Below, one piece after another: positions 1 through 64,000 of a DNA stretch of 64,000 bases. Source of the stretch: a bacterium (GTDB taxonomy: Bacteria; Ratteibacteria; UBA8468; B48-G9; DSTR01); the NCBI GenBank assembly GCA_029551285.1, contig JAKPFT010000081.1:18620-82619 (forward strand), in the 5' to 3' direction. The translations under genes were made by a program, and so were the position numbers. Each line of letters starts with the position of its first letter. Position 1 is the first letter of the stretch. The notes beneath the pieces were generated by a model. That model had not been told where the DNA came from. It saw nothing but the letters and a program-made list of their open reading frames with translations, and did not search any database.

Positions 1-22
1 TCTGCCTTCACCTGTTAAACCC

Positions 23-1345
23 ATGGAAAAAAGCTGGAGACAAATCGCCTGGTTTGGTGGATACGGTCATGATACCACCGGATACAGATACTATGGTGAT
101 AGTGTAGACGGGTTTGCACTCCATACTGAAGAAGATTTTGAAGGGTTAAAAAAGCATCTTGCAACAGGTAAATACCATAGCAATTCTTCTGGCAATGTAA
201 AACATAATGGAAGTATTTGTATTGCTTATCAAAAAGGACAGCCCTACGTTTTATATGGTTCTACATGGATGACAGGAATGGGGATGGACGAGTTTGACAC
301 TTTTGGAGGAGAGTGGCTTGGTATAACTAATTGGAAACCAAATCCAGATACAACTTTTTATGGTGATAGCAATTATGGTGGAACAATTATCTGGGATACA
401 CCAAGAGAACTATCACCTACAGCAGTAAATTTCAATAGAAGTTTTATGGAATGTTTCATATGGTATCACAAAAAACTTGTTGAAAAATGCCGACTTAATG
501 GAACATGGTGGGATAATTCTTCTATAGGACTTATCTGGGATATTGACCCAAAAACAGGTGAAAAAAAGTATAGATGGAATACTTTTCTCCGAAGAGAACT
601 TACCAAAAGATTGGCTACAATGTGCTGGGAACTTGGTGTAGAACCTTGGTGGATTATGAATATGCACATTGATTTTTCCTGGTGTAAAATTGCATGGCAT
701 GTAGAAAATGATTTTTATGTGTCCACTACTGGTATGGACCAGATAGACCAACTTTCACCTGATGAGTTTCGTTCACTTACTCGGACAAAAGGAGGAATTA
801 TCCATCGGCTCTGGACAAATATACCTGACCTGAACAATAAAGAAACTCCTGAATCTATTAAGAAACAACGGTTAAGAAGTATACAAGCACTTCTGTTTAC
901 TCATGATATTGGAACTTACTGGGGACAACCAACTGAACTTTTGCAAAAATTAAATGACCAGTTAAAATTTCTTGATGATGGAATAAATTGTGAATTTATA
1001 GGTTACTGGCGTTCTAAACCATTGGTTTCATCAGATAAACAAATACATATATCTATCTATCGGAATTTGAAATTAAACCGTGCTGCGATTGTTGTTATGA
1101 ATGCTGGTTCTGAACCAGTAAAATGTACCCTCACAATTAATCCGAAAATGTTAATGAATAATGGAAAAACTGTTATCAAGAAAATATACGATGTTGAAAA
1201 CCCTGAGGATATTCTTACTGACCCTAAAAATGGAAGTATTTTAAAAGGTATAGAAATTCCAAGGCATGATTTCCGTATTCTCCTTGTTGAAACAGAGAGA
1301 AGGCGTAATTCTAACATTGAAGGTTCTTCTATTTCAGATAATTAA
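23..1345 (+). CDS. hypothetical protein in an AT-rich gene; possible glycoside-hydrolase-like fold with a C-terminal beta-sandwich
   Basis: 440-aa ORF. Local GC is about 38% against about 55% in the rest of the window. The reading frame is open back to the window edge, so the 5' end may be truncated. Trp/Tyr/Asn-rich with no recognisable catalytic motif. Confidence 0.4.
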   Translation: MEKSWRQIAWFGGYGHDTTGYRYYGDSVDGFALHTEEDFEGLKKHLATGKYHSNSSGNVKHNGSICIAYQKGQPYVLYGSTWMTGMGMDEFDTFGGEWLGITNWKPNPDTTFYGDSNYGGTIIWDTPRELSPTAVNFNRSFMECFIWYHKKLVEKCRLNGTWWDNSSIGLIWDIDPKTGEKKYRWNTFLRRELTKRLATMCWELGVEPWWIMNMHIDFSWCKIAWHVENDFYVSTTGMDQIDQLSPDEFRSLTRTKGGIIHRLWTNIPDLNNKETPESIKKQRLRSIQALLFTHDIGTYWGQPTELLQKLNDQLKFLDDGINCEFIGYWRSKPLVSSDKQIHISIYRNLKLNRAAIVVMNAGSEPVKCTLTINPKMLMNNGKTVIKKIYDVENPEDILTDPKNGSILKGIEIPRHDFRILLVETERRRNSNIEGSSISDN

Positions 1346-1417
1346 AAACGGATTTTCCCCCTGTGTTCTCTTCTCAAAATGTGCCTTTTTTTATAAATAA
1401 GTAAGACATATACAAAA

Positions 1418-1450
1418 TGTCAATCGCTAGATAATTGACGCTGGTCAATT
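1418..1450. promoter_or_regulatory. operator-like inverted/direct repeat gtcaat-N9-attgac-N4-gtcaat
   Basis: TGTCAATcgctagataATTGACgctgGTCAATT lies in the AT-rich intergenic region upstream of tilS. Confidence 0.2.
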
Positions 1451-1708
1451 TCCGGATGTGACCGTCCAGACTGATTATCATGTACCATTTTCCCTCTGCA
1501 TGCAGTGACCGGCGGTAGTAGCACTATTGTGCTGAGGAAGTCGTGCTTAAGAGTCGCTGAATACCCGCCAGTTATGACATTTCTTGCTTCCCCGGAGTGA
1601 AATTATTTCTGCTATTCTTGGTGGTCAGAAAGAGCGTATTTTCAATTCTTAATTGGCATTCTGAGAAAGCGTTTGACTTTTAAGGTCTTGTTCCGCTATT
1701 TTATATAC

Positions 1709-2716
1709 ATGGACACACTTTTTCGCCGGGTTCTTACCTTTGCCGCAAACAATTCCCTTTTCTCCCCTGGTGAACGGCTTCTGATCGCAGTCTCTGGCGG
1801 CGCTGATTCCACCTTCCTGCTGCATTTTCTGGCCAGCGTGGCTCCGGAGAAAAAAATCAGGCTCAGAGTCGCATACATTCATCACCATCTTCGGCCTGAG
1901 GCTGACCGGGAATTGGAATTTGTAAAAAAACTATGCCTTTCCAGGAGTCTGCCCTTTTCCTGCCGCCATCTCCACCTGCCAAACCGTTCTTCCCTGGAAA
2001 ACCAGGCCAGGCTGGCTCGTTATGCTGCCCTGGCAGGTATCGCTCGACAAACCAGGTGCCAGGCTATTGCTACCGGCCACACCCTGGACGACCAGGCCGA
2101 AACAGTGCTGATGAGAATTCTGCGGGGCTGCGGCCTGGCCGGACTGAGGGGCATTCTTCCTTTCGCACCCTGTCTCCCGCGTTGCCCCGTGCCGGTGGTC
2201 CGTCCGCTTCTGGTGGTCACCCGGCAGGAAATAGAAAAATTTCTGAGAGAAAAAAATCTTCCTTTTCTTCAGGATGCCTCCAACTTCAGCCCAGAATTCT
2301 TCCGCAATAAAATCCGGCACGAAATAATCCCCTTCTTAGAAAAGTCAAGTCCACGGCTGAAATATCACCTGGCCAGAACCTCACTCCTGGCCCGGGACGA
2401 TTTTCAGATTCTGGAGAGAGAAGCCGAATCCGCTAAGACCTGTTTGTGTCGGAAAGAGAAAAACAGATTGTTTCTTGACCGACGGGGCTATCTCCTGCTT
2501 CCAGCAGGGATTCAGCGGCTCCTGCTCAGTTTAATCCTGTGCGAAATCACCGGTTGCCCTTATCGGCGTTTCTCTCAGCTGGAGACTATCCGGCAGATTA
2601 TCAGCCTGGGGAAACAGATGGAGTTTTCCCTTCCAAACAGCCTCAAACTGACGGTTAAACCGGAAAGAGTCATTTTCGCTAAAAAGTTGACCGAAAAAGC
2701 GGCTGTGGTAAAATAA
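1709..2716 (+). CDS. tilS: tRNA(Ile)-lysidine synthetase
   Basis: PP-loop motif LLIAVSGGADSTFLL (SGGxDS). The length fits TilS. Start chosen at MDTLFRR rather than the longer ORF start at 1673. Confidence 0.8.
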   Translation: MDTLFRRVLTFAANNSLFSPGERLLIAVSGGADSTFLLHFLASVAPEKKIRLRVAYIHHHLRPEADRELEFVKKLCLSRSLPFSCRHLHLPNRSSLENQARLARYAALAGIARQTRCQAIATGHTLDDQAETVLMRILRGCGLAGLRGILPFAPCLPRCPVPVVRPLLVVTRQEIEKFLREKNLPFLQDASNFSPEFFRNKIRHEIIPFLEKSSPRLKYHLARTSLLARDDFQILEREAESAKTCLCRKEKNRLFLDRRGYLLLPAGIQRLLLSLILCEITGCPYRRFSQLETIRQIISLGKQMEFSLPNSLKLTVKPERVIFAKKLTEKAAVVK

Positions 2717-2754
2717 ACGGCTACTATTATCGTATCGTCTAATAGGCGAACGCC

Positions 2755-3981
2755 ATGCGGGAACGAAAACTGCTCTGGACCGCAGCCGGAACACTCATCG
2801 TCCTGGTCAGCCTCATTCTGGTAGGAAACAGTGCCTGGCTGGTGCCTGAGTTGCCACTCAGAACGGTTTTTCTTAAGAGTGTGTGGGTGCTGACCTTGTG
2901 TGGCCTGCTTTTTCTGCTGGTATTCAAGGTTCTGGACCATTACTATCTGAAACTCAATCGCCAGGTGGGACACCTGGCCACGCTCCATGAATCCCTGCTG
3001 CACCTGAATGCTAACCTGAGCATAGAGCATCGCTGCTGCCAGGCTCTTTCCATTCTGATGGAACTAACCCGGGGCAGCAAAGGATTGTTTGTCATTCTGG
3101 ATCCTGAGCTGAAAAAATACAGTGAGGCGGAGTCCTTTTCTATTCAAAAGAGTGAGGCCAGATTTCCCCTGGCCAGTCACTTTCGCTACCAGATTTTTAC
3201 CCCCGGCCGGCTTCCGGCTGAGTCCAGACAGCAACTGGACGAACTGGTTAAAACCCACCGTTTTTCATCTTTCCCCTCAGTAATCGTCGTGCCTTTTTAC
3301 AATGAGAAAAAGACCCTGGCCATGGCAATTATCGGCAGCAACCATGGCGACCGGAAATTTTTTCTGGAATTGAATGACATCATCTCTATTCTTGTGTCTC
3401 ATGTGGTTATATCTTTTGAAAACTCCCTGCTCCACGAGGAAGTTCACGAAACTTCCATCACTGACCCGCTGACCTCGCTGTATAACCGTCGGTATTTCCG
3501 GCTGAGGTTGCAGACCACCTTTGCGGAAGCGAAAAGAATTGGCTTTCCGGTTTCGGTGATGATCTCCGACCTGGATAACTTTAAACACTACGTGGATACT
3601 TATGGACACCCGCGGGGAGATATCATCCTGGCCGAAGCTGCCAGTATCATCAAAGAGACGGTGCGCACCAGCGATATTGTCTGCCGGTTCGGGGGCGACG
3701 AGTTTGCCTACATCTTGCCTTACGCCTCTTCTCAGGAAGCCCTGACCGTGGCGGAAAGAATCAGGAAGGCAGTGGCCTCCTGTACCTTCCAGCAATCAGA
3801 AAATGACCCGCCGGTTTACCTGACCTTAAGCCTGGGTGTTGCCAGTTTTCCTGAGCATGGCGAAACCGAAGAAGAACTGTTAAAAAATGCCGACATGGCT
3901 CTTTTCTGGGCAAAATCAAAAGGAAAGGATAGAATCATTGTCTATCATCAGCCGACGGAGGTTAATCATGAATTACGTTAG
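2755..3981 (+). CDS. membrane-anchored diguanylate cyclase (GGDEF domain)
   Basis: N-terminal TM helices are followed by a sensor-like region. C-terminal GGDEF signature RFGGDEFAYILP with flanking conserved RYGGEEF-type context. Confidence 0.8.
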   Translation: MRERKLLWTAAGTLIVLVSLILVGNSAWLVPELPLRTVFLKSVWVLTLCGLLFLLVFKVLDHYYLKLNRQVGHLATLHESLLHLNANLSIEHRCCQALSILMELTRGSKGLFVILDPELKKYSEAESFSIQKSEARFPLASHFRYQIFTPGRLPAESRQQLDELVKTHRFSSFPSVIVVPFYNEKKTLAMAIIGSNHGDRKFFLELNDIISILVSHVVISFENSLLHEEVHETSITDPLTSLYNRRYFRLRLQTTFAEAKRIGFPVSVMISDLDNFKHYVDTYGHPRGDIILAEAASIIKETVRTSDIVCRFGGDEFAYILPYASSQEALTVAERIRKAVASCTFQQSENDPPVYLTLSLGVASFPEHGETEEELLKNADMALFWAKSKGKDRIIVYHQPTEVNHELR

Positions 3982-4519
3982 CGGCCCGGTCTTTTTCGTT
4001 CTGGCACTGGCAGTGCTCATGCTACTGGTCACCTTTCTGTTTTTTCTGTTCAACAAGAAAAAGGCTATCGTCTGCCTGGTGATTTCTCTCGTTTACCTTG
4101 GAGTCGCCGGCTATTACGTCTATCTGGTTCTCTTTCTACCAGGACCGGCCCAGCCGGTGACGGCAGCACTACCGGCGCCTGCGCCAGCCGCTGCTGTTCC
4201 GGATCGGCCGCAGTTGATTCTTAAGGTCAACGGTCAGGAAATTGTGGCTGAGCCTGATGATGAGTTGACCGTTGGAAAATCAGCGACCATTGAACTTATT
4301 AAGGTGGTAGCCCCGAACTGTCAGGGACCGTTGAAAGCCAACTTCGTCGGCTTTGAAGCCAGGCCCGGCGTTAATGATGGTCAGGACATCGGGGCTGTGA
4401 TTACTTATGACAGAATAGACAGGCGCCGGGCAGTGAACCGCGCTACCAACAAGTACAAAATAGAACTGAAAGACAACCAGAAAATTATCGGACGCATCTA
4501 CATAGAATTTACTGAATAA
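3968..4519 (+). CDS. hypothetical membrane-anchored protein
   Basis: ATG at 3968 (MNYVSGPVFFVLALAV...). One or two TM helices, then an Ala/Pro-rich linker. Overlaps the end of the GGDEF gene, and its stop overlaps the tmk start (TAATG). Confidence 0.45.
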   Translation: MNYVSGPVFFVLALAVLMLLVTFLFFLFNKKKAIVCLVISLVYLGVAGYYVYLVLFLPGPAQPVTAALPAPAPAAAVPDRPQLILKVNGQEIVAEPDDELTVGKSATIELIKVVAPNCQGPLKANFVGFEARPGVNDGQDIGAVITYDRIDRRRAVNRATNKYKIELKDNQKIIGRIYIEFTE

Positions 4520-5202
4520 TGTCCCCTGTTAAGCAGCCTGCCCCTGCCAGAATGTCCCGCGGGTATCTGGTAACCTTTGAAGGAATTGATGGCTGCGGAA
4601 AAAGTACTCAGGCCTTACTTTTCTGCCGCTACCTGAAAGCGAAAAAAATCCCGGTCATCCTCTTGCAGGAGCCGGGCGGAACTTTTATCGGCCAGCGCAT
4701 CCGCCGCTTGCTCCTGCACCAGCGGAAGCCTCTCACACCCTGGTGTGAACTCTTTCTTTACCTGGCCAGTCGCGCCCAGTTAGTGGAAGAAAAGGTGAAG
4801 CCAGCCTTGCTTTCCGGAAAAGTGGTAGTCCTTGACCGGCATACCGATTCCACCCTGGCCTACCAGGGATACGGAAGAAAATTACCTCTTTCCTTTATCC
4901 GGGCAGCCCACGCCTGTTTTCTCAAACGGGTGAGACCTGACCTGACCTTTTTGATTGACGCCTCTGCGGAGAAACTCTCCGGAATTCTCAGTGCTAAAGG
5001 TCGGGACCGGATGGAGCAGGAAACTCTCGCCTTCCAGAAAAGTGTCCGCCGCGGTTATTTGCACCTGGCGCGGCATGAGAAAAAACGTATCCGCGTCATA
5101 CCGCGTGAAAGTATTGCGGAAACTTCTGAGAAGATTATCAGAGAATGGGAAAGTTTCTGCCAGAAAGAAGTTTCTTCCCCGGCAAAATCAGAGAAACAAT
5201 GA
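4519..5202 (+). CDS. tmk: thymidylate kinase
   Basis: YLVTFEGIDGCGKSTQ P-loop and the DRH/LID region are typical of Tmk. An alternative start is 4552 (MSRGYLV). Confidence 0.8.
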   Translation: MSPVKQPAPARMSRGYLVTFEGIDGCGKSTQALLFCRYLKAKKIPVILLQEPGGTFIGQRIRRLLLHQRKPLTPWCELFLYLASRAQLVEEKVKPALLSGKVVVLDRHTDSTLAYQGYGRKLPLSFIRAAHACFLKRVRPDLTFLIDASAEKLSGILSAKGRDRMEQETLAFQKSVRRGYLHLARHEKKRIRVIPRESIAETSEKIIREWESFCQKEVSSPAKSEKQ

Positions 5203-6050
5203 CCCTGGAACAACTTAAATCCTTTCTTCTCCAGGCTGAGAAAAAGAACCGGCTGGCGACTTCTTATCTCCTGACCGGCGGAACTGCTTCTCTGCGGGAG
5301 CAACTGGCCATGTTTTTTTCCCAGTTGCTGGTCTGCGAAAAAGAAAGCCAAAAACCGTGCGGCCGTTGTTTAGCCTGTCGCCAGGCTAAAAAGCAACAGC
5401 ATCCTGACCTTCACTGGATTGTGCCGGAGAAGGGTAGCCTGGGTATTGACGAAGTGAGGAAGGTGAAGGAGGACATCTACCTGCGGCCATTTTCTGGAAA
5501 CCGAAAAGGTTACCTTTTTTTTGTGGAGCTGATGAAAGAGGAGGCCGCCAATTCTTTTTTGAAAATTCTGGAGGAACCACCCCTGTACGGTTCCATGATT
5601 ATTATCACCGCTAACATCCACAATTTTCTGCCGACGATTATCTCCCGGTGCCAGCCGCTGAAAATCAACTATGGTCTTCCCGAGTTTAACAAAGCCATGA
5701 AAGAAAGCCACCGGCGCTGCCTTTCTCTTCTCTCGGCGTTACAGCGGGATTCTCTCAGGTCTTTTTTTGAGGAGTTAGAGGCGCTGATAAAAAATCTTGA
5801 CCGGCAGGAGGTGGAGAAATGGCTGGAAAACATTCTCTGGCTTTATCGCGACCAGTTGCTGCGGAAACATCATTTTACCGGTAACCTCTTGCTAACCGAA
5901 GAAAGTTATGATATCCTTCAGGTAAGAGCCGACTTACTGGAAAAAACAGAGTTAATTCTGGAGATGAAGCAGCGGATAAGGCTCAACATTAACCTGAGAA
6001 TTGCGCTGGAGTATCTTTTTGTGGAACTGGCGGTACCGTCGGTAACATAA
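5199..6050 (+). CDS. holB: DNA polymerase III delta' subunit
   Basis: The gene sits immediately after tmk, the conserved bacterial order. Motifs: ATSYLLTGG, a zinc-module CxxC (CGRCLAC), and a clamp-loader AAA+ fold. Start MTLEQL overlaps the tmk stop (ATGA). Confidence 0.7.
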   Translation: MTLEQLKSFLLQAEKKNRLATSYLLTGGTASLREQLAMFFSQLLVCEKESQKPCGRCLACRQAKKQQHPDLHWIVPEKGSLGIDEVRKVKEDIYLRPFSGNRKGYLFFVELMKEEAANSFLKILEEPPLYGSMIIITANIHNFLPTIISRCQPLKINYGLPEFNKAMKESHRRCLSLLSALQRDSLRSFFEELEALIKNLDRQEVEKWLENILWLYRDQLLRKHHFTGNLLLTEESYDILQVRADLLEKTELILEMKQRIRLNINLRIALEYLFVELAVPSVT

Positions 6051-6062
6051 AAGATTTTTCAG

Positions 6063-6145
6063 CCGAAGTGGCGGAATTGGCAGACGCGCTAGGTTCAGGA
6101 CCTAGTGGAGGAAACTCCGTTGGGGTTCGACTCCCCACTTCGGCA
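6063..6145 (+). tRNA. tRNA-Leu (anticodon CAG)
   Basis: Acceptor stem gccgaag/cttcggc. D-arm, anticodon stem ctagg/cctag with loop ttCAGga, long variable arm, T-arm ggttcgactcc, and discriminator A. Confidence 0.8.
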
Positions 6146-6218
6146 TTTCTTTTTGGCTACCCTAAAACTATCCCTTAACTGAGCGGGGAAGTTTAACTAC
6201 TTACTGATAAACCGGCCT

Positions 6219-7631
6219 TCATTTTCCTAAAAGACGGGCAGGCAGTTTGACCAGAAAGGTAGCACCTTTGCCTGGTTCCGAACGAACCTCCACGGTCCCG
6301 CCATGTTCCTTCGCCACCTTCTGAACAATGGCCAGACCAAAACCTGTCCCCCGGGCACCCTTGGTAGAATAGAACAGGTCAAAAATTCTTCCCTGAACCT
6401 CCGGTTTGATGCCGCAGCCGTTGTCCCTCACCCACACACTGACTGTTTTCGCTTCAGGGTCATATCTGGTACCCAGATAGATTTTGCCTTTACCTTTTTC
6501 CACCGCGTCCAGGGCATTGTCCAGCAGGTTAGCCACGGCTCGCTCCATCCGTACCGAATCCACCAGCACCACAGGAAGTTTATCGTCCAGTTCTTTCTTC
6601 AGTTTCGCCTGCTTCTCCTTAAACCGCTCCTTCATTCCGGCGGCTACCTCAGCCACCAGGCTGTTCAGATTGGTGGGTTTTAGCTCCGGTTCCCGCTGAC
6701 GGGAGTAATCCACCATAGACAGCACCAGTTCTTTCAGGCGCTGGTAACTGCGTTTAACGACAGAGTATCCTAATTGAAATGTTTCCGGCCTGTTTTCCCT
6801 GTGTCCGACTTCCAGAAGATTAAGTCCCCCCTCCAGGTTACTAAGAATGTTCCTCATATCATGAGACAGCCCGGCAATTGTCTGGCCAATCACCACCAGC
6901 TGTTTGTCCCGGAGCATCTGCTGATGGAGCTTGATGTTGCTCAGCATAAAACCGACCACGGCTGTCCCGGCCACGGCTAAACTGATTTCCTCCGGACGAA
7001 ACGACTTCTCCTCGCGGCGACCCATCATAAACAGACCAAATCGTTCTGAGGTGGAACGCAGCGGTATGGAGACAACAGTGTAGAAATGGCCATCAATTCT
7101 TGTGTTTTCACGGATTAATTCTTCTCCTTTATCAAAATCTTCCTCAGCCACCCTATCCAGTGCGGTTAAGCGGTCTTCCCACTCCGGTGGATGTCTAAAT
7201 GCCGGTAACAGCCGACCTTCGGCAGACTTTGTATAGGCGACCACAAAGTCGGGTTTAAGAAACTGAATCGTTCTCCGGCATAAGATTTCAATAAGGGTCA
7301 ACTCATTTTCCAGGCTGGCCACCCGCTCAGCCAGATTCTGGGCAAAAAGCATCTCACTGAAAAAGGCAAACAAACCCTTTTCCGCATCCCGGGCTTCTTC
7401 AATCAAACTGTCCACAAAACCATCCACCACCGAGACAATTTCTTTTCTGGCAGACTGGCCTTCTAACTTTCTCATAAGCTCGTCCAGTCGGTCAGCCATA
7501 AAAGAAAGCGGCAGAGTCACCGGCCTGGCAATTGTTTCTACGGCTTCTTTAATTTTTTCAGACGTTTTCTTCTTAACCATTTTGCCTTTTCTCCAGTTAA
7601 CTTCCTGTAGAAAAAAGGTAATCTTACACAA
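6219..7631 (-). CDS. cytoplasmic sensor histidine kinase (GAF-like sensor + HisKA + HATPase_c)
   Basis: H-box LSHDMRNILSNL. N, G1 and G2 boxes (DNALDA, DNGCGI, GTGFGLAIV). No TM segment. No response regulator is adjacent. Confidence 0.75.
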   Translation of the reverse strand: MCKITFFLQEVNWRKGKMVKKKTSEKIKEAVETIARPVTLPLSFMADRLDELMRKLEGQSARKEIVSVVDGFVDSLIEEARDAEKGLFAFFSEMLFAQNLAERVASLENELTLIEILCRRTIQFLKPDFVVAYTKSAEGRLLPAFRHPPEWEDRLTALDRVAEEDFDKGEELIRENTRIDGHFYTVVSIPLRSTSERFGLFMMGRREEKSFRPEEISLAVAGTAVVGFMLSNIKLHQQMLRDKQLVVIGQTIAGLSHDMRNILSNLEGGLNLLEVGHRENRPETFQLGYSVVKRSYQRLKELVLSMVDYSRQREPELKPTNLNSLVAEVAAGMKERFKEKQAKLKKELDDKLPVVLVDSVRMERAVANLLDNALDAVEKGKGKIYLGTRYDPEAKTVSVWVRDNGCGIKPEVQGRIFDLFYSTKGARGTGFGLAIVQKVAKEHGGTVEVRSEPGKGATFLVKLPARLLGK

Positions 7632-7784
7632 CCCCGGACCTTAGAGGTTTTTTCAGGAGGCCCTGCCAGCGGCACATTACAGGGGTTGGCCACTTCCGTT
7701 TCGGTTCGGGCCGGCCACCGGCGCTGGACAGCCTCCCTTCTTGTGGCTTACCCAGGGGGCTTGTGCCAGAAAAGAAAGTGAATA

Positions 7785-7857
7785 TGGGCGGTACAGGACT
7801 TGAACCTGTGACCTCCTCCGTGTGAGGGAGGCGCTCTATCCACTGAGCCAACCGCCC
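7785..7857 (-). tRNA. tRNA-Val (anticodon CAC)
   Basis: The reverse complement gggcggttggctcagtggatagagcgcctccCTCACACggaggaggtcacaggttcaagtcctgtaccgccca folds as a cloverleaf. T-loop GGTTCAAGTCC. Confidence 0.8.
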
Positions 7858-7928
7858 GGGTTCTGCCTTCCTGTTAGTTGTGAATATTTTACCCTGGTCC
7901 GGAAAGAATGCCAAAACCGGCTCAGCTT

Positions 7929-9011
7929 TCATTCCCTGAGCAGAGTTTTCAAACTGCGGCGATAAGGTGGCCGAATGATACCTTTTTCGGTGATAAAACC
8001 CGCGATGAACCTGGCCGGGGTGATATCAAAGGCGGGATTATAAACCTTCGTTCCTTCAGGGGCTAACCTGTATCCGTGAATGGTAGTCACTTCTTCAGCG
8101 GCTCTTTCTTCCACTGGAATGGCCTGGCCGTCAGGCAGTTCAGGATGGAAAGTGGAAAGCGGCGCCGCTACATAAAAGGGGAGATGATGCCGGTGGGCCG
8201 CCAGGGCTAACTGATAAGTGCCAATTTTATTAGCGGTATCCCCGTTGCCGGCAATCCGGTCCGCCCCGACCACGACCAGGTCAACTTTGCCTTGCGCCAT
8301 AAGAAAAGCAGCCATGCTGTCGCAGATTAAGGTGCAGGGAATGCCGGCTTTCTTCAATTCGTAAGCCGTCAGTCTGGCACCCTGAAGAACTGGCCTGGTT
8401 TCATCAACGTACACATGAAAGTTGACCCCGTGTCTTACCGCAGCGTAACAGAGTGATAAGGCAGTGCCGAAACCGGAGGTGGCCAGAGCGCCGGCGTTGC
8501 AGTGAGTGAGAAGATTGCTGTTGGGTTTTACCAGTCGCCAGCCATACTCACCGATGCTCCATCCAGACCGAAGGTCTTCCTGGTGAAACGTCCGGGCCTC
8601 ACAGAGAAGAGCCGCGACCAGTTCCTCAGAAGTTCCCTTAACACAGGCCAGCACTTTTTCCATACGGTCCAGGGCATAGAAAAGGTTGTATGCGGTGGGT
8701 CTGGCCTGCCGCAGCCGGGCAATGGTCCTGGCAACCTCTGTCCGCAACCTGCCCGGTGGGCTATGAAGGTATTTTTTCGCGGCCAGCACCACCCCGTAGG
8801 CGGCCGCCACACCAATAGCCGGAGCCCCGCGCACCTTCAGGGAACGAATGGCCTGGTATACCTGGCTGGCCCTGTCCAGCCGGAGAATTTTTTCCTGTCC
8901 TGGCAGCAGAGACTGGTCCAGAAGACACAAAACTTTCCCGTCCCACCACAGTGGACGCAAGGGTGGTTCCGGTAAGTTTTGACTTTTTCCCTTTCTGGTG
9001 GAGCCCGCCAT
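7929..9011 (-). CDS. mtnA: S-methyl-5-thioribose-1-phosphate isomerase (eIF-2B alpha/beta/delta family)
   Basis: LRLDRASQVYQAIRSLKVRGAPAIGVAAAYGVVLAA and C-terminal GADRIAANGDTANKIGTYQLA are family signatures. Start chosen at MAGS; the longer ORF runs to 9059. Confidence 0.75.
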   Translation of the reverse strand: MAGSTRKGKSQNLPEPPLRPLWWDGKVLCLLDQSLLPGQEKILRLDRASQVYQAIRSLKVRGAPAIGVAAAYGVVLAAKKYLHSPPGRLRTEVARTIARLRQARPTAYNLFYALDRMEKVLACVKGTSEELVAALLCEARTFHQEDLRSGWSIGEYGWRLVKPNSNLLTHCNAGALATSGFGTALSLCYAAVRHGVNFHVYVDETRPVLQGARLTAYELKKAGIPCTLICDSMAAFLMAQGKVDLVVVGADRIAGNGDTANKIGTYQLALAAHRHHLPFYVAAPLSTFHPELPDGQAIPVEERAAEEVTTIHGYRLAPEGTKVYNPAFDITPARFIAGFITEKGIIRPPYRRSLKTLLRE

Positions 9012-9030
9012 TTTTCCCCCTGAAAGCTGA

Positions 9031-12000
9031 TTAACCGATCCTGATACTGTCTTTATCAAACAAATTTCGCAGTTCTTCCAGCAGGTCCAGGGTTGGATTA
9101 ACCGAAAGATTCTTCGCCCTGATTCTGACAGCGCCGGCCCGGGGCTGGATGAGCCGTAAATAGACCGAACAACTGCCCCGATGCTTGAGACAGATACTGC
9201 GCAACGTCTCCATCTTTTCTTTGGCCACCGGTAGCACCAGAGTGACCTCCAGCTGACTGTTCACCCGTTCGGCAATAGTATTGAGACTGGCCACTTCTTC
9301 CGCTACCATCTTGGTTGCCTCCCCGCGGTGTTCAATCCTGCCCTTGACAAACACGATATTGCTTACCCGGATCAGCCCCGAAAATTCCTCAAAAACCTTC
9401 GGGTAAAAGACGACCTCCAGTTTGCCGTCAAGGTCTTCCAGTTCAATCACAGCCATCCGTTCGCCTTTCCGGGTATTCAAGCGCCGGAGAGAGGCAACAA
9501 TCCCACCCAGCCAGAGGCAGGTGTTGTCCTTCACCTGGCTGACCTGGCCGAGGGAAATCGGGCAGTAGGTGCGAAGCACCGAAACGGCTTTCTCCAGGGG
9601 ATGTCCGGTCAGGTATACCCCTAACATATCTTTTTCGTAGGCGAGAAGTTTGGCCTCCGACCATTCCGGAAGGTTTCTGATGGCCTCGTAGTTAACCCTG
9701 GGAACAATGCGGTGTTCGGAAGCGGCAAAGATAGCCATCTCACTGCCGCTGTTTAATTTCTGCACCTGATTACCGTGCTCCACCGCATCTTCTATCAGCG
9801 CAAATAATTGCGAACGGGGCATCTCCAGAAAGTCAAAGGCTCCTGCTTTAATCAGACTTTCCATTACCTTCCGGTTCACCGCCCGCAGGTCAACGCGTTC
9901 ACAAAAATCAAAGAGGGACTTGAACGGACCGGCCTGTCGGGCTTTCACAATAGAACGAATGGCTCCGGAGCCAACATTCTTAATAGCAGCCAGAGCAAAG
10001 ACGATATCGTTGCCCATGATTTTGAAGTTGCCTTCACTTTCTTCAATATCCGGCGGCAAAATCCAGATGTTCATCCGTTCACACTCGGCAATGTACTCGG
10101 CGATTTTATCGGTATTGCCGATTTCGCTGTTGAGCAAAGATGTCATAAATTCCAGCGGATGGTTGGCCTTAAGATAGGCGGTCTGGTAGGAGAGGACAGC
10201 ATAACCGGTGCTGTGGGACTTATTGAAACCATATCCGGCAAACTGCTCCACCTGCTTGAAGACATGCTCGGCTGTTTTCTCCGGGACACCACGCTGTTTT
10301 GCTCCAGCAATAAATCTCTCCTTCAACTTCTCCATTTCCTCCCGGTCCTTCTTACTCATCGCCTTGCGCAGATGGTCAGCCTCAGCCATAGTGAAATTGC
10401 TGAAATGATGGGCAATCTGCATAGCCTGTTCCTGGTAGACAATGACTCCGTAGGTACCTTTCAAAATGGGTTCCAGGAGCGGATGGTCGTACTCAACCAG
10501 GTCAGGATTCCGGCGCCTCTGGATATAAACATCCAGCGTACCGCTTTTCATCACCCCCGGTCGGTAGAGGGCTAAAATGGCAATCAGGTCCTCAAACTTC
10601 TCCGGTTTGATCTGCCGCAGCAGGTCCTGCATCCCTTTGCTTTCCAGCTGGAAGATACCAAGGGATTCTCCGCGGGAGAGAAGCTGGTAGGTTTTCTCGT
10701 CATCCAGGGGAAAATCATTCAGGCTAATCCCCTTGCGCTGTCGGACTAATTTGACCGTCTCATCAATCACCGAAAGGGTCTTCAAACCGAGGAGGTCCAC
10801 CTTCAGCAAACCGACGGTGGCTACCTGGTTCATATCAAACTGGGTGGCTGCTTCACCGGCCGCATTCTTAAACAGGGGAACATACTCGGTGACAGGCCTG
10901 TCGGTAATAACCACGCCAGCGGCATGAATGGAGGCATGTCGCGCCAGTCCTTCCAGTTTAAGAGAGATGTCAAACAACTTTTTCATTCTGGGGTCAGCCT
11001 CAACAAGATTTTTGATTTCCGGATTGTGCTGCATTTCCACCTTCAGGCTGGCCCCCGGCTCCGAAGAAATCAGCTTGGTAATTCGGTCAAGTTCTCCGAA
11101 ACTGATGTTCAGCGCCCGGCCCACATCCTTTACCACCGCCCGGGCAGCCATGGTACCGAAGGTGCCAATCTGGGCAACATTTTCCCGACCGTACTTTGAG
11201 CGTAAATACTGAATTACTTCCTCCCGGCGGTAGTCGCAGAAATCAACATCAATATCAGGCAGGGTAATCCGGTCTGGATTAAGAAAACGCTCAAAAAACA
11301 GGTCGTACTGGAGAGGATTGATCTCGGTGATGCCCAGAAGGTAAGCCACCAGACTGCCCACTGCGGAACCGCGGCCTGGTCCCACTCTGATGCCCCGGCG
11401 TTTTGCCTCAGAGACAAAATCCTGAATGATGAGAAAGTAACTGGCAAAACCCATCCGGATAATGGTCATCAACTCAAACCGCGCTCTTTCTATCACTTCG
11501 TTACTGACGCTCCTGTCCAGCACGCCATCCCAGTCAAGGTGGCATTTTTCCTTCAGACCCTGCTGCACCTGTTTCCGGAGATACTCCTCAGGGGTCAAAC
11601 CGTCCGGAGGGTGAAAAACCGGCAGGTGGTAGGTATTGAAATTCATCTGGACCGTGCAGCGTTCGGCAATTTCCAGGGTATTCTTGACCGTTTCAGGAAT
11701 TTCACTGAAAATGGCTGCCATCTCTTCCGGCGATTTGAAATAGAATTGGTCAGTGGCAAACTTCAGGTGGCGTGGGTCCTCCAGATTGGTATTGGTCTGG
11801 ATGCACAGCAGCGCTTCGTGGGCCACGGCGTCCTGTTGTCTCAGGTAATGGCAATCGTTGGTCGCGACCGGTCTGGCTCCCAGACGCCGTCCTAACTCTA
11901 TCAGCAAACGGTTTACCTGCCGCTGCTGCGGCATCCCGTTGTCCATCAGTTCCAGGTAAACATTATCCCTGCCTGCGATCTCCTGGTACCGGCCCAGAAC

Positions 12001-12474
12001 CTGAGCGGCCTTTTCCACTTCGTTCTGCGCCAGCAGGGTGGGGATTTCACCTTTCAGACAGCCGGTGAGCCAGATTAACCCGCGACTGTGCCGGCTGAGA
12101 ATTTCGCAGTCAGTTCTTGGCCGCCAGTAAAATCCTTCCAGATAGGCATCCGTGGAAAGCTCCAGCAGATGATGATAGCCGGTTTCATTCTCGGCCAGAA
12201 GGGTAAGATGAAAACAAGCCTCCTTGCTGCTGGTGGAACCGGTTTCCTTCCGGCTTCCCGGCGCCAGATACATCTCGCTGCCGATGATCGGTTTGACCCC
12301 GTGTTTGATGGCTTCCTGATAGAAGTTCACCACTCCGTGAAGATTGCCGTGGTCGGTGATGGCCACCGCTGGCATCTGGTACTGCCGGGCCTGCCTGGCA
12401 ACTTCCTCAATCCGGCACATACCATCCAGAAGGCTGTACTCCGTGTGAAGATGCAGATGAACAAATTTATTCAT
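9031..12474 (-). CDS. dnaE: DNA polymerase III alpha subunit
   Basis: 1147 aa. N-terminal PHP domain (HLHLHTEYSLLDG), polymerase core, HhH, and C-terminal OB fold. Confidence 0.95.
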   Translation of the reverse strand: MNKFVHLHLHTEYSLLDGMCRIEEVARQARQYQMPAVAITDHGNLHGVVNFYQEAIKHGVKPIIGSEMYLAPGSRKETGSTSSKEACFHLTLLAENETGYHHLLELSTDAYLEGFYWRPRTDCEILSRHSRGLIWLTGCLKGEIPTLLAQNEVEKAAQVLGRYQEIAGRDNVYLELMDNGMPQQRQVNRLLIELGRRLGARPVATNDCHYLRQQDAVAHEALLCIQTNTNLEDPRHLKFATDQFYFKSPEEMAAIFSEIPETVKNTLEIAERCTVQMNFNTYHLPVFHPPDGLTPEEYLRKQVQQGLKEKCHLDWDGVLDRSVSNEVIERARFELMTIIRMGFASYFLIIQDFVSEAKRRGIRVGPGRGSAVGSLVAYLLGITEINPLQYDLFFERFLNPDRITLPDIDVDFCDYRREEVIQYLRSKYGRENVAQIGTFGTMAARAVVKDVGRALNISFGELDRITKLISSEPGASLKVEMQHNPEIKNLVEADPRMKKLFDISLKLEGLARHASIHAAGVVITDRPVTEYVPLFKNAAGEAATQFDMNQVATVGLLKVDLLGLKTLSVIDETVKLVRQRKGISLNDFPLDDEKTYQLLSRGESLGIFQLESKGMQDLLRQIKPEKFEDLIAILALYRPGVMKSGTLDVYIQRRRNPDLVEYDHPLLEPILKGTYGVIVYQEQAMQIAHHFSNFTMAEADHLRKAMSKKDREEMEKLKERFIAGAKQRGVPEKTAEHVFKQVEQFAGYGFNKSHSTGYAVLSYQTAYLKANHPLEFMTSLLNSEIGNTDKIAEYIAECERMNIWILPPDIEESEGNFKIMGNDIVFALAAIKNVGSGAIRSIVKARQAGPFKSLFDFCERVDLRAVNRKVMESLIKAGAFDFLEMPRSQLFALIEDAVEHGNQVQKLNSGSEMAIFAASEHRIVPRVNYEAIRNLPEWSEAKLLAYEKDMLGVYLTGHPLEKAVSVLRTYCPISLGQVSQVKDNTCLWLGGIVASLRRLNTRKGERMAVIELEDLDGKLEVVFYPKVFEEFSGLIRVSNIVFVKGRIEHRGEATKMVAEEVASLNTIAERVNSQLEVTLVLPVAKEKMETLRSICLKHRGSCSVYLRLIQPRAGAVRIRAKNLSVNPTLDLLEELRNLFDKDSIRIG

Positions 12475-13385
12475 GGACTCGTCAACCGGTTACTGATTTT
12501 TTCCCGGGCTAAAAAGTCTTCCCTGACCCTGGATTTTTCGCCCGGCTTCCCCAGAAGACGAAAAAGAAACAGGGTTTGCTCCGGAGAAAGTTGTTCCATG
12601 CGTACCGTGGCCGGCAGCCCTGCCTGCTTCAACCTGGCCTCAAAAACAGCCTTGTCCACGTTGAATATCTTTTCAAGAACATTGGAAAGTTTCTTCCGGC
12701 GAAAACGAAAAGATAGCGACAGAAAACTCTCAAATTCTTGAAGGTCTTTTCCAGGAAGCTTCGGCTCAGCATAGGGTAAAATTTTCACCACCACGGAATC
12801 AACTTCCGGCTGAGGGAAGAATACTGTTTTCTTCAGAGCGTAACATATCCGGGCACTGGCGTAAAGAGAAAGAAGCACCGAAACCGGCGCGTAATCCTTG
12901 CTTCCGCATCCGGCTACCAGCCGCTGGCCAACCTCTTTCTGAACAGTGAGCAGTATCAGGGACAACCGCTGGAAATGGGGCAACAGGTGGCAGACAATCG
13001 CCGTGGAAAGATTGTAAGGCGTATTGCTGATTACCTTCACCTTCTCGGGAAGTGTGTCCCACCAGGCAGCATCGCTTTTCAGAAAATCCTGTTCCAGCAG
13101 AACCAGCCCCGGGCGCTGTCCCAGACGTTGCCGGAGCAACCGGCAAAACCTGGCGTCTACCTCAAAGGCATAGACCCGGGCCACCTTCTCCAGCAAAACT
13201 TCGGTCAGAGCACCCAGCCCGGCCCCAATCTCTATTACCACATCGTCCCTGCTCAGGTCAGCAAAAGAGAGCAGTTTGTCCCGTCCCTGACGGTCAATCA
13301 GAAGGTTCTGACCGCGTGACTTCTTCAGGTCAATACCTTCCTGTTTTAGAACCGCCTTTACCTGGGTCAGGGTCAGAAAGTCCAC
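12471..13385 (-). CDS. rsmA: 16S rRNA (adenine1518/1519-N6)-dimethyltransferase
   Basis: KsgA family. SAM-binding motif VIEIGAGLGALT. Start overlaps the dnaE stop. Confidence 0.85.
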   Translation of the reverse strand: MDFLTLTQVKAVLKQEGIDLKKSRGQNLLIDRQGRDKLLSFADLSRDDVVIEIGAGLGALTEVLLEKVARVYAFEVDARFCRLLRQRLGQRPGLVLLEQDFLKSDAAWWDTLPEKVKVISNTPYNLSTAIVCHLLPHFQRLSLILLTVQKEVGQRLVAGCGSKDYAPVSVLLSLYASARICYALKKTVFFPQPEVDSVVVKILPYAEPKLPGKDLQEFESFLSLSFRFRRKKLSNVLEKIFNVDKAVFEARLKQAGLPATVRMEQLSPEQTLFLFRLLGKPGEKSRVREDFLAREKISNRLTSP

Positions 13386-13426
13386 CCGGTCTTACCTCCT
13401 GCTGCTTACCGGCAAGTGATACCCTT

Positions 13427-16400
13427 TTATCCAGTCCGGTCCAGTTCAAACTTGACCGTGATAATCTGATAGGGCTGATAAGAAAAACTGACGCCTTCTG
13501 CTCCGTAGCGCTCGGCGAGAAGATGCTCGGGTTGCTCCAGCAGATTGCAGAGCCAGACCCGGCCAAAGGTTAACCGTGGCAGATTTAACTTCAGACAGAC
13601 CTGCCCGGCGGTGTTGAAAGCCTCATAAAGTCTGAGAATCAGACTTTTTCTGTCCTGCCCCATTTTGGCTGTCTCCACCAGAAGATGGCTCCTGTCTCTT
13701 CCGGCTTCCTTCAGAACAAGATGGGCCCCCTTTAGTTCTGGCCGGACAAACCCGCGGCAGCATAGCACCGGCTGATTAAACTGGCCGGCATACTCTGGCA
13801 CCCTGGCAGCCGACCAGCGGCCCCGGTGCGGATAAAGAGCATAAGAGAAAACATGGTGGCCCCGGTCAGCCTGGCTATCCGGGGAAATACTGCTGCGCAG
13901 AAGTGTCAGACGAAACTCACCACGGCTAAAACTGTGGCCATATTTGCCATCATTGATGAGGGCCAGACCTGCTTCCTCCCGCGATAAATCCACCCAGCGC
14001 TGCGCCGGGACCTCAAAACGGGCCTGTTCGTAGGAAGTATTGGTGTGGCTTGGCCTTTCCAGGGCTCCAAACTGGACCTCACAGGTAGCCTGAGCGGTCC
14101 TGAAAGCTGTGGGAAACCAGGCCTTCAGGACACATTCCCTTTCCTGCCAGTTCACCTCGGTGAGAATCCTCACCATCGGTTCTTTGCGGAAAAGGTAGAG
14201 ATGTTGAACCACGGTGGAGTGCCCGATCTTTCTGACAAGGGTGGCTTTCTGAAAGAGGACTGTCTCCACCAGCGACAGCGGCCTCAGCAGGGAACCGCCT
14301 CGCTGGTACAACATTGATTGGTGAACCTCATCTAAATTCCAGGCGCTCATTTTGGGGTCAAGGGACTTATCCTGATAGAGTTCCAGGATATTCAGCCCGG
14401 GCTGACCGGCCAGTTCCAAAACCGGCTGCTTCAACTTCAAAGAGACGATGGTTCCACTTTCCGGGTCCAGCCGTAACCTGCAAAAAGCATTCTCCAGAAC
14501 TGGCTCTTCCCTGCGCTTTTTCTGTCGCACTCTTTCGGGCTTGCCTGCGGAGGCAGACTTCAGCGCTATCTCAGCGAAACTCCACGGCGCCAGATTTTCC
14601 ACTTCCACCCAGAGGGATTTTTCATCCCGGGCCCACGGAAAGGCTACCGGGGCCGGCCAATCACCTGGCAGTTGCAAATAGCCGCTCCAGTTCCAGGAAA
14701 AGGGATTGAAAACTGTCAGGGAGCTTTCAGCCGGTTGACTGAGCCTGGTCCAGACCTCATGTTGAAGCTTCCGACAGACATCCTTAACGGCTTTTAGTTG
14801 TCTGTTGCTTTCCCGATAAACCTCGCCAATGGAAGAACCGGGAAGAATGTCATGAAACTGGTTAACCAGCACTGTCTTCCAGGCCTGCTCCAGGGTAGTC
14901 TGGACGCTTTGAGGCTCAGGCAAAAACCAGGAGAAAATTTCTGTTGCCTTCAGCGAGTTTTCCGCTTCCCGGTTGAGTTTCTTGACGGTGGCCTGGGTCG
15001 TGTATGTTCCCCGATGGAATTCTAAATATAGTTCCCCGACCCAGACCGGCAGTTTCTGGCCCTGCGCCTGGCGCAGCAGACATCTGCGGAAATTTTCCAG
15101 GGTCGCTTCCTTCACCCGGACATTGCCGGAAAGACCCTGCCTTAAAATCTGGAAACGCCTCACCATCGCTTCTTTCGGGCCACCGCCCCCATCGCCATAG
15201 CCGAACGGTATCAGTTGACAGCGACAGGCCTGGCTCTGGCGGTATACCTGATATGTCCGGTAAACCTGCTGCGGGGAAAGGATGGTGTTACAGGTGGCGT
15301 AACCGGAAGCAGTTGGCGTCACCAGAAAGTGAGCGAGAATCTGGCTGCCATCAATACCTTCCCACCAGAAGGTGTGGTAAGGGAAGTCATTGGTTTCATT
15401 CCAGCTGATCTTGGAGGTGATGAACAGTTTGATGCCACTCCGGGACAAAATCTGCGGCAGATTGGCGGAAAACCCGAAAGAATCAGGCAGCCACACTGTT
15501 TGACAGTCAACGCCAAATTCTTTTTTGAAAAATTCCTTCCCGTAAAGAACCTGTCTGATAAGAGATTCACCACCCGGCAGGTTGGTATCACACTCCACCC
15601 AGAGAGCGCCGGAAGCATCCCAGCGCCCCTGCCGGGCCAGTTCTTGAATCTGCTGGTAGAGGGCCGGGGCATCTTCCGTCAGGTACTGGTAGAGCTGCGC
15701 CTGGCCCTGTTGAAAAATCCAGTAAGGATAATTTTTCAGGAGAAAAACCTGGGTGGCAAAAGTTCTAATAGCTTTCTCCCGCGTCACCGCAAGTTCCCAG
15801 AGCCAGGCAAGGTCAAGGTGGGCGTGACCGAAAGCATACAGAGTAAAAGGTAAGGTTTTCTCCTGGCCCAGAAGGTTCTCCCGGAGAAAGCCTGCCACCT
15901 GGCGGCAACTTTGTTCCAGGTTTTCCGGGTAAAGGAAATCTATTCTCCGGAAGGCTTCATGCAGAATGGCGTAGTAAGGCTCTGCCGCTGCCTTTTCCTG
16001 GTCAAGCACCTGGGCCATCTCCACCAGGCAACCGAAAAGTTCTGACAGATTGAAAATCGCTTTGCTTACCCGGCGCAGTTCTAATTTCTGGAGAACCTGC
16101 GGTCCGAAACTGGCCAAACTCCCCCAGTGAGCACCGCTGTACAGTCTTATCTGCAGCTTCAACTTCCGACCGGGCTCAAGCGCCGGCAGGGAAACAGGCT
16201 GCCGGTCATCCCAGATCGCCGTGGCCAGCCCGGAATACATCTTTCCGTCAAGATAGACCAGGCCCTCGGTAATCGTTCCCCAGTCCAGAAACACCTGCAG
16301 GAACTCGTTCTCAGGGTCATACTCCGGCACGACAAAATCCTTAACCAGATACCAGTAACGGCCATCTGGCTGAAGGACGCTGCCGAAATTTACCATTCTA

Positions 16401-16558
16401 ACCCGTTTCCCTGGACAGGCCACCTCTTCCGGTTTGTCCCCGGCCAGGTGAAGCTGGACTGGTAACAGATTGAATATTTCTTTTACCGCCAGCTCGTCCA
16501 GGTCCTGGCGCCGGTTAGTTAGAAATTTCTTTAACGATTCGGAAGGCCAGTAAGCCAC
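13427..16558 (-). CDS. glycoside hydrolase family 38 alpha-mannosidase-like protein
   Basis: 1043 aa. GH38 N-terminal motif AFGHAHLDLAWLW (HxHxDxxW). GYGDGGGGP loop and C-terminal beta-sandwich. Confidence 0.8.
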   Translation of the reverse strand: MAYWPSESLKKFLTNRRQDLDELAVKEIFNLLPVQLHLAGDKPEEVACPGKRVRMVNFGSVLQPDGRYWYLVKDFVVPEYDPENEFLQVFLDWGTITEGLVYLDGKMYSGLATAIWDDRQPVSLPALEPGRKLKLQIRLYSGAHWGSLASFGPQVLQKLELRRVSKAIFNLSELFGCLVEMAQVLDQEKAAAEPYYAILHEAFRRIDFLYPENLEQSCRQVAGFLRENLLGQEKTLPFTLYAFGHAHLDLAWLWELAVTREKAIRTFATQVFLLKNYPYWIFQQGQAQLYQYLTEDAPALYQQIQELARQGRWDASGALWVECDTNLPGGESLIRQVLYGKEFFKKEFGVDCQTVWLPDSFGFSANLPQILSRSGIKLFITSKISWNETNDFPYHTFWWEGIDGSQILAHFLVTPTASGYATCNTILSPQQVYRTYQVYRQSQACRCQLIPFGYGDGGGGPKEAMVRRFQILRQGLSGNVRVKEATLENFRRCLLRQAQGQKLPVWVGELYLEFHRGTYTTQATVKKLNREAENSLKATEIFSWFLPEPQSVQTTLEQAWKTVLVNQFHDILPGSSIGEVYRESNRQLKAVKDVCRKLQHEVWTRLSQPAESSLTVFNPFSWNWSGYLQLPGDWPAPVAFPWARDEKSLWVEVENLAPWSFAEIALKSASAGKPERVRQKKRREEPVLENAFCRLRLDPESGTIVSLKLKQPVLELAGQPGLNILELYQDKSLDPKMSAWNLDEVHQSMLYQRGGSLLRPLSLVETVLFQKATLVRKIGHSTVVQHLYLFRKEPMVRILTEVNWQERECVLKAWFPTAFRTAQATCEVQFGALERPSHTNTSYEQARFEVPAQRWVDLSREEAGLALINDGKYGHSFSRGEFRLTLLRSSISPDSQADRGHHVFSYALYPHRGRWSAARVPEYAGQFNQPVLCCRGFVRPELKGAHLVLKEAGRDRSHLLVETAKMGQDRKSLILRLYEAFNTAGQVCLKLNLPRLTFGRVWLCNLLEQPEHLLAERYGAEGVSFSYQPYQIITVKFELDRTG

Positions 16559-16616
16559 TGTCTCCTCCTGTTTCCTGAGTTACCTTTTCTGGCGGGGAAA
16601 ATACTCTTAAAGGAAA

Positions 16617-17432
16617 TCACTTCTCCGCAACAAAAACCCTGACCGGAATTTTCTTCTGAAGTTGTTCCAGAAGGTTGGAAAAAGCCTGGGCATATTTTTT
16701 CTGGTAGAGTTCCTCCCTGACCCGGTTCATCATTTCCCGGGGAAGACTTTTTTCCTTCACCTCAGTCACCACAAAGACATGCCACCGTGTCTCCACCATC
16801 ACCGGTTCTGTCAACTGTCCCGGAGCAGTTCGGGTTACCACCGCCTGCACCGCTGGCTTGATTTCGTCGTGGGCCAGCCAGCCTACATCTTCCAGTTCCG
16901 ATATTTTCCCCGGGTTCCAGGCCCGGTAAAAGTTGTCGGCCTCTTCCCTGGAAGTAAAATCCTTTCCCTTGAGGTAGTAAAGGGGCTGCGTCTGAAACTG
17001 TTTGCTGGCCTGGAGTACTTCCCCGGCGCTGACCTTAACTTCCCGGCCAATTTTCTCCGCCAGGAAGGCTCTCACCTTCAGGTTGTCTTCTAAATTCTTC
17101 AGGAAGCCTTCGTAAGAGAAATTGTTTTCTTTTAATTTTTGCCGCCAGGCCTGCTCGCCACCCAGCCTCTTCCGGATAGCCGCCACCTCCTGTCTCAACT
17201 CCTCTCTGGTAATCTGCACTTTCTCCTCTTCCGCTGCCACCAGCAGCAATTTTTGAGTAATCATCCGGCTGAGGGCTGTCCGGTAATCAACCCTGTCCTC
17301 CTGCATACACCGACGAACCTCACTTTCTAAGACGGCTTTCCGGCCGACCAGCGCCACCGTTTTATCATCAGAGTACAGACCACTGGCCGCCAGCGTCCAG
17401 ACTGACAGCAGCAGCATAAACTTTTTTTTCAC
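16617..17432 (-). CDS. periplasmic chaperone, SurA N-terminal-domain-like
   Basis: Signal peptide MKKKFMLLLSVWTLAASG. Resembles the SurA/PpiD chaperone domain. No clear parvulin domain. Confidence 0.45.
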   Translation of the reverse strand: MKKKFMLLLSVWTLAASGLYSDDKTVALVGRKAVLESEVRRCMQEDRVDYRTALSRMITQKLLLVAAEEEKVQITREELRQEVAAIRKRLGGEQAWRQKLKENNFSYEGFLKNLEDNLKVRAFLAEKIGREVKVSAGEVLQASKQFQTQPLYYLKGKDFTSREEADNFYRAWNPGKISELEDVGWLAHDEIKPAVQAVVTRTAPGQLTEPVMVETRWHVFVVTEVKEKSLPREMMNRVREELYQKKYAQAFSNLLEQLQKKIPVRVFVAEK

Positions 17433-18364
17433 TGGAGTTGCTCCTTCAAAAGTTCAAGTTTTCCCTCATAAATTTTTACCGCACAGCGGTCCCGAAGCTC
17501 CTTGATGTATTTCTCTATCGCCGCTCGCTTTTCCTGAGCAATGAAAACGTTTCGCAGATAAGGTTTAGCCTCTTCAAAGCTCTGGAAACGTTCTGGTTCA
17601 TGCCCCACCAGTTTAATCAGATGGTATCCCAGGCTGGTCTTGATGACCTTGCCCAGGATCTGTCCCGGCTTCATCTGGGCCACCACTTCCTGCAGTACCG
17701 GGTCAAGTTTGTCCTTAGGAATCCAGCCCAGGTCTCCGCCCCTATCCCGGCTGCTGCTGATGGAGTCGCGGCGGGCCACCGCTTCAAAATCTTCTCCCAA
17801 AATAAGCCGGTTAAGGATATTTTCCGCATCCTCCTGGGTGGCCACCACTATTTCCTGCAGGCGGTATTTCTCCGGAATCAAAAAATCATTCAGGTGGGTT
17901 TGATAGTAACTGCGCAGTTGTTCCTCCGGTACCTGCAGCCGGGCCACGATTTCCTGTTCCACAAATTCTCTGACCAGTAACTCCTGGTAATACTGCTGGA
18001 CCAGCGGCTGTATCCGTGACTGGTAGCGGCGCCGCCTTTTTGAAGCCTCCTGAAGAAGAAGGTCCTGATTAATCTGGTCTTCCACAATGAGACGCACATC
18101 GCCCTTAAGGTATTCCTGGTAGACCTCAGGCGCTTTTTTAACCCTTCTGACAATCTCCTCAAGAGTCAAAACTCGGCCGTTGACGACCGCCACCGCATTT
18201 CTCTTTATCCACCAGTGATACCAGAGCCAGGAACCAATCACAATCATGACTACCGCGGCCAGCCCGGACCAGAACCGCCATTTCCGCCGGCCGGTCAGCA
18301 CGTGGCGAAGCCCAAGACGCACCTGGCTGCCCCACGCGGTGGGGAAAAGAGTCAAATTTCTCAA
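17429..18364 (-). CDS. membrane-anchored parvulin-type peptidyl-prolyl isomerase (PpiD/PrsA-like)
   Basis: N-terminal TM helix. C-terminal PpiC domain with GDLGWIPKDKL...LGYHLIKL. Confidence 0.7.
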   Translation of the reverse strand: MRNLTLFPTAWGSQVRLGLRHVLTGRRKWRFWSGLAAVVMIVIGSWLWYHWWIKRNAVAVVNGRVLTLEEIVRRVKKAPEVYQEYLKGDVRLIVEDQINQDLLLQEASKRRRRYQSRIQPLVQQYYQELLVREFVEQEIVARLQVPEEQLRSYYQTHLNDFLIPEKYRLQEIVVATQEDAENILNRLILGEDFEAVARRDSISSSRDRGGDLGWIPKDKLDPVLQEVVAQMKPGQILGKVIKTSLGYHLIKLVGHEPERFQSFEEAKPYLRNVFIAQEKRAAIEKYIKELRDRCAVKIYEGKLELLKEQLQ

Positions 18365-18391
18365 GAGTGCCTCATCCTGGTGACCGACCGG

Positions 18392-20722
18392 TTAAAGATT
18401 CTGCCGCCACATCACTTTTTTCCGGCGCCGGTCGTAAACTGCCCGGAACTTCTTTTCTGCGGCCACTTCCTTTTCTTCTATTTTACCATTGCCATTTCTA
18501 TCTGCCACTTTCTGGCCGGTGACGGTGACGGAAAAGATGTTACTGCGCACGGTGATCAATCCGACCACCTTAGAAAAAACCAGTTCTTTTTCCGCTTCAT
18601 CATCAAGGTATCCATCGCCGTTGTTATCCATCAGGTCAAAACCGAACCGGGTTATCTCCCGGTTTAATTCTTCGCCTGGCGATGACCCCTGCCCGAATTG
18701 GCCCAGAATTTCCGAAATGTCCCGGAATGGCCGGCTGGCCAGGAGCCGTTCAGTCAGCTTCGGCGAGAAAAGCGGCAGACACAGTAACACCGTCTCACTG
18801 GCCGTATTCACATTCAAACGTCCCAGTGTGGCCAGCGCCGGTCTGGCCACCACCGTGACCTCATCTAAAATGGCCCGGTCTTCTCCAGTCCTCCAGAAGT
18901 CAAGGGTACGCCACTGCTGCTGCCGATGCACAAAGGATAACTCGGCAATGGTGGAGAAGGAGCGGTTCTTAACACAGAAGGATGATGGCCACAGATGCAC
19001 CCAGCCGACTTTTCCGAACTCACCGCTGACCCATGGTTGAAAGACAGAATTCTGCTGGCCGGGACTGCCTTCAAAGGGGAACCAGTCCAGAGTGCCCCTC
19101 ATTCTGGGGTCGTTCTTCTGAACCGTCGTCCAGGGCGTATCCACCGGATAGCGTGCTTCTTCAATGAGCTGGTCGTGGTTGTCATAAAGACGCAGGGTGA
19201 AATCAAATCCCAGTTTCTCCAGGAAAGGCAATTTTCTGAGAAAGATGGAAAACTTTTCCGATCCGGCTGGATTGAGCACCAGAATTGGCTCATACTGCTG
19301 ACACCCATCGGGGTCTCGCAGAGGCAAAACCAGAGGGAAAGGGGTCCCTTCCACAGGAATGATTATGACCAGTCGCACCAGGTCCCCGATCGTGTAGTAG
19401 GAATGAGCCTTCAGAACAGTCCCCGGTGGAATAAGAATAGAAGTTGGGTTAATGGCTTCCAGAAGATCGCGTATCCTTCCTGCGTCCACCTGCGTTTCTC
19501 CCCGGGTAACATCATCATAAACGGTCCGGGATTCCTTCAGCAGCACATTCAACACTGAGAGGGGAACCGTAACAACTCCGGTAATCTTCCAGCCGCCGAT
19601 GTCCAGGTCCTCCGGGTAAGGATTAAAAATTTCTATGAACTGCCCTGCTTTTTCCGCGACCTCAAGACCAATGGGAATTTCTTTAATTTCAAAGGGGACG
19701 ACGGCCTCAACCTCGTTAAAAGCAGGAACTTTTTCCACGCCGATAATCTTGTGGCCGTCCAGTTCTACCACTGTAGGCAGACTATCTTTATCCCGGAAAT
19801 CAATGCTGTTAGCGGCCAGTTGAGCCGCGTGAAATTTTTCATATCCCAGCCGTTTGAAGAGTTCAAAGAAATCGTCAAAGGAGGCCTGGTTCAGATTGAG
19901 CCGGGTGACTTTCTGGCGGTTCTCGTTGAAATCCACGGAAAACGTGGAAAGAAAAGGCTGGACCTGCCAGAATAACTTCTCGCTGCAGCCCGGTACCAGC
20001 CGCAGGTCCTGCGGAATGATATAGGGTCTGTCTCCTCCGCGCGGCCAGCGAATAGAGAATTCGTCTGGTTCGTCAATGCCTTCGCCTTCTTCGTCAACCA
20101 GACCGTCGCCATCATTGTCAATGCCATCTGAAGAAAGTAACATCTGGTCCCGATCGTCATCCTGGTCGGCGACCCCTGGCAGACCATCAGCGCCGTAGCG
20201 AAAACGGACCACCGCTGCCGACAGCGACCTTCCTAACAACTGTGGCAACAGGCTGATCTCCGCCACGGAGTGACCCTGGTTAAAACTGCCGGTGACATTA
20301 CCGCAGGCATTAAGGTTGATTTTGCCATTTTCATCCTCCACCAGAACCGCGTACCGGCCGATGAGGCGGCCCTGCCGGTCAAGAATTGGAAACCACCGGG
20401 AATCAGGTGTCCCGTCGCCATCGTTGTCCACATCTTCGCCGGAAAAAACGGTCCGCCAGCTGTCCAGATAACTGTCACATTCCTGGCTGTCATGGTCCAG
20501 TTCCCAGATGGCCTGCTCCAGGCCTGCCCTGGCGTGCCGCATGGCTTCCCGGCCAGACATCATCTTGAAGAAGGTTCGTTCCCCGAACTTAAACAGGAGC
20601 AGCAGACTCAGAACAAAGGTAAACAGAATCATAAGCACGGCCAGGGTAAACAGCAGCAGCCCTCCCCGGGTAGTTTTCCTTTCACAGCTTGAAACTTTTG
20701 GCTCCAGTTTTTCTCGGTTCAT
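18392..20722 (-). CDS. GspK-like giant minor pseudopilin with Asp-rich putative Ca-binding insert and C-terminal HhH motifs
   Basis: 776 aa. N-terminus TRGGLLLFTLAVLMILF is a GspK-type hydrophobic segment without Glu+5. Asp-rich loops DVDNDGDGTPDS, DQDDDRDQ..DGIDNDGDGLVDEEGEGIDEPDE, DLMDNNGDGYLDDEAEKE. C-terminal LNVNTASETVLLCLP is HhH-like, as in GspK. It is the last gene of a G-H-I-J pseudopilin operon. Confidence 0.55.
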   Translation of the reverse strand: MNREKLEPKVSSCERKTTRGGLLLFTLAVLMILFTFVLSLLLLFKFGERTFFKMMSGREAMRHARAGLEQAIWELDHDSQECDSYLDSWRTVFSGEDVDNDGDGTPDSRWFPILDRQGRLIGRYAVLVEDENGKINLNACGNVTGSFNQGHSVAEISLLPQLLGRSLSAAVVRFRYGADGLPGVADQDDDRDQMLLSSDGIDNDGDGLVDEEGEGIDEPDEFSIRWPRGGDRPYIIPQDLRLVPGCSEKLFWQVQPFLSTFSVDFNENRQKVTRLNLNQASFDDFFELFKRLGYEKFHAAQLAANSIDFRDKDSLPTVVELDGHKIIGVEKVPAFNEVEAVVPFEIKEIPIGLEVAEKAGQFIEIFNPYPEDLDIGGWKITGVVTVPLSVLNVLLKESRTVYDDVTRGETQVDAGRIRDLLEAINPTSILIPPGTVLKAHSYYTIGDLVRLVIIIPVEGTPFPLVLPLRDPDGCQQYEPILVLNPAGSEKFSIFLRKLPFLEKLGFDFTLRLYDNHDQLIEEARYPVDTPWTTVQKNDPRMRGTLDWFPFEGSPGQQNSVFQPWVSGEFGKVGWVHLWPSSFCVKNRSFSTIAELSFVHRQQQWRTLDFWRTGEDRAILDEVTVVARPALATLGRLNVNTASETVLLCLPLFSPKLTERLLASRPFRDISEILGQFGQGSSPGEELNREITRFGFDLMDNNGDGYLDDEAEKELVFSKVVGLITVRSNIFSVTVTGQKVADRNGNGKIEEKEVAAEKKFRAVYDRRRKKVMWRQNL

Positions 20723-20736
20723 AAAAGCAGTCCGGT

Positions 20737-21432
20737 TTAACTTCCTCCCGCCGCGGTAAAAGATCTGAAACTGATAGTTTTTTCTTCGGTATCAGGTGTT
20801 TGCTCCAGTTTGAAAGTACGGCTAAATTCTCTGGTCAGCCGCCGGCCCTCCACCCGGGAAGAACTCTGAACAACCACCGTCACCTTCACCTGCAGGGGTA
20901 ACCTGACCAGCATCTCCTCTTCTCTGGTATCCCAGGACGAACGCCACTTCTGGCCATCAAAATAAAGAAAGCTCAGGCTGAGAATGTTTCTGGCCACCGG
21001 TTGTGCTCCAGAAAAACCCTCGGGAAGAACAAAATCCGGATTGTCTCTGTCCACACGCATAACACTGACCTTCACCACCTGCCCGTCAAGGTAGAGACCA
21101 AATTTAGCCAGGTCAGAACCTTCACCGGGAGAAAAGGGCGCAATAAATTTTACCCGGTGTTCTTCCCCGAGAAAATGCATGCGCCACCGGCCCGGCAGGT
21201 CATTAACCTGGGACAGGGAAAGATGTCTTTCCACAAAGTCCAGAAGTTCCGTGGCTTCTGCCAGCACTTCTTTTTCCGCCATTTTCTGGCGGCTATCCAG
21301 CAATGTTTTCCGAAAGAGCATCAGGCTGGCCGTCATGACCAGAACCGAGATGAGCAGAGCGACCACCACCTCCAGAAGAGTTAGGCCTCTTTCACCTTCT
21401 CCGGAAGGAGTAATAGAAACTTCTCTTCTCAA
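20737..21432 (-). CDS. GspJ-like minor pseudopilin
   Basis: Prepilin motif G|LTLLEVVVALLIS (Glu+5). The I-like gene stops at 21392, so the start is most likely the in-frame TTG at 21432 (leader MRREVSITPSGEGERG) rather than the ATG at 21618. Confidence 0.5.
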   Translation of the reverse strand: MRREVSITPSGEGERGLTLLEVVVALLISVLVMTASLMLFRKTLLDSRQKMAEKEVLAEATELLDFVERHLSLSQVNDLPGRWRMHFLGEEHRVKFIAPFSPGEGSDLAKFGLYLDGQVVKVSVMRVDRDNPDFVLPEGFSGAQPVARNILSLSFLYFDGQKWRSSWDTREEEMLVRLPLQVKVTVVVQSSSRVEGRRLTREFSRTFKLEQTPDTEEKTISFRSFTAAGGS

Positions 21433-21772
21433 CTTTGCCCCCTCGCTGCCAGTAGATTTCCAGGTCCACGCGGTAAAGCCCTTCTTTTTCCTCACGCAAC
21501 CAGGCCCGATAGGTGTATCCGGGCAAATCAGGTTCCGCACCCTCCAGATAATCGGGAACTTCCGGTCCTCCGGAGGCAGCATATTTCTCCTCCACTTTCT
21601 GAAAAACCCTGTCGGCAAGCTGACTGCAGGAAACGTAGGTGCGGGAACGACGCGAAAGGTTGTTCAGGACGGGCAAAACACGGAATAAAGTGGCAATGCC
21701 TGTTGCCAGAAGGCACAGGGAGACCAGCACCGTAATTAAGGTCAACCCATACCGGCTTTTATCCCGGGCCAT
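21392..21772 (-). CDS. GspI-like minor pseudopilin
   Basis: Leader MARDKSRY then G|LTLITVLVSL (Thr at +5). 126 aa. Confidence 0.55.
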   Translation of the reverse strand: MARDKSRYGLTLITVLVSLCLLATGIATLFRVLPVLNNLSRRSRTYVSCSQLADRVFQKVEEKYAASGGPEVPDYLEGAEPDLPGYTYRAWLREEKEGLYRVDLEIYWQRGGKVEKRSFYYSFRRR

Positions 21773-21791
21773 TCAGTTTGCTCTTTCCCTT

Positions 21792-22250
21792 TCACCGGCG
21801 CAGACATTTTCCGGTGAGATTGTAAAGCACCAATTTCTGCTCCTGGCCGGTCCTTTCATGGCGCAGAATAAGGTGCCCTGCCTGGCTGCAAGTGCCATCC
21901 GGCCGGAAAATCACCGGGTCAAACCCCTCGGTTTTTTCTGCTATCAGAACATGCTCCGGCAACTTATAGATTTTTTCTATCCGTTCCTTTCCCAGGCGGT
22001 AGATGGCAAAAGAAGATTCGGAAAAAACTACCTGGAACTCCCTGCGTTCGTTGAGAGCCGCCGCCCTGGCCATCTCCAGGGCAGCCAGTACCTGGCGGGT
22101 GGCGTTTTCCAGGGCAAAGGATTGCTGGCAGCGGTGAACAACGGTCAGGGTCGGAATCAGCAACAGGGCGAAGATGAAGAGGACTACCACCACTTCCAGA
22201 AGCGTCAACCCCTTTGCCGCTTTTTCCCTGAAAGGTGGCCGTTGCTTCAT
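21792..22250 (-). CDS. GspH-like minor pseudopilin
   Basis: Leader then G|LTLLEVVVVLFIF. 152 aa. Confidence 0.55.
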   Translation of the reverse strand: MKQRPPFREKAAKGLTLLEVVVVLFIFALLLIPTLTVVHRCQQSFALENATRQVLAALEMARAAALNERREFQVVFSESSFAIYRLGKERIEKIYKLPEHVLIAEKTEGFDPVIFRPDGTCSQAGHLILRHERTGQEQKLVLYNLTGKCLRR

Positions 22251-22256
22251 CAGTAG

Positions 22257-22709
22257 TTACCAGTTGCCGATATCATCCCCGGTGCCAAACTGTCTGTCCG
22301 GTCCGGCGGAAAGAATCACAAACGGGGTGCTGGTCCGGTCAGACTGAGGATATTTATAGACAAAGGGTGTCTTCCAGGCATCAACAATGTTGAGAGATTC
22401 ATCAAGGTCTTCCTGTTTTATCCTGAGGTATGGCCCCTGCCAGAGTTCATTCTCCACCGGTCCCTGGAGAAGTTCCACCAGGATCCGGTTGCCCTGCCCC
22501 TGCCAGTGCGGATAGTCTCCAAAGTCGGCTTCGTAGAGAGAAAGGGCGGCTTCCAGGGAAGCGATGAGACTTTTCGTTTTGACGGTCACGGCCTTGACGC
22601 GAGCCCGGTGAATTACCGGAAGCAGCAGGGCAGCCAGGACCATCGCAATGGCAATTACAACCAGAAGTTCTATCAGGGTTAGCGCCTTTTGCTCTTTAAT
22701 TTTTCCCAT
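22257..22709 (-). CDS. GspG/PulG-like major pseudopilin
   Basis: KEQKA|LTLIELLVVIAIA is the N-methylation/cleavage motif with Glu+5. 150 aa, typical GspG length. Confidence 0.7.
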   Translation of the reverse strand: MGKIKEQKALTLIELLVVIAIAMVLAALLLPVIHRARVKAVTVKTKSLIASLEAALSLYEADFGDYPHWQGQGNRILVELLQGPVENELWQGPYLRIKQEDLDESLNIVDAWKTPFVYKYPQSDRTSTPFVILSAGPDRQFGTGDDIGNW

Positions 22710-22802
22710 CTTTCACCTTTCAGACCTGACCGGCCTTTCATTTTATCCTTTTTTCACCGCCGAAGGGAAGAAGAACGTTTTCCCGGGACCAGCCGGATAT
22801 GC

Positions 22803-22808
22803 TATAAT
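22803..22808 (+). promoter_or_regulatory. -10-like TATAAT box upstream of the DUF167 gene
   Basis: gcTATAATca lies 7 nt upstream of the ATG at 22815. Confidence 0.25.
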
Positions 22809-22814
22809 CAGACC

Positions 22815-23030
22815 ATGAAAGTGAGCGTTACGGTGAAGCCATACGCCCGCCAGGCCAGAGTAATTGCCACGGACCAGGGCTTGATTGTTTATGTCGATGC
22901 CGCGCCGGTGGAAGGCAAGGCTAACCGGCGACTTCTGGAACTGTGCGCCCGACACTTCGGAGTGGCCCGTTCTCAAGTCCGCATCTGTCATGGAACTTCT
23001 GGCCGGCACAAAATCCTGGAAATCTCCTGA
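22815..23030 (+). CDS. DUF167 (YggU) family protein
   Basis: MKVSVTVKPYARQARV...LIVYVDAAPVEGKANRRL.ELCARHFGVARSQVRI..G.SGRHK is the YggU family pattern. Confidence 0.65.
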   Translation: MKVSVTVKPYARQARVIATDQGLIVYVDAAPVEGKANRRLLELCARHFGVARSQVRICHGTSGRHKILEIS

Positions 23031-23034
23031 CGCC

Positions 23035-23616
23035 ATGTCCCTCACAGAAACAGAACTGGTTCAAAGAGCAAAAAGCGGCGATAATAAAGCCTTTGAGCAA
23101 CTGATGCTGATGAACCAGGGAAAAATTTACAATCTGGGATTGAAACTGCTGCGCAATCGGGAAGATGCCGCGGACCTGCTTCAGGAAACATTCATCAAGG
23201 CTTACCAGAATCTGGGCGAGTTTGAAGGCAAGTCTTCTTTTTCCACCTGGATCTACCGGATTGCCACCAATTTTGCCCTCATGAAACTGCGCCAGCGTAA
23301 GACCAGAAACGTTTCCCTGGAAACAATGGCTGACCAGGCCAGGTCAACGTACAACCGGGAAATTTTAGACTGGTCAGACAATCCCCAGGCCCATCTTAAA
23401 AACCAGGAACTGAAGATGCTGCTGGAAGCAGCCATTACTTCCCTGCCGCCCAAATACAAAACCGTCTTCATTCTTCACGATATTGAGGGACTGCCCCTCG
23501 CCAGGGTGGCGGAGATTCTCTCCCTTTCCATTCCAGCAGTGAAAACCAGAATTCACCGCAGCCGTCTTTATCTTCGCGAGAAACTCTCCAGGTATTTCCG
23601 GGAAAGAGAGAACTGA
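23035..23616 (+). CDS. ECF (sigma-24 family) RNA polymerase sigma factor
   Basis: Region 2 (QETFIKAYQNLGEF...FSTWIYRIATNFAL) and region 4 (LPLARVAEILSLSIPAVKTRIHRSR). Confidence 0.85.
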   Translation: MSLTETELVQRAKSGDNKAFEQLMLMNQGKIYNLGLKLLRNREDAADLLQETFIKAYQNLGEFEGKSSFSTWIYRIATNFALMKLRQRKTRNVSLETMADQARSTYNREILDWSDNPQAHLKNQELKMLLEAAITSLPPKYKTVFILHDIEGLPLARVAEILSLSIPAVKTRIHRSRLYLREKLSRYFREREN

Positions 23617-23617
23617 A

Positions 23618-23857
23618 ATGAGGTGTGAAGATATTCTGCGCTGCCTGTGTGATTACATTGACGAGGAACTGGACGCGCTGACCGAAAGCTGTTTTCTGGA
23701 CCATCTGGAGCAATGCGCTCGCTGTGCGGCGCTTTTGCACACGGTGGAAAAAACGATAGACCTATCCCGTGACATCTGGCCCAGACAGGCGCGTCTTCCT
23801 AAGAAGGTAATCCGGCGCGTCTACTACCAGGTGCGGATTCATTATCGGCAGAGATAA
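23618..23857 (+). CDS. zf-HC2 anti-sigma factor (RsrA/ChrR-like)
   Basis: A small protein that starts 2 nt after the sigma factor stop. C..C...(H)...C..C pattern: CLCDYIDEELD...CFLDHLEQCARCAALLH. Confidence 0.65.
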   Translation: MRCEDILRCLCDYIDEELDALTESCFLDHLEQCARCAALLHTVEKTIDLSRDIWPRQARLPKKVIRRVYYQVRIHYRQR

Positions 23858-23872
23858 GCTGCCCATGACTTC

Positions 23873-24796
23873 ATGGAAAGAAAGGTCTTGATTGCGGGAG
23901 CCGGACCAGCCGGGTTAACTGCTGGTATCTACGGCCGGCGGGCAAAACTTGAAACCATTATCGTGGAGCAGTCCTTCCCTGGCGGAACCATAACCCTGGC
24001 CGATAAAATTGAAAATTATCCCGGTTTTCCCCGGGGTGTTAGTGGCCAGGAACTGGCCGCTTTGATGGAACAACAGTACCGAAACTTAGGTGGCCAGATT
24101 CTGAACGGAGAAATCAGCCAGGTTGTTCCCGGCAAGCAACAGCATACCCTAATTCTCTCTGACGGACAGAAACTGATCGGCCCGGCCCTGATTATTGCCA
24201 CGGGAACCACCAGAAAAAAACTCGGGGTCCCTGGAGAAGAAAACCTCGCTGGCCGTGGAGTTTCATACTGCGCTGTCTGTGATGGCGCCTTTTTTAAGAA
24301 CCGTACTGTAGCCGTGGTGGGCGGGGGAGATGCGGCCCTGATGGAGGCTCTTCATCTGGCCCATCTGGCCGCTCGTTGTTTTTTGATTCACCGTCGGGAC
24401 AGTTTCCGCGCCGCGGCCAGTCTTCAGGAGGAAGTTTTCAAAAATCCCAAAATCACGCCAGTTTTATCCGCGGTCGTGGAAAGCATCACCGGTAGCACCC
24501 GGGTGGAAAGTATCGTGGTCCGGTCTCTGGCCACCGGAAAGACTGAACCAATCGCGGTGGACGGCGTCTTCGTCTCGGTTGGACAGCAACCCCGGAGCGA
24601 GTTTCTGAATGAGGTGGTCCGGCTGAGCCCCTCCGGCCACATCCTTACCGATGAAACAATGGCCACCTCCTGCCCGGGCATTTTTGCCTGCGGAGATGTC
24701 AGGAAAAAACACCTCTACCAGATTGTTTCCGCATGCAGCGACGGCGCCATAGCGGCATACTTCGCCGAAAGATATCTGACGCAGTCGGGAAAATGA
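23873..24796 (+). CDS. trxB: thioredoxin-disulfide reductase
   Basis: FAD motif AGAGPAGLTAG. Redox-active CAVCDG. NADPH motif GGGDAALMEA. 307 aa. Confidence 0.9.
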   Translation: MERKVLIAGAGPAGLTAGIYGRRAKLETIIVEQSFPGGTITLADKIENYPGFPRGVSGQELAALMEQQYRNLGGQILNGEISQVVPGKQQHTLILSDGQKLIGPALIIATGTTRKKLGVPGEENLAGRGVSYCAVCDGAFFKNRTVAVVGGGDAALMEALHLAHLAARCFLIHRRDSFRAAASLQEEVFKNPKITPVLSAVVESITGSTRVESIVVRSLATGKTEPIAVDGVFVSVGQQPRSEFLNEVVRLSPSGHILTDETMATSCPGIFACGDVRKKHLYQIVSACSDGAIAAYFAERYLTQSGK

Positions 24797-24841
24797 ATAG
24801 CCCGTTGCCTTGATTGCGGCTGACCCGCAGAAAGGAGCACC

Positions 24842-25975
24842 ATGACACCAGTCCAGGTTACACAGGCTAAACCCCAGGAGTACCAGCAGATTCAACGGTT
24901 TCTGGAGGATGCCTACGGTCATTCCCGGAACTTCTTCCCGCTTTTTTACCCTCAGGTCTGGCGAGAAGAAAATACTGACTACGCTCACACCCTGCTGGTC
25001 CGCGAAGACAATCAGATAGTCTCTCTGGTGAGAATTTTTCCCATGAAGTTAGTGCTGGCAGAGGTACTTCTGCCGGTGGCCGGTATCGGTGGGGTCTCCA
25101 CTTTGCCCCGGGCCCGCGGCCGGGGTTACATGAGCAGCCTGATGAACGAAGCCATCAAAGTGATGGACCGGGAAAATTTTCCCCTTTCTGTTCTCTGGGG
25201 TGACCGACACCGCTACCGCCATTTCGGTTATGAAAACGGAGGCCAGCTGCTGGAGGTCCAGATTGGTCCGCGCGGTCTTCAGCAAACTGCCGGGCCACAG
25301 TTACCTGTACACCGTTATCAGGGAGAACCTTATCTCCTGGAACGGATGTTCAAACTTTACCAGAAAAATCCTTTCCGGAAGGAACGTTCTCTCAAAGAAA
25401 TGCAGCACCTCTTAGAACGCACCGGGCTCAACACCTACTATGTGGAAGATGGCCAGGAACTGACTTATGCCTGCTTTGCGGGCGAAAGAGGCGGTCAGGA
25501 CGTGGTGGAATACGGAGGCAAACCCCTTCCTCTTCTAACTATTTTCCAGCACCATCATGCCAGATTTGGCTATTCCTCTTTTGTCCTGCGCTACCCTGGT
25601 CCGGAATTTGTTCCCCGGGAAATACTTGAAGCCGCTTCTTCCTGGTGGTTTAAGGCTGCCGGAATGCTGAAGGTGGTCAACCTCAGGAAAATGCTTGAGG
25701 CTTACCGGCCAGCCCTGGAAAAAGTTTTTCCCCGGGACAGCCGCCTTGTTCTGAAGAGAGAGACTGAACCGGCGGTCGCGCTTGGCTGGCAGGCAGGCAA
25801 ACTTGTCATTTCCTCTGCACCAGCGTCGGAAGCCATAACTTTCACCGACCCGGAACTGGTCAGATTTCTTTTTGGGCCTGGCCGGTGGCCGCCTTTTAAG
25901 GAAGTGACGGCCGATTCCCGGGCGGGACAGATAGAGCCGCTGCCATTTTTCATCTGGCCGCTGGACCACATTTGA
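24842..25975 (+). CDS. GNAT family N-acetyltransferase (Eis-like, with C-terminal SCP2-like domain)
   Basis: Acetyl-CoA binding region GIGGVSTLPRARGRGYMSSLM. Eis-like architecture, about 377 aa. Confidence 0.55.
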   Translation: MTPVQVTQAKPQEYQQIQRFLEDAYGHSRNFFPLFYPQVWREENTDYAHTLLVREDNQIVSLVRIFPMKLVLAEVLLPVAGIGGVSTLPRARGRGYMSSLMNEAIKVMDRENFPLSVLWGDRHRYRHFGYENGGQLLEVQIGPRGLQQTAGPQLPVHRYQGEPYLLERMFKLYQKNPFRKERSLKEMQHLLERTGLNTYYVEDGQELTYACFAGERGGQDVVEYGGKPLPLLTIFQHHHARFGYSSFVLRYPGPEFVPREILEAASSWWFKAAGMLKVVNLRKMLEAYRPALEKVFPRDSRLVLKRETEPAVALGWQAGKLVISSAPASEAITFTDPELVRFLFGPGRWPPFKEVTADSRAGQIEPLPFFIWPLDHI

Positions 25976-26017
25976 CAGAATTTTCCCGCTATCTTAAAGT
26001 AATAACAAAGGAGTCTG

Positions 26018-26851
26018 ATGAAAAAAAGTATCAACATCGGAGCCGTACCTGCGGCCTGGCCCCTGAAGGAAAAACTCCAGGCCATCAAGAAGGCCGGGTT
26101 TGAAGCGGTGGAACTCAACCTGGCCGAAGAAGGTTTTCTCAGTCTAACCAGCAGTCAGGAAGAAATTCTGGCTGTCCGCCAGCAGGTTAACCAGGCGGGA
26201 CTGGAAATAGCCAGTTTGCTGGCCGGTGGGTTCTGGCGGCATCCGCTGACCAGTTCTGACCAGACTACCCGCAGTCAGGGGGAGAACCTGCTGAAGAAAG
26301 CCATAGAAATCTGTTCCTGGCTGGGTACCGAGGCGCTCCTGGTCGTGCCAGGCGTGGTCGGCCCCGAGCCTCAAACAGGACTGGTAACCGGCTACGATGA
26401 AGCCTACCAGCGCAGTCAGGAATGCCTTCGCCGGGCCGCGGCCTTCGCAGAGAAATCCCGGGTTTACCTGTGCGTGGAAAATGTCTGGAACCGTTTCCTG
26501 TTAAGCCCGCTGGAGATGAAACGTTATGTGGAAGAAATAGGTTCTCCCTATGTCCAGGTCTATTTTGATGTCGGCAATGTGTTGTTGTTTGGTTTCCCGG
26601 AAATGTGGATCAGAATTCTGGGTAAACTTATCCGGCGCATTCACCTGAAGGATTTCAAGACCGGCGTAGGTACCGGATACGGTTTCTGCACACTTCTGGA
26701 GGGCGATGTCAACTGGCCGGAAGTACTGAAAGCCCTTCAAGAAGTCGGTTATGACAGTTATCTGACCGCGGAAGTTGGACCGTACCGGTACTATCCGGAG
26801 ACAGTGCTGCTGCACACTTCTACCAGTATGGACCGAATCATGGGCAGGTGA
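26018..26851 (+). CDS. sugar phosphate isomerase/epimerase (xylose isomerase-like TIM barrel)
   Basis: AP-endonuclease 2 / TIM-barrel family pattern (VELNLAE..., YLCVENVWN, HLKDF). Confidence 0.7.
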   Translation: MKKSINIGAVPAAWPLKEKLQAIKKAGFEAVELNLAEEGFLSLTSSQEEILAVRQQVNQAGLEIASLLAGGFWRHPLTSSDQTTRSQGENLLKKAIEICSWLGTEALLVVPGVVGPEPQTGLVTGYDEAYQRSQECLRRAAAFAEKSRVYLCVENVWNRFLLSPLEMKRYVEEIGSPYVQVYFDVGNVLLFGFPEMWIRILGKLIRRIHLKDFKTGVGTGYGFCTLLEGDVNWPEVLKALQEVGYDSYLTAEVGPYRYYPETVLLHTSTSMDRIMGR

Positions 26852-26858
26852 GACCTGT

Positions 26859-28010
26859 ATGACCAGCCGGGAACGGATCAGTCGGGTACTTTCGGGCTTG
26901 TTACCTGACCGGGTCCCTGTTTCTCTTTATCGGCTTGACCCTTTTGAAAACAACAGTTTCTGGGCTCAACATCCCAGCTGTCGTCGTCTTCTGGAAGAAG
27001 CCCGGAAAATCCAGGATACCTTCCACTTTTATCAACCCCGGACAGGCTTTTTCTTTTCCGCGCCGGAAGCCGTGCCACTGAAAGTCGTGGAAAACCAGGA
27101 TACACCCATTTCCCGGACGATTGCCCTGACTGTGGAGACAAGCCTTGGTCCCCTGACCAGGATTGCCCGGCGGACTACTGTCAGCAGTATTGAATGGGTC
27201 CAGAAACCCTGGATTGAGAAAACCTCGGACATAGAGAAATTTCTCAGCCTGCCCTATACACCCTATCTTCCTGACCTCAGCGACTTCTTCCAGCAGCAAC
27301 AACAATTAGGGGAGAAGGGAATGATGGTGGTCAGACTGCCTGACCCCCTGGGAGTGGTGGGAACTCTTTTTGCTCCAGGAGACCTGGCCAGGTTCGCCCT
27401 GGAATATCCCCAGATGGTCAACCGGCTTCTGGACCATGTCCAGGAAAGGTTGCTACCACTTTACACCTACCTTGGCTCCCACCTGGATAATGCCATTGTC
27501 AGAATCCGCGGTTCTGAGTATGTGACGCCGCCGGCTCTGCCCCGAGAGTATTTCCGGGACATAAAAGGTATTTTCAACGATTATGTTGTCCGGTACGACC
27601 GGGTTCTGATAGAGGCCTTACGCCGGGGAGGTCGCCGGCTGCATCTTTGCTTCCACTGGCACGAGTTTGTGGAACCCCTGGTGCCGCTGATTGTTAGACT
27701 GCAACCGGATATTGTTGAACCTATGGCCAATACCCAGGAACTTCCCAACGTCATCCTGCGCAGCCGCCGAACCTTTGGAGAAAATATGGTGATCATGGGC
27801 GGGCTGGCAGCAGAGGAATTGGAGTTTGGCGAGCCGGCTGACATTGAACAACGGGTGAAAGACGCTCTTTTGCAGGGAGGGAGAAGAGGTCGGTTTGTTT
27901 TAATCACCTGCGGGTTGCCCACTTCCGTTCCCCTGGCACCCAATATTGAACAGAACTATCTAACCTTCCTTGAAGCCGGCCAGAGGTTCGGAACCTATCC
28001 CCTGCGCTGA
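26859..28010 (+). CDS. uroporphyrinogen decarboxylase (URO-D) family protein, MtaA/CmuA-like
   Basis: N-terminal ERISRVLSGLLPDRVPVSL is the typical URO-D/MtaA start. Paralog of 61470..62609. Confidence 0.6.
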   Translation: MTSRERISRVLSGLLPDRVPVSLYRLDPFENNSFWAQHPSCRRLLEEARKIQDTFHFYQPRTGFFFSAPEAVPLKVVENQDTPISRTIALTVETSLGPLTRIARRTTVSSIEWVQKPWIEKTSDIEKFLSLPYTPYLPDLSDFFQQQQQLGEKGMMVVRLPDPLGVVGTLFAPGDLARFALEYPQMVNRLLDHVQERLLPLYTYLGSHLDNAIVRIRGSEYVTPPALPREYFRDIKGIFNDYVVRYDRVLIEALRRGGRRLHLCFHWHEFVEPLVPLIVRLQPDIVEPMANTQELPNVILRSRRTFGENMVIMGGLAAEELEFGEPADIEQRVKDALLQGGRRGRFVLITCGLPTSVPLAPNIEQNYLTFLEAGQRFGTYPLR

Positions 28011-28057
28011 AAAACTCATCTTTTGCGCCAGGTACCTCAAAACGTTAAAATAGTCTC

Positions 28058-29149
28058 ATGTGGAAACTGCTCTGTCTGGCCACCCTGATTATCTCAGCCG
28101 GCCTTTCCTATCTTCTGGTCTTCCTCTGCCAGCGAATGGCCTGGCTCTTGGGTATCGTTGACTACCCGGCTGCCCGCAAAGTCCATCAGCAACCCACGCC
28201 ACTTTTGGGCGGGCTGGCCATCTATTTCTCTTTCGCCCTCACCATTTCCGGGGCCCTGGCTCTGGTCGCTGCCCACCGTGTTCCGGGTATAGTTCAACCG
28301 TATATCCCGGGAATTTTGCGGGTAACCGGAAAACTGTCTGCGGTGCTGGCCGGCGGCTTGCTGGTTGTGGCTTTCGGCCTGATTGATGATGTCCTCGGAT
28401 TGAAACCCTGGCAGAAACTCTCCCTTCAAATCCTGAGCAGTCTGATTATTTTTGCCGCTGGTATCCGGATTTCCATGCTGGTGGAGAATCCTGCGTGGCA
28501 GGCCGTCCTCACCGTGGCCTGGCTGGTGGTGATGATGAACAGTTTCAATCTTCTGGACAACATGGACGGTTTGAGTTCCGGAGTGGCGCTGGTGGCTGGA
28601 ACCGTTCTTTTCCTGGCCGCCCTCGGTCAGGGACAGCTTTTTGTAGCTACTATTCTGGCGGTTTTTCTGGGAAGCGTGGCTGGTTTTTTCTGCCACAATT
28701 TTCCTCCGGCTAAGATTTTTATGGGTGAATGCGGCAGCAGTTTCTTAGGTTATTTTCTCGGTACGGCGGTCGTGCTCTTGACCTTTTACCGGTACGAACA
28801 GAGTCAGACCTTTCTTCCTTTTTTTACCCCTCTGGTCGTCTTTGCCGTTCCCTTCTTTGATACGCTTTCGGTCATCTGGATCCGCAGGCGGAGAAACCTG
28901 CCAATCTTCCAGGCTGACAAGAACCATTTCTCGCATCGTCTGGTAAGTCTGGGAATGACGCCGAAACAGGCTGTTGGCGTCATCTATCTGCTCACTTTCT
29001 GTACCGGGCTGGGGGCTTTGCTGCTGCCGCATCTCGGTTTGCCCGGGGGCGTGCTCATTCTCGTTCAGACCGTGGCTATTTTACTGATTGTCAGTATCCT
29101 GGAAACAACTGGAAGGAAAAACTATGGCGAAACTGATCGTGGCTCTTGA
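28058..29149 (+). CDS. glycosyltransferase family 4 polyprenyl-phosphate sugar-1-phosphate transferase (WecA/MraY family)
   Basis: Multi-TM. Motifs LIDDVLGL and MMNSFNLLDNMDGLSSG (the NxxNxxDGIDGL-type motif). Confidence 0.8.
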   Translation: MWKLLCLATLIISAGLSYLLVFLCQRMAWLLGIVDYPAARKVHQQPTPLLGGLAIYFSFALTISGALALVAAHRVPGIVQPYIPGILRVTGKLSAVLAGGLLVVAFGLIDDVLGLKPWQKLSLQILSSLIIFAAGIRISMLVENPAWQAVLTVAWLVVMMNSFNLLDNMDGLSSGVALVAGTVLFLAALGQGQLFVATILAVFLGSVAGFFCHNFPPAKIFMGECGSSFLGYFLGTAVVLLTFYRYEQSQTFLPFFTPLVVFAVPFFDTLSVIWIRRRRNLPIFQADKNHFSHRLVSLGMTPKQAVGVIYLLTFCTGLGALLLPHLGLPGGVLILVQTVAILLIVSILETTGRKNYGETDRGS

Positions 29150-29828
29150 CCTGCCTCACCCGCCGGCCATCTGGCAACTGGTGGAAAACCTGGCCGAGTT
29201 AGTTGAATACTACAAGGTGGGTCCGGTTCCCTTCACGGTTGGTGGCGTCTCGTTAGTGGAGCAGTTGCGCCGGAAAGGGAAACGAGTTTTCTTGGACCTG
29301 AAGTTTTTTGATATTCCCCATGTTGTCGGGGAAACGGTGCAGCGGCTCTGTCAGTCAGGAGTTGACCTGATAACCGTGCATCTTCTGGGTGGCCGCCGGA
29401 TGGCTGAAGCCGCCCTTGAGGCTAAAATTAAAAGCGGCTCACCAGCAGCCCTGTTAGGTGTGACCGTGCTGACATCCATGACCGAAGATGACTGGAGGCC
29501 GCTGGGGGTGAAAACGGATTTGAAGCAGATGGTGAAAAACCTGGCCTGCCTGGGCCGGGAATGGGGACTGGACGGAGTGGTATGCTCCCCGGAGGAAGCT
29601 GGTTTTCTCAGAAACCTGTGTCCTTCCCCGTTCCTGCTGGTCTGCCCCGGAATCAGGTGGTCAGCCGCGACTGATGACCAGAAACGGGTGGCCTCTCCTG
29701 GTCTGGCCGCGGCGCAAGGAGCTGATTTTCTGGTGGTGGGCCGACCGGTATACCAGGCACCGGACCCGGTCAGGATTGTCACCGAGATTCTCAAGGAGAT
29801 ACAGCGTGGAGAGAAGGGCCTGGCTTGA
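29124..29828 (+). CDS. pyrF: orotidine 5'-phosphate decarboxylase
   Basis: KLIVALDLP and FLDLKFFDIPHVV (DxKxxDIP). Short bacterial PyrF. Confidence 0.8.
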   Translation: MAKLIVALDLPHPPAIWQLVENLAELVEYYKVGPVPFTVGGVSLVEQLRRKGKRVFLDLKFFDIPHVVGETVQRLCQSGVDLITVHLLGGRRMAEAALEAKIKSGSPAALLGVTVLTSMTEDDWRPLGVKTDLKQMVKNLACLGREWGLDGVVCSPEEAGFLRNLCPSPFLLVCPGIRWSAATDDQKRVASPGLAAAQGADFLVVGRPVYQAPDPVRIVTEILKEIQRGEKGLA

Positions 29829-30927
29829 GATTTCCCTGAAAACCTGTCTGGACAACCTTAAGAAAATCAAGCGGTATACCGGGCGCCGGGTAATGGCCTG
29901 CGTCAAGGCCAGCTGTTATGGTCTGGGCCTTCAACCTCTCGCCGGCGTCCTGGCAGAGGCCGCCGACTGGTTCGGTGTCGCCACGGTGGCTGAAGCCCTG
30001 AAACTGAGAGAAACCGGCGTCGCCAAACCTATTCTGGTTCTGGGTCCAGTCCTGCCGGCAGAAGTGGAACCAGCCCTTAAGAAAGGAATTACTCTGACGC
30101 TATTTACCAGACCGATGCTTAAAGAAATCTCAAAGAAGGCACTCCGGCTGGGAAAGCCTGCCACGGTCCATGTGAAGGTGGATACCGGGATGGGACGGAT
30201 TGGTGTCAGGCCTGATAAAACAGCTGACTTTTTGACGCAAGTCAGCCAGACAGCCGGAGTTCACCTTCAGGGCCTTTTCACCCATCTGGCGACGGCGGAA
30301 AGCGCTGATAAGTCTTATGCTCGCTACCAGTTGCAGCAATTTCATCAGGTACTTAAAACACCGGTGGCTTCCTCCATTGCCCTCAAGCATGTGGCCAACT
30401 CGGCCGGCGTGCTTAACCTGCCGGAAGCCTGGCGTCCCTTTGACCTGGTGCGGGTTGGGTTATTACTTTACGGAGTCTACCCTGAGGAAAGACTGCGCCA
30501 CGTGTTGCCGCTTCAGTGTGCCCTGGCCGGTTATGCCAGAATTGTTTTTGTGAAAACTGTCCCTGCCGGAAGCCGCCTCAGTTACGGGGCTACCTACACC
30601 GCTGAAAGAAGGAGCCGCATTGCCACTTTAGGTCTTGGCTATGCCGATGGTTTGCGCCGCGGTCTTTCTAACAGGTTTCACCTCACGGTGCAGGGGCGGC
30701 CGGTACCCATTGTTGGGGCTATCTGCATGGACCAGACACTCATCAATGTCACCGGAGTTCCGGCAAAATGCGGGGATGTGGTCTGCTTCCTGAAAAGGGG
30801 CCATGTGGAGGAGATGGCCAGGGTTCTTCAAACCGCACCCCAGGAAATCCTCTGCGGGCTGGCGGCTCCGCGGCTGGAAAAGGTTTACCGGAATAGTTTT
30901 TGCCTGAAAGAAAAAGAAGTGGTATAA
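29806..30927 (+). CDS. alr: alanine racemase
   Basis: PLP-binding MACVKASCYGLG (AVVKANAYGHG-type). The only in-frame ATG (29674) lies 155 nt inside pyrF, so a GTG start at 29806 (VERRAWLEISL) is proposed. Confidence 0.75.
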   Translation: MERRAWLEISLKTCLDNLKKIKRYTGRRVMACVKASCYGLGLQPLAGVLAEAADWFGVATVAEALKLRETGVAKPILVLGPVLPAEVEPALKKGITLTLFTRPMLKEISKKALRLGKPATVHVKVDTGMGRIGVRPDKTADFLTQVSQTAGVHLQGLFTHLATAESADKSYARYQLQQFHQVLKTPVASSIALKHVANSAGVLNLPEAWRPFDLVRVGLLLYGVYPEERLRHVLPLQCALAGYARIVFVKTVPAGSRLSYGATYTAERRSRIATLGLGYADGLRRGLSNRFHLTVQGRPVPIVGAICMDQTLINVTGVPAKCGDVVCFLKRGHVEEMARVLQTAPQEILCGLAAPRLEKVYRNSFCLKEKEVV

Positions 30928-30928
30928 T
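30923..30928 (+). promoter_or_regulatory. -10-like TATAAT box upstream of the ABC transporter operon
   Basis: ggTATAATtt lies about 28 nt upstream of the ATG at 30956. A GGAGGG RBS follows. Confidence 0.3.
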
Positions 30929-30955
30929 TTCAAGCTACGTTCACCTGGAGGGTTT

Positions 30956-31708
30956 ATGGCACTGATTGAAACGAAGGAACTGACCAAAATTTACGAACTG
31001 GGCTGGAAAAAAAGAGTGGTTGGTCTTAACCGGGTAAATCTTCAGATTGAAGAAGGGGAAATTTTTGGCATTCTGGGTCCAAACGGTTCCGGCAAAACCA
31101 CCTGCCTGAAGTTGTTGCTGGGCGTTCTTTTTCCGACTTCCGGCGAAGCCCTGATTATGGGCAAAGGCCCCCTGGATGTGGAGATGAAAAAGAATGTCGG
31201 GTTTCTGCCGGAGAATCCCTATTACTACGACTATCTCACCGGACCGGAACTTCTTAAGTTTTATGGTCGCCTCTTTGACCTGGCACCGGAGACCATCAGA
31301 AAACGAACCGGAGAGCTGCTGGAACTGGTGGGCTTAAACGACGCTAAAAGATTGGCTCTCCGGCATTACTCCAAGGGAATGCTGGAAAGAATCGGTCTGG
31401 CTGCCAGCCTGATTAATGACCCTAAGATTTTAGTCCTGGATGAGCCCACGACCGGACTGGACCCGATTGGCTGCAAAGAAACCAGAGACCTTTTGCTCCG
31501 GTTGAACCAGGAGGGTAAAACCATCCTTCTTTCCAGCCACTTCCTTTCAGAAGTGGAAAGGGTTTGCAGCCGCATTGCCATTTTCCACCGGGGAAATCTG
31601 ATTGAACTGGGAACCTTAAAAGATTTACTTGTCCAGTATGAGGCCAGCACCCTGGAAGACCTGTTTGTGAAGTCAATTGAAAAGTTTGACCAACAGCATC
31701 CGGCATAG
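30956..31708 (+). CDS. ABC transporter ATP-binding protein
   Basis: Walker A GPNGSGKTT. Signature YSKGMLERIGLA. Walker B ILVLDEPTTGLD. Confidence 0.85.
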   Translation: MALIETKELTKIYELGWKKRVVGLNRVNLQIEEGEIFGILGPNGSGKTTCLKLLLGVLFPTSGEALIMGKGPLDVEMKKNVGFLPENPYYYDYLTGPELLKFYGRLFDLAPETIRKRTGELLELVGLNDAKRLALRHYSKGMLERIGLAASLINDPKILVLDEPTTGLDPIGCKETRDLLLRLNQEGKTILLSSHFLSEVERVCSRIAIFHRGNLIELGTLKDLLVQYEASTLEDLFVKSIEKFDQQHPA

Positions 31709-31742
31709 CCACTGCCTGGCAGCTTGTGAAACAGGAGAAACC

Positions 31743-32507
31743 ATGAAAAAGATATGGGTAATTGCCCAGAATACCTTCCACGAGTCCCTGCGGAAAAGAA
31801 CGCTTTACATTGTCCTGGTCTTCGGTCTGGTGGTCATTGGCGCTTCCAAGTTTTTTTCCTTTCTCACCGCCCAGGAAGAACTGAAAATGATTCAGGATGT
31901 GAGCTTCTCGGCCATTGAATTCTTCGGCGCCCTGATCGCTATCTTTGGAGCCCTGGGAGCCATTTCCTCGGAAATTGAGAAAAGAACCATCTACACGCTG
32001 CTGTCCAAACCCATCACCCGGTATCATTTCGTCATTGGCAAGTTTGTTGGCCAGATTCTCATCCTGCTGGTAAATTTTCTTCTGCTGTGCCTGTTTTTTG
32101 TCGGGCTGCTTCTTTTCAAGAAATCCGTGCCCAACATAGAAATTTTCAAGGCGCTCTTTTTAATCTTCGTGGAGCTGCTTTTAATCAGCTCCATTACCCT
32201 GGCTCTGGCCACCTTTACCAGCGACGCCTTCAACATCATCTTTTCCTTCTTTCTTTACATTGTCGGGCATCTCACCAGTTATGGCCGGCAACTGATTGAG
32301 CGCACCGAAAATATTATTCTGAAAGGGCTGGGCGATATGCTTTACACCATCGTGCCCAATTACGAAAACTTTGCCATCCGGGACAAGGTGGTGGTCGGAG
32401 TGCCGGTGAGCTGGCAGTATGTGGGGAAAACTGTTTCTTACGGATTGATTTACATCGTCATCGCTATTCTGATTGGTATCTACTGTTTCCAGAAGAGGGA
32501 AGTATGA
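31743..32507 (+). CDS. ABC-2 type transporter permease
   Basis: Six predicted TM helices, translationally adjacent to the ATPase gene. Start at MKKIWVIAQNTF. Confidence 0.6.
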   Translation: MKKIWVIAQNTFHESLRKRTLYIVLVFGLVVIGASKFFSFLTAQEELKMIQDVSFSAIEFFGALIAIFGALGAISSEIEKRTIYTLLSKPITRYHFVIGKFVGQILILLVNFLLLCLFFVGLLLFKKSVPNIEIFKALFLIFVELLLISSITLALATFTSDAFNIIFSFFLYIVGHLTSYGRQLIERTENIILKGLGDMLYTIVPNYENFAIRDKVVVGVPVSWQYVGKTVSYGLIYIVIAILIGIYCFQKREV

Positions 32508-33442
32508 AGAAAAACTGGGTGAATCTCTTTGTCGCCTTGCTGCTGTTTATTCCGCTCCGATTTCTGCAGGTAAGCATAGATTACAGCCGGAAACTGGAGG
32601 ATCTGGAAACAGGGCTCCTGTTGCTGCCGGGGCAGGCCGCAGGTAGTTTAGTCCTGAGCGGGTTCAAAGGACTGGCCGCTGATTTGCTCTGGTTGAATGT
32701 GGAGGAATACTGGCACTCAGGACAGCACTACAAAATGCTGCCGTTGCTGGAAGCCGTGGCCTGGCTGCAACCTACCTATGTCACGGTCTGGGCTGTCGGC
32801 GGCTGGCACATGGCTTACAACATCTACGTCCAGGTGGGTCAGGATGAGTCTAAAATCAGCGAAGCCTTCCAGAAACAGCAGGAAACCTGGTCTGCTGGTG
32901 ACCGGGCAAAATACGAGGTCCTGGTGGAAGCCGTCAGAGAAAACAAAGCCATCTTACAACAGCTGGACAAAAAAGGGAAAACCGATGAACTGGTCAAGGA
33001 CTACCTGAGCCGGCTGGAAAAATACCAGGCCAGAATTGCCGCCCTGGAGGAAAAAGAAGCAGATAAGAAACTGGTGGAGACGGTGAAAACCCTTCTGGAG
33101 ATCCCGCGCAACAAAATTTTCTGGTACCGGCAGGGAGTGCAGTTTTTGAAAAAAGGCATCACCTATAATCCTGATAAGTACGACCTTTACTTTGAACTGG
33201 GCTGGACATACTACCACAAGGGGATGGATTATCCCAATGCCGTGAAGTATTTAGAAAAAGCCATTAAACACCCTCACCCTGATTATGTGGACGATGTCCT
33301 GGCCCACGCCTACGAGAAAAACGGTCAGATTGACAGAGCCATCGCTCAGTGGGAATATCTGATAACCAGGGCTCCTTCCTTCCGCAGTATTGCGGAACGA
33401 ATGATTCACGACCTGAAAACAAAGGGTAAAGCCACTCCCTGA
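32504..33442 (+). CDS. secreted TPR-repeat protein
   Basis: N-terminal hydrophobic segment. C-terminal TPR-like helical repeats (YNPDKYDLYFELGWTYYHKG, AVKYLEKAIK, AHAYEKNGQIDRA). Start overlaps the permease stop. Confidence 0.5.
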   Translation: MKKNWVNLFVALLLFIPLRFLQVSIDYSRKLEDLETGLLLLPGQAAGSLVLSGFKGLAADLLWLNVEEYWHSGQHYKMLPLLEAVAWLQPTYVTVWAVGGWHMAYNIYVQVGQDESKISEAFQKQQETWSAGDRAKYEVLVEAVRENKAILQQLDKKGKTDELVKDYLSRLEKYQARIAALEEKEADKKLVETVKTLLEIPRNKIFWYRQGVQFLKKGITYNPDKYDLYFELGWTYYHKGMDYPNAVKYLEKAIKHPHPDYVDDVLAHAYEKNGQIDRAIAQWEYLITRAPSFRSIAERMIHDLKTKGKATP

Positions 33443-33465
33443 AGTTAAGACGTCAACGTTTCACC

Positions 33466-34026
33466 ATGAAGCCGGGGAAAATCTTTGTCTTGTCCGCTCC
33501 TTCCGGGACCGGCAAGACCACCATTGCCCGAAGACTCGTCCAGGAAATACCCGGTTTAGCCCTGAGTGTCTCCCTGACTACCAGAAAGCCGCGACCCGGG
33601 GAAAAAAACGGCCAGGACTACTTTTTTGTTTCCCGGAGGCATTTTCAAAAACTGATTCAGGAAAAGGCTCTGGTTGAATGGGCCTGCGTCTTCGGGAATT
33701 ATTACGGGACACTCCGCTCTTTCGTGGAGGAAAACCTCAGGGCCGGACGGCCGGTGTTACTTAACATTGACACCCGGGGAGGGCTGCAAATTAAAAAAAG
33801 GTTCCCCGGGGCCAGATTAATTGGCTTGCTACCTCCTTCTCTGCGGGAACAGGAAAGGCGCCTGCGCCAGCGAGGAGACCTTGCGGAAGAAGAAATCAGA
33901 AAGAGGCTGGAGGAAGCCCGAAGAGAAAGAAAAACACTGCTGCAGTTTTACCAGGTGAGGTTCGTTAACCGTGACCTGCAAAGTACTGTTGAGAAGATAA
34001 AAAAGTTTATCCTTAGGCATGCCTGA
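33466..34026 (+). CDS. gmk: guanylate kinase
   Basis: P-loop SAPSGTGKTT and the GMP-binding region are typical of Gmk. 186 aa. Confidence 0.85.
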   Translation: MKPGKIFVLSAPSGTGKTTIARRLVQEIPGLALSVSLTTRKPRPGEKNGQDYFFVSRRHFQKLIQEKALVEWACVFGNYYGTLRSFVEENLRAGRPVLLNIDTRGGLQIKKRFPGARLIGLLPPSLREQERRLRQRGDLAEEEIRKRLEEARRERKTLLQFYQVRFVNRDLQSTVEKIKKFILRHA

Positions 34027-34849
34027 ACTACCCCGGGTCAAGCTTGGCCGGTTAGAAGTTTCCAGGTTGCTCATCGGCGGCAACCCATTTTCCGGTATTT
34101 CCCATCAGCATCCTGGACTGGACCAGGAACTGCTGGATTACTACACCACAGAAAACATCAAAAAAGCCTTAGCGCGAGCCCAGCAATCAGGCATTAATGC
34201 CTTTGTCGCCAGGGCCGACCGTCACTTCTTGCGGGTGCTCCGGGAGTGTCACCAGGAAGGAAGAATAAGCATGCACTGGGTCGCCCAGACAGTTCCAGAA
34301 CTGGCTGATTTCCGAAACGGCCTGGCCGCAGCCCTTTCCTGCCCTTACCGGCCAGCCGCCATTTACTTCCACGGTGGTCTGGCTGACAGCCTCTGGCAGG
34401 AAAAAAAGCTGCTCCAGCTTCAAGAATTTCTCCAAATGATCAAAGATACAGGTGTCCTCTGCGGGCTGGCGGCTCACCTTCCGGAAACGATTGAAGAAGC
34501 GGAAAGTCAAGACTGGCCGGTTGATTTCTATCTGACCTGCTTTTATAACCCGGCGGGCCGGGGTAAGAAAGGTCTCACCGTACTGACGGGTTCGGCCGGA
34601 GAGTACTTTGACGAGAAAGACCCCTTCCGCATGGCTCAGGCCATCCAGGCTGTTAAAAAACCCTGTCTGGCGTATAAAGTTCTGGCCGCAGGGCGAAAGT
34701 CTGTTACTCCCGGGCTGCTGAAAGAAGCCTTCCGCTTCGCTTACGCCAGTATCAAACCCGGCGATGCTGTAGTGGTGGGCGTCTTTCAAAAATACCGGGA
34801 CCAGATTGCGGAAGATGTTTCCCTTGTCCGGGAGATTCTTTCTTCCTGA
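34019..34849 (+). CDS. hypothetical protein (possible TIM-barrel fold)
   Basis: 276-aa ORF that overlaps the gmk stop by 8 nt (operon coupling). No confidently recognised motif. Confidence 0.4.
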   Translation: MPELPRVKLGRLEVSRLLIGGNPFSGISHQHPGLDQELLDYYTTENIKKALARAQQSGINAFVARADRHFLRVLRECHQEGRISMHWVAQTVPELADFRNGLAAALSCPYRPAAIYFHGGLADSLWQEKKLLQLQEFLQMIKDTGVLCGLAAHLPETIEEAESQDWPVDFYLTCFYNPAGRGKKGLTVLTGSAGEYFDEKDPFRMAQAIQAVKKPCLAYKVLAAGRKSVTPGLLKEAFRFAYASIKPGDAVVVGVFQKYRDQIAEDVSLVREILSS

Positions 34850-34864
34850 AAACTATCATTATCC

Positions 34865-36070
34865 ATGAACCAGTGGAAAAAAACTCTTTATGTCACCTGG
34901 GCGGCTGAGACTATCTGCCTCATGGGTTTTTCCTTTGCCCTGCCCTTTCTGCCTTACTTTATTCAGGACCTGGGTCTGACGGATAAGGCTTCTGTGGCCC
35001 TGTGGGCTGGTTTCCTTGGAACAGCCACGCCCTTAATGCTGGTCATCTCCGCACCTTTCTGGGGCGTACTGGCTGACCGGTTCGGACGGAAAATCATGCT
35101 GACCAGAGCCATGTTTTCCGGATGCGTTATCCTGGCGCTGATGGCCGTCGTGCGCACCCTTGGTCAACTGCTCATTCTCCGTCTGGTTCAGGGGGTGCTG
35201 ACCGGAACCTTTGTCGCTGCGGTAGCCCTGGTGGCCAGTCAGACACCGGCGGAAAATTCCGGCTACAGCCTGGGTCTGATGCAGACCGCGGTTTATGTGG
35301 GCTCGTCGCTGGGACCGCTGGTGGGCGGTCTGGCTTCTGACGCCTGGGGTTATCGTTACTCCTTCCTGGTTTCCTCCATGATGCTGGGCCTTTCCGGCCT
35401 GATGATTCTGCTGGGAGTAAATGAGAAGTTTATGCCAGGAAAGGAAGAGGAAGTCAGGGCAAGCATCAAAGAAAAAGTAAAGGAAAGCACCCCGCAGTTT
35501 AATTTGATGCTGCTGCTGACGATTCTCTTTATTTTTCAACTTTCCGGGACGATCGTCTCACCGGTGATGCCGCTCTTCATCCAGGAGATGTCCTTATCAC
35601 CTCGTTTTCTGGCTTCAGCCGCCGGCTCTATCCTGGCCACCGCTGGCGTGGCCAGCATCATTTCCGCTGTCGTCGTGGGCCGCCTCGGTGACCGTACCGG
35701 ATACGACAGGATTCTTTTCCCGCTCCTTTTTGCGGCCGGGCTGCTTTACCTGGCCCAGGCTACTTCCCGAACACCTGGCCAGCTTCTTCTCTGGCGGGTG
35801 GGCTATGGACTGGCCGCCGGTGGGATTTTGCCCCTCGTTAATTCTCTGATTAACTTAGCCAGCGAGCGAGAACATCTGGGTAAGACCTTCGGGGTGGTAG
35901 GCAGCATTTCTGCCCTTGGTTCCGGGATGGGTCCGGTGCTGGGCGGGACAATCTCCTCGCTACTGGATGTCCGGGCTCCGTTTCTTTTCAGCGGATTACT
36001 GCTTCTGCTTTCCGGTTTCACCTTCTGGGCGGTAGAGTTTTTCCTGAGAAAGGAAACAGCACGGCGCTGA
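34865..36070 (+). CDS. MFS transporter
   Basis: 12 TM segments. MFS motif A-like GVLADRFGRKIML and a second copy GRLGDRTGYDRIL. Confidence 0.8.
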   Translation: MNQWKKTLYVTWAAETICLMGFSFALPFLPYFIQDLGLTDKASVALWAGFLGTATPLMLVISAPFWGVLADRFGRKIMLTRAMFSGCVILALMAVVRTLGQLLILRLVQGVLTGTFVAAVALVASQTPAENSGYSLGLMQTAVYVGSSLGPLVGGLASDAWGYRYSFLVSSMMLGLSGLMILLGVNEKFMPGKEEEVRASIKEKVKESTPQFNLMLLLTILFIFQLSGTIVSPVMPLFIQEMSLSPRFLASAAGSILATAGVASIISAVVVGRLGDRTGYDRILFPLLFAAGLLYLAQATSRTPGQLLLWRVGYGLAAGGILPLVNSLINLASEREHLGKTFGVVGSISALGSGMGPVLGGTISSLLDVRAPFLFSGLLLLLSGFTFWAVEFFLRKETARR

Positions 36071-36092
36071 CTTTCTGAAAAGGAAACCTCTC

Positions 36093-36446
36093 TCAGAGAT
36101 ATCCCTTTAACTTTTCCTCCAGCATCCTTTCCGGCAGCGCTCCCACCATCTGGTCAATTTTCTGGCCGTTTTTGAAGACTACCAGTGTGGGAATGGAAAG
36201 AATACCAAAATCGTTAGCCAGGCTGTTTTCCTCGTCCACATTCACTTTTCCGAATACCACGGTTCCAGCCAGCTTCTTAGCCAGAGATTCAATCACCGGA
36301 GCCAGCATCCGGCACGGACCACACCAGGGCGCCCAGAAGTCCACCACCAATAAAGGATACTTTTTCACAGCTTCCGGAAAATTTTCTCCGGTCAGGTGCA
36401 GGGGATAATCCGGACTTTCTTCAGAATTTACTTTTTTCTCTTCCAT
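36093..36446 (-). CDS. trxA: thioredoxin
   Basis: WAPWCGPCR active site. Thioredoxin fold length plus a short N-terminal extension. Confidence 0.85.
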   Translation of the reverse strand: MEEKKVNSEESPDYPLHLTGENFPEAVKKYPLLVVDFWAPWCGPCRMLAPVIESLAKKLAGTVVFGKVNVDEENSLANDFGILSIPTLVVFKNGQKIDQMVGALPERMLEEKLKGYL

Positions 36447-36467
36447 CTTCCTCCCTGTCTGTTTTTT

Positions 36468-38093
36468 CTAAAAGTACATGTTCTTCGCCATGAGGTAGTC
36501 AAAATCTGCCTCCAGTTCATTCGTCCGGACATGTTCTACCCGAGCAGCGATTTCCTCAGCCGTTTGCCGGCACTCCTGACAGAGTAACATCTCCCGGGCA
36601 CCCTCCAGAGCGCCGTTACCAATCTTGACCACAAGTTGTTCCGGTACCTGCGGAATAAGACCGATGGCCATGGCGTTGGCCGTGTTGATAAAGTTACCAA
36701 AACCTCCGGAGAGATAAACATGCTTCAGGTCTTCTACCGCGGCCGGATAGTAGTGGAGAAGTATCTCCACCCCGGTTTTCATGGCCGACTTGGAGGTAAC
36801 CAGTTGAAAAATGTCCTGCTGGGTAATTTTCAGTTCTCCGTTGAGATAAAAATCATTTTCAATCCTGGCCTGCCGGTTCATCAAGCCGTGCTTTAACATC
36901 TCCGCCAGCAAATCAATCAGACCTGACCCGCAGACTCCCACCGGGTACTTGCTGCCGATGGTGCTGTAAACAACCTTGCCGTTAAGGAGCCGTATTTCCT
37001 TAATCGCTCCCTCAATGGCACCGGTGCCACAACTGACGCTGTTGCCTTCAAAGGCGCCGCCAGCCGCACAGGAAGCCGCCACCAGCCGGTCTCTGTTACC
37101 CAGGACCAGTTCTCCGTTGGTCCCGATATCAATCATCAGCGATAATTCTTCGCTCCGGTACATTTCCGAAGCCAGAATGTCTGCCAGAATATCCGCTCCG
37201 ACATGGCCCCCGATTAAGGCCGCACCGTAAATGGCTCCCTTCGGATTTACGGCCAGTCCCACCTCCGCCGGGGCTACCGTAATGGCTTCCGGGTGGACTG
37301 GCTCAAAAGGTTTCGTGCCTAAAGAAGAAACATCCAGCCCGAGAAAAATGTTGCGCATGGTGGAATTACCCACCACCACCGTATCATAAATGTACCTTTC
37401 CAGCGGTTGACCGGCCTCTGCCGACAGTTCCCGCAGACCGCTGTTGATACCTTCCACCACCACCTTCTGCAGCTGTTTCAGCCGGTGTTCTCGTTTTTCT
37501 AAGGGCAGGTACCGGTGCGTCTCCCGGTCAATCAGGGTGTATTCAATGCGAGAAATCACATCGTTACCGTAAGAAATCTGTGGGTTGGTTCTGGCCATGG
37601 TCGCCAGGATATTTCCGGTTTCCAGGTCAACCAGGTCAAACACCAGCGTCGTGGTGCCAATGTCCACGGCCAGGCCGTAAATTTTTCCGAAATAATCATC
37701 AACCTTTTTCCCCTGGTAGAAAACCTGCTGCCCACTTCTGGTGACAGCCGGAGCCATGGGTATTTTCCGTTCCAGTCCATACTTGAGAATTTCGTAGGTG
37801 CCGAACTCCTTGATGAAAACCACGATATCCGAATCATCCTTAATCACTCTGGCCTGGCAGGCTAACCGCTCCTTATCGTTCAGAGCAAACTTCTTTTCCG
37901 CTGCGGTCAGCTCGTTGAGGTTGTCCTCGCCTTTTTCTACCCGGACCACACATTTGCCGCAGACACCATGGCCGCCGCATTCAGCGTGAATTTCCAGCCC
38001 GTTATCTCTGATATAGTCAAGAATGGACAAACCCGGATGCACGCTGAACCCGGACTTGCCTTTCTTAAACTGCGGGAAAAAGATGTGTCCCAT
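36468..38093 (-). CDS. RACo-like ASKHA ATPase with N-terminal 2Fe-2S ferredoxin domain (corrinoid reductive-activase family, DUF4445)
   Basis: N-terminal plant-type ferredoxin Cys motif (CGGHGVCGKCVV...C). C-terminal actin/hexokinase-like ATPase body (DIGTTTLVFDLVD, IDIGTNGELVL). Confidence 0.7.
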   Translation of the reverse strand: MGHIFFPQFKKGKSGFSVHPGLSILDYIRDNGLEIHAECGGHGVCGKCVVRVEKGEDNLNELTAAEKKFALNDKERLACQARVIKDDSDIVVFIKEFGTYEILKYGLERKIPMAPAVTRSGQQVFYQGKKVDDYFGKIYGLAVDIGTTTLVFDLVDLETGNILATMARTNPQISYGNDVISRIEYTLIDRETHRYLPLEKREHRLKQLQKVVVEGINSGLRELSAEAGQPLERYIYDTVVVGNSTMRNIFLGLDVSSLGTKPFEPVHPEAITVAPAEVGLAVNPKGAIYGAALIGGHVGADILADILASEMYRSEELSLMIDIGTNGELVLGNRDRLVAASCAAGGAFEGNSVSCGTGAIEGAIKEIRLLNGKVVYSTIGSKYPVGVCGSGLIDLLAEMLKHGLMNRQARIENDFYLNGELKITQQDIFQLVTSKSAMKTGVEILLHYYPAAVEDLKHVYLSGGFGNFINTANAMAIGLIPQVPEQLVVKIGNGALEGAREMLLCQECRQTAEEIAARVEHVRTNELEADFDYLMAKNMYF

Positions 38094-38146
38094 ACTGTTC
38101 TCCTCAGAGTTCTTATTATAGGTTGTGGGCCGCCACCTGACAAACC

Positions 38147-38485
38147 TTAATGGTCACAGATATTTTCTCCGGTGACCAGGGTGCCGTTAAGGTAAGCCAT
38201 TACCAGAGCCTCCGGCACTTCTTCCGGCGCGCCGGTAATCACCTTCAGGCCGCACTCATCAAAAAAAGCACGCGCTCGCTGGCCCAGACCGCCGACAAGA
38301 ACTACCTGCACACCCTGTTTCTTCAACCACCGCGGAAAAAGACCCGGCGCATGCTCCGGCGCTTCCAGTACTTCCTGGCCGGTAATCTTCTTTTCCTCTT
38401 CGTCTACCTCAAAAATCGCAAACTGCTCGCAGTGTCCAAAATGCGCACTCAACCTTCCCCTGACCACAGGTATAGCCACCTTCAT
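38147..38485 (-). CDS. NifX/NifB-C-terminal-like (dinitrogenase FeMo-cofactor biosynthesis domain) protein
   Basis: MKVAIPV...FGHCEQFAIFEVDEE...VQVVLVGGLGQRA is the family pattern. 112 aa. Confidence 0.7.
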   Translation of the reverse strand: MKVAIPVVRGRLSAHFGHCEQFAIFEVDEEEKKITGQEVLEAPEHAPGLFPRWLKKQGVQVVLVGGLGQRARAFFDECGLKVITGAPEEVPEALVMAYLNGTLVTGENICDH

Positions 38486-38531
38486 CGCTCCCCCTTCTCC
38501 CGGATAGGAACTTCTCTCCTTTTTTCTGTTC

Positions 38532-38837
38532 TTATGGTTTCAACTTCTTAATTTCTTCTTCCACTTCTCTGGCTCCCCGGGCATAAAACTTTTCTTCATC
38601 AGGCGCCAGTTCCCGAAGAAGCCGCAGGAACTCGCCGGCGTGAACCCGTTCTTCGTCAGCGATGTCCTTAAGTACTTCCTGAGTTAGTTTATCATCGGTT
38701 GACTCGGCCAGTTGCAGATAAAGTTGAATTGCCTCGTACTCCGCAGCGACCATAAACCGAATTGCCCGCACCAGTTCTGCCTGGCTTAGTTTCCTTTCCG
38801 CCTTCAGCCCGGAAAAGGCTCTTCCGAAATCAGGCAT
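38532..38837 (-). CDS. ferritin-like/rubrerythrin-like diiron-carboxylate small protein
   Basis: ExxE...EERVHAGEF pairs (AAEYEAIQLY; ADEERVHAGEF) fit ferritin-like metal ligands. 101 aa. Confidence 0.45.
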   Translation of the reverse strand: MPDFGRAFSGLKAERKLSQAELVRAIRFMVAAEYEAIQLYLQLAESTDDKLTQEVLKDIADEERVHAGEFLRLLRELAPDEEKFYARGAREVEEEIKKLKP

Positions 38838-38870
38838 GTTCCCTCCTTATTCTGGACTGCCGGTTCCCGG

Positions 38871-39236
38871 TTACTTCTGCCCGAAATGACCGGGAACATT
38901 GGGACCGGAAGAATTTGAAAACTCTCCGGCTTTGAACTGTTCCACGGCCTGTCGCACCGTTCCCCTCACTCCAGTCACCACCTTGATGCCAGCCGCCTGT
39001 AATGTGCGAAAGGCATTTGGGCCGCAGTTACCTGTGAGCACATACTTGACTTCCTGCCCGGAGACCAGTTGAGCCGCCTGAATACCAGCACCTCCACCAA
39101 GCTCTGCACTGGTATTTTCTACGGCTTCATAGTCCAGAGAATCTGTATCCACAATCAAAAACCATCTGCAGCGGCCAAACCGCTGGTCCACCTGCTCGTC
39201 AAGACTTTTCCCGGTTGCCGTCACGGCAATTTTCAT
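38871..39236 (-). CDS. NifX/NifB-C-terminal-like protein (second copy)
   Basis: MKIAVTATGKSLD..VDQRFGRCRWFLIVDTD...KYVLTGNCGPNA. 121 aa. Confidence 0.7.
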   Translation of the reverse strand: MKIAVTATGKSLDEQVDQRFGRCRWFLIVDTDSLDYEAVENTSAELGGGAGIQAAQLVSGQEVKYVLTGNCGPNAFRTLQAAGIKVVTGVRGTVRQAVEQFKAGEFSNSSGPNVPGHFGQK

Positions 39237-41070
39237 GCTCCCTCCTTTCCTCTAAGAGATGGTTCAGTTTCGCCCAAATTTCCCTGATTGCCCGGGCCGC
39301 GGCGCCGTCACCGTATTCCACCACAATCCGACCGGCCTGAAGCGCCTGGTTAACTTCTAAATCAAAAGGAATGCTGCCCAGCACCGGAGAGTTCATCTGA
39401 CCAGCCAGAGTTTTAATTTCTTCCAACTGCCTCCTGTTGAGGTCCGCCTTGTTAATAACCACCAGAGCAGGTACCCGAAAATGTTTGGTCAGCTCCAGTA
39501 TCCGTTTAAGGTCATGAATACCTGAAACCGTGGGCTCTGTCACCACCAGGACCAGGTCTGCGCCAGAAACCGAGGCAATTACCGGACAGCCAGTACCCGG
39601 TGGACCATCCCCGAGAATGCGTCCCAGAGACAGTTCCTCAGCCAGCCGGGCGGCCCGGTGGCGCACCTGAGTAACCAGACGACCAGAGTTTTCCTGAGCG
39701 ATTCCAAGCCGCGCATGAACCATCAACCCGTGAGCTGTGTCGGAAACAAACCAGTTTCCACTGACCTCTTCCTCCAGACTGATGGCACCTACCGGACACA
39801 CCAGAGAGCACAGACCACATCCTTCACAGAAAGAGGCCTTCACCCGATAGGTTTTAGCCACGACCTCATTGGCGGGTCCATCCAGACCAATGGCGCCAAA
39901 GTGACACTGCTGCGCGCAACGACCGCAACCAGCACATTTTGCCGCGTCAATTATCGCCTTCCTGCTTCCCGAAAAAGGATGTCTTTCCAGAACCTCCGGT
40001 TGCAGGAGAAGATGAAGATCAGGAGCGTCAACATCGTTATCGGCCAGGACGGTTTCGCGGGAAAGGGCTGATAAAGAGGCCACCAGAGTTGTTTTGCCGG
40101 TACCGCCTTTACCGCTGATTACTGAAATTTCGCGATAGCCTTTTGCCTTTCCCGGCACAAAGGAAAACTTTTTCCTTTTCTTAGATGGTAATTCCTCAAT
40201 CCGGGGCATCTCAGGGAGCTTTCTTTTCCGCAGGAGCTTGATTTCCTCAAAAATTTTCAGCAAATCTGCTGCAAGTTCCTTATGATGTTCAATCAAAATC
40301 TTACCCCGGGCATAGGTCTCGGCATATTCCCTCCGGAAAGGTATCCGGCCAATAATGGGCATGCCTGTTTCTTCGGAATACCTGGTGATCAACCTATCCT
40401 GGCCATCGGATCTATTGACTACAATGCCGGTGGAAACTCCCAGGCTCACCGTCATGGCGGCTGCCAGACTCAGGTCGTTGAGTCCAAACGGCGTCGGTTC
40501 CGTTACCAGCACCGCAACATCAGCATGCTGAACGGCTCTGACCACCGGACAGGCAGTTCCCGGTGAAGCATCAAGAATATTGATTGCCCCGGCCATAATC
40601 TGCTTCTTGACCGCTTCCACGACGATGGGCGCCAGGGTCTCCCCAATATTCAACAGCCCATCGGCGAAGAAAAACGGCTTGTGGTCTGCAGCCACCCTGA
40701 CCCTGCCAATGACCACCTTTTCTTCGTGCAGGGCCTTCTGGGCACACACGCAGGAACAGACACCGCAGGCGTGGCAGAGTTCGTTGAAAATGAGCAGTTT
40801 TTTCTTGACGACGGCGATGGCGTTGTAGTGACAGGCCCGGGCACATTGGCCGCAGGCAATACACCGCCGCTGGTCCCAACGAGGCTTCAAGACGGCAACA
40901 GGTTTTTCCTCAGTGTAACGCGGTTTTACAAAGAGATGGCCGTTGGGCTCCTCCACATCACAGTCCAGAAGGCGGACCGAATGGTTCTTTCTAACCAGGG
41001 CATACGCCAGGTTGACGGCAAACGTTGTCTTACCGGTGCCACCTTTACCGCTGGCCACAGCAATGGTCAT
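39199..41070 (-). CDS. tandem MinD/ParA-type P-loop ATPase fused to 4Fe-4S ferredoxin domains (duplicated module)
   Basis: Two deviant Walker A boxes (VASGKGGTGKTT; ISGKGGTGKTT). Each is followed by a CxxCxxC...C ferredoxin-like cluster (CIACGQCARAC, CHACGVCSCVC; CAGCGRCAQQC, CEGCGLCSLVC). Start chosen at MTIAVAS; the ORF runs to 41127. Confidence 0.75.
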   Translation of the reverse strand: MTIAVASGKGGTGKTTFAVNLAYALVRKNHSVRLLDCDVEEPNGHLFVKPRYTEEKPVAVLKPRWDQRRCIACGQCARACHYNAIAVVKKKLLIFNELCHACGVCSCVCAQKALHEEKVVIGRVRVAADHKPFFFADGLLNIGETLAPIVVEAVKKQIMAGAINILDASPGTACPVVRAVQHADVAVLVTEPTPFGLNDLSLAAAMTVSLGVSTGIVVNRSDGQDRLITRYSEETGMPIIGRIPFRREYAETYARGKILIEHHKELAADLLKIFEEIKLLRKRKLPEMPRIEELPSKKRKKFSFVPGKAKGYREISVISGKGGTGKTTLVASLSALSRETVLADNDVDAPDLHLLLQPEVLERHPFSGSRKAIIDAAKCAGCGRCAQQCHFGAIGLDGPANEVVAKTYRVKASFCEGCGLCSLVCPVGAISLEEEVSGNWFVSDTAHGLMVHARLGIAQENSGRLVTQVRHRAARLAEELSLGRILGDGPPGTGCPVIASVSGADLVLVVTEPTVSGIHDLKRILELTKHFRVPALVVINKADLNRRQLEEIKTLAGQMNSPVLGSIPFDLEVNQALQAGRIVVEYGDGAAARAIREIWAKLNHLLEERREHENCRDGNREKS

Positions 41071-41249
41071 GCTTATTTCCTCCACGGGCAGCCGGCAACC
41101 GGTTTCTCCGTCATCTGCGGGAAACAACTGAATGGATACCTCACCTTCGCCACTTATGTGGCCACAGTTTCCTCTCTTTCTAACAGAGCCGTTGCCTGCT
41201 GGTCTAACCTTTTCTTCCGTGACTTATTTTCTCTCTGTTGATGCGCTCT

Positions 41250-41453
41250 TCACCGTTCTCTGACCATAGGCGTCCCACAACCGGGGCACTTGACCGAATA
41301 ACACGGAACACCGCGTTGATGGGGAATCTTCCGACCGCAATTGGGACAGACACAGTTACCACCTGGTCCGGCTCCAAAGCCACCCATCCGGCCAGGGCCT
41401 CGCCCCATTCCTGGCCCTCTTCCTGAAGGTCCGGTACCATCTCCTCTGGGCAT
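41250..41453 (-). CDS. DUF5320 family small protein
   Basis: MPRGDGTGPSGRGPGMGRGPG N-terminus and C-terminal CPNCG...CPGCG zinc-ribbon-like pairs. 67 aa. Confidence 0.6.
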   Translation of the reverse strand: MPRGDGTGPSGRGPGMGRGPGRMGGFGAGPGGNCVCPNCGRKIPHQRGVPCYSVKCPGCGTPMVRER

Positions 41454-41470
41454 TCTCGCCTCCTTGTTGT

Positions 41471-42160
41471 TTATGTTCTGTGAATTTCAGTTCCTTCCTT
41501 CACCAGCAGCAGCGGGAAGATAACATCACTGGTGCAGCAGGGAATGACCACCGCCAGAACCATATAAACCAGCACTGCGCCAATCTGGTGTGCCCAATCC
41601 CGCAGTCCGTAGCTTATCAGATAAAGAATGGAGGCCACCGAACTGGTTAAGACATGCAGTGAGTGAGAGAAAATCACACCTTCCTGTTTCTCCAGCGTCC
41701 CCGGTGCCAAAAATCCAATCAAAATCCCGACCACGAGAAAAGGAAGCACAATCTGCGGGTGTTCAACGATGCAGATGTGCAGTTGCATCCTGGCTCCCAG
41801 AAGGACACCGGCCAGGTAAGGAATGAAGATGTCGCTGAGGCCGCAGATACCAATTGAACCCACGATGCCGACGATGACAGCCTTCCAGAAGCGCCGCTCA
41901 TACTGCCAGAACATCGCAGTGGTTGCCATGGCTGAAAAAAGCATGTGCGACGGGTGAAAAACATGGAAAAGATCCCTGGTAAATGGGGCAGGGTCCTGCA
42001 CCTGGACCAGATTGGCGAAGAAACTCAGAACTGCCGCAAACATAAGACCGAGGGTGACACTCAAGACCGAAAACGGCAGGTGGTGGCTCAGTCCCTTCCA
42101 GAGCAGGTTTATCTTTTTCTCCATGGTCTCCTCCCTTTCCTCCTGGCCTGGTTTCTCCAT
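41471..42160 (-). CDS. His-rich integral membrane protein (possible metal transporter or metal-dependent membrane hydrolase)
   Basis: About 6 TM helices. Histidine clusters HVFHPSH, HICIVEH, SHSLHVL. The neighbouring genes are metal-related. Confidence 0.35.
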   Translation of the reverse strand: MEKPGQEEREETMEKKINLLWKGLSHHLPFSVLSVTLGLMFAAVLSFFANLVQVQDPAPFTRDLFHVFHPSHMLFSAMATTAMFWQYERRFWKAVIVGIVGSIGICGLSDIFIPYLAGVLLGARMQLHICIVEHPQIVLPFLVVGILIGFLAPGTLEKQEGVIFSHSLHVLTSSVASILYLISYGLRDWAHQIGAVLVYMVLAVVIPCCTSDVIFPLLLVKEGTEIHRT

Positions 42161-42169
42161 TTTCTCCTT

Positions 42170-42886
42170 TCAGTAAAGATAGGGGTCAGCCGGCCGGGGC
42201 ACAACCTGTACTTCGTCAGCCACAATGCAGGAGTTTCCTCCGGTACAGGACACTGTTCCGCGTACCAGAACCCAGGTGTTATCCTTCAGTTGAGAGGCAT
42301 TCTCCGATTCCACCCTGATACCAAGCGGTGTAGCGTCGGCCGCGCAGCAGGTAATTAGAAAACGAACCAGCATAAAGGCCCCTGGTGGGTCGCCGGGTTT
42401 CCGGTAAACCAGGCCTTCGGTTGCCACCAGCAATCCCCCGGCTTTTTCCGGACTTGCGCTGGCCAGAGAAACCAGTTGCTTCAGATTCATTTTCTTATAC
42501 CGGCCCTCAGTTTCCGCCCTGGCTATAAGCGCCTCCAGCAAAGAATTATCCGCTGCGGCAAGCGAGGTGCTGATTCCCCTGCTGGCAACCGCCATAATCG
42601 GCAGCGTCCCTGGCCGCACCACTATCGCCAGCACTACCGGAAACAGGAAAAGGAAAAAAGAGCGCAGCGATATTGCCACCGGCCCTGACTCCTGGCTGTC
42701 TGAGCCACCGCACCGGAGAGCCATAACCGCCAGCAGAACCAGCGACATAAGAGCCACTGGTGCGTAACTCTTGCGGATGAAGACAGAAAGTTTACCGCTG
42801 GCCAGGAGCACCAGGATAAAGCTAAACCATGTCAGTAAGACCGCTAAGACATAAACCCGCTGTGTGTCAAACCTTTTCACCGCCAT
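42170..42886 (-). CDS. DUF1980/TIGR03943 family protein (partner of DUF318 permease)
   Basis: C-terminal CCAADATPLGIRV motif. N-terminal TM helices. Start chosen at MAVKRFD, 7 nt after the permease stop. Confidence 0.55.
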   Translation of the reverse strand: MAVKRFDTQRVYVLAVLLTWFSFILVLLASGKLSVFIRKSYAPVALMSLVLLAVMALRCGGSDSQESGPVAISLRSFFLFLFPVVLAIVVRPGTLPIMAVASRGISTSLAAADNSLLEALIARAETEGRYKKMNLKQLVSLASASPEKAGGLLVATEGLVYRKPGDPPGAFMLVRFLITCCAADATPLGIRVESENASQLKDNTWVLVRGTVSCTGGNSCIVADEVQVVPRPADPYLY

Positions 42887-43899
42887 CTCCCGGCCAGTGC
42901 GGCCAAAGATGTCAGCACAAAAACACCAGTAACAGCCAGGACAATCAACCGGCTGGCAAATCCTTTTTTGAAACCACCCCAGTACAAAATAATTAAGGAC
43001 ACGCTGGTCGTCGGCCCGGCCAGAAGAAAGGTTATTTTGGCGGCAGCCGGCAACCCGGTGAACGTACTGGCTACAAAAGCATCGGCAAAGGAACACAGGG
43101 AGAAGGCCATCCCCAGAAACTGCAGAAGGACGATGGAGGCCAGCGGATTGGTTGCCAGCGCGTTAACAGCCGAACGGGGAAGCAGTGTTTGAAACAGAGC
43201 CGCAATGCTGGCTCCCAGGATAAGATAGCGACCGGTCAGGAAAAAATCATGCTCCGCATGGTCAACGATGTGTGCCCATCGCGTGCCGGCAGAAACTGTT
43301 GCCTGATGGCAATGATGCTCGCCGGCGCTCTCCCTTGAAATATCCGCAACCTCCCAGGCACCAAGAAAAAGACCCGCCAGGACCGCGAGGCAAAAAGCCA
43401 GGCTCATCCGGCCAAAAAGGACGCTTCTCTCTGCCGGAAAAGCCATGGCTGTAGAAAAAAGGGTTACCGGGTTGATGATGGGTGCCGCCAGCAGGTAAGC
43501 GACTACTCCGGCCACTGGAACCCCTTTATGGAGAAGCCTTCTGGCCACCGGAATATTGCCACAGGAACAGACCGGAAAGATAAGTCCCAGTAAAGACCCA
43601 ACAGCCGCCGCCGGTAACTTCTGCCTGGGAAAAACGCGCTCCTCAAGAAAGGCTGGCGGCACCAGAACTTCAAGGGCTCCGGAAACAAAGGAACCGGCCA
43701 GAAGAAAAGGGAAACCCTCCAGCAGAATCGCCAGAAGCATGATGGTGAACAACTGAACCTTAGGATGGCCGAGAGGCCGGGTAATCTGGCCTAACTCACC
43801 GGCCATCCACTTGTTAACCAGGACCAGAACCGCTATGACGGCTACGGTAATCCACAATTTTGTCCTGTAACTGCCAGCAGCTGCCGGCGTCGGCTCCAT
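42877..43899 (-). CDS. DUF318 (ArsP/YraQ-like) permease
   Basis: Multi-TM with conserved Cys motifs FPVCSCGNIPV and LCSFADAFV. Confidence 0.7.
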   Translation of the reverse strand: MEPTPAAAGSYRTKLWITVAVIAVLVLVNKWMAGELGQITRPLGHPKVQLFTIMLLAILLEGFPFLLAGSFVSGALEVLVPPAFLEERVFPRQKLPAAAVGSLLGLIFPVCSCGNIPVARRLLHKGVPVAGVVAYLLAAPIINPVTLFSTAMAFPAERSVLFGRMSLAFCLAVLAGLFLGAWEVADISRESAGEHHCHQATVSAGTRWAHIVDHAEHDFFLTGRYLILGASIAALFQTLLPRSAVNALATNPLASIVLLQFLGMAFSLCSFADAFVASTFTGLPAAAKITFLLAGPTTSVSLIILYWGGFKKGFASRLIVLAVTGVFVLTSLAALAGRWR

Positions 43900-43920
43900 T
43901 ATTCTTCCCCGGTTATTCTT

Positions 43921-44646
43921 TCAAAAGGTGACAATGTCTCCAACCCGCACTTTCCGGAATTGGCTACCGAAGATTGTGGCGAAAATTCTCTCTGCGGCTG
44001 GACCTGAACAGTGCGTGGGACCAACAGCCTTCACCCCCAGATGTTTTACTTCTTCCGCGACCTCACGAATCACAGTATCGGTTTCTTCTAACAGGTGAAA
44101 TCCGCCCATAACCAGATTGATGGCGTTTTCCGGCTCTTCCGGCGGAAAATGTTCCTGCACGACCTTCAGGATTTTGAGAAGCCCGGGGTGAGCACAGCCG
44201 GTAACAACCGCCATCCCTTTTTCTGTCTTGATCACCAGCGCCTGCTCGGTCAGAAAACCTGGCCCGTACCGGACAGTAATTTCTCCGGTGGTGTAAACTG
44301 AAGGGACGATTTCCTGAAACGGCTGCACCCTTACAAAGTGGGCCCCTGACAGTTTCACCTGCTCTTTGAACCTAACAGAAAAAGCCGCACCGCCAAAAAC
44401 TTTTATTCCCTTTCCTGCCTCCAGCACCTTTGCCAGGCCACCGGTATGGTCCCAGTGCTCGTGGGAAATCACCACCGAGTGGAAACTGGCCGGGTCAATC
44501 CTCAGACGTTTCAGATTAGCCAGCAGCCAGTCACCATTTTCGCCGGTGTCAAAAAGAAGGTGGTCACCGACCAAAACAGAAAGTCCCCAGCCTGTCCGGA
44601 GTTTCTCTTCTCTTGCCCGGCTATCAAAAATAATCCTGAGTGTCAT
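43921..44646 (-). CDS. MBL-fold metallo-hydrolase
   Basis: HEHWDHTGG zinc-binding motif. Start chosen at MTLRIIFD; the ORF runs to 44748. Confidence 0.7.
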   Translation of the reverse strand: MTLRIIFDSRAREEKLRTGWGLSVLVGDHLLFDTGENGDWLLANLKRLRIDPASFHSVVISHEHWDHTGGLAKVLEAGKGIKVFGGAAFSVRFKEQVKLSGAHFVRVQPFQEIVPSVYTTGEITVRYGPGFLTEQALVIKTEKGMAVVTGCAHPGLLKILKVVQEHFPPEEPENAINLVMGGFHLLEETDTVIREVAEEVKHLGVKAVGPTHCSGPAAERIFATIFGSQFRKVRVGDIVTF

Positions 44647-44710
44647 TCTTGAACCTGCGGCTGAGAAAGGCAGCCCCAGTCTGCAGCCTGAGACTGCCCA
44701 ACCCAGACCG

Positions 44711-45100
44711 TCAGCCCTCCTGCTGTTTTTTCTTAGAGATGACTGCATCCAGGTCAGCCAGCCGCTGCTGGATTTCCTTCATCTCCTGTTCCATGGCTGA
44801 GAGCTGCTGCCTGAGAAAGGCTGCTTCGGCGTCCGGAGTGAGCTCAGCCCCGGGGACGAAACCCGGGTAGCGGCCATACCAGTAGCCACCCCAGGCAGGC
44901 AGTCCGACCCGGGCCCGATACCAGCCGGGAAGCCCGGTCGCGTAGTACCAGTGTCGCCAGCCGCGTCCGCCCCAGCGAGGCCAGAAACGGCCGTAAGTGC
45001 CCCATCCGGGATAACCGGTGAGCGGAAGAGCACAAAAACCGCGACCTCCTCCAGTCATCGGCCCCAGACCCAGCGGTCCAGTTCCATCAAATCCTGGCAT
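44711..45100 (-). CDS. DUF5320-like protein with W/Y/G/R-rich low-complexity region and C-terminal coiled coil
   Basis: N-terminus MPGFDGTGPLGLGPMTGGGRG matches 41250..41453. Middle region GYPGWGTYGRFWPRWGGRGWRHWYYATGLPGWYRARVGLPAWGGYWYGRYPG. C-terminus EAAFLRQQLSAMEQEMKEIQQRLADL. Confidence 0.5.
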   Translation of the reverse strand: MPGFDGTGPLGLGPMTGGGRGFCALPLTGYPGWGTYGRFWPRWGGRGWRHWYYATGLPGWYRARVGLPAWGGYWYGRYPGFVPGAELTPDAEAAFLRQQLSAMEQEMKEIQQRLADLDAVISKKKQQEG

Positions 45101-45106
45101 ACTGTT

Positions 45107-45598
45107 TCACCTCCTTTCTGCTTGTTTCTCAGCATTTTTACACTGCTGGCACTTTCCGTAAAACTGAATTAGATGGTCGGTAATCTCAAAATTGTACTTT
45201 TCGCTCAGGCCTTTCTGGGTCGTTTGAAGAAGTTCTTTTTCCTTCTCCAGAAAATCGCTGTAATCTATCACCCGGCCGCACAAAGTGCAGATGAGGTGAT
45301 GATGGTGGCTCTTACCCCCGGAGTGGGCTGCCAGTTCAAAGCGGGCCCGACCATCCCCGAAGTCAAACTTGACCACAATCCCCATTCGCACCAGCAGGTC
45401 TAATGTCCGGTAAACCGTGGTTAACCCGATCTGCGGGTAACGGGCGTGGACCAGAAAGTAAATGTCCTCAGCGCTTAAATGCTCAGGTGTCTGCGTAAGA
45501 ACCTGCAGCACCGCTTCCCGCGGCAGGGTGTAACGGTAGCCGCACCCGTGGAGCCTCTCATACAACCAGGGCGGTCCGGCCATCCAGCGTCTGGGCAT
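45107..45598 (-). CDS. zur: Fur-family transcriptional regulator, probably Zur
   Basis: Winged helix plus HHHxxxC..C and C..C metal sites (SHHHHLICTLCG; CQQC). It lies immediately upstream of znuBCA on the same strand. Confidence 0.8.
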   Translation of the reverse strand: MPRRWMAGPPWLYERLHGCGYRYTLPREAVLQVLTQTPEHLSAEDIYFLVHARYPQIGLTTVYRTLDLLVRMGIVVKFDFGDGRARFELAAHSGGKSHHHHLICTLCGRVIDYSDFLEKEKELLQTTQKGLSEKYNFEITDHLIQFYGKCQQCKNAEKQAERR

Positions 45599-45668
45599 TT
45601 TTTCTCCTTATTGAAAATAGTTTCCATTTTCATTATACCCGGCCAGGTGGCCCCTGTCAAGAGATCGG

Positions 45669-46457
45669 TCAACGCCGTCCGGCGAGCACCGCCAGCAAGG
45701 CGGCCAGACTGTAAAGGGCAACAATAGTCGGACCGGCAGGCAGGTCAAACCTCCAGGAGACAGCCAGGCCAGCGCTGACACAGAAAACCGCCACCAGCAC
45801 CGCTATTAGAGTACTCAGGTGAATCCGCCGCGTCGCCCACAGCCCGGCCATGGGCGGAATTACCAGGGAAGCAAAAACAAAGAGAAGACCGCAACTTCTC
45901 ATCGCCAGGCCAATCAACGCACCCAGAGAAAGATAGAAAATCAGGTCCCAGAAACCGGCCGGCAATCCGAGGCTTAAAGCAAAGTCACGGTCAAAGGTAA
46001 CCGCCACGAACTCCTTCCGGAAGACAATCTGGGAACCCACCACTGCCAGGCTCACCAAACTCAATACCAGCAACTCCGGCGTGCTGATATAAAGGATGTT
46101 ACCTGAAACCAGGTCCAGACCGCGGGCTTCCGCCAGGGGGTTTTTGGCCACCAGCAAAACGGAAGCGGCGGCACACAGAGCATAAATAAACCCCACCGCG
46201 GCTTCTCCGAAACCACGTTGCTGGTGCCAGAGCTGCCAGAAGATTAAGGTAACCACCGTTGTCAGCAGAAAGGCCATCAGAAAACTGGTCTGGCCGAAGA
46301 AAAAACCGATGGCGACCCCTAATGCCGCCACCTCAGAAAGTGCTACCGACAGGAAGACAATCCTTCTCCAGATGACAAAGATGCCCAGATAGGCGCAGGC
46401 TGCGGCGATAATGCTGCCCGCGGTAAGAGCCCTCTGCATGAATGCTTCGCCAAACAT
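45669..46457 (-). CDS. znuB: zinc/manganese ABC transporter permease (ABC-3 family)
   Basis: 8 TM helices in the ABC-3 pattern. Operon with znuC and znuA. Confidence 0.8.
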   Translation of the reverse strand: MFGEAFMQRALTAGSIIAAACAYLGIFVIWRRIVFLSVALSEVAALGVAIGFFFGQTSFLMAFLLTTVVTLIFWQLWHQQRGFGEAAVGFIYALCAAASVLLVAKNPLAEARGLDLVSGNILYISTPELLVLSLVSLAVVGSQIVFRKEFVAVTFDRDFALSLGLPAGFWDLIFYLSLGALIGLAMRSCGLLFVFASLVIPPMAGLWATRRIHLSTLIAVLVAVFCVSAGLAVSWRFDLPAGPTIVALYSLAALLAVLAGRR

Positions 46458-46469
46458 CCTTCCTCCGGT

Positions 46470-47204
46470 TCAGTAAACCAGGATTCCGTTTTTACCGTTT
46501 TTTAGAAATATCTCTGTTTCCAGAACCTGCGAAAGCAAGGCAGCATTCAGCTGGTCTTTGCTGACCACCCGCAGGCCACCGGTCCTCTGAAGAAAAAGAA
46601 AATACTCGGCTTCGTTGATGACTTTAGGCAATTCGTGACTGACCAGGACCACAGTTAAACCCAACTGCTTTCTGGTCTCGGCCACCAGTTGCAGAATTTC
46701 GCGGGAACCCTTCAGGTCCAGGTCGGTGGTGGGTTCGTCCAGCAGTAGCACCTGCGGCTCTGTAGCCAGAGCCCGGGCTAAGAGCACCCGCTGTTTCTGG
46801 CCACCGGAAAGTTCAGAGAAGAGTTTTTCCGAAAGGTGACCCACACCGCACAGCCGGAGACATTTTTCCACGACCGCCCGGTCCTCATGCCGGAAAGGCC
46901 GGCCGAGCCCGGCTAACCTGGTTCTGGCCATAAGAGCAATCTCCCTCACGGTGCAGGGGAATAACTCCTCCACGGCCTTCCTTTGCTGGCAATATCCGAA
47001 AGCCAGCCGGCTATCCCGGTAAAGGTGACCCTTCAGGGGCGGCAGAATTCCCAGGATGGCTTTTAAGATGGTGGTCTTGCCGGAACCGTTAGGTCCGATA
47101 AAACCCCAGTATTGACCCGGATAGATTTTTAAGGAAAGCCCTTTTACCACCGGCTGGCTTCCGTAACCAAGGGCGACATTCTCAAAAACGATAATCGGGT
47201 TCAT
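46470..47204 (-). CDS. znuC: zinc/manganese ABC transporter ATP-binding protein
   Basis: Walker A GPNGSGKTT. LSGGQKQRVLLARAL. LLLDEPTTDLD. Confidence 0.85.
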   Translation of the reverse strand: MNPIIVFENVALGYGSQPVVKGLSLKIYPGQYWGFIGPNGSGKTTILKAILGILPPLKGHLYRDSRLAFGYCQQRKAVEELFPCTVREIALMARTRLAGLGRPFRHEDRAVVEKCLRLCGVGHLSEKLFSELSGGQKQRVLLARALATEPQVLLLDEPTTDLDLKGSREILQLVAETRKQLGLTVVLVSHELPKVINEAEYFLFLQRTGGLRVVSKDQLNAALLSQVLETEIFLKNGKNGILVY

Positions 47205-48115
47205 AATTGTTGTTCTCCGGTGATTAAAGAAACGATTGTTTCCAGAAGGCTGAAGTAATCCCTAACTTCGGGAGTACCTCCCACGGAATTGGGAAAGACA
47301 ACCACCCTGGCCCCGGTCTCCCGGGCCACAAAATCAGCCGCTTTTCTGTTATAAAAGACCTCCTGCAGGATTAGACCAACCTTTTCCTTTTTCATCAACT
47401 CCACGACCCGGGAAAGATGCGCCGGTCCAGGAGGAATACCAGGTTTTGGCTCCAGTTCCGCCACAATTTTCAGGGGAAATCTCCGGCAGAAGTAAGAAAG
47501 ACTGCGGTGGTAACTGACCGCTTTCACTTCGCCCAGTTTTTCCATCTTTTTCTGGCACCAGGCTATCAGCTCATCAATCCTGCGCTCAAATTTCTTCAGA
47601 TTGGCCTGGAAAAAATCACTGTCAGCTGGGCAAATAATACTGAGCCGTTCTGCAATCTGTCTGGCTATTAAGCGGCCATTTTCCGGGTCAAGCCAGTAGT
47701 GGGGATTACCCAGCGGGTGGACATCTCCCATAGAAGCATCAACCCTGGCACCAGAAGGCAGCACCTCTAATTTTTTTATCGGTCCGGAAAGGTCAAGAAA
47801 ACCAGTTTTACCCGTGTTCACCTTTGGATTCCGGGCCGCGTCAATCAGCGAGTAAACCCAGATGTCCAGGTCCAGCCCCACGGCCAGAACCAGGTCTGCC
47901 TTCCTGATTTTCACCACCATAGAGGGTCTGGGCTCCACAAAATGAGGGTCCTGCACCCCGGTAATCAGGGAAACTACCTCCACCCTGTCCCCGCCTATCT
48001 CCCTGGCGATTGAGGCCATGTCAGAAGTGGTGGTGACAACATTTATTTTCTCAGCCGAGGCTAAACCCACACACAGAGCCAGTACCGTCACCAGTAAAGT
48101 TATCCGCTTCATCAT
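47201..48115 (-). CDS. znuA: metal ABC transporter substrate-binding protein (ZnuA/TroA family)
   Basis: Signal peptide, then the TroA-like fold (VVTTTSDMASIAREIGGDRVEV...HPLGNPHYWLDP). Confidence 0.8.
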   Translation of the reverse strand: MMKRITLLVTVLALCVGLASAEKINVVTTTSDMASIAREIGGDRVEVVSLITGVQDPHFVEPRPSMVVKIRKADLVLAVGLDLDIWVYSLIDAARNPKVNTGKTGFLDLSGPIKKLEVLPSGARVDASMGDVHPLGNPHYWLDPENGRLIARQIAERLSIICPADSDFFQANLKKFERRIDELIAWCQKKMEKLGEVKAVSYHRSLSYFCRRFPLKIVAELEPKPGIPPGPAHLSRVVELMKKEKVGLILQEVFYNRKAADFVARETGARVVVFPNSVGGTPEVRDYFSLLETIVSLITGEQQL

Positions 48116-48181
48116 CCCTCCTTATCTGACTATTGTTTCTGTCAATGGTTTTGCAACTCCTTATCGCCTTTCCTCCTCCAC

Positions 48182-48434
48182 TGTCAGAAAAGGAAGGGAA
48201 TAACTGGCGAACGAATTGCGAAGGCACAGTTACAAGACAAGACGAAAAGCGGATGCGCTCGGTAAGCGGACCGGACAATTCCATCCGGGACGCAATACCT
48301 TACTCGGCGGTGTTTGAGCTCGCCCCCGGGCGAGCGAGTTCGCCGAGCAACCGATTTCGGCGTAGTCCTTGTCTGTGCCGGAGCATTCTGAGTGAGCCAG
48401 TTTGTTCCCTTTCTTTTCATTCCTCTTTTATTCC
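48182..48434. repeat. copy 1 of tandemly duplicated ~253-nt structured element (candidate ncRNA/riboswitch-like leader)
   Basis: Copy 1 is near-identical to copy 2 at both ends. The middle diverges, but the local hairpins are preserved (ccgga-N8-tccgg; gctcgcc-ccc-ggcgagc). Confidence 0.6.
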
Positions 48435-48481
48435 TTCTTTGGTTCTGCCTGTCCTTATCTCTCTCCCTATCCTTCCCAGTG

Positions 48482-48734
48482 TGTCAAAAAAGGAAGGGAA
48501 TAACTGGCGAACGATTTGCGAAGGCACAGTTACAAGACAAGATGAAAAGCGGATGCGTTCGGTAAGCGGCCCGGATAAGTCTAACCGGGACGCAATACCT
48601 TACTCGGCGGTGTCTGAATTCGCCACCTGGCGAATGAGTTCGACGAGCGACCGATTTCGGCGTAGTCCTTGTCTGTGCCGGAGCACCTTGAGTGAGCCAG
48701 TTTGTTCCCTTTCTTTTCATTCCTCTTTTATTCC
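48482..48734. repeat. copy 2 of tandemly duplicated ~253-nt structured element
   Basis: Period is 300 nt. Hairpins cccgg-N10-ccggg and attcgcc-acct-ggcgaat occupy the same positions as the copy-1 hairpins but use different stem sequence, i.e. compensatory changes. Confidence 0.6.
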
Positions 48735-49607
48735 TTTTTTGACACTATCCTTTTCTGTTATTGCTCCTAATCCCCGGCAAACCTCAAGGAGCGCTTCCTT
48801 CAGATATCCGTATTTTCCGCCGAACACGGCCTTACACTGTTCTATGGAAGATGCTCCTTCGTAAACCTTGCAGGCAAAAGCCGTGCAGGTTGGCTCTCCG
48901 CAGGCCCGGCAGTTGGTCCGGGGAAGACGTTTCAAAATCTCCAGGGCCGGCGGCCTCTGGCGCAAGGCGTCCGAAGGTTGAATGGTTGCCCGCTGCTGCC
49001 AGACGCGATTTACCTGGTAGCGAATCATCTCCAGAACCCGCCAGGCATCTACAATCTCATCAGCCCTGGCGACGGTAATCCGTCGCGGAGAGAGAGAAAT
49101 CATCCGGTAGCCGTCCATAAATGTCAGCACCGGAGCGCTTTTTATGTAGGACGCCGTTTCCATAACCGCGTTCAGATAAGGAAAAACCTCAGCCATATCT
49201 CCGGTAATGTGGGCGATGAGCCGGATCCGGGTCTCATCGGCCACGCACGGCGCCAGCACCATGATTGCTGCCCGGCCAAAAACATCTTCAGAGAAAATTG
49301 GCGGTTCCTCGTCAGGGACAGGTCTCTCAGTGGGACGATATTCTACCCATCCGGAACAGGTGAGGTCTCTTTTTTCTCCAAGAAAATCCCGGCCTTCATC
49401 GTCAACAACTAAGGCTGGCGCCCCTACCAGCCGATACTTAGGTTCTGGCCGGATCACTTCCGCGGCCAGAGCCGCCTGTTCTAAACCCTTCAGCGCCATT
49501 TCAAAGGCCTGTGAATCGGGAAAGGTTGTCAGCCACCGTGTCATAACTGTTTTCCTCAACCCGGCTGTTTTTCCCCGCCGGGAAAGAAAAAACACTCTGC
49601 CAGGCAT
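48717..49607 (-). CDS. protein with C-terminal Fe-S cluster domain (PF04060-like C-x2-C-G-x2-T-C-x4-C...C)
   Basis: CRACGEPTCTAFACKVYEGASSIEQC lies at the C-terminus. N-terminal region of unknown function. The start may be at MTRWL (49544). Confidence 0.5.
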   Translation of the reverse strand: MPGRVFFLSRRGKTAGLRKTVMTRWLTTFPDSQAFEMALKGLEQAALAAEVIRPEPKYRLVGAPALVVDDEGRDFLGEKRDLTCSGWVEYRPTERPVPDEEPPIFSEDVFGRAAIMVLAPCVADETRIRLIAHITGDMAEVFPYLNAVMETASYIKSAPVLTFMDGYRMISLSPRRITVARADEIVDAWRVLEMIRYQVNRVWQQRATIQPSDALRQRPPALEILKRLPRTNCRACGEPTCTAFACKVYEGASSIEQCKAVFGGKYGYLKEALLEVCRGLGAITEKDSVKKGIKEE

Positions 49608-50795
49608 TCATTTCACCAGCCACCCGAAGACAAGACCGGTGACCGTAGCCATGACAACCACCAGCGTCACATAAACAACCGTTTTCTTCGTGCCCATGAT
49701 ACTTCTGAGGACCAGCATGCTGGGCAAACTCAATGCCGGCCCAGCCAGAAGAAGGGCCAGGGCCGGGCCGTTGCCCATTCCGGAACCGAGCAAACCCTGA
49801 AGAATGGGAACTTCGGTCAATGTAGCAAAGTACATGAAGGCGCCCACAATGGAAGCGAAAAAATTGGCTCTCAGAGAATTCCCGCCGACCAGAAACATTA
49901 CCAGCCTTGAGGCAATAAGCCCCTCGTGTCCCGGCCGGCCCAGAAGTATCCCGGCCACAAAGACACCGGCAAAGAGCAAAGGGAAAATCTGTTTGGCAAA
50001 ACCCCAGGCGCTGCGTACCCATTCGGCCAGTTCCTCTTTCCGGAACCAGGCCTTGAGGACCAGGAGAAGTAATACGAGAAAACCGGCGGTGAGCATCCAC
50101 TTGATGCGAAAAATAAATAGCCAAAGGCCGGAACTGTTACCCTTTGGCGAGGCCCAGTTGGCAAAGACAAGAATCCCGACCAGAGCGGCAAACTGAAGCC
50201 CTGTCTGCCACAGGGGGTGCTTCTCCTGTTCGCCGGCCAGCACCAGGTCTCCCTCATTTTCTCTGGAAGTTTCTTCCTTCAGAAAAAGCAAATGCATCAG
50301 CAGACCGACCACCACGCTGAAGACGACCGCGCCCAGCGCCCGGGCCAGCCCCAGTCTCCAGCCCAAAATGCGCGCGGTCATGATGATCGCCAGCACATTA
50401 ATAGCCGGGCCAGAGTACAGAAACGCGGTGGCTGGACCCAGGCCGGCTCCCCGACGGTAAATTCCGGCAAAAAGTGGCAGCACCGTGCAGGAACAGACTG
50501 CCAGGATGGTCCCGGAAACTGAAGCGACACCATAGGCCAGAATTTTGTTAGCCTTCCGGCCAAAGTATTTCAGAACAGAAGCCTGGCTGACAAAAACGGC
50601 GATGGCGCCGGCAATAAAAAAAGCCGGCACCAGACAGAGAAGAACATGCTCCCGGGCGTACCACTGGAGAAGCAGCACGGCTTCGGTCAGAGGATTGGAT
50701 ACTGAGAAGCGGAAAGGAAGGAAATAAAAGAAGAGGAAGACCGCCACCATCAACAGAAACTTCGCTCGTTCGGTTCTGTACCAGGCCATGTTCAC
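49608..50795 (-). CDS. ArsP-like DUF318 permease (second copy, longer)
   Basis: AVCSCTVLPLFAGI motif (compare FPVCSCGNIPV at 42877..43899). About 10 TM helices. Located directly downstream of arsR. Confidence 0.65.
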   Translation of the reverse strand: MNMAWYRTERAKFLLMVAVFLFFYFLPFRFSVSNPLTEAVLLLQWYAREHVLLCLVPAFFIAGAIAVFVSQASVLKYFGRKANKILAYGVASVSGTILAVCSCTVLPLFAGIYRRGAGLGPATAFLYSGPAINVLAIIMTARILGWRLGLARALGAVVFSVVVGLLMHLLFLKEETSRENEGDLVLAGEQEKHPLWQTGLQFAALVGILVFANWASPKGNSSGLWLFIFRIKWMLTAGFLVLLLLVLKAWFRKEELAEWVRSAWGFAKQIFPLLFAGVFVAGILLGRPGHEGLIASRLVMFLVGGNSLRANFFASIVGAFMYFATLTEVPILQGLLGSGMGNGPALALLLAGPALSLPSMLVLRSIMGTKKTVVYVTLVVVMATVTGLVFGWLVK

Positions 50796-51172
50796 CTCTG
50801 ACAGAGTTTTTTCCGGTCAGCCAGCTTAGCTTTTTTTTCATCCTGCCTCAGTCTGGCATCAACCATGGTTAGAGCGGTTACTGTTTTTAGAAGAGGATTA
50901 AGCCAGTGGTTCTTCGGATAGAAACAGAGACGATAATCGGTCCATACCCCGTTGGTCTGGTCTTCAATCAACCCGGCTTGTTTCAGCGCCTGCAAATGGC
51001 GGGAGACCGTTGGCTGAGCAATACCCAGCACAAAGCGCAACTCACAGACACACATCGGCCTGGCCGCCAGCAACTTCAGAATCCGAATGCGGTTGCGGTT
51101 AGCCAGTGCCTTGAACACCCGTTCTGCTTCTCCCAGAGAAACCGCTCCGGGCCTGGATAGCGATATAGCCAT
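50792..51172 (-). CDS. ArsR/SmtB family metalloregulator
   Basis: HTH with metal-binding CVCEL motif (LAARPMCVCELRFVLGIAQPTVSRHLQAL). Confidence 0.8.
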   Translation of the reverse strand: MAISLSRPGAVSLGEAERVFKALANRNRIRILKLLAARPMCVCELRFVLGIAQPTVSRHLQALKQAGLIEDQTNGVWTDYRLCFYPKNHWLNPLLKTVTALTMVDARLRQDEKKAKLADRKKLCQR

Positions 51173-51221
51173 TTTGCTATTTATACCATTTTCACCCCTG
51201 GCCTGTCAAGGCCTGGAAGTT

Positions 51222-52370
51222 TTATGCAAAAAGATGTCTGGCTGAGTTCAGAAAAAAGGGCAGGTACTCCTGGAGAAGCGGCTGATGGAAATTATCCACA
51301 AAAGGCTGGCCGGCTTTGTTCATTTCTGTTCCGCAGATAACCGGTATGTTCATCCTCTGACATGTCTTTAGAAAGTTTTTCAGGTTAGCCACCTTGACCT
51401 TCCTTTCCTCCGCCTCCTTAACATTCCAGTTCCTCTCCGGAATAATCGCCATCCCTCTGACGCCCTGGCTGAGGAAAAATTCCAGAAAGACTTCAGTTTC
51501 CCTTTCACCCTCGCTGGTACCGTCCAGCCAGGTGCCGATGGGAATCCCACCGGCCTGTTCAATGCCGTGAATGACTTCCTTCAAGGACGGGAAGAGTTTT
51601 TCTTCCGGCTCCACATAACCAGGGCCGCCATACTTAATCAGCCCTGTCCGGATAAGTTCCTGAAAATCCGCCGGCCGGTTATTTCTCAACTCCGTAATCT
51701 TTTCTAATGGTTGCCGGAAAACTTCGCTCCAGAACCGGTCAATGTCTGCTCCCAGAGTTTTTTCCGAGACCCGGTGATAGGCCGCCACGATATGCCGTTC
51801 CGTAGGATTTCCCGAGGGGGTCAGCGGCAGAACATCCTGGTGATAATTAAGAGAGACCCTGCCCAGGAAACGGTTGAGCCGCTCAATCACCATCCGGTTG
51901 CGCGCCTGAGCCATTTCCTTCATCCGGTGGAAAAACTTTCCTGCGGTGGTAGTCCCATCAGGAAGTTTCTTAAAACCCATCCCGCACAGGTAGTAGATAC
52001 CAGGTTCTTTCGGTGAGTTGATTACCGTCCGGCGGTATTCCGGGACAAAAACTCTGGATTCAAAGCCGGAGACACCGGAAACACCAAGTTCCCTGGCCAC
52101 CTGAAGGGTTTCTTCCAGTCCGGCCAGAGTATCAAAATCAACAGTTCCCACCCAGACCAGACCGGTGCGCCAGGCTTCCAGGACAACCCTGGCCGGCGAC
52201 CAGTCCAGATAGTTGAAGGAGTGAAAAGTATGAAGATGCAAGTTCAGCCAGCCGGCATACTCTGCTGACGGCTTTATTCTGCCCTGCCGGCTCAGTGTCA
52301 GAAGTTCTCTGAAAGCCTGCTGCCGAACCTCAGCCCTAAAATCAGAAAGCGCCGTTAGCATTTCTTCCAT
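51222..52370 (-). CDS. hypothetical protein (possible PHP/amidohydrolase-like metal-dependent hydrolase)
   Basis: 382-aa ORF. N-terminal LNLHLHTFHSF His cluster. No confident family assignment. Confidence 0.4.
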   Translation of the reverse strand: MEEMLTALSDFRAEVRQQAFRELLTLSRQGRIKPSAEYAGWLNLHLHTFHSFNYLDWSPARVVLEAWRTGLVWVGTVDFDTLAGLEETLQVARELGVSGVSGFESRVFVPEYRRTVINSPKEPGIYYLCGMGFKKLPDGTTTAGKFFHRMKEMAQARNRMVIERLNRFLGRVSLNYHQDVLPLTPSGNPTERHIVAAYHRVSEKTLGADIDRFWSEVFRQPLEKITELRNNRPADFQELIRTGLIKYGGPGYVEPEEKLFPSLKEVIHGIEQAGGIPIGTWLDGTSEGERETEVFLEFFLSQGVRGMAIIPERNWNVKEAEERKVKVANLKNFLKTCQRMNIPVICGTEMNKAGQPFVDNFHQPLLQEYLPFFLNSARHLFA

Positions 52371-52490
52371 AACGTTTTATATTAGCCTGCTACGCTTGCT
52401 CTGACAAGCAACTTTCCAGCAGCCTTTCCGGGACCAACCAGCGCACCCTCAAAAATTTACCGTTTTCCCTCACAAATAGTAAAATAGCGC

Positions 52491-53249
52491 ATGCTGATCA
52501 TCAGATCGCTGCTGGTGGGAATGCTGGGGGGCTTTATCTCCGGCCTTACCGGAATGGGCGGCGGTTCGCTTTTTGTGCCCATCTTTTTCTTCCTTTTTAA
52601 TCTGCCCATTAAAGAGGCCATTGGAACCAGTTTAATGGTCATTGTTTTCTCCTCACTCTCAGCCTTAATTACTCACTGGAGGGGACGGCAAATTCAGGGT
52701 TTGCTTTCTCTCACCATTATCACCGGGGGGATTGTTGGGGCCAGGTTGGGCGCTTACTTAACGGCTCGGCTGCCGGATAATTTTGTCAAGTTTTTTTTCA
52801 TTGCCCTGGTGGCAGTAACCGGGGTGAAGATGTGGCAGGGTACCAATCAAAAAAACGAAGAAGCAAAGGAAGACCACACGGTCTGCCCGGAACTGGCTCT
52901 CTGGAAGGGTATCATCGCTGGCCTGGCCGGCGGGATTGCTTCCGGAATGGGTGGCGTCGGCGGGGCCATCATTATTGTTCCCCTGCTTCACCTCTGGCTT
53001 TTAGTCCCGATGAGGATTTGCGTCGGCACTGTCCTGGCCGCTGTTTTCTTCAACGCTTTTTCCGGCAGTCTGGGCTACTGGTCAGAAAAGTTGATTGATA
53101 TCCCTGCAGGATTTCCCGTAGCCGCTGGCGCGGTAGTCGCCGCGCCCTTTGGTGCCAGGTTAAGCATGCGGCTTAACCAGAGAAGACTGCGGCGAATTTT
53201 TGCCGTGGTGCTGATTCTCGGTGGTCTGGCTACCTTTTTAAAAAGATGA
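52491..53249 (+). CDS. TSUP family (TauE/SafE) sulfite/anion exporter
   Basis: Two 4-TM repeats with Gly-rich motifs GGFISGLTGMGGGSL and AGGIASGMGGVGGAII. Confidence 0.8.
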   Translation: MLIIRSLLVGMLGGFISGLTGMGGGSLFVPIFFFLFNLPIKEAIGTSLMVIVFSSLSALITHWRGRQIQGLLSLTIITGGIVGARLGAYLTARLPDNFVKFFFIALVAVTGVKMWQGTNQKNEEAKEDHTVCPELALWKGIIAGLAGGIASGMGGVGGAIIIVPLLHLWLLVPMRICVGTVLAAVFFNAFSGSLGYWSEKLIDIPAGFPVAAGAVVAAPFGARLSMRLNQRRLRRIFAVVLILGGLATFLKR

Positions 53250-54130
53250 GCTTCGTCCTTGGAGTTGATGAAAATGGTCTGGGACCGGTGATGGGACCGC
53301 TGGTGGTTACTGGCGTCCTGATGGGTGGAATTCCAGCCACCTGGCTGCCAGGGGCCGCTGACAGTAAAAAATTCTTTCTGTCTGGCGCGCCGCAGAGTCT
53401 GAGAAAACTGGAAGTGTTTTGCCTCAGCCTGTTTCAGGCCCTTTACGGTTATCTTCCAGGCGAGGCGGCCTCCTTTATCAGGGCGGTGGCTCCGGAAGCC
53501 TGCTGTCCCACCGGAACCAACCTGTGCTGGTCCAGACTGAATCATGCCTTCTCTTCAACCTGCGCCGAAGAAATCTTTGAAGCTTCCTGCAACCTGAAAA
53601 ACTGGATGGAAAAAGAGGGTGTTTCCTTCAACGGCCTTCACTGCCAGATAGTCTGTCCTGCCCGCTTGAATACCTTAATCACGCGGGGAGATTCTAAATC
53701 CTTCATTGACTTTTCCTGTTTTGCACAGGTGATTCGTCATCTGGCGGTCCCGGGCGTAAAAATCCAGGCTGGCAAAATTGGTGGTACCAAAAACTATCTG
53801 ACCTGGTTGCGGTATGCCTTCCCTGAAGCGACCATTAAACCTCTGGAAGAAAGCCATGGTCTTTCTTCTTACCAGGTCTCTCTGTCAGGAAAAACATATA
53901 ACCTTGAATTCTGGGTGGATGTGGAGGAAAAATCTCTGGCCGCGGCAGTAGCCTCTCTCATCGGCAAGTTTGTCCGGGAACTGTTTATGGAAAGCATTAA
54001 CAAAGCCCTGGATAACCAGGTGCCTGTTTCCGGATACCGGGACAGAAAAACAAAGGTTTTTCTCAGCAGAATTTTGCCCCGACTTCCCGAGAAAAAAATT
54101 CCGGTTTCCTGTCTGGTACGAAAGGCATAG
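53246..54130 (+). CDS. divergent RNase H type-2 (RNase HII)-like protein
   Basis: N-terminal GVDENGLGPVMGPLVV...DSKK resembles RNase HII GVDEAGRGP...DSKK. Later TRGDSKS resembles KGDS. About 90 aa longer than canonical RnhB. Start overlaps the TauE stop (ATGA). Confidence 0.4.
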   Translation: MSFVLGVDENGLGPVMGPLVVTGVLMGGIPATWLPGAADSKKFFLSGAPQSLRKLEVFCLSLFQALYGYLPGEAASFIRAVAPEACCPTGTNLCWSRLNHAFSSTCAEEIFEASCNLKNWMEKEGVSFNGLHCQIVCPARLNTLITRGDSKSFIDFSCFAQVIRHLAVPGVKIQAGKIGGTKNYLTWLRYAFPEATIKPLEESHGLSSYQVSLSGKTYNLEFWVDVEEKSLAAAVASLIGKFVRELFMESINKALDNQVPVSGYRDRKTKVFLSRILPRLPEKKIPVSCLVRKA

Positions 54131-54243
54131 TGCTGGAAAAACCAGTCTTTCCGAGCGAACCTGAAGGGTGGCGGGAAAATACGAGCCGGAGCCAGGCTAA
54201 GAGGAAAGAACAAAAGGAGAGCAGACGCACAACAATTTTCCCG

Positions 54244-55302
54244 ATGCGAAAACTAACTCTGGAGGAGAAGGTGAAAGAAAGTACCATTAAAATCGTGCTG
54301 GTTGGTTGTGGTGGTATCAGTCGTGCCTGGGTGAAACCTTTATTAGAAAGAAAAGACACTGTCTTGAGTGGTCTGGTAGATATCAACCGCCAGGCAGCGG
54401 AGAAACTGGCCAGTCAGTTCAACCTTGGAGCAGTACCGATAGCCACTGACCTGGCCGGTTTGCTTAAAACCGTTAAACCAGACGTGGTCTTTGACTGCAC
54501 CACTCCAGAATCTCATTACGCGGTGGCCATGACCGCCTTCCGCCATGGTTGCCATGTGCTTGCCGAAAAACCTATGGCTGATACGCTGGCTCATGCCCGG
54601 ACCCTGGTGGAAACAGCCGGCAAGAAAAGAAAAGTTTACGCTGTCATCCAGAACCGCCGATACTCCAGATGGATCAGGGGAATTGTCCGGCTGGTCCGCT
54701 CAAAGAAATTAGGGACACTGACCACGTTGACCAGCGATTTTTTTATCGGGGCTCATTTTGGCGGGTTCCGGGACCATATGAAGCATGTGCTATTACTGGA
54801 TATGGCCATTCATACCTTTGACGCTGCCAGATTTATTTCCGGGGCCGACCCGGTCTCTGTCTTCTGCCGCGAGTGGAACCCGGCAGGCTCCTGGTACGAC
54901 CACGATGCCTGCGCCATTGCCCTGTTTGAGATGAGCGGCAGCCTGATTTATTCCTACCGGGGCAGCTGGTGTGCCGAAGGCATGAACACTTCCTGGGAAA
55001 GCACCTGGAGGCTGGTCGGAACCAGAGGCAGCGCGCTCTGGGACGGTGGCAGCAACTGCCAGGCAGAAAGGGTAAAAGGGAAAACCGGCTTCAAGCGGGA
55101 GATAGAAAAAGTTGCGGTGGATTTCTCAGATATCCCCGGACTCCTGGAAGGACATGCCGGGCTGATTGATGAATTCCTGAACTGTGTCCGCCGGGGGAAG
55201 AAACCACTCACCGCCGGTGAAGACAACATCAAAAGTCTGGCGATGGTCCTGGCCGCCATTGAAAGCAGCCAGAAGAACAAACCGGTGAAGGTGAACTGGT
55301 AG
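54244..55302 (+). CDS. Gfo/Idh/MocA family NAD(P)-dependent oxidoreductase
   Basis: Rossmann motif IVLVGCGGISRAW. EKP motif (HVLAEKPMA). C-terminal alpha/beta domain. Confidence 0.8.
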   Translation: MRKLTLEEKVKESTIKIVLVGCGGISRAWVKPLLERKDTVLSGLVDINRQAAEKLASQFNLGAVPIATDLAGLLKTVKPDVVFDCTTPESHYAVAMTAFRHGCHVLAEKPMADTLAHARTLVETAGKKRKVYAVIQNRRYSRWIRGIVRLVRSKKLGTLTTLTSDFFIGAHFGGFRDHMKHVLLLDMAIHTFDAARFISGADPVSVFCREWNPAGSWYDHDACAIALFEMSGSLIYSYRGSWCAEGMNTSWESTWRLVGTRGSALWDGGSNCQAERVKGKTGFKREIEKVAVDFSDIPGLLEGHAGLIDEFLNCVRRGKKPLTAGEDNIKSLAMVLAAIESSQKNKPVKVNW

Positions 55303-55316
55303 CAGGGACAGGTGCT

Positions 55317-56279
55317 TCAAAGATATCTATGGTCCTTCAGGTAACCGACGTAGTCAGACACGGATTGCTCCAGTTCCTGGAAGGTGTGGCTGCAACCTGC
55401 CTGCCGCAGTTTGTTTAAATCGGCCTCAGTGAAGTATTGATACTGGGGTCTGACGTTTTCCGGCATGTCAATGTATTCTATCTCTGGCTCCATCCCTAAG
55501 GCGGCAAACAGCGCTTTTACCAGGTCGTTGAAAGACCTGGCTTTTCCGGTGCCAACATTGAAAATGCCCTTTCTGTCCGGATGGGTAAAGAAATACCACA
55601 TTACTTCCACCGCATCCTTTACATAAACAAAGTCCCGTTTCTGCTCGCCGTGGGCATACTGCGGTTGATATGACTTAAACAGCACTGCCTTTCCTTCTCT
55701 CTTGATGCGTTCAAAGGTTTTAAGCACCACACTTCTCATCTCTCCCTTGTGGTATTCATTGGGTCCGAAGACATTGAAAAACTTAAAGCCGGTGACCTGG
55801 CGGGAGAGACCGTTCTGAATGAGCCATAAATCAAACCAGTGTTTTGACCACCCGTAAGGATTTAACGGCTTAAGTTTTAAGGTGATTTCATCTTCGTCCG
55901 AGAAGCCAGACTCGCCCTGCCCGTAGGTCGCCGCTGAAGAGGCATAAAAGAAAGGCACCCTTTCTTTCAGGGCCCATTCTGCCAGGCGCCGGGAATAAAG
56001 GTAGTTATTCTCCCTCAGGTAAGCCTCATCCTTCTCCGTGGTGGAACTGCACGCGCCCAGGTGGACCAGAAAATCAATCTTTCCCAGGGCTCCGGAAAAA
56101 AGCCTTTCCGGGAAAACATCTTTCTCCAGACAATCTTTGACCTTCTTGCCTTTCAGGTTCTTGCTTTTGACCTGGTCAAACTCGTCCACCACGTAAACAT
56201 CTTCCAGCCCGGCCTGGTTCAGACGCCAGAGAAAAACACTGCCGATAAATCCGGCTCCACCGGTAAGAACAATTCTCAT
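55317..56279 (-). CDS. hldD: ADP-L-glycero-D-manno-heptose-6-epimerase
   Basis: Close pattern match to HldD: MRIVLTGGAGFIGS, GACSSTTE, NNYLYS, FFYASSAATYG, FKFFNVFGPNEYHKG. Confidence 0.85.
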   Translation of the reverse strand: MRIVLTGGAGFIGSVFLWRLNQAGLEDVYVVDEFDQVKSKNLKGKKVKDCLEKDVFPERLFSGALGKIDFLVHLGACSSTTEKDEAYLRENNYLYSRRLAEWALKERVPFFYASSAATYGQGESGFSDEDEITLKLKPLNPYGWSKHWFDLWLIQNGLSRQVTGFKFFNVFGPNEYHKGEMRSVVLKTFERIKREGKAVLFKSYQPQYAHGEQKRDFVYVKDAVEVMWYFFTHPDRKGIFNVGTGKARSFNDLVKALFAALGMEPEIEYIDMPENVRPQYQYFTEADLNKLRQAGCSHTFQELEQSVSDYVGYLKDHRYL

Positions 56280-56363
56280 CTTTTCCCTTTCTTCACTCTG
56301 ATAAAATGTACCGTATCAGCCGGGTTAACTCAAGCCCGATTTTTCTTACCGGTCTGGTTCAGG

Positions 56364-56369
56364 TATAAT
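56364..56369 (+). promoter_or_regulatory. -10-like TATAAT box and AGGAG RBS upstream of the nitroreductase gene
   Basis: aggTATAATtt is followed by aggagaaaaaATG (start 56391). Confidence 0.3.
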
Positions 56370-56390
56370 TTAAGGCAACCAGGAGAAAAA

Positions 56391-57041
56391 ATGGGCAAGA
56401 AACTTTTTCTCTCAGGCAGTTTGATTTTTCTGACAGTCACCGCGGTGATAGTTTCCAGCCAGGAACTGCAGCCAATCAGTCTGCCCAAGCCGCAGATGGC
56501 CGGTGGAAAAACCCTGATGGAAGCACTCAGTTTAAGAAAGTCAACCAGGGAGTTCAGTCCACAGGAATTGCCACTTCAGACCCTTTCTGATCTGCTCTGG
56601 GCTGCTTTCGGGATTAACCGGCCAGAGTCCGGTAAGCGAACCGCTCCTTCAGCGGTCAACTGGCAGGAGATAGACCTTTACGTAGCCACTCCCAAAGGAG
56701 TTTACCTGTACGAAGCCAGGACCAACCAGTTGAAGCCAGTGGCAGCGGGAGACCTCAGAGCCTCTTTTGGCCGCCAGCCTTTTGTGAAGACAGCACCGGT
56801 GGTGCTGGCTTATGTGGCTGATTACTCTAAGATGGGTCGGGCTTCCCAGACTGACAAGGACTTTTACTCGGCTGTGGACACCGGTTTCATCAGCCAGAAT
56901 GTTTATCTCTTCTGTGCCTCAGCCGGTCTGAACACGGTGGTCCTGGGAATCGTGGACAGGAATGCCCTCAGCCAGGCGCTGTCTCTGAAACCGGAACAGA
57001 AAGTAATTCTGACCCAGCCGGTTGGTTACCCGAAGAAGTGA
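56391..57041 (+). CDS. SagB-type nitroreductase-family protein (secreted/membrane-anchored)
   Basis: N-terminal hydrophobic segment. LSDLLWAAFGINRP...YVA....GVYLY is typical of the SagB/ThcOx nitroreductase subfamily. Confidence 0.7.
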   Translation: MGKKLFLSGSLIFLTVTAVIVSSQELQPISLPKPQMAGGKTLMEALSLRKSTREFSPQELPLQTLSDLLWAAFGINRPESGKRTAPSAVNWQEIDLYVATPKGVYLYEARTNQLKPVAAGDLRASFGRQPFVKTAPVVLAYVADYSKMGRASQTDKDFYSAVDTGFISQNVYLFCASAGLNTVVLGIVDRNALSQALSLKPEQKVILTQPVGYPKK

Positions 57042-57061
57042 TCCTAACTTCACGGTATCTC

Positions 57062-58417
57062 TTAGATTTTGGAGAGCCGGGGCTGGCAGACTGCCACGTG
57101 AGGAAGGTCAAACTTCACCTGGCCATCCGGTGTGCGGTAAGGCTGGCTTAAGCAGCTCAGGATAAGGGTGCGGCCGCCACGGAGGTCAACTTCTACTTTC
57201 TGCAGGGGCTGGCCGGGCACAAGTTCTACCCGGGCTAATCTTCTGGCGTGATACTCCATATCCTCGGAATAGATAAGGTTTTCTTCCTCATCCATCTCTA
57301 CGAAAAATGAAGTCCGGGTGTTTGGCGTCTGGCCTTCCCGATGACGGCTGGCCAGTCCTACCTGGCAAGAAAATTTCGGATAGACATCCCCGTTAACAAA
57401 AAACTTGGCAGCCATGTGACCGCCCATGCCAAAACCATCCCTTACTTCAATTTCCCGACCATCTTCCGCCCAAACATGGATGGGAATTTTTCGGCCCTCC
57501 TTCACCAGGAAGCCTGGCAGTAAATCCACGTACTGGCAATGATGCCAGAAATAGGGGACCAGCGCGGTTAAAGAAAGGTTCTTCAACCCTTCCACTTCCT
57601 CCGGCGAAAACCGGGAAAAGGCAATACAGAAAGCCGTGTGCCAGGCGCTGGCCGTTACAAAGGTTGCTCGCTGACACTGGCCTGACAGTAACTTCTGCCG
57701 GTAGTGGTCTGGCTTTCCCTGATAGACCGACTGGATAACCCTGCCCACCAGTTTCATGCCTTCAACTATGCCCCTGTCTATCTCCACCTGAAGACGAAAG
57801 ACGGCTTCGGCGATACTGGTGCCCAGCAGCCTGGCAGGCAGAGGTTCAAAATCGCCGATGGCCGCGTCAAAAGCATGGTGCAATCTGAGGTGGCGGTTAG
57901 GGTCCGGGTCAGGGAACAGAAGGTGAAAAAGATTGTTATCCATGGCATGACCCGGGCTAAAGGGCTCCTGAAGGAAATGGCCCAGCGCTCCGCCCCAACG
58001 GATAGTTTCTTCCCAGTCTTTTTTCTTAATGGCTTCCACCATCTGGCTGAAGAGAGATGATAGGAGCTGGCTCATGGCAGTGTGTGACCTTCTCTGACCG
58101 CTGCCTGAGCAGGACTGCATGTTCTCGTCAGGGGGACTGTGGGGAATCCAGCGACCATCAGGCAAAGTAGCGTAGGGACGGCACTCCTCGTAGTAGACCC
58201 AGTCAAGAATTGAACACATCGCGGCCACCTTTTCTCCGACGGTCCTTATTCCGGCTGGCAGGTAAGGCCTGGAAAGAGCCTGGCTGTTCATCTCTAACTG
58301 GATGAGTGCCTGTTCCCACCCGGGCAGACTCTCAAAAGCCTTTTTCCCCAGCAGGGAATGACCGTTTCCTGTCATCCTCAGTTCACCTCGCCAGGAAGGG
58401 GTTAGCCAGGACGGCAT
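57062..58417 (-). CDS. hypothetical protein (possible zinc-dependent phospholipase C / S1-P1 nuclease-like fold)
   Basis: 451-aa ORF. The His-rich motifs GNGHSLLGKKA, GALGHFLQEPFSPGHAMD and HLRLHHAFD are weakly reminiscent of Zn-dependent PLC/P1 nuclease. Confidence 0.35.
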   Translation of the reverse strand: MPSWLTPSWRGELRMTGNGHSLLGKKAFESLPGWEQALIQLEMNSQALSRPYLPAGIRTVGEKVAAMCSILDWVYYEECRPYATLPDGRWIPHSPPDENMQSCSGSGQRRSHTAMSQLLSSLFSQMVEAIKKKDWEETIRWGGALGHFLQEPFSPGHAMDNNLFHLLFPDPDPNRHLRLHHAFDAAIGDFEPLPARLLGTSIAEAVFRLQVEIDRGIVEGMKLVGRVIQSVYQGKPDHYRQKLLSGQCQRATFVTASAWHTAFCIAFSRFSPEEVEGLKNLSLTALVPYFWHHCQYVDLLPGFLVKEGRKIPIHVWAEDGREIEVRDGFGMGGHMAAKFFVNGDVYPKFSCQVGLASRHREGQTPNTRTSFFVEMDEEENLIYSEDMEYHARRLARVELVPGQPLQKVEVDLRGGRTLILSCLSQPYRTPDGQVKFDLPHVAVCQPRLSKI

Positions 58418-58934
58418 AAAGTGGTCGGGGATAACCGATATTCACCACCGCTTCGGCTTTCACCACATCCAGTCCGCCATCTTCTGAGAGAAGGTCCTCT
58501 TCAATGTGACCGGCCAGACACCTTACCACCACAAGGTTGTGGTAACCTATCTCCATTTCTTTGAGAAAGCGCGCTTCAATATTAACCGGGCACTCCCTGA
58601 TGAGCGGCACCTTCACCATTCTGGCTGGCTCAGGGTGCAGGCCGGCTTTATCCAGTTCACTTTCTGTGGCTGGGATTTCCTCAGCGCAGATTTCGGCAGC
58701 CAGGGCCAGCGGTCTGGTCACTACATTAATGACCAGTTCCCCTGTTCTTTTGATATTCTGGTAAGTATGACTGGGCCGGCCAATGGCAAGACCGATTTCT
58801 GTGGCTGAAAGATTGGTGTAAGCGCCAAAAGTTCCGGCGTTGACCAGCCCGGACTGATGAAGGGTGGTAATGATAATTACCGGCTTGCCCCTGACTAACC
58901 TGGATAATCCTCTGGTCAGGTACTTTTTAGCCAT
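58383..58934 (-). CDS. flavin reductase-like FMN-binding domain protein
   Basis: Flavin_reduct pattern (IITTLHQSGLVNAGTFGAYTNLS...GELVINV). Start chosen at MAKKYL; the ORF runs to 59078. Confidence 0.65.
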   Translation of the reverse strand: MAKKYLTRGLSRLVRGKPVIIITTLHQSGLVNAGTFGAYTNLSATEIGLAIGRPSHTYQNIKRTGELVINVVTRPLALAAEICAEEIPATESELDKAGLHPEPARMVKVPLIRECPVNIEARFLKEMEIGYHNLVVVRCLAGHIEEDLLSEDGGLDVVKAEAVVNIGYPRPLYAVLANPFLAR

Positions 58935-59003
58935 AGGTTCCTCCAGTTGATTGCTTTGATTGTAGCCGTAGCCGATTTTCAGGGCAAATGTTAGAATAAG
59001 GCG

Positions 59004-61481
59004 ATGCGGATTAAAAAAATTTTTATCGTCCCTTACTGTCACGCTGACTGGGCCTGGACCTTTCACCGCCGCTGGCACGAAAAGCGCTATGTCCTGGTCT
59101 TCAAGGAAGTGTTGGCACTCTGTCGCCGATGGCCTGACTTCCGCTGGTATTTTGACACTTACCTCACCCAGTTAGAACCGTTTCTCCGCAGCTGTCCCGA
59201 ACTGCTGCCAGAACTGAGAAAACGCATCTCTCACGGACAGATTAATATCTGCGGAACCTATACCAATCTGCGACCGACCATGACCGGAGAAGAAACGCAG
59301 ATTCGGGACATCCTCATCGGCCAGAAAATGTACCGGCAGATTTTTCCTGAGGCTGACCTTTCTGTCTGTGCTTCTCCGATTGACGTTTCCCTGGGCCATC
59401 CGCAAATGCCCCAGCTTTTGACCTTGGGGGGATACCGCTACTTTCGTTTCTGGCGACCCCATGCGGCCCTTTCCGCCAAAAAAGTACCGCTGGAGTTTTA
59501 CTGGCAGGGTCTGGACGGAAGCCTAATTCTCTGCTCCCGGGGAAGTTATAGCGGACTCAACTACCATCAGAATTTTGAGAAGGGCTTTCAGAAAGAACTG
59601 GCCTATGATGCCGACCTGTCCCCTACCGGACTGCGCTGGCTGAGCCAGGGAATGGACGATGGTCGTCCGCTCCGGTCATCCTATGAGGACAGGCCTGTAC
59701 CGCTTCTGGCGCTGATGCGGCGGTGGAACCGGAGCAGGAAGCCTCCTCTCTGCCTGGCCACGCCTCTGGAATTCTTCCGGGTGATGGAAAAGGAAAAAGA
59801 CAACTTGCCGGTCATCTCTGGTTCTCTTGACCCCTGCGATGTGGCTTATAACGTGGGCTGGGGCGGTCAGCACGGTCTTTTCCGTTACCGCGGGGAAAAC
59901 GAGCGCCTCTTAACAGAAACAGAACTTTGCTGTGCCCTGGCCAGTCTTTTCGGAGAACCTTACCCGGCCGAAGCCCTGGAGAGGTTCTGGCAGGAACATC
60001 TTCTCAGCTGTGCCCATGCCACTCAGTGGCTCTTCACCCCCGATTTTGAGGAAATAAAAAATCGGGCTGTCCGGGTCAATCTTTCTGTCAGGGAACTGAA
60101 GCGGAAAACTCTAAAAAAGATAACCAGCCAGTTTTCTTTTCCCGGGGACGCAGAAGCAGTGGTTTTCAATCCTCTGCCGTTCAGGAGAGAAACCAACCTT
60201 TCTTTAGTGATTTCCTTCCCGGAGAAAAACAGGAAGTTAGTTCTGACTGACGAGACCGGCCGACAACTTCCCATCCAGATAACCGAGCGCAATCGGGACC
60301 AGAAAACCGTCTGGGAATATCTAATTACGACCAGGGTGAAACTACCGGCCTCGGGTTTTACTTTCCTGCGTCTTAGTCCCCGCAAAAAGCCTTGCCCTGA
60401 AAAAGTTTCCCCGGCTTTAAAAATTCTCTGGGAGAACCAGGAAATTACTTCTGTCGTTGCTGGAGAGAGAAAATACCGCTGCCCGGAGGGCTCCGGGTTT
60501 GGTGTCTTAAGACTGTACCGGATAGATACCACCAGAGGCATCCTGCACGTCGGGCCCGTCACAGGGATGGAAACAGTTACCTGGGAGAAAACCTGGCCGC
60601 CACAGGATGGTCCGTTGTTCACCCTCTGGGAAAGCCAGGGCCGGATTGGTCCCCATCGCCTCCTCCGGAGAGTATTCCTCCATAAGAAAGAACCAAGGTT
60701 GGAATTCCAGGTGGTACTGGACTGGCAGGAAGAAGATGGTTTTCTCACCATAGAATGGCCGCGTCTGAACCAGGGTCAAATTTTTGCTGATGTTCCCTTC
60801 GGAGTGGAAGAAAAAAGGATAGAGGAAGAACCCTTCCAACTGTCCACGGCCAGGGTCTGGGACGCAATTGAACGGCAGCGAAAAAATCTTTTCTACGCCA
60901 GGTCTTTTCTTCTGCAACAAAGTCGGGACATCGGCTTCGGTTACATCAACCATGACGCTACCCGCTATTACCTTCTGGGAGAAGCCACTGTCGCCCACAT
61001 TCTGCACAACAGTGTCACGCGCCTGTCAGGCTGGGAAAAATTCGTGAATGATTCCATTAAGGGCAGGGGACAGCACCGGTTTGTGTCTCATCTTGTTTTC
61101 CCTGAAGGTGACCGCAAAGCAACCTACCTTGCCTGTCTGGCCCAGAGCCTGGCCAGCCCGCCGGAACTGCTCTGGCTGGACCGTCCCTTAACCGGAAAAA
61201 AGAAAGCACCGGTCAGCTTTCTTTCGCTGAAGCCGGCCAATCTTATCTTCACTGCCTTTTATCGTGACGGAACAGATTACATTCTCAGGTTTTATGAGAC
61301 CGAAGGCCGCAAAACTACGGCCACCATTGAATTGGGCTGGCCAGTCTTCAGGGTAAACCAGACGGACTTGAGGGGAAACATCATCCGGAGACTGCCGTCC
61401 GGCCAGACCATAAAGTTTTCGGTGAACCCCTGGCAGATTGTGACGCTCCGTCTTCAGACGAAAGGGGCATCACCGGTATAA
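59004..61481 (+). CDS. glycoside hydrolase family 38 alpha-mannosidase-like protein (second copy)
   Basis: N-terminal IVPYCHADWAWTF (HxDxxW). 825 aa. The domain order resembles 13427..16558 but with a shorter C-terminus. Confidence 0.65.
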   Translation: MRIKKIFIVPYCHADWAWTFHRRWHEKRYVLVFKEVLALCRRWPDFRWYFDTYLTQLEPFLRSCPELLPELRKRISHGQINICGTYTNLRPTMTGEETQIRDILIGQKMYRQIFPEADLSVCASPIDVSLGHPQMPQLLTLGGYRYFRFWRPHAALSAKKVPLEFYWQGLDGSLILCSRGSYSGLNYHQNFEKGFQKELAYDADLSPTGLRWLSQGMDDGRPLRSSYEDRPVPLLALMRRWNRSRKPPLCLATPLEFFRVMEKEKDNLPVISGSLDPCDVAYNVGWGGQHGLFRYRGENERLLTETELCCALASLFGEPYPAEALERFWQEHLLSCAHATQWLFTPDFEEIKNRAVRVNLSVRELKRKTLKKITSQFSFPGDAEAVVFNPLPFRRETNLSLVISFPEKNRKLVLTDETGRQLPIQITERNRDQKTVWEYLITTRVKLPASGFTFLRLSPRKKPCPEKVSPALKILWENQEITSVVAGERKYRCPEGSGFGVLRLYRIDTTRGILHVGPVTGMETVTWEKTWPPQDGPLFTLWESQGRIGPHRLLRRVFLHKKEPRLEFQVVLDWQEEDGFLTIEWPRLNQGQIFADVPFGVEEKRIEEEPFQLSTARVWDAIERQRKNLFYARSFLLQQSRDIGFGYINHDATRYYLLGEATVAHILHNSVTRLSGWEKFVNDSIKGRGQHRFVSHLVFPEGDRKATYLACLAQSLASPPELLWLDRPLTGKKKAPVSFLSLKPANLIFTAFYRDGTDYILRFYETEGRKTTATIELGWPVFRVNQTDLRGNIIRRLPSGQTIKFSVNPWQIVTLRLQTKGASPV

Positions 61482-62609
61482 AGAGGGATGCTCCCGGCTA
61501 TGTCTTTCCAGACCGGCCATGATCGCCTGACAGCTACCCGGCCAGCGATGAGGTGGTATATCCTCTGTGATGCCCATAATTAATCCGTCCACACTCTCCA
61601 GTTCGTTGAGAAGTTCCACCGTGGCTTTCTCCACTTCTTCGTCACTCTTCAGATGGAGCGAGGACGGAAAGTTCAACCAGAGGACTTTGTCCGGCCAGGC
61701 TTTTCTCGCCTCGGCCAGGGTCAGGTCAGTATCAGGAGCCGGGGTAAAAGCTTCAATATAGTCCAGGTCAGTTCTGGAAATCGCTTCCGCCAGCAACCGG
61801 CAGTTGGCATCAAAATGGGAACCAAGTAACTTTCCGTGCCGGTGCATAATTTCCGCTGCTTCCTGATAATGAGGCACATAATATTTCTCAAAATTCTCCA
61901 GGCCGATGATTTCCGGGACAACATTGCCGCCATAGTTAGCGTGAAGAAGCGGAGAACGCGCCACTATCGGATAAACCTTCCTTCGCTGTTCGGCAATCGC
62001 CTGGTAAAGTTTCAAGACCTCGTCCCGGCGTTCCATCCATTCGTAGCAAAAAGTTTCAGTGCCCATGTATCTGGAAATTAACTGCTGGAGAGGTTCTGAC
62101 CCGATCCCGGCCCGGAAGAGCCCATCTCCGCCCATCATCTTTTCCTTCTCCAGAACTTCCTCATAGGCTGGCTCATACCGTTCATTTTGAATCATAAAAA
62201 GCAACGGTTTGTAATCTTCAGGCTTCTCAAAAAGCCATTTCAGGTGCCAGGACGTGAACCCGGCTGGTTCCTCAACACTGCTCAGGGTGCCCACCGGCGT
62301 TTCATACAGGGTCCGAATCCGTTTCCTACCGTTTTCTTCCCAGCTGTACTGGGTAACCTTCACCTCAGGCAGATGAACCCTGAAAACCGAAGTCCGGCAG
62401 AGAATACAGAGGCCCTGGTTCCTCATCATCCTTTCGGCCTCACATTGAGGAATCTTGCTTTCATAAATAGTGAAAGGCACCTTCTCGGCATGGCCTCCCC
62501 GGAGAACCTTTTCCACCCGCTCTTTGGCTGTCACAGCCACCTCCTTTATTCCTTCCACCCGCATCCATCTGAAGACTAAAGGAAAGGACCTTTCTTGCCG
62601 CAAGGACAA
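61470..62609 (-). CDS. uroporphyrinogen decarboxylase (URO-D) family protein, MtaA-like (second paralog)
   Basis: N-terminal RVEKVLRGGHAEKVPF, then a TIM-barrel body similar to 26859..28010. Confidence 0.55.
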   Translation of the reverse strand: MSLRQERSFPLVFRWMRVEGIKEVAVTAKERVEKVLRGGHAEKVPFTIYESKIPQCEAERMMRNQGLCILCRTSVFRVHLPEVKVTQYSWEENGRKRIRTLYETPVGTLSSVEEPAGFTSWHLKWLFEKPEDYKPLLFMIQNERYEPAYEEVLEKEKMMGGDGLFRAGIGSEPLQQLISRYMGTETFCYEWMERRDEVLKLYQAIAEQRRKVYPIVARSPLLHANYGGNVVPEIIGLENFEKYYVPHYQEAAEIMHRHGKLLGSHFDANCRLLAEAISRTDLDYIEAFTPAPDTDLTLAEARKAWPDKVLWLNFPSSLHLKSDEEVEKATVELLNELESVDGLIMGITEDIPPHRWPGSCQAIMAGLERHSREHPSLYR

Positions 62610-62616
62610 ATTAAGG

Positions 62617-63831
62617 CTAAATCTTCTTCAGATACTTTTTAAGCTGGTCTGTTTTGCCCACCATCTTCCTGAGATTATGAGAGAAATACTCCGCCACCAG
62701 TTTCTCCATCAGTCTTTCCCTCTGATAGTAAAGTCTCTTCAATTTTCTTGGTTTTCTCCGGGCCAGGGCATAGTGGGCCACAATGGGCAGGGCTACGGTA
62801 GAGTCAAGGTAACAGACAATGGCATCCGGAAGCCTTTCCGGGTCAACCTTGCCCCAGGAAACAGCCTCGTGAGGTGTGGCCCCGGAAAGACCGCCAGTAT
62901 CAGGTCGCGCGTCAGTAATCTGGAAAAAATAGTCGTGGCCGAACTCCCGAATAAGAAGCACTTCCTGAATCTGGGGCTCGGTCTGCAGGAGAAAGTTCTT
63001 GGGACTGCCACCACCTACCAGAAAGGCTGCGGACTTACCGCCGGATCTTTTCGCGTGGAGAACAAGGGAAGTGGTCTCGTTGACGTCAAGGCTGGGATTG
63101 ATTTTCAGTTTGTTCCCCTCAATCTCCAGTCCGGCAATATCCATTCCGATGGTTGAATCGCCGGGAGAACTGGTGAAAAGCGGCACCCCAGCCCGATAGG
63201 CTGCAGCCAGAATAGAGACACCAGCAAGGCCGGTTTGCTTCTCCCCGGCATCGGCATATTTTCCCAGGTGATGATAAAATTCGCAGGTGCCCATTTCCTT
63301 CTGAAATTCAGGTTGCACCAGAATCGTCCGCAGAATTTTATCTGTTTCCATCAGACAGTCGGTGTAGCCCAGGAAAATGTCGTAAATGCGCACGACATCA
63401 TTTTTCCTCAGGTCAGTGTCATCCACCAGGGGAGAGCCGACATAAAGCGGCAGATTAAAAGCAAAATGAAGGTCGTGATAGAGATTGGCCCCGGTAGCCA
63501 CCATCCAGTCAATAAAGCCGGCTTCCAGCAACGGAACAATGGTGGAAGGGCCAAGGCCAGCCGGAGTAAGCGCTCCAGCCAGGCTCATGCCCACCGTGAC
63601 ATCATCAGCCAGCATTTTCTCGGTAAACAACCGGCAACCTTCCCTTAAGCGCGCGGCATTATAAGCCAAAAAAGCGTTTTCAATCAGCTCTTCCAGACTC
63701 TCCTGTCCAGTAATTTTTCGGGGGAGAATTCTGCGACCGGAAAGATACTTTGATTTATGAGGACATTTCTTCTTTCTCATCCAGTCAGGCAGGTCACTCA
63801 AGTCCTGCCTCATCCGGCGACATGGCTTCAT
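62617..63831 (-). CDS. deoxyhypusine synthase-like protein
   Basis: DHS-family pattern ([17 protein letters not shown]... and a C-terminal NAD-binding region). The true start may be an internal Met (MRKKKCPHK). Confidence 0.7.
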
Positions 63832-64000
63832 TTTCTTCCTCCCGGTAATAAGGTTTTCTTTTGGCCTTGATTAAACTTTATTTAGCCAGTTGTGTCAATC
63901 TTATCCGGGCAAGACCCAGAACATAACTGGAAAGCTGTTTCCCGCTGAAGTTTTTGGCAGTTGAGCCATTTTTCGGGTATAATATTAACTGTACGCTAAC

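Follow-up and report, generated by a model that had tools for sequence, protein, structure and literature searches.

The minus-strand locus at positions 18392..22709 is very probably a pseudopilin operon of the gspG-H-I-J-K type, belonging to a type IV filament machine from an uncultured Ratteibacteria-type (PVC-related) bacterium, and the architecture of its last pseudopilin (hereafter K) is that of a GspK with an extra region of ~300 residues, bearing a lamin-tail domain (LTD), inside the alpha-domain. The display of functional modules at the tips of type IV filaments and T2SS pseudopili is an active question, with known cases that include PilY1, supplied in trans, and the cis arrangements of ComZ and CpaL; to these the K family adds an architecture in which a lamin-tail domain of Ig-like type sits inside the alpha-domain of GspK. 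To our knowledge, the envelope machines of the uncultured phyla that carry this family have never been studied by experiment. The practical impact is modest: current models are not contradicted, and the function is one that we infer.

The operon and its smaller pseudopilins

Within the window (the whole 64-kb stretch of DNA that was analysed), five intact minus-strand ORFs with prepilin-like, class-III-type N-termini follow one another in the order G-H-I-J-K, with intergenic spacings of 6, 19, -41 and 14 nt. A preliminary description of this DNA had recognised five consecutive pseudopilin genes in canonical order; all lie where it placed them, and every gene is now backed by fold or profile evidence. 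The first (22257..22709, 150 aa, cleavage site QKA/LTLIE) encodes a GspG-type major pseudopilin with AAGGTGA ahead of its ATG, in which both the T2SSG domain (Pfam, 2.8e-13, 50.3 bits, cut-off 21) and the N-methylation motif (N_methyl, 25 bits, cut-off 21.2) score above their cut-offs, and TIGR01710 gspG (7e-20, 71.4 bits) scores below its equivalog cut-off of 88.85. The predicted cleavage site of G has Ala, not Gly, at -1, a residue shared only by the homologue in locus L012 (the other homologues have Gly) and one that may lower processing. The GspH-type minor pseudopilin (21792..22250, 152 aa, KG/LTLLE) likewise combines a GspH domain (PF12019, 25.3 bits, cut-off 21) with an N-methylation motif (24.6 bits, cut-off 21.2).

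The GspI-type minor pseudopilin (21392..21772, 126 aa, YG/LTLIT) matched no HMM above its curated cut-off in the Pfam/NCBIfam scan of the window protein, and lacks Glu at +5; this is a family-wide trait, whereas classical GspI has Glu5. The GspJ-type minor pseudopilin (20737..21432, 231 aa, RG/LTLLE, Glu5 present) gave T2SSJ and N_methyl scores of 22.8 bits (1.2e-4, below the cut-off of 28) and 19.8 bits, respectively, and its family profile matches EpsJ (3cfi_B/2ret_B, E=2e-4) and GspJ (3ci0_J, 0.03) through a YFDGxxWxxxW...LP motif, and also XcpW (0.1-0.3). The J and I genes have 41 nt in common, and the TTG at 21432, proposed earlier as its start, is, as the start of J, preceded at 5 nt by a Shine-Dalgarno-like run (GAGGGGG) and fits the length of the homologues (most full-length J proteins having ~205-222 aa). 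The fifth gene (18392..20722) encodes K, a giant GspK-type tip pseudopilin of 776 aa.

Architecture of the K protein

The N-terminus of K (GG/LLLFT) forms in the model a hydrophobic pilin helix without Glu5 (residues 19-76, 20495..20668; all coordinates within K refer to the minus strand). Its earlier assignment to the GspK type holds across the family, in which Glu at +5 occurs in 0/43 members. [quoted passage not shown] As in GspK, the pilin fold is broken by an alpha-domain of two HhH-like subdomains, the HhH halves of which are split (residues 226-257 and 632-668), and between these is nested the LTD region (residues 318-560, 19043..19771), a beta-sandwich with helical insertions and with the conserved motifs GQFIEIFNPY and QKNDPR. 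The Ig-like sandwich and the (E/Q)(F/W)(I/L)E(L/I)(F/Y)N motif are those of LTD (PF00932). This nested domain, absent from the preliminary description, is the most distinctive feature of K.

Both T2SSK and HhH models match the 776-aa protein, below their curated cut-offs (HHH_3 1.8e-4, T2SSK 3.7e-3, NCBIfam GspK 1.3e-4). None of the three GspK-type models exceeds its cut-off in K, the scores being 18.0 bits against 24.2 for T2SSK (PF03934), 14.3 against 26.2 for T2SSK_1st (PF21687) and 21.6 against 130 for NF037980; across the 43 family members, HHH_3 is found in 41, LTD in 35, T2SSK in 29 (best 7e-8) and T2SSK_1st in 11 (best 3.8e-8). The second HhH subdomain (residues 631-695, 18638..18832, GRLNVNTASETV...) is delimited by HMM matches (Pfam HHH_3/T2SSK at 636-678, NCBIfam GspK at 625-682) and by PDB profile matches to ComEA, EEPD1, PsbU and XcpX. 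It contains the LNVNTASETV motif, which had correctly been read as HhH-like but does not end the protein (residues 636-645, ~130 before the C-terminus). The oversize of K had been rightly noted, together with an Asp-rich insert; the extra length lies mostly in the LTD-containing region (~318-620), not in the acidic loops.

Since the HhH halves find their best PDB sequence matches in ComEA and in the HhH region of EEPD1, K could be thought of as a receptor for DNA on the tip of an uptake pilus, acting through its ComEA-like HhH motifs and its LTD, a domain that occurs in secreted and extracellular nucleases; one K homologue has moreover been named a ComE-like DNA-binding protein by JGI. We consider this improbable, given that mature K is strongly acidic (pI 4.85, net charge about -31, with similar family medians; the LTD region and the first alpha-domain part contribute -14 each), that canonical GspK shares the HhH-like fold without a known role in DNA binding, and that comEC, comF and dprA were absent nearby in the Pfam scans of the window.

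Asp-rich loops resembling calcium sites had also been described in K, and they are indeed present, but four of them are conserved rather than three. Loop 1 (DNDGDGTPD, of the form DxDxDGxxD, D99-D107, 20402..20428) is modelled with a pLDDT of about 90, and D99, D103, G104 and D107 are retained in 41, 35, 32 and 37 of the 43 family members, respectively. Loop 2 (DDDRD...DGIDNDGDGLVDEEGEGIDEPDE, D202-D210 with an acidic tail, 20060..20161, pLDDT 57-67) weakly matches an NCBIfam acidic-repeat model (1.4e-3) and belongs to a segment present in 31/43 members, with invariant acidic positions, and missing from 12 distant ones. Loop 3 (DLMDNNGDGYLDDEAEKE, D699-D707, 18584..18637) is strongly conserved (D699 39/43, D703 37/43, D707 39/43, E711 39/43, E713 41/43). 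Loop 4 (DRNGNGKIEEKE, D741-E752, 18467..18502) is a 12-residue EF-hand-like loop placed by the model among the last three beta-strands (between 729-739 and 753-764), with D741, N743, N745, G746, I748 and E752 kept in 29-34 of 43 members and a Pfam EF-hand_1 match of only E=0.74. As calcium sites, confirmed by ITC, are known in GspK (two) and XcpX (three) (PMC6211770), such loops are less unusual than the preliminary description implied; motifs and monomer model together point to putative calcium binding by K.

Distribution and separation from the motor genes

Members of the K family were confirmed in no fewer than 141 species genomes (141 stretches) of Ratteibacteria/"Omnitrophota", TA06, Aerophobetes and Scalindua, its relatives comprising 64 close cluster representatives and 557 representatives at E<=1e-3. 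In deeper relatives, genes for PilT-like, GspE and GspF proteins lie directly upstream of G-H-I-J-K (L001, L028, L031, L038, L041, L047, L052, L056 and the Scalindua loci); loci of the window's own clade have no E or F gene up to 10 kb upstream. The MAG JAFGKM01 (GCA_016928555.1) has the detached layout: its H-I-J-K block lies on contig 33 (L026), apart from a GspE/PilT-like/GspE/GspF set carried by contig 3 (L089). A Pfam scan of essentially all ORFs >=150 aa in the 64-kb window recovered no secretin, T2SSE, T2SSF or prepilin peptidase (Peptidase_A24), nor were GspC/L/M or PilM/N/O seen there; secretin, GspC/L/M and PilM/N/O were also missing from the annotated flanks of relatives (L001-L006, L041, L089, L091, L092). 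These results bear out the earlier remark that GspD, GspE and GspF are not encoded nearby and support the idea of a module detached from a machine encoded elsewhere, and gene order supports a separation of the pseudopilin module from the ATPase and platform genes within one clade. Such a split between module and motor calls for caution with automated secretion-system callers that demand co-localisation.

The lack of E, F and D genes in the 64-kb window, the Ala at -1 in G and the Glu5-less I might instead be taken as signs of a decaying remnant served by no machine. This we hold to be most improbable: none of the five ORFs is broken and the gaps between them are short, dozens of species keep the H-I-J-K-PPIase block, with 35-70% identity and with motifs that do not vary, the missing Glu5 in I is family-wide and not a local lesion, and in JAFGKM01 the detached layout coexists with an intact E/PilT/E/F locus.

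Proposed machine and comparison with known systems

On the reading of the locus as a pseudopilin operon of a working filament machine, the pseudopilins would be cleaved by a prepilin peptidase encoded elsewhere, I-J-K would form the initiation complex with K (lacking Glu5) capping the filament, and H would join this complex to the G polymer, whose assembly would be powered by one or more GspE-type ATPases on a GspF platform from another locus. Since the motor loci of relatives also hold a PilT-like ATPase, the fibre may be retractable. K probably serves as a tip cap or an adhesin that calcium stabilises. The calcium loops would stiffen its acidic apex, and the LTD sandwich, predicted from motifs and monomer model to lie at the tip, would be shown there as a module for binding or contact, its partner being a ligand (surface or glycan), a substrate or the outer-membrane channel.

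As no secretin, GspC/L/M or PilM/N/O is linked in the window or in the relatives' flanks, the machine could be a T2SS or a surface pilus. The latter would make the operon the minor-pilin set of a retractile surface type IV pilus (for adhesion or motility), with K as a built-in tip adhesin that replaces PilY1. We regard this as a credible but less favoured alternative, as G carries a T2SSG domain, K, I and J all find their top structural matches among T2SS proteins, PilX/PilK lacks the GspK alpha-domain, which is a hallmark of the T2SS (PMC13533445), and no pilus has been seen. More tentatively still, and with some doubt, we suggest that the LTD-bearing GspK forms a distinct, calcium-braced receptor or adhesin tip on a T2SS-type fibre with a PilT-like motor set and no linked secretin, i.e. 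a T2SS/retractile-pilus hybrid that would be spread widely among candidate phyla related to PVC (Ratteibacteria, Aerophobetes, TA06, Scalindua).

The closest known counterparts, GspK and XcpX (PDB 3CI0, 5VTM), share with K the prepilin-like N-terminus without Glu5, a gene position after gspI-gspJ, an alpha-domain with two HhH-like halves that splits the pilin sheet, C-terminal strands in cis, and acidic loops in a family with known calcium binding. They differ from K in size (their solved chains have about 260-280 residues resolved, against 776 aa); K has in addition the ~300-residue LTD-containing region inside the alpha-domain, four DxDxDG/EF-hand-like loops and HMM scores below curated cut-offs, and its locus has no linked GspC/D/L/M and a PilT-like ATPase in the relatives' motor locus. 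In Thermus ComZ and Caulobacter CpaL, tip pilins of the K type that also carry a large inserted domain, the insert has another fold (a beta-solenoid or other) and another placement, unlike the LTD sandwich within the alpha-domain described here.

The calcium loop of PilY1 is a 9-residue, EF-hand-like one. Type IVa pili (PilX/PilK with PilY1/PilC) resemble the present system in an apical K-type subunit without Glu5 that starts the fibre with I/J-type partners and in a retraction ATPase (found here in the relatives' loci), but their separate adhesin gives a beta-strand in trans (PMC13533445), whereas here the extra domain belongs to K and the strand would be given in cis. The ORF list and Pfam revealed no PilY1-like gene in the operon. 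Assignment to the type IVa minor-pilin set (FimU-PilVWX-PilY1) was rejected, there being no adjacent PilY1/PilC and K having a GspK alpha-domain.

Among PVC-group systems, the prepilin-type cassette of Verru_Chthon proteins A-D (TIGR02600, TIGR02599, TIGR02596; Verrucomicrobia, Chthoniobacter) also ends in a giant protein (protein A, of about 1300 aa), and in NCBIfam protein D is weakly matched by both G and H, protein C by J, and protein A by a stretch of K (residues 711-740). At 9-18 bits against cut-offs of 70-332, membership in this cassette was rejected. The T2SS-like loci of the PVC-related Omnitrophota share gspE/F and many class-III signal-peptide genes, but include gspD and rcpC and lie ahead of giant (>10,000 aa) genes (bioRxiv 10.1101/2023.11.21.568195); the same study, in which an LTD-bearing GspK goes unmentioned, reports 0 proteins of >=5,000 aa in 34 Ratteibacteria genomes.

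Downstream of K lie two conserved genes absent from the preliminary description, which encode a membrane-anchored parvulin-type PPIase (17429..18364, minus strand, 311 aa, Pfam Rotamase_2 4e-19) and a SurA-like periplasmic chaperone/PPIase (16617..17432, minus strand, 271 aa, signal peptide, Pfam SurA_N_3 8e-9 and Rotamase_2), and which share 4 nt. In almost every Ratteibacteria-type locus the parvulin-type gene comes next after K, and the synteny of the SurA-like gene is likewise conserved, so that H-I-J-K and the two PPIase genes form a conserved block. The two PPIases may assist the folding of periplasmic parts, or, should their linkage be one of gene order alone, may simply belong to a conserved housekeeping string of the surA-pdxA-ksgA type. 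The T2SS-like loci of Omnitrophota, too, are reported to have a conserved Rotamase_2 PPIase (bioRxiv 10.1101/2023.11.21.568195).

Layout and identity of the pseudopilin genes

The five minus-strand open reading frames lie exactly where the preliminary description had placed them, and succeed one another as G (22257-22709, a GspG-type major pseudopilin; N-terminus QKA/LTLIE, the slash marking prepilin cleavage), H (21792-22250; KG/LTLLE), I (21392-21772; YG/LTLIT), J (20737-21432; RG/LTLLE) and K (18392-20722, 776 aa; GG/LLLFT), the intergenic gaps being 6, 19, -41 and 14 nt. The coordinates of J are counted from a TTG at 21432, within an open frame that starts 5' of it (at 21618); this start, proposed earlier, is strengthened by a GAGGGGG motif 5 nt 5' of it and by the length of full-length J homologues (mostly ~205-222 aa). 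From the N-terminal readings it follows that Glu at position +5 is present in G, H and J and absent from I and K. As nearly all members of the I family (the window's own and its homologues in the fetched loci L011-L064) are without this residue (having Thr, Ser or Ala there), two of the four minor pseudopilins (i.e. I and K) lack Glu +5, whereas in the classical T2SS this is true of K alone. A separate peculiarity concerns the -1 residue of the cleavage site in G, which is Ala in place of the near-universal Gly, and which among the homologues examined is common only to a 70%-identity relative (L012, 2007-2456; ERA/LSLIE).

In comparisons with Pfam, G and H exceeded the cut-offs of their own families (T2SSG, 50.3 bits vs 21; GspH, 25.3 bits vs 21) as well as that of N_methyl, and J came slightly under the one for T2SSJ (22.8 bits, cut-off 28). 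The J family profile (14 members) matched EpsJ (E=2e-4), together with GspJ and XcpW, over a span that takes in the hallmark YFDGxxWxxxW...LP motif. For I, the word-indexed search returned two homologues only, so that its structure was modelled from a three-sequence alignment; its family profile, when compared with PDB sequences, matched in the N-terminal helix only. The Verru_Chthon cassette gave very weak matches to the window proteins.

Nested architecture and family of the K protein

The chain of K begins with a pilin helix (residues 19-76) and three strands (94-130) that carry the first acidic, Asp-rich loop (D99-D107), followed by the first part of an alpha-domain, made up of acidic loop 2 (188-221, placed with low confidence), one helix-hairpin-helix (HhH) half (226-257) and a T2SSK_1st-like stretch (279-316). 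It continues with a region of ~300 residues (318 to ~620) that contains a lamin-tail domain (LTD), the second HhH half (631-695, including GRLNVNTASETV), acidic loop 3 (696-713) and the last three strands, two of which enclose a 12-residue EF-hand-like loop (D741-E752). Given this order of elements, K can be described as a threefold nesting of domains, and it owes its extra length chiefly to the LTD region, a feature that the preliminary description had missed. Within 43 members of the K family, Pfam matches were obtained to HHH_3 (41), LTD (35; best match 2.6e-9), T2SSK (29) and T2SSK_1st (11). In the window's K the HMMs detect a T2SSK/HhH domain, below the curated cut-offs, and the N-termini of the set are class-III-like and not those of unrelated signal anchors, the two points on which the earlier reading had been made to depend.

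The word-indexed search gathered 64 cluster representatives of the K family, among them a fragment with 100% identity that stems from an NCBI MAG, and two 70% relatives (one labelled Ca. Omnitrophica). At 50% clustering and E<=1e-3 the family grows to 557 representatives, many of them 900-1400 aa long with the N-terminal ~340 residues in common, and 141 stretches were confirmed in GTDB species genomes (labelled Ratteibacteria, Omnitrophota, TA06, Aerophobetes and Scalindua). Some members already bear the names GspK or lamin-tail-domain-containing protein from database pipelines; a link between the lamin-tail domain and GspK, pseudopilins, pili or T2SS was found in no paper of the searchable literature. 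Of the known proteins K stands closest to GspK/XcpX, which it resembles in fold, N-terminus and gene position; it does not reach the curated HMM thresholds, and differs in size, in the nested LTD and in machine context. Within the family the acidic positions are conserved in four loops, where the preliminary description had counted three Asp-rich ones. As members of this protein class are already known to bind calcium (by ITC, two sites in ETEC GspK and three in XcpX; PMC6211770), we consider the loops of K to be an elaboration and not a new principle.

Motor genes in relatives and the proposed working of the set

Pfam was run on practically all window ORFs of at least 150 aa and identified none of them as a secretin, T2SSE, T2SSF or prepilin peptidase, which extends to the entire 64 kb the earlier remark that GspD, GspE and GspF are missing within ~20 kb on either side of the operon. 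When 88 fetched loci were surveyed by tblastn, with gene tables as a complement, the deeper relatives (K identity 35-42%) and Scalindua (~25%) were found to have GspE and GspF genes directly upstream of the pseudopilin module, accompanied in Ratteibacteria-type loci by a PilT-like ATPase gene; extra pilin genes (DUF1559-type, T2SSG-type and a 578-aa PilX_N protein in locus L041) are sometimes placed between motor genes and module. Loci of the clade to which the window belongs (K identity 42-70%) showed no GspE or GspF within up to 10 kb upstream, and their block is often without G. The MAG GCA_016928555.1 encodes H-I-J-K-PPIase on one contig (JAFGKM010000033, locus L026) and, on another (JAFGKM010000003, locus L089), a ParA-like ATPase, two GspE proteins whose genes flank that of a PilT-like ATPase, GspF and a pair of pseudopilins. 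This separation agrees with the proposal of the preliminary description that the module is detached from a machine encoded elsewhere, and the detached state is compatible with a working machine. The motor loci L089 (6101-13939) and L091 (1-7950) contain a ParA/MinD-like ATPase, one GspF, DUF1559-type pseudopilins and the PilT-like ATPase, the last set between two GspE/PilB-like ATPases that are full-length and have MshEN domains. No secretin or alignment-complex gene was found in these two loci, nor any secretin or GspC/L/M in the annotated flanks of the relatives' loci.

In the known G-K set, the K-type subunit (without Glu5) is apical and completes its own sheet with its own C-terminal strand, the docking of I-J onto K licenses polymerisation, H occupies the interface of J and K, and the shaft is made of G (PMC13533445, PMC6211770). 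The identity of the present locus as a GspG-K-type pseudopilin set is well supported, and we infer for its function that the five proteins would take the same roles, driven by a GspE/GspF motor from another locus. At the apex, the LTD sandwich and the putative calcium loops would then be exposed, with ComZ, CpaL and PilY1 (which display modules at a filament tip) as functional analogues of K. A role of K as DNA receptor is unlikely, since the mature protein is strongly acidic (pI 4.85, net charge ~-31) and so is its LTD region (-14). As the fibre may be retractable, to judge by the PilT-like ATPase in the motor loci of relatives, a surface pilus or hybrid machine in place of a T2SS pseudopilus has to be taken as a serious rival, the probability of which we put on the low side.

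PPIase genes and genomic surroundings

Directly downstream of K, on the same strand (16617-18364, minus), are genes for a membrane-anchored parvulin PPIase and a SurA-like chaperone, with successive gaps of 27 and -4 nt and no convincing terminator between K and the pair; promoter and terminator scans gave nothing informative. By tblastn and gene tables, almost every Ratteibacteria-type locus keeps H-I-J-K and the two PPIases together in this order as a block, and a Rotamase_2 PPIase is likewise conserved in Omnitrophota T2SS-like loci (bioRxiv 10.1101/2023.11.21.568195). The two proteins may aid folding; the linkage is explained just as simply by a conserved order of housekeeping genes. In several relatives' gene tables pdxA and/or ksgA come next after the PPIases, an order which resembles that of the E. 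coli surA-pdxA-ksgA operon. The SurA-like gene of the window is followed by a GH38 mannosidase (in the place of the relatives' pdxA), ksgA and dnaE.

The window as a whole is a housekeeping chromosome segment (with, among others, dnaE, ksgA, holB, tmk, trxB, alr, pyrF, gmk, znuABC and fur), and tRNA and Rfam scans yielded two tRNAs only, both far from the pseudopilin locus. Look-ups of the genes at its edges retrieved just short public contigs of the same organism (1.7-4.6 kb; ERZ795060, GCA_035359135.1), which added no flanking sequence. Upstream of G and divergent from it (22689-23857, plus strand) are a small DUF167/YggU-like ORF, an ECF sigma factor and a zf-HC2 anti-sigma factor, beyond which lies trxB; the DUF167-like/sigma/anti-sigma arrangement recurs in the 70% relative L003, and a regulatory tie to the operon is possible. 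The first 2 kb (1-2000) have a GC content of 0.39 (about 0.52-0.55 in the rest) and include a 440-aa ORF (23-1345) without Pfam match, for which reasons they may represent foreign or fast-evolving DNA. Three further sizeable ORFs matched no Pfam family at E<=1e-3 (57062-58417, 451 aa; 34019-34849, 276 aa; 41471-42160, 229 aa). A RACo-type corrinoid activase gene (36468-38093) is separated from one for a double CbiA/ParA plus 4Fe-4S protein (39199-41127) by ~1.1 kb with no ORF of at least 150 aa and no Rfam match. Genes of the GH38 alpha-mannosidase family occur twice (13427-16558 and 59004-61481), as do weak URO-D-like (methyltransferase-like) ORFs (26775-28010 and 61470-62609), the second of which adjoins the second GH38 gene. 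Finally, positions 62617-63831 hold a gene of the bacterial deoxyhypusine-synthase family (Pfam DS, 7e-64).

Follow-up and report, generated by a model that had tools for sequence, protein, structure and literature searches.

A candidate Fur-controlled variant of the orange protein (ORP) gene cluster of anaerobes

What is a set of thioredoxin, RACo-like, NifX-like, ferritin-like and MinD-ferredoxin genes, encoded side by side, likely to do? The initial annotation of the window (the whole 64-kb stretch of DNA analysed) described seven tightly spaced genes, 36093-41453, as an ATP-driven electron-delivery or Fe-S cofactor handling module with no obvious client, in a neighbourhood that recurs without an assigned function. 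The ATP-dependent handling of Fe-S clusters or cofactors remains reasonable, but the core has a published counterpart, the ORP complex cluster of Desulfovibrio. We think it fairly probable that the whole array, mechanism included, represents a Fur-controlled version of the ORP gene cluster found in anaerobes.

Extent and layout of the array

All seven ORFs lie on the minus strand at the positions claimed (ORF listing of the window), and domain searches bore out six of the seven labels (thioredoxin, RACo-like, NifX-like twice, ferritin-like and tandem MinD-ferredoxin), with Nitro_FeMo-Co and CbiA found twice each, together with Fer4 dicluster and RACo domains. The interval is, however, only the downstream two-thirds of a co-directional, minus-strand array of ~9.6 kb, from 45660 to 36057. 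Upstream of the 67-aa gene, co-directional genes continue with gaps of at most 21 bp, or overlaps, to the Fur-family gene; taken as a complete unit, the interval thus misses fur and its Fur box, the DUF5320 and MBL-fold genes and three membrane-protein genes, all recurrent elsewhere. The gene beyond the thioredoxin gene is convergent, and between 45598 and 36057 just one terminator-like hairpin, at 36069-36057, is intergenic. Gene order, in the direction of transcription, is that of the list, Cys67 closing the first half and the fused ATPase opening the second.

45632..45660, minus: sigma-70-type array promoter, TTGACA-17 nt-TATAAT, 12/12 consensus matches
45610..45627, no strand: Fur box, palindromic ATGGAAACTATTTTCAAT, downstream of the -10 hexamer and ahead of the ribosome-binding site
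45107..45598, minus: Fur-family regulator, 163 aa (PF01475, E 1e-32)
44711..45100, minus: canonical DUF5320 protein, 129 aa (PF17253, 60.2 bits)
43921..44748, minus: metallo-beta-lactamase (MBL)-fold protein, 275 aa (PF00753, E 4e-9)
42877..43899, minus: ArsP_1-family permease, 340 aa (PF03773, E 6e-48)
42170..42886, minus: DUF1980/TIGR03943 putative permease subunit (TIGR03943, 119.7 bits against a cut-off of 88.8; PF21537, PF09323)
41471..42124, minus: ‘TM229’, uncharacterised 7-helix membrane protein, 217 aa from M13 (ORF to 42160)
41250..41453, minus: ‘Cys67’, 67 aa, in the orp5 position; DUF5320-type N-terminal motif and six-Cys ribbon
39199..41073, minus: fused Orp4/Orp3-type ATPase, 624 aa from ATG (CbiA twice, ParA, Fer4 dicluster twice)
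38871..39236, minus: candidate orange protein (Orp8-type), NifX-like, 121 aa (Nitro_FeMo-Co; best PDB match 2WFB)
38532..38837, minus: small EncFtn/EncB-like half-ferritin, 101 aa (passes Rubrerythrin, 34 bits)
38147..38485, minus: stand-alone NifX-like protein, MrpORP ‘Di-Nase’ type, 112 aa (NF041136 (MrpORP) positions 265-365, E 9e-35)
38115..38143, minus: internal sigma-70-type promoter candidate, TTGTCA-17 nt-TATAAT, 11/12 consensus, in the 53-bp gap before the RACo-like gene
36468..38093, minus: RACo-like ASKHA ATPase with N-terminal [2Fe-2S] ferredoxin domain, 541 aa (Fer2, Raco_middle, RACo_C_ter)
36846..36863, no strand: second Fur-box-like site, within the RACo-like gene
36093..36446, minus: thioredoxin, 117 aa, WCGPC active site, last gene (PF00085, E 5e-32; TIGR01068, 119.5 bits, cut-off 96.8)

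The genes are tightly spaced except for 176 bp between the 67-aa and ATPase genes (41074-41249) and 53 bp before the RACo-like gene. Co-transcription across the longer gap is putative. The gap counts against a single unit, as does the promoter candidate that the RACo-like and thioredoxin genes have of their own.

Scanning the ORFs from 22.9 to 62.6 kb revealed neither a nitrogenase nor a corrinoid-binding protein nor an encapsulin; the absence of the first two had been reported already. A methyltransferase substrate had likewise been annotated as absent; the one methyltransferase-related signal in these ORFs is weak, a URO-D-like protein at 26775-28010 that scores 23.7 bits where the cut-off is 23.9. 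Families common in related clusters (the Orp9-type Mrp/NBP35 P-loop domain, ARMT1/DUF89, radical SAM, NifU_N and sigma-54 activators) were unmatched by tblastn in the 64-kb window, with one representative query each, save that the Mrp query hit the fused ATPase itself; their absence counts against the ORP reading.

An ORP-type core

The Desulfovibrio ORP complex cluster consists of orp5-orp4-orp3 and orp7-orp8-orp9 (PMC6345978, PMC8359166, PMC4641369). Orp3 and Orp4 are described as paralogues with two [4Fe-4S] motifs each; both co-purify with Orp8, and MrpORP passes clusters to them (PMC6345978). The core of the array appears to be ORP-type because of four features: identity to the Desulfovibrio gigas orange protein, the MrpORP motifs, the split ATPase pair of related loci, and the orp5-orp4-orp3 order.

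The 121-aa NifX-like protein is a candidate orthologue of the orange protein. D. gigas ORP (2WFB) is its best match among solved structures (E 9e-24; 56 of 112 aligned positions identical, 50%, full length), followed by MTH1175. The 112-aa protein matches the C-terminal domain of MrpORP, with HFGHCE near its N-terminus and CDH at its C-terminus, the two motifs published for MrpORP (PMC6345978). Both carry Nitro_FeMo-Co (E 1.3e-26 and 5.2e-22), and their mutual identity is a mere 27%.

The 624-aa ATPase, whose ORF reaches a TTG at 41127, has two MinD-like deviant Walker A P-loop domains, each with two CxxCxxCxxxC motifs; across 35 fused homologues, 16/16 ferredoxin cysteines and the two GKGGTGKTT P-loops show little or no variation. 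The halves are 33% identical to one another. In the AF2 model (pLDDT 85.6, pTM 0.85) each half matched the folds of MinD, FlhG, ApbC, Cfd1, HypB and NifH; an ArsA-like arrangement of the two halves was not seen in this fold search. The pair occupies two ORFs in 57/83 related loci, Desulfovibrio and Maridesulfovibrio among them, and one ORF in 26/83. By these comparisons the protein is a fusion of an adjacent Orp4/Orp3-type pair, whereas Orp4 and Orp3 are separate neighbours in Desulfovibrio. The order small protein-ATPase-ATPase is that of orp5-orp4-orp3 (PMC8359166, PMC4641369).

The small protein had been labelled DUF5320 and placed after the ATPase; it precedes the ATPase in the direction of transcription, and the label does not hold. 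Cys67 scores 17.3 bits against the DUF5320 profile (E 0.011, cut-off 27), residues 1-41 aligning with profile positions 1-39 only, and the true DUF5320 gene lies outside the interval. To judge from its homologues, Cys67, small and Gly/Cys-rich, is a distinct conserved family with an MPxGDGTGPxGxGP N-terminal motif followed by a six-cysteine ribbon. Homologues (54-79% identity) lie upstream of MinD-ferredoxin genes in L013, L034, L076, L079, L086, L089, L101, L104 and L167 of the numbered loci compared, and five loci of other phyla show 62-74% identity. The L039 protein that takes the orp5 position exceeds the DUF5320 threshold. A Shine-Dalgarno AAGGAGG precedes the Cys67 start; public gene calls choose an overlapping 78-aa ORF instead.

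Conserved partners and lineage-specific additions

The comparison covered 83 loci: a search with the ATPase gave 80 genome loci, and three had been fetched earlier, two of the latter being short contigs of the window's own organism. The neighbourhood is conserved far beyond chance. An ORP-like NifX was matched by tblastn in 66/83 loci and DUF5320 lay within 7 kb in 28 (ORF clustering; window's own proteins included), which upholds the annotated recurrence of NifX-like/MinD-ferredoxin/DUF5320 neighbourhoods in anaerobes. Operons of the form Fur, DUF5320, NifX, NifX, (Cys67), MinD-Fdx, MinD-Fdx are present in MAGs of Omnitrophota, Planctomycetales, Syntrophales and Spirochaetales.

The DUF5320 and MBL-fold genes, the ArsP_1/DUF1980 pair and TM229 recur in ORP-type clusters. 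The DUF5320 protein has a Gly-rich N-terminus with one conserved Cys and a coiled-coil C-terminus; its gene directly follows fur, as in L013, L034, L073 and L075. MBL-fold family members lie within 7 kb in 23 loci of the ATPase-locus clustering and in five of the RACo-subfamily clustering (window included in both). The ArsP_1 permease scores weakly, far under the cut-offs, against models of SO_0444-type Cu/Zn efflux and SaoE, and relatives with 42-46% identity adjoin the RACo subfamily in seven loci. DUF1980 in related loci always stands beside its ArsP_1 partner; here its ORF extends to 43096, the likely start being M71, overlapping the ArsP_1 stop. TM229, His/Cys-rich and TRIC-like, has invariant His, Cys and Asp residues. 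In the Fur-headed operon of L167 the ArsP_1, DUF1980 and TM229 genes sit between the two MinD-ferredoxin genes.

The seven genes do not behave as one conserved module. Among the 80 genome loci a RACo-like gene lies near the ATPase in one (32% identical), an EncFtn-like gene in one and a thioredoxin gene in four. In L085, the closest relative, the triad of EncFtn-like, RACo-like and thioredoxin genes is adjacent (73-82% identity) and Fur-linked, with neither MinD nor NifX; in L159 it is adjacent in the order EncFtn, Trx, RACo, with a RACo-like protein just 32% identical. Of 30 RACo-subfamily loci, six have a MinD-ferredoxin match and two, on short contigs, the MBL-fold gene alone; the subfamily (47-79% identity) comes mostly from Omnitrophota-like MAGs. 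The triad is a lineage-specific addition. Its RACo-like member (Fer2 7.6e-12, Raco_middle 6.9e-46, RACo_C_ter 1.8e-65) aligns with Carboxydothermus hydrogenoformans RACo (3ZYY, 263 bits), DIGTTT and DIGTNGE motifs included. The half-ferritin falls just short of the EncFtn-like (25.1 bits, cut-off 27) and EncB_fam (89.5 bits, cut-off 90) models; its best PDB matches are the Pyrococcus furiosus EncFtn domain (5N5E, 2E0Z) and Myxococcus xanthus EncC, with E...EExxH positions aligned.

Fur control and cluster handling

The array promoter lies in the 70-bp gap between ZnuB-like and fur genes, and the Fur box is predicted to cover its start region. With a weight matrix trained solely on sites of other loci, the box reaches 21.1 bits; the maximum in 50 mononucleotide shuffles of the window is 19.2 bits. 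The same motif lies 9-17 bp ahead of a fur or DUF5320 gene in L013, L016, L034, L073, L075 and L082. In L063 and L076 it overlaps the called start, and in L085 it precedes fur; L101 and L167 have the classical GATAATGA..TTATC form, and L167 shares the -35 context TTGACAGGGG. The position is kept across ORP operons of other phyla, in flanking DNA that cannot be aligned. ORP-type operons begin with an orthologue of the regulator (53-70% identity) in L013, L034, L073, L075, L076, L085, L089, L101 and L167; the NCBIfam scores of the window's own regulator rank Fur (137.9 bits) above PerR (85.8) and Zur (45), all below their own cut-offs. Which way Fur acts and which metal it senses we infer solely from the similarity of the box. 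The second Fur-box-like site has the top score of the 64-kb window (23.4 bits); it encodes IENDFY and so may be a coding coincidence.

Simple Fur repression fits poorly with ferritin-like and VIT1 genes, whose usual inducer is iron sufficiency. The link to iron is drawn from VIT1, which takes the equivalent position in L085; from FeoAB in L086, along with a cation-efflux protein that carries a fused NifX domain; from NifU_N in 13 loci of the ATPase-locus clustering; and from two published cases. IssA, a member of the NifX family, stores iron and sulfur in the form of thioferrate and rebuilds [4Fe-4S] ferredoxin (PMC5524996), and in Methanococcus voltae sensing Fe(II) limitation IssA-clade NifX-like proteins rise, together with radical SAM proteins of neighbouring locus tags (PMC8516115, PMC9431491). 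Against an Fe-S reading of the array, D. gigas ORP was isolated with a Mo-Cu sulfide cluster rather than an Fe-S one, and a change in cell morphology is the sole phenotype reported when orp is down-regulated (PMC6345978, PMC8359166).

In the proposed mechanism, the array would be expressed when Fur leaves its operator; iron limitation would be the trigger if Fur is a classical holo-Fur repressor. The fused ATPase would act as an ATP-gated, two-lobed SIMIBI switch with four [4Fe-4S] clusters, docking both NifX-like carriers; these would carry labile clusters, Fe-S or heterometal-sulfide, without covalent attachment, with the small DUF5320-type proteins as adaptors or extra cluster ligands. The membrane proteins would move metal, or metal-sulfide species, feeding or draining the machinery, and the EncFtn-like, RACo-like and thioredoxin proteins would supply or mobilise iron and low-potential reducing equivalents for it. 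The role of the array is then likely to be the iron-responsive handling of Fe-S or metal-sulfide clusters.

The ORP-type core of the array

One way to understand the co-directional minus-strand genes between 45660 and 36057 is to begin at their centre, which resembles a cluster already known and named: that of the orange protein, or ORP, of Desulfovibrio. In D. vulgaris Hildenborough this cluster (DVU2103-DVU2109) consists of two operons, orp5-orp4-orp3 (DVU2105-2103) and orp7-orp8-orp9 (DVU2107-2109). Orp3 and Orp4 are paralogous ATPases with two [4Fe-4S] ferredoxin motifs apiece; Orp5 is a small protein whose homologue binds [2Fe-2S]; Orp8 is the NifX-like orange protein, which carries a Mo-Cu sulfide cluster non-covalently (PMC6345978, PMC8359166, PMC4641369), bound as [S2MoS2CuS2MoS2]3- in D. 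gigas ORP (PMC6345978). MrpORP (Orp9) combines an Mrp/NBP35 domain with a NifX-like ‘Di-Nase’ domain and hands Fe-S clusters on to the Orp3/Orp4 pair, found in co-purification with Orp8 (PMC6345978). Work on the complex goes back to 2011, and its role is still called unclear by those who study it (PMC8359166); conservation of the cluster in anaerobes appears in the title of the 2011 paper of Fievet et al., as cited in PMC6345978.

The features of the array that have to be told apart are these.

45610-45627: Fur-type palindrome upstream of the Fur-family gene
44711-45100, minus strand: canonical DUF5320 protein
41471-42124, minus strand: TM229, a membrane protein of 217 aa
41250-41453, minus strand: Cys67, a protein of 67 aa
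39199-41073, minus strand: fused ATPase, 624 aa
38871-39236, minus strand: ORP-like NifX-like protein, 121 aa
36069-36057: terminator-like hairpin directly after trxA

Three proteins carry the likeness to ORP. The 121-aa NifX-like protein finds its best PDB match in D. gigas ORP (2WFB, E 9e-24), with 56 identities over 112 aligned positions (50%, full length); MTH1175 comes third (E 7e-18). Its 112-aa counterpart matches positions 265-365 of the NCBIfam MrpORP model NF041136 (E 9e-35; 120.6 bits, cut-off 450) and has the HFGHCE and C-terminal CDH motifs given for the MrpORP domain (PMC6345978). Both are Nitro_FeMo-Co proteins, with the gene of a 101-aa ferritin-like protein between theirs. The 624-aa ATPase has two CbiA/ParA P-loop domains and two 4Fe-4S dicluster domains (Pfam, NCBIfam); its halves are 33% identical, each with a P-loop and two CxxCxxCxxxC motifs. 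Aligned with one another, 35 fused homologues show no variation in either GKGGTGKTT loop, in 15 of the 16 ferredoxin cysteines (the sixteenth, C386, is nearly invariant) or in an extra cysteine within GTxCP in each half. By sequence comparison, the protein is a fusion of a tandem Orp4/Orp3-type gene pair. The core is therefore of ORP type, since it joins a D. gigas ORP match and a MrpORP-domain match to a fused tandem ATPase pair. The case for orthology to D. vulgaris Orp3, Orp4 and Orp5 is made from MAG loci of Desulfovibrio and Maridesulfovibrio and from the published descriptions; those MAG loci have the split ATPase pair, at 38-40% identity to the fusion.

The fused form is common. The ATPase match is a single ORF in 26 of 83 loci (80 genome loci and three fetched earlier, two of these being short contigs from the organism of the window); in the other 57 it is split over two neighbouring genes or is in some other way not contained in one ORF. 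Relatives number 2398 at E up to 1e-20 among 8000 candidates scored; the best 120 of the 2398 are all about 600-680 aa long and roughly at least 60% identical to the window's ATPase, and the few organism-named entries among those 120 are MAGs of Kiritimatiellia, Verrucomicrobiota, Lentisphaerota, Victivallales or Planctomycetota. AF2 models the fusion with confidence (pTM 0.85); the Foldseek top 50 for this model contains single-half matches only (MinD, FlhG, ApbC, Cfd1, HypB, NifH) and none to ArsA or Get3.

With the Desulfovibrio cluster the window shares two MinD-like ATPases with two [4Fe-4S] motifs each, ahead of which stands a small Gly-rich protein, a candidate counterpart of Orp5; it further shares an Orp8 homologue, an Orp9-type Di-Nase domain and an anaerobic host. 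It differs in that the two ATPases form one chain; the Di-Nase domain stands alone, with no Mrp/NBP35 P-loop partner in the window (tblastn, one representative query); and a Fur-family gene and Fur box head a single co-directional array, where Desulfovibrio has OrpR, a sigma-54 promoter and divergent operons. The canonical DUF5320, MBL-fold, ArsP_1/DUF1980, TM229, EncFtn-like, RACo-like and thioredoxin genes are additions. When the window was searched by tblastn with representatives of Mrp/ParA, ARMT1, radical SAM, NifU_N and sigma-54 activators, the fused ATPase itself was the only match; representatives of DUF134, VIT1, CGGC, methyltransferase and disulfide reductase likewise found nothing beyond it.

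The initial annotation had described seven minus-strand genes, 36093-41453, as an ATP-driven electron-delivery or Fe-S cofactor module. All seven ORFs lie precisely there, and Pfam and NCBIfam bear out the thioredoxin, the RACo-like protein, the two NifX-like proteins, the ferritin-like protein and the tandem MinD-ferredoxin protein. The DUF5320 label on the 67-aa protein does not hold: the match is 17.3 bits (E 0.011, cut-off 27) and covers residues 1-41 only. Nor are the seven genes the whole unit, as six further genes on the same strand, overlapping or spaced by 21 bp or less, continue the array upstream: TM229, DUF1980/TIGR03943, an ArsP_1 permease, an MBL-fold protein, canonical DUF5320 and the Fur-family regulator. 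The NifX-like/MinD-ferredoxin/DUF5320 neighbourhood does recur in other genomes, as had been said, but it is not anonymous: its name is the ORP complex of Desulfovibrio.

The canonical DUF5320 protein (PF17253; 60.2 bits, gathering cut-off 27) thus falls outside the seven-gene interval. Cys67 belongs to a separate conserved family, whose members start with a DUF5320-like MPxGDGTGPxGxGP and go on with a six-cysteine ribbon; in five loci of other phyla identity is 62-74%. The position of Cys67, directly upstream of the ATPase, is that of orp5; with the Desulfovibrio-type proteins found there it has only the N-terminal DUF5320 motif in common (24-27% identity). These are DUF5320-like themselves, at 28.1 bits in one such locus (L039, which passes) and 17.8 bits in another (L042). 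On two metagenome contigs of the window's organism, public gene calls replace Cys67 by an overlapping 78-aa ORF in another frame (41204-41440, minus strand); Cys67 is thus probably absent from many annotations.

Regulation and boundaries

The gap before the Fur-family gene (PF01475 domain) holds a 12/12 match to a TTGACA-17-TATAAT promoter; the palindrome ATGGAAACTATTTTCAAT, a predicted Fur-type box that overlaps the regulator's own promoter, follows the -10 hexamer and precedes the ribosome-binding site. Orthologues of the regulator, 53-64% identical, head ORP-type operons in five genome loci of four phyla: L075 and L073 (Omnitrophota), L034 (Planctomycetales), L076 (Syntrophales) and L013 (Spirochaetales). 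In four of the five the order is Fur, DUF5320, NifX, NifX, sometimes Cys67, then two MinD-like ATPases with ferredoxin motifs; the L076 operon has one NifX gene and no DUF5320 call. The same motif stands 9-17 bp before fur in all five (in L076 it overlaps the called start), in promoter DNA that is otherwise unrelated; it is found also before DUF5320 in L013, L073 and L075, and a perfect copy follows fur in L076. A weight matrix trained on foreign sites only scores the window's box at 21.1 bits, against a maximum of 19.2 in 50 mononucleotide shuffles of the 64-kb window.

NCBIfam models rank the regulator as Fur (137.9 bits) above PerR (85.8) and Zur (45), with the equivalog cut-offs missed. 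Boxes in two further loci, L101 and L167, have the classical GATAATGA..TTATC form. Because of that form and of the model ranking, the regulator is read as a Fur-type protein that would sense iron, and the Zur and PerR readings were rejected on the same two counts. The box was told apart from Zur and PerR boxes through the 7-1-7 consensus sequences of B. subtilis Fur, PerR and Zur. The best Fur-box-like site of the window (23.4 bits, 36846-36863) is elsewhere: it falls within the coding sequence of the RACo-like gene, some 400 bp ahead of trxA. Its codons spell IENDFY, and it may be an internal operator or a coincidence of coding.

The hairpin directly after trxA is the sole intergenic terminator-like one between 45598 and 36057. 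The array might be subdivided at two points: ahead of the ATPase, where a gap of 176 bp opens, and ahead of the RACo-like gene, where a 53-bp gap has an 11/12 promoter match. The 176-bp gap folds no better than shuffles (z -1.9), and an Rfam scan of 35.5-52.5 kb found no match at E up to 1; for these reasons no riboswitch or attenuator is proposed. Control of the OrpR/sigma-54 kind was considered and rejected: a scan for TGGCAC-N5-TTGCW with up to 2 mismatches gave 35 -24/-12 matches window-wide where 37 were expected, none in the relevant gaps, and no enhancer-binding protein was found in the window. OrpR has been described as limited to delta-proteobacteria, other regulators not being mentioned (PMC8359166). 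OrpR-type PAS/sigma-54 activators nonetheless adjoin fused ATPases in a Kiritimatiellae MAG (L001, 5604-6953) and on the contig carrying the homologue P0048; control of this type is then not confined to delta-proteobacteria, contrary to that description. For the window, it is highly probable that an ORP-type cluster with the boundaries drawn here is under Fur-type control.

Directly upstream on the same strand (45669-50795) lie a ZnuABC/AztABC-like metal ABC importer, a 296-aa PF04060 Fe-S protein and a second ArsP_1 permease (395 aa), which is why the whole of 36 to 51 kb is regarded as a metal-homeostasis island. The ZnuA-like gene has no Fur-box-like site before it. A 300-bp tandem direct repeat (48182-48741; 1.9 copies, 91% identical) lies between the stop of the PF04060 gene (48717-49607) and the ZnuA/AztC-like gene (47201-48115); Rfam has no match to it, and none of the fetched loci has a copy. 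Read as minus-strand RNA, one unit folds better than 100 of 100 shuffles (z -3.0), and regulatory RNA, duplicated leader and mobile remnant are all candidates. Farther out are a 276-aa ORF (34019-34849, plus strand) with no Pfam match at E up to 0.01, and two ORFs on the minus strand, of 451 aa (57062-58417) and 379 aa (61470-62609), with none at E up to 1e-4.

Partners of the core

What accompanies the core elsewhere was counted from ORFs within 7 kb of the ATPase in 81 distinct loci, clustered with the window's proteins, so that the window adds one locus to any cluster in which it has a protein. The census is crude (mechanical ORF calls, single-linkage clustering, many short contigs), so that its counts are lower bounds. 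NifX-like proteins merged into the ATPase cluster via fusion proteins and were counted by tblastn instead: 66 of 83 loci have an ORP-like NifX match.

Loci with each protein within 7 kb of the ATPase (census of 81 loci with the window's proteins; lower bounds)
DUF5320: 28
MBL-fold protein: 23
ARMT1/DUF89: 18
Radical SAM: 15
SAM methyltransferase: 14
PAS/sigma-54 activator (OrpR-like): 13
NifU_N: 13
DUF134: 13
Zn_ribbon_8: 12
Disulfide reductase: 8
Cys67: 8
CGGC: 7
Fur: 7
Peroxiredoxin: 6

Links to iron transporters recur as well (VIT1, FeoAB and a cation-efflux::NifX fusion), as do those to the Fe-S scaffold and carrier genes NifU_N and Mrp.

The RACo-like protein (541 aa) has the Fer2, Raco_middle and RACo_C_ter domains (PF00111, PF17651, PF14574), that is, the N-terminal [2Fe-2S] ferredoxin, middle and ASKHA ATPase domains of C. 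hydrogenoformans RACo (3ZYY), which it matches at 263 bits with the [2Fe-2S] ligands and ASKHA phosphate motifs kept. RACo couples ATP hydrolysis to uphill one-electron transfer. The window's protein is shorter than RACo (541 against 631 aa, with a shorter stretch between ferredoxin and middle domains), lies under the curated cut-offs for AcsV (335.3/800 bits) and RamA (122.4/500 bits), and belongs to a close subfamily (47-79% identity), mostly from Omnitrophota-like MAGs, whose recurrent partners, unlike those of RACo, AcsV and RamA, are a half-ferritin, thioredoxin, ORP genes, ArsP_1/DUF1980 and TM229. Omnitrophota-like genomes also hold the nearest relatives of the window organism by several proteins. 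As the initial annotation had stated, no corrinoid (B12-binding) protein or methyltransferase client accompanies the gene, here among all ORFs scanned from 22.9 to 62.6 kb. A URO-D-like gene (26775-28010) was rejected as a client: it lies 8.7 kb away on the other strand, and its likeness to the RACo-adjacent URO-D-like protein of one related locus (L105) is marginal (E 9e-6 over 123 residues).

The 101-aa ferritin-like protein passes the Rubrerythrin model and falls just under the EncFtn-like and EncB_fam thresholds (PF22277, 25.1/27 bits; NF058679, 89.5/90; TIGR04535, 79.7/125). Its E...EExxH ferroxidase positions align with P. furiosus EncFtn (5N5E, 2E0Z), and like EncFtn, EncB and EncC cargo it is a half-ferritin helix pair of about 100 aa. 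Unlike encapsulated ferritins, its gene sits between two NifX-like genes; no encapsulin shell gene was found among the ORFs scanned in the window or in L085, an Omnitrophica MAG locus, and the C-terminus, EEEIKKLKP, has no targeting peptide evident by eye. The thioredoxin has a WCGPC active site and scores 119.5 bits with TIGR01068 (cut-off 96.8).

The EncFtn-like, RACo-like and thioredoxin triad is not part of the conserved core, because it is rare near the ATPase: among 80 genome loci there are one RACo-like protein (32% identical), one EncFtn-like protein and four thioredoxins. L085, with the closest RACo-like relative that has context (79% identical), reads Fur, DUF5320, TM229, VIT1, EncFtn-like, RACo-like, Trx, the shared proteins being 60-82% identical to those of the window; it has no MinD or NifX genes, and downstream it shares the window's convergent genes (MFS, guanylate kinase, TPR, ABC-2, alanine racemase). 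The window thus looks like an L085-like backbone to which two cassettes, one of ORP and one of permease genes, and an MBL-fold gene were added; equally, L085 may have lost them. Among 30 loci of the RACo subfamily, many on short contigs, six have a MinD-ferredoxin match, five of these with NifX and Cys67 matches too, and two more short contigs have the MBL-fold gene only; an ArsP_1 permease occurs in seven, six of them with DUF1980, and TM229 in five. In the locus L086 the RACo-like gene lies within a full ORP-type cluster that also has FeoAB and, beside it, a cation-efflux (CDF) transporter fused to a Nitro_FeMo-Co (NifX) domain (13275-14546). The locus L159 has a triad of EncFtn-like (70%), thioredoxin and a full-length RACo-like protein only 32% identical, and in L059 an EncFtn-like gene (73%) lies inside the ORP cluster. 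The association of this RACo subfamily with ORP genes is not accidental.

TM229 represents a family of 257 clusters with no Pfam domain, all named ‘hypothetical’; aligned members are 50-69% identical to it across phyla. The alignment has 44 invariant columns, including H15, H54, H57, H60, C94, D98, H116, C118, H154, H157, C196, C197 and D200. The AlphaFold2 model, a confident one (pLDDT 92.6, pTM 0.89), has seven helices; in structure it comes closest to the prokaryotic TRIC cation channels (Foldseek TM about 0.46-0.50), which are also its only clear neighbours. The TRIC-like fold of the model and the invariant residues suggest that TM229 may conduct or bind metal. This undescribed membrane-protein family merits a family description of its own. 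The ORP-type cluster of L089 has, immediately behind its RACo-like gene, a 426-aa ORF (9563-10843) whose N-terminal part is TM229-like and which continues into a SAM-methyltransferase domain; perhaps two genes have fused, or a stop codon was missed.

An ArsP_1 gene lies near the ATPase in one of 80 genome loci, besides the window and L167. The most telling of the further links is the interleaving in L167. There a Fur-headed operon has ArsP_1, DUF1980 and TM229 genes between the two that encode MinD-ferredoxin proteins, and also Cys67, DUF5320, an Mrp-type ATPase, ARMT1, a methyltransferase and an MBL-fold protein. By virtue of the linkages in L086, L159, L059 and L167, every gene of the array co-occurs with ORP genes somewhere, in varying order; the pattern fits a functional network of genes and not a fixed operon.

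Perspectives on function

Beyond SUF and Mrp, the traffic of Fe-S clusters in anaerobes is an open question (PMC6345978). The NifX domain of NifB, NifX, NafY and IssA binds anionic Fe-S species non-covalently, and thioferrate on IssA can rebuild [4Fe-4S] ferredoxin (PMC5524996); when M. voltae senses Fe(II) limitation, IssA-clade NifX-like proteins go up, and so do radical SAM proteins of neighbouring locus tags (PMC8516115, PMC9431491). IssA/MTH1175-type proteins have the same domain (IPR003731) as the window's NifX-like proteins, and archaeal members are tied to iron-responsive expression (PMC5524996, PMC8516115); unlike IssA, the window's ORP-like protein has no long Gly-rich cationic tail and is nearer ORP. 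Together with what is known of ORP and RACo, this background, the domains, the ORP homology, the Fur box and the linkage to iron and Fe-S genes point, tentatively, to an iron-responsive handling of Fe-S or heterometal-sulfide clusters. The Fur protein would repress the array until the metal signal falls; the fused ATPase would be an ATP-gated, two-lobed switch with four [4Fe-4S] clusters, docking two NifX-like carriers; DUF5320-type proteins would serve as adaptors; the membrane proteins would tie the system to metal transport; and in this lineage the half-ferritin, RACo-like and thioredoxin triad would supply iron and low-potential reducing power. Several observations do not fit easily. The Mrp P-loop partner, ARMT1, radical SAM and NifU, common elsewhere, were not detected in the window (one query each); what D. 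gigas ORP carried on isolation was Mo-Cu rather than Fe-S; the sole published ORP phenotype is morphological; ferritin-like and VIT1 genes suit iron sufficiency better than de-repression; and an ArsA-like geometry of the ATPase halves found no support in the fold search. Taken as a whole, the account of an ORP-type, Fur-controlled array is on balance probable, its mechanism by itself being somewhat less likely than not.

A second perspective keeps to the seven genes as a dedicated module for ATP-driven electron delivery, in which the RACo-like activator and the MinD-ferredoxin and NifX-like proteins would serve a corrinoid or other low-potential metalloprotein. The retained [2Fe-2S] ligands and ASKHA phosphate motifs would suit such a role, as would the MinD-ferredoxin matches in 6 of 30 subfamily loci, the embedding of the L086 gene in a full ORP-type cluster, and the URO-D-like (MtaA-family fold) gene that follows RACo and ARMT1 in the loci L104 and L105. 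It is an unlikely account all the same: no B12-binding protein was found among the ORFs scanned, the AcsV and RamA scores are far below their cut-offs (335/800 and 122/500 bits), the RACo-like gene has a promoter candidate of its own, only one of 80 genome loci has a RACo-like gene near the ATPase (32% identical), and L085 has RACo-like and thioredoxin genes without MinD or NifX. If the NifX-like proteins instead sequestered Cu/Mo (or Zn, Cd) sulfide, and the ATPase handed it to, or energised, ArsP_1/DUF1980/TM229 in ArsA-ArsB fashion, the array would serve detoxification and export of metal or thiometallate. ArsA-ArsB is a tandem-fused SIMIBI ATPase that serves a membrane permease, and the window shares with it two P-loop halves per chain and a permease linkage, immediate in L167; it differs in its ferredoxin inserts, in having ArsP_1 and not ArsB, and in the lack of a sequence or full-length fold match to ArsA, and coupling is purely hypothetical. 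The Mo-Cu sulfide cluster bound non-covalently by D. gigas ORP (PMC6345978), the L167 permease trio between two ATPase genes, the cation-efflux protein fused to a NifX domain in L086, the second ArsP_1 gene and Znu/Azt-like importer just upstream, and the permease's nearest named relatives (SO_0444 Cu/Zn efflux and SaoE efflux models) all lend themselves to export. What makes it improbable is that the permease matches lie far under the family cut-offs (68.5/300 bits), that the regulator and box are Fur-type and not CsoR, ArsR or Zur, that the ATPase has no full-length structural match to ArsA, and that ArsP_1 is so rare near the ATPase (one of 80 genome loci, besides the window and L167).

The role proposed for Desulfovibrio ORP, in cell division or positioning, would make the MinD-like ATPase a spatial regulator whose Fe-S domains sense redox. 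MinD and FlhG are the best fold and profile matches of each half, inactivation of orpR leads to morphological defects, and MrpORP is found at the cell pole (PMC8359166, PMC6345978). The neighbourhoods, however, consist largely of metal and Fe-S genes (NifU_N, Mrp, radical SAM, Fur, transporters) and not of division genes, and MinC, MinE and FtsZ genes were not found among the ORFs scanned near the array; for the window this role is very unlikely. Finally, the units might simply be juxtaposed and uncoupled: a Fur-governed iron or oxidative-stress unit (Fur, DUF5320, TM229, ferritin-like, RACo-like, Trx) into which ORP and permease cassettes were inserted. L085 has just this backbone, with VIT1 and the same downstream synteny, without ORP genes; the 176-bp gap and the candidate promoter before the RACo-like gene would mark seams; and a rubrerythrin-like protein with thioredoxin resembles the peroxide-stress sets of anaerobes, peroxiredoxin and disulfide reductase occurring near the ATPase in 6 and 8 loci. 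Mere juxtaposition is unlikely in that the cassettes recur together, in differing orders, in several phyla (L086, L089, L101, L104, L167), that Fur and DUF5320 directly head ORP operons without the RACo triad, and that an EncFtn-like gene of 73% identity lies inside the L059 ORP cluster.

The handling of metal-sulfide clusters might be carried further, in a version that is improbable as it stands: the ORP machinery would be the cytoplasmic half of a Fur-regulated, membrane-coupled pathway of Omnitrophota-like and related anaerobes, in which iron is taken up or released as metal-sulfide. ArsP_1/DUF1980 and TM229 would transport, the ATPase would load the NifX carriers, and the RACo-like protein would reduce a non-corrinoid centre, either the half-ferritin di-iron site or a carrier cluster. 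If true, the ORP complex would gain a concrete function, and the RACo family would have clients of a second kind.

The accessible ORP literature yielded no description of the Fur-headed version with its conserved Fur box, of the ATPase fusion as a widespread form, of the link to ArsP_1/DUF1980 and TM229, or of a RACo-like subfamily with non-corrinoid partners. Fur and its conserved box are an alternative regulator, which would tie ORP-type operons to iron status outside the delta-proteobacteria. The regulator, the recurrent linkage to membrane proteins and the RACo-like subfamily with its non-corrinoid partners are testable handles. Should they not be confirmed, the locus would be one more member of a widespread and already named cluster; if they are, ORP research would shift from cell division to metal-sulfur trafficking.

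Follow-up and report, generated by a model that had tools for sequence, protein, structure and literature searches.

The closest described systems are the ORP (orange protein) cluster of Desulfovibrio, IssA, which stores iron-sulfur in Pyrococcus furiosus, and the carboxysome-positioning protein McdB. In DvH, the cluster consists of the operons orp5-orp4-orp3 and orp7-orp8-orp9, whose products include the ATPases Orp3 and Orp4 with their two 4Fe-4S motifs, Orp5, a homolog of a [2Fe-2S] protein, and the NifX-like Orp8 (PMC6345978, PMC8359166). A putative role in cell division has been assigned to the ORP complex, and the amphipathic helices of Orp3 and Orp4 are of the MinD type (PMC6345978). 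In Desulfovibrio alaskensis G20, the genes Dde_3197, Dde_3198 and Dde_3199 share their regulation with feoA and a flavodoxin (PMC10533852). The 70-aa tail of IssA, in which 7 cationic, 14 aromatic, 15 Gly and 11 Pro residues accompany one Cys, was proposed to wrap anionic thioferrate (PMC5524996). McdB needs an invariant Trp at its C-terminus, as well as the formation of condensates, in order to function (PMC11321042). For the DUF5320 family (PF17253), we found no assigned function and no experimental study of any member in the literature.

We investigated two small ORFs in a window of 64 kb, meaning the whole stretch of DNA that was analysed. Both encode real proteins that are ordinary parts of a widespread anaerobe cluster. 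The best explanation, taken as a whole, is that they act as small accessories in a cluster of the ORP/IssA type that handles metal-sulfide; we hold it tentatively, with a probability of about 45%. The coordinates given in the original prediction, 41250..41453 for the 67-aa ORF and 44711..45100 for the 129-aa ORF, were confirmed; both ORFs lie on the minus strand, as do all features named below. Also confirmed was their common N-terminal motif, MPxxDGTGPxGxGPxTGRG, which occurred only twice in the six frames of the window, each time at an ORF start. The exact sequence of the short protein is missing from public gene calls, which chose the wrong frame, a point in favor of one or both ORFs being non-coding artefacts of G-rich sequence. 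Conservation refuted that reading, whose probability is negligible: in-frame homologs numbered 774 for the short and 1050 for the long protein, Cys/His and Trp/Arg columns were invariant, the Shine-Dalgarno sites of both ORFs were strong (AAGGAGG and AAAGGAGG), and synteny was conserved.

The long protein belongs to DUF5320, as the Pfam profile had been expected to reveal. It matched PF17253 over its full length (E=4.8e-16; model positions 1-99 of 99; 60.2 bits vs. the cut-off of 27), and, besides the 1050 homologs, 7,125 clusters at 50% identity were found. It comprises an N-terminal module, a cationic, aromatic and Gly-rich core, and a C-terminal coiled coil. By composition count, residues 24-83 contain 14 Gly, 8 Trp, 8 Tyr, 7 Pro, 7 Arg and 2 Phe but neither Asp nor Glu, giving a net charge of +7; the single Cys is located N-terminal to this 60-residue core. 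The region had been described as unusual low complexity, a view that the comparison with thousands of homologs did not bear out. Judged by its sequence conservation, the W/Y/G/R stretch is the conserved core of the family, inside the Pfam model, rather than an oddity, and core plus coiled coil constitute the standard DUF5320 architecture. The core carries the motif GRGWRxWYYATGLPGWxRA, in which R49, W60 and R62 were invariant and A54, T55, G56 and G59 nearly so (family alignments A1 and A3). Averaged over 115 homologs, the core contained 26% Gly, 13% Arg+Lys, 21% aromatic residues and 0.5% Asp+Glu, again with a net charge of +7; only Trp content (13% vs. a family mean of 5.7%) stood out in the window's copy. 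AlphaFold2 predicted the aromatic/Arg/Gly region to be disordered and residues 89-128 to be a confident helix. The amphipathic coiled coil claimed for the C-terminus was supported, with clean a/d heptads read from the sequence (L96, L100, M103, M107, I110, L114, L117 and I121).

The short protein reached only 17.3 bits against DUF5320, under the Pfam threshold of 27, and matched with its N-terminus alone (first ~40 model positions); by its profile scores and alignments it is a separate family, so that DUF5320 membership held for one of the two proteins. Its best full-length matches showed 66-74% identity. The N-terminal module is followed by a G/R/M linker and then by CxCxxC...H...C....CxxC, with all six Cys and His45 invariant (alignments A2 and A4). 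It had been read as a zinc ribbon with two CPxCG pairs. The two knuckles do resemble those of zinc-ribbon and rubredoxin-knuckle mini-proteins, but all Pfam zinc-ribbon matches were under threshold, invariance extends to two more Cys and a His, and the probable Desulfovibrio counterpart binds [2Fe-2S]. The AlphaFold2 model (pLDDT 85-90 for residues 31-67) superposed weakly on RpoP/Rpb12, LysW and desulforedoxin-type folds, with Foldseek E-values >0.3.

Long and short proteins share the ~22 N-terminal residues and nothing further: hhalign of the two families gave a probability of 96%, over 22 residues only. The same module, which was modelled with low confidence, precedes at least five tail types; sibling subtypes end in ...RRWWW, ...YPRW or ...GWRW. 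On the sequence evidence, the ORFs represent two distinct families sharing one module, and not, as had been proposed, paralogs of which one has had its tail replaced; the two co-occur in most related loci.

The metal-related neighborhood of the ORFs was confirmed. Between them lie an MBL-fold metallo-hydrolase (43921..44646; 241 aa; Pfam Lactamase_B), an ArsP_1 (DUF318) permease (42877..43899; PF03773, E=6e-48), a DUF1980/TIGR03943 putative permease subunit (42170..42886) and a His/Cys-rich membrane protein (41471..42160). The hydrolase starts at the ATG at 44646, as in the JGI gene call; a longer ORF from 44748 overlaps the DUF5320 gene. The ArsP_1 permease had weak NCBIfam matches to the Cu/Zn efflux transporter SO_0444 and to SaoE, and the putative permease subunit matched TIGR03943 with 119.7 bits (cut-off 88.8) and both the N- and C-terminal DUF1980 domains in Pfam. 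The membrane protein contains 11 His in the window's copy and had no Pfam or NCBIfam match; its 532 homologs are all annotated hypothetical, and eight His, four Cys and two Asp are invariant among them. Downstream of the short gene, a fused double MinD/CbiA-type P-loop ATPase (39199..41127; alternative start ATG at 41070) matched Pfam CbiA in two stretches, Fer4 at residues 81-104 and 391-450, and MrpORP/MinD-like families in NCBIfam. Both halves carry a 4Fe-4S ferredoxin insert, and the protein resembles Orp3 plus Orp4. It is followed by a single-domain NifX-like protein (Nitro_FeMo-Co, IPR003731; 38871..39236; PF02579, E=1.3e-26), an EncFtn/EncB-type ferritin-like protein (38532..38837; Pfam Rubrerythrin and EncFtn-like; EncB_fam 89.5 bits vs. 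the NCBIfam cut-off of 90) near which no encapsulin gene was seen, and a second NifX-like protein (38147..38485; PF02579, E=5e-22) that matched positions 265-365 of MrpORP, the Di-Nase domain, with 120.6 bits (NCBIfam).

Next to the long gene lies a gene that had been called Zur. Its 163-aa product (45107..45598; Pfam FUR, E=9.9e-33), which bears the N-terminal extension MPRR..GPPW..GCGYR, resembles Fur more closely than Zur in both NCBIfam (Fur 137.9 bits, PerR 85.8, Zur 45) and PDB scores (Fur 119 bits, PerR 73, Escherichia coli Zur 30). Directly upstream is a sigma-70 promoter (TTGACA at 45660..45655, a 17-nt spacer, TATAAT at 45637..45632), the sole 12/12 consensus match within 36000..48500. 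Directly after its -10 hexamer, at 45612..45626, lies the 7-1-7 element TGGAAAC-T-ATTTTCA, the sole exact match to TGRAAAYNRTTTYCA in the window. It is predicted to be a Fur-box-like operator overlapping the only perfect promoter of the region. The same box was present upstream of fur-DUF5320 pairs in L001, L018, L065, L074, L105, L109 and L144, and classic Fur boxes were present in L058 and L089. A Fur-type repressor implies induction at iron shortage, which suits trafficking or acquisition better than storage. Further upstream, at 45669..48115, a ZnuA/ABC-3-type metal ABC transporter (substrate-binding protein, ATPase and permease; Pfam assignments via JGI gene calls) had AztABC (Zn) and MntABC (Mn) as its top NCBIfam matches, all under the cut-offs. 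This ZnuABC-type transporter, the adjoining Fur-family gene and CPxCG knuckles present in one protein and absent from the other are what a Zur-controlled zinc-sparing pair would offer, with Zn-ribbon (C+) and Zn-free (C-) copies swapped at zinc limitation as for some ribosomal proteins. We consider such a pair very improbable and largely refuted: the proteins have only 22 residues in common, the two genes share an operon and are found together in 57/80 and 22/34 loci, regulator and operator are Fur-like rather than Zur-like, no box was found upstream of znuA, and six Cys plus a His are invariant in the short family.

The conservation of the cluster was followed in 114 related loci, 80 from genomes seeded with the short family and 34 from metagenomes (loci of 6 kb or more), for which the long family served as an independent seed. 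In the first set, NifX-like genes (68/80), ATPases homologous to the fused one (66/80) and DUF5320-type genes (57/80) were frequent, in the one-strand order DUF5320, NifX, short, ATPase, ATPase. In the second set, ATPases were present in 30/34, NifX-like genes in at least 27/34, the short family in 22/34 and fur in 13/34; fur was directly 5' of the DUF5320 gene in 13/34 and 13/80 loci. Across the 114 loci, the conserved cluster comprises, in this order, the Fur-family regulator, DUF5320, NifX-like proteins, the Cys6His mini-protein and MinD-type ATPases with 4Fe-4S inserts; the same neighbors also occur in L001 and L004. The cluster occurs in hundreds of anaerobes and seems to handle iron-sulfur material. 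MBL hydrolases were found in 22/80 and 8/34 loci, and the His/Cys-rich membrane protein comes after ArsP_1-DUF1980 in L088 and L089. The two small genes bracket the transport block in the window, but this arrangement is local only: they are adjacent in L091, and in most loci a NifX-like gene lies between them. Of the 113 NifX-like ORFs that the related loci contain, 17 had a (GMGR)n tail and a coiled coil, and 12 of these 17 matched the coiled-coil part of the DUF5320 profile (E<0.01). Arg/Gly/aromatic-rich disordered segments act in RNA binding and phase separation in other systems, and with the AlphaFold2 disorder this would allow the long protein to bind nucleic acids or to phase-separate in an RGG-like manner without any direct link to metals, as the original prediction had suggested in part. 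This seems improbable, considering that the neighborhood is consistently metal/Fe-S related, that the operon contains no RNA element or RNA-processing gene and that the tail occurs fused to NifX-like domains. Self-assembly or metal binding of the long protein is a reasonable idea.

Based on the observed synteny, family memberships, modular architecture and predicted operator, we propose that the genes from fur through the second NifX-like gene would form one operon, transcribed from the single Fur-box-controlled promoter. The shared ~22-residue module may act as a docking peptide through which the long and the short protein reach the same partner, with the MinD/ferredoxin ATPases as the likeliest candidate; because ATPases and NifX-like proteins co-occur equally often, synteny cannot tell which is the direct partner. 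The long protein would multimerise via its leucine-zipper-like coiled coil, and its disordered, acid-free Arg/Trp/Tyr/Gly-rich arms (+7) would bind or cap an anionic metal-sulfide on the tail-less NifX-like proteins, candidate ligands being a thioferrate-like Fe-S polymer or a Mo/Cu-S cluster. It would be a free-standing equivalent of the IssA tail, and the short protein a putative counterpart of Orp5/Dde_3197, the small Cys-rich [2Fe-2S] binder. The MBL, ArsP_1, DUF1980 and His/Cys membrane-protein module, placed inside the operon here, may couple it to metal transport.

On the other hand, DUF5320 proteins could be pure adaptors of MinD/ParA-type ATPases serving positioning or cell division, and not metal-sulfide binding; like McdB, they would contact or stimulate the ATPase with the N-terminal peptide, and multimerisation or condensate formation, along with cargo binding, would fall to the disordered aromatic region and the coiled coil. 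Like McdB, the long protein is small, is encoded beside a ParA/MinD-type ATPase (such ATPases occur in 30/34 and 66/80 loci) and has a conserved N-terminal region, a disordered region and a coiled coil (PMC11321042). Functionally important Trp residues are a further shared feature; the Trp-ending sibling subtypes and the putative cell-division role and amphipathic helices of ORP (PMC6345978) also fit. However, the C-terminus of the long copy in the window is an acidic/polar coiled coil with no final Trp, there is no sequence similarity to McdB and the composition fits the IssA tail. In the fusions found, the tail and coiled-coil module is joined to NifX-like domains, not to ATPases. The ATPases here are Fe-S proteins with ferredoxin inserts, unlike nucleoid-binding ParA, and as cargo a metal-sulfide or Fe-S protein is the candidate, rather than a microcompartment. 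We regard the adaptor function as unlikely.

The metal-sulfide reading agrees with the Desulfovibrio ORP cluster, which the conserved cluster matches. By gene content and order, a small protein followed by two MinD-type 4Fe-4S ATPases corresponds to orp5-orp4-orp3, and a small protein followed by NifX-like protein(s) to orp7-orp8-orp9; the Orp5/Orp7 equivalences (DVU2105, DVU2107, Dde_3197, Dde_3199) are analogies drawn from gene order, size, Cys content and composition, not from alignment. Several features set the window apart from ORP: its genes are arranged co-linearly as one proposed operon, a sigma-70 promoter and a regulator of the Fur family take the place of sigma-54/OrpR, a single fused protein represents the two ATPases, the operon also contains a transporter module and an MBL hydrolase, and an Mrp-NifX fusion is lacking. 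The likeness to the IssA tail (PF2025) is likewise one of composition and size, not alignment: both are unstructured stretches of ~60-70 residues with 7 Arg/Lys and a single Cys, rich in aromatic residues (Trp) and Gly and containing Pro (7 Arg, 18 aromatic, 14 Gly and 7 Pro, no acidic residues, in the 60-residue core), and each goes together with an IPR003731 NifX-like domain. IssA carries its tail on the same polypeptide as that domain, whereas here a separate gene encodes the stretch and adds a conserved module at the N-terminus and a coiled coil. The core is also conserved in sequence, and its motif points to a specific interface rather than to the loose electrostatic wrapping proposed for IssA.

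The two open reading frames of the original prediction were found on the minus strand at 45100..44711 (129 aa, the long protein) and 41453..41250 (67 aa, the short protein), each preceded by a strong Shine-Dalgarno site. With the Pfam model DUF5320 (PF17253), the long protein scored 60.2 bits against a gathering cut-off of 27 (E=4.8e-16, model positions 1-99 of 99), whereas the short protein fell below this cut-off (17.3 bits, E=0.011) and matched positions 1-39 only. The assignment of both copies to DUF5320 was thus upheld for the long protein, while the short one resembles the family at its N-terminus alone. At 50% identity, DUF5320 falls into at least 7,125 clusters, and the only two mentions of it that turned up in the literature were incidental.

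The expected richness in Trp, Tyr, Gly and Arg was evident in residues 24-83 of the long protein, which contained 14 Gly, 8 Trp, 8 Tyr, 7 Pro, 7 Arg and 2 Phe, no acidic residue (Asp, Glu) and a net charge of +7. This stretch had been regarded as unusual low complexity; in fact, it was conserved among 83 homologs and covered by the Pfam model, and Trp content alone was high for the family (13% vs. a mean of 5.7%). R49, W60 and R62 were invariant in these homologs, and R42, G45-G47, A54, T55, G56, G59, G66, P68, A69 and G71 were nearly so, giving the core consensus GRGGGRGxRNWYYATGLPGWxRAxxGxPAFGG. Averaged over 115 homologs, this core consisted of 26% Gly, 13% Arg+Lys, 21% aromatic and 0.5% Asp+Glu residues, with net charges of +4 to +9. 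Because the W-motif within it is conserved in sequence, it may act as a specific interface rather than through loose electrostatics. The C-terminal coiled coil was also recovered, with unbroken a/d heptads (L96, L100, M103, M107, I110, L114, L117 and I121); AlphaFold2 predicted a helix at residues 89-128 (pLDDT 80-91) and disorder at residues 1-48, with a mean pLDDT of 60. The longer proteins of the representative search yielded no new fusion: P0424 and P0466 look like over-extended gene calls, and P0397 carries the N-terminal module in duplicate.

The two CPxCG pairs described in the short protein were both there, but they are part of a larger pattern, C-x-C-x2-C ... H ... C-x4-C-x2-C, in which C34, C36, C39, H45, C51, C56 and C59 are invariant; exactly six Cys were present in 118 of 120 homologs. 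Pfam zinc-ribbon models gave 17 bits against cut-offs of 25-29. The AlphaFold2 model was confident for residues 31-67, including the CPxCG knuckles (pLDDT 85-90), and Foldseek comparison of this model with the PDB returned generic Cys-knuckle folds only (best E 0.37). Sequence searches of the PDB with the long-family and short-family profiles found no significant match, nor did tblastn of either protein against plasmids. The 67-aa frame had 774 homologs, the best full-length matches being 66-74% identical, and no entry among 15 billion collected proteins had exactly this sequence. At this place NCBI, JGI and ENA instead call a 78-aa ORF (41440..41204), which is on the same strand but in a different frame. 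The short gene is therefore real but mis-annotated, the public calls using the wrong frame, and a conserved 67-aa gene that is mis-called in public annotations is one by-product of this work. That the two ORFs are artefacts is poorly supported and was rejected, considering the conserved homologs and invariant residues of both.

The common start M-P-x-x-D-G-T-G-P was confirmed, and a six-frame search of the whole window found it at these two ORFs only. Profile-profile comparison (hhalign; 83 vs. 109 sequences) aligned the first 22 residues alone, with a probability of 96%. Thus, instead of paralogs with a swapped tail, as originally predicted, the two proteins represent two families with a common N-terminal module. 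At least five tail types follow this module in the clusters studied: the W-motif plus coiled coil, a G/R/Y/F-rich stretch plus coiled coil, a G/R/W-rich tail ending in RWWW or YPRW, a coiled coil alone, and the Cys6His domain. Some proteins contain the module twice. Since one common tag precedes different tails, the most plausible role of the module is to dock these proteins to a single partner that they have in common. Up to four DUF5320-type genes stood in tandem in a cluster. Siblings with the module and without the coiled coil, having Trp-rich ends (...RRWWW, ...YPRW and ...GWRW), were observed in loci L008, L021, L028, L036, L045, L047, L059, L066 and L077. Conversely, an ORF of locus L089 (3929..4183), located after fur and a near-classic Fur box (GATAATGAGAATTATTATC), has the DUF5320 core of W-motif plus coiled coil without the N-terminal module.

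The regulator gene next to the long copy had been taken for zur, and a check for Zur boxes upstream of 45100 had been proposed. Our results pointed to Fur instead. The regulator scored 137.9 bits with the NCBIfam Fur model, 85.8 with PerR and 45 with Zur (cut-off 167), and its PDB matches were likewise Fur (119 bits), PerR (73 bits) and E. coli Zur (30 bits). Between 36.0 and 48.5 kb, a single perfect sigma-70 consensus, TTGACA-17-TATAAT, was located just upstream of fur (45660..45632), and immediately after its -10 hexamer we found TGGAAAC-T-ATTTTCA (45626..45612), the sole exact match to TGRAAAYNRTTTYCA in the window. Boxes of the same 7-1-7 form precede the fur-DUF5320 pair in unrelated loci, reading TGGAAACCATTTTCA in L001, L065 and L109, TGAAAACCATTTTCA in L074, TGAAAATCATTTTCA in L144 and TGAAAACCATTATCA in L105; near-classic Fur boxes occurred in L058 and L089. 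Of 14 positions, the predicted boxes shared 10-13 with the Fur consensus and 7-9 with the Zur box. No operator copy was found upstream of znuA or the ATPase, and the 1-mismatch and 2-mismatch sites checked (36847 and 29509) both lay within coding sequence. A zinc-sparing paralog pair is accordingly poorly supported and was rejected, the long and short proteins sharing 22 residues only and both regulator and operator being Fur-like. A Fur-type repressor suggests induction under iron shortage, with which trafficking or acquisition fits better than storage. The Fur-family proteins of the window (45107..45598, minus strand) and of L001, L018, L058, L065 and L074 begin with a common extension, MPRR..MGPPWW..FRGCGYR.T, which classical Fur lacks and which loosely recalls the MPxxDGTGP start of the DUF5320 proteins.

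The minus strand carries all genes from about 38.1 to 48.1 kb. Because the genes between fur and the second NifX-like gene are not interrupted by any convincing terminator, and another strong promoter appears only at 38143..38115, we infer one operon from 45660 to about 38147 under the candidate Fur box. The binding of RNA by the long protein, suggested by its aromatic and Arg/Gly-rich segment, is poorly supported; Rfam and tRNA scans found no RNA element in the operon. Between the two ORFs we confirmed an MBL-fold hydrolase, an ArsP_1 (DUF318) permease, a DUF1980/TIGR03943 protein and a 229-aa membrane protein with 11 His. The short gene lies directly upstream of a 642-aa fusion of two MinD-type ATPase modules and of NifX-like genes. 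The operon also encodes an EncFtn/EncB-type ferritin-like protein (38532..38837, minus strand; 89.5 bits vs. a cut-off of 90), with no encapsulin shell gene nearby.

The 229-aa membrane protein (41471..42160, minus strand) had 532 homologs, all called hypothetical and matching no Pfam or NCBIfam model, so that a His/Cys-rich membrane family without any annotation is a further by-product. H27, H66, H69, H72, H128, H134, H166, H169, C106, C130, C208, C209, D110 and D212 are invariant in it, and it contains a PCCTSD motif similar to TCCAAD in the DUF1980 protein encoded next to it. The permease, the DUF1980 protein and this membrane protein form a conserved trio, which adjoins znuABC in L088, whereas in L089 it separates the two ATPase genes of a further cluster headed by fur. 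Elsewhere in the window, a second operon of metal(loid) type just upstream of znuABC (48717..51172, minus strand) combines an ArsR regulator with another ArsP_1 permease, of 395 aa, and a protein assigned to PF04060, a putative Fe-S domain. Directly downstream of the cluster, a near-consensus promoter (11/12; 38115..38143, minus strand) precedes genes for a RACo-type ASKHA/2Fe-2S activase and a thioredoxin (36093..38093, minus strand). The GC content was 0.39 at window positions 1..2000 and about 0.50-0.56 elsewhere in the window.

The gene order was then compared in two independent samples, and both placed the two families in the same company. A scan with the short family, taking one genome per species, detected it in at least 586 species, including Dehalococcoidia, Deltaproteobacteria, Omnitrophota, Spirochaetes, Bacillota, Thermotogae and archaea. 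The best 80 loci, whose ORFs were labelled with profiles of the window proteins, included none from Desulfovibrio; NifX-like (Nitro_FeMo-Co) proteins were present in 68 of them, MinD/ferredoxin ATPases in 66, DUF5320-type proteins in 57, the MBL hydrolase in 22 and fur in 13. In these 80 loci nearly all of the genes lay on one strand, in the order [fur] - DUF5320 (1-3 copies) - NifX-like - short - ATPase - ATPase - [NifX-like]. The second sample started from the long family in metagenomes; of its 34 loci with a length of 6 kb or more, 30 had the ATPases, at least 27 NifX-like proteins, 22 the short family, 13 fur, 8 the MBL hydrolase and 3 an EncFtn-like gene. One annotated contig read NikR/CbiMNQO - FUR - DUF5320 - 2x Nitro_FeMo-Co - Fer4 ... 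CbiA/Fer4, and Caldicoprobacter had ParA - DUF5320 - Nitro_FeMo-Co. L091, a relative of the window, read znuABC - methyltransferase - long - short - MBL, so that transport genes do not separate the long and short genes there. The bracketing of transport genes by the two copies therefore holds in the window, but as a local arrangement only.

We hypothesized, with a probability of roughly one in four, that DUF5320-type proteins, NifX-like proteins and MinD/ferredoxin ATPases might constitute a widespread Fur-controlled system of anaerobic bacteria and archaea for building, holding or moving iron-sulfur (thioferrate-like) or thiometallate material, in which the disordered Arg/Trp/Gly arms would wrap the mineral and the shared N-terminal peptide would serve as a common docking tag. 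The main rival is that the long protein may be a McdB-like adaptor of MinD/ParA-type ATPases, which could be true together with the former. McdB combines a disordered region with a coiled coil and needs an invariant C-terminal Trp as well as condensate formation in order to function (PMC11321042); the long protein has a coiled coil, a predicted disordered region and a nearby ATPase, and some sibling subtypes end in Trp, but the protein of the window ends in ...KKKQQEG, without a C-terminal Trp. Synteny fits the metal-sulfide and adaptor models equally and does not separate them. If the metal-sulfide model were wrong, the long protein would merely be a routine member of a known, uncharacterised family; if right, it would offer a concrete, testable role for a large family without assigned function (more than 7,000 sequence clusters), and the data also point to a shared 22-residue docking module.

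Judging from gene content, the set matches the orange protein (ORP) cluster of Desulfovibrio, which has been described as anaerobe-specific and whose function has been unclear since 2011. There, the operons orp5-orp4-orp3 and orp7-orp8-orp9 encode MinD-like proteins with two 4Fe-4S motifs (Orp3 and Orp4), a homolog of a small [2Fe-2S]-binding protein (Orp5), a NifX-like protein with a non-covalent Mo-Cu-S cluster (Orp8) and an Mrp domain fused to a NifX-like domain (Orp9, MrpORP) (PMC6345978, PMC8359166). In D. alaskensis G20, Dde_3199 (uncharacterised), Dde_3198 (NifX-like) and Dde_3197 (a small Cys protein) co-vary with feoA and flavodoxin (PMC10533852), and their order is that of DUF5320, NifX-like and short protein here. 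The short protein, with 67 aa and 6 Cys, also matches Orp5/Dde_3197 in adjoining two MinD-type 4Fe-4S ATPases and a NifX-like protein, an arrangement that recurs in 66-68 of the 80 loci. On the strength of gene order, size and Cys content rather than of sequence alignment, we tentatively equate the short protein with Orp5/Dde_3197 and the long one with Orp7/Dde_3199. However, the Desulfovibrio cluster uses a sigma-54 promoter and OrpR, in contrast to the perfect sigma-70 promoter, Fur-box-like operator and fur-family gene found here.

The closest functional analogue of the long-protein core may be the C-terminal tail of IssA, the iron-sulfur storage protein PF2025 of Pyrococcus furiosus. IssA consists of a NifX-like domain and an unstructured tail of high pI, in which 7 of the 70 residues are cationic, 14 aromatic, 15 Gly and 11 Pro; this tail holds the only Cys of the protein and has been proposed to wrap anionic thioferrate, and tails of this type are conserved in their Trp, Gly and Arg (PMC5524996). 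The core of the long protein has nearly the same make-up, being cationic, aromatic (Trp), Gly-rich and, by prediction, unstructured. The cationic tail is absent from Orp9, a NifX-like protein of the ORP cluster (PMC6345978). The present data suggest that DUF5320 provides an equivalent tail from a separate gene of the same cluster. A link between NifX-like and DUF5320 proteins is supported by 17 of 113 NifX-like ORFs of the related loci, in which the C-terminus carries (GMGR)n, then a Pro-rich stretch and a coiled coil; in 12 of them the DUF5320 profile matched with its coiled-coil part (E<0.01). NifX-like proteins of this make-up were seen in L008, L019, L022, L036, L047, L066, L078 and others, and may represent the 'IssX' clade of the IssA paper. 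The Pfam family and the ORP-type cluster that these proteins join are known already; what appears to be new is the reading of DUF5320 as a split, IssA-like tail, the 22-residue module common to several small proteins of the cluster, and the dedicated Fur-family regulator with a variant Fur box that heads many such clusters. IssA differs in combining the NifX-like domain and the tail in one polypeptide, while the long protein has no NifX-like domain and both NifX-like proteins of the window operon have no tail, although fused versions exist in other loci. If our hypothesis is true, the system would amount to a bacterial counterpart of IssA in split form and would at last provide a biochemical role for the ORP complex.
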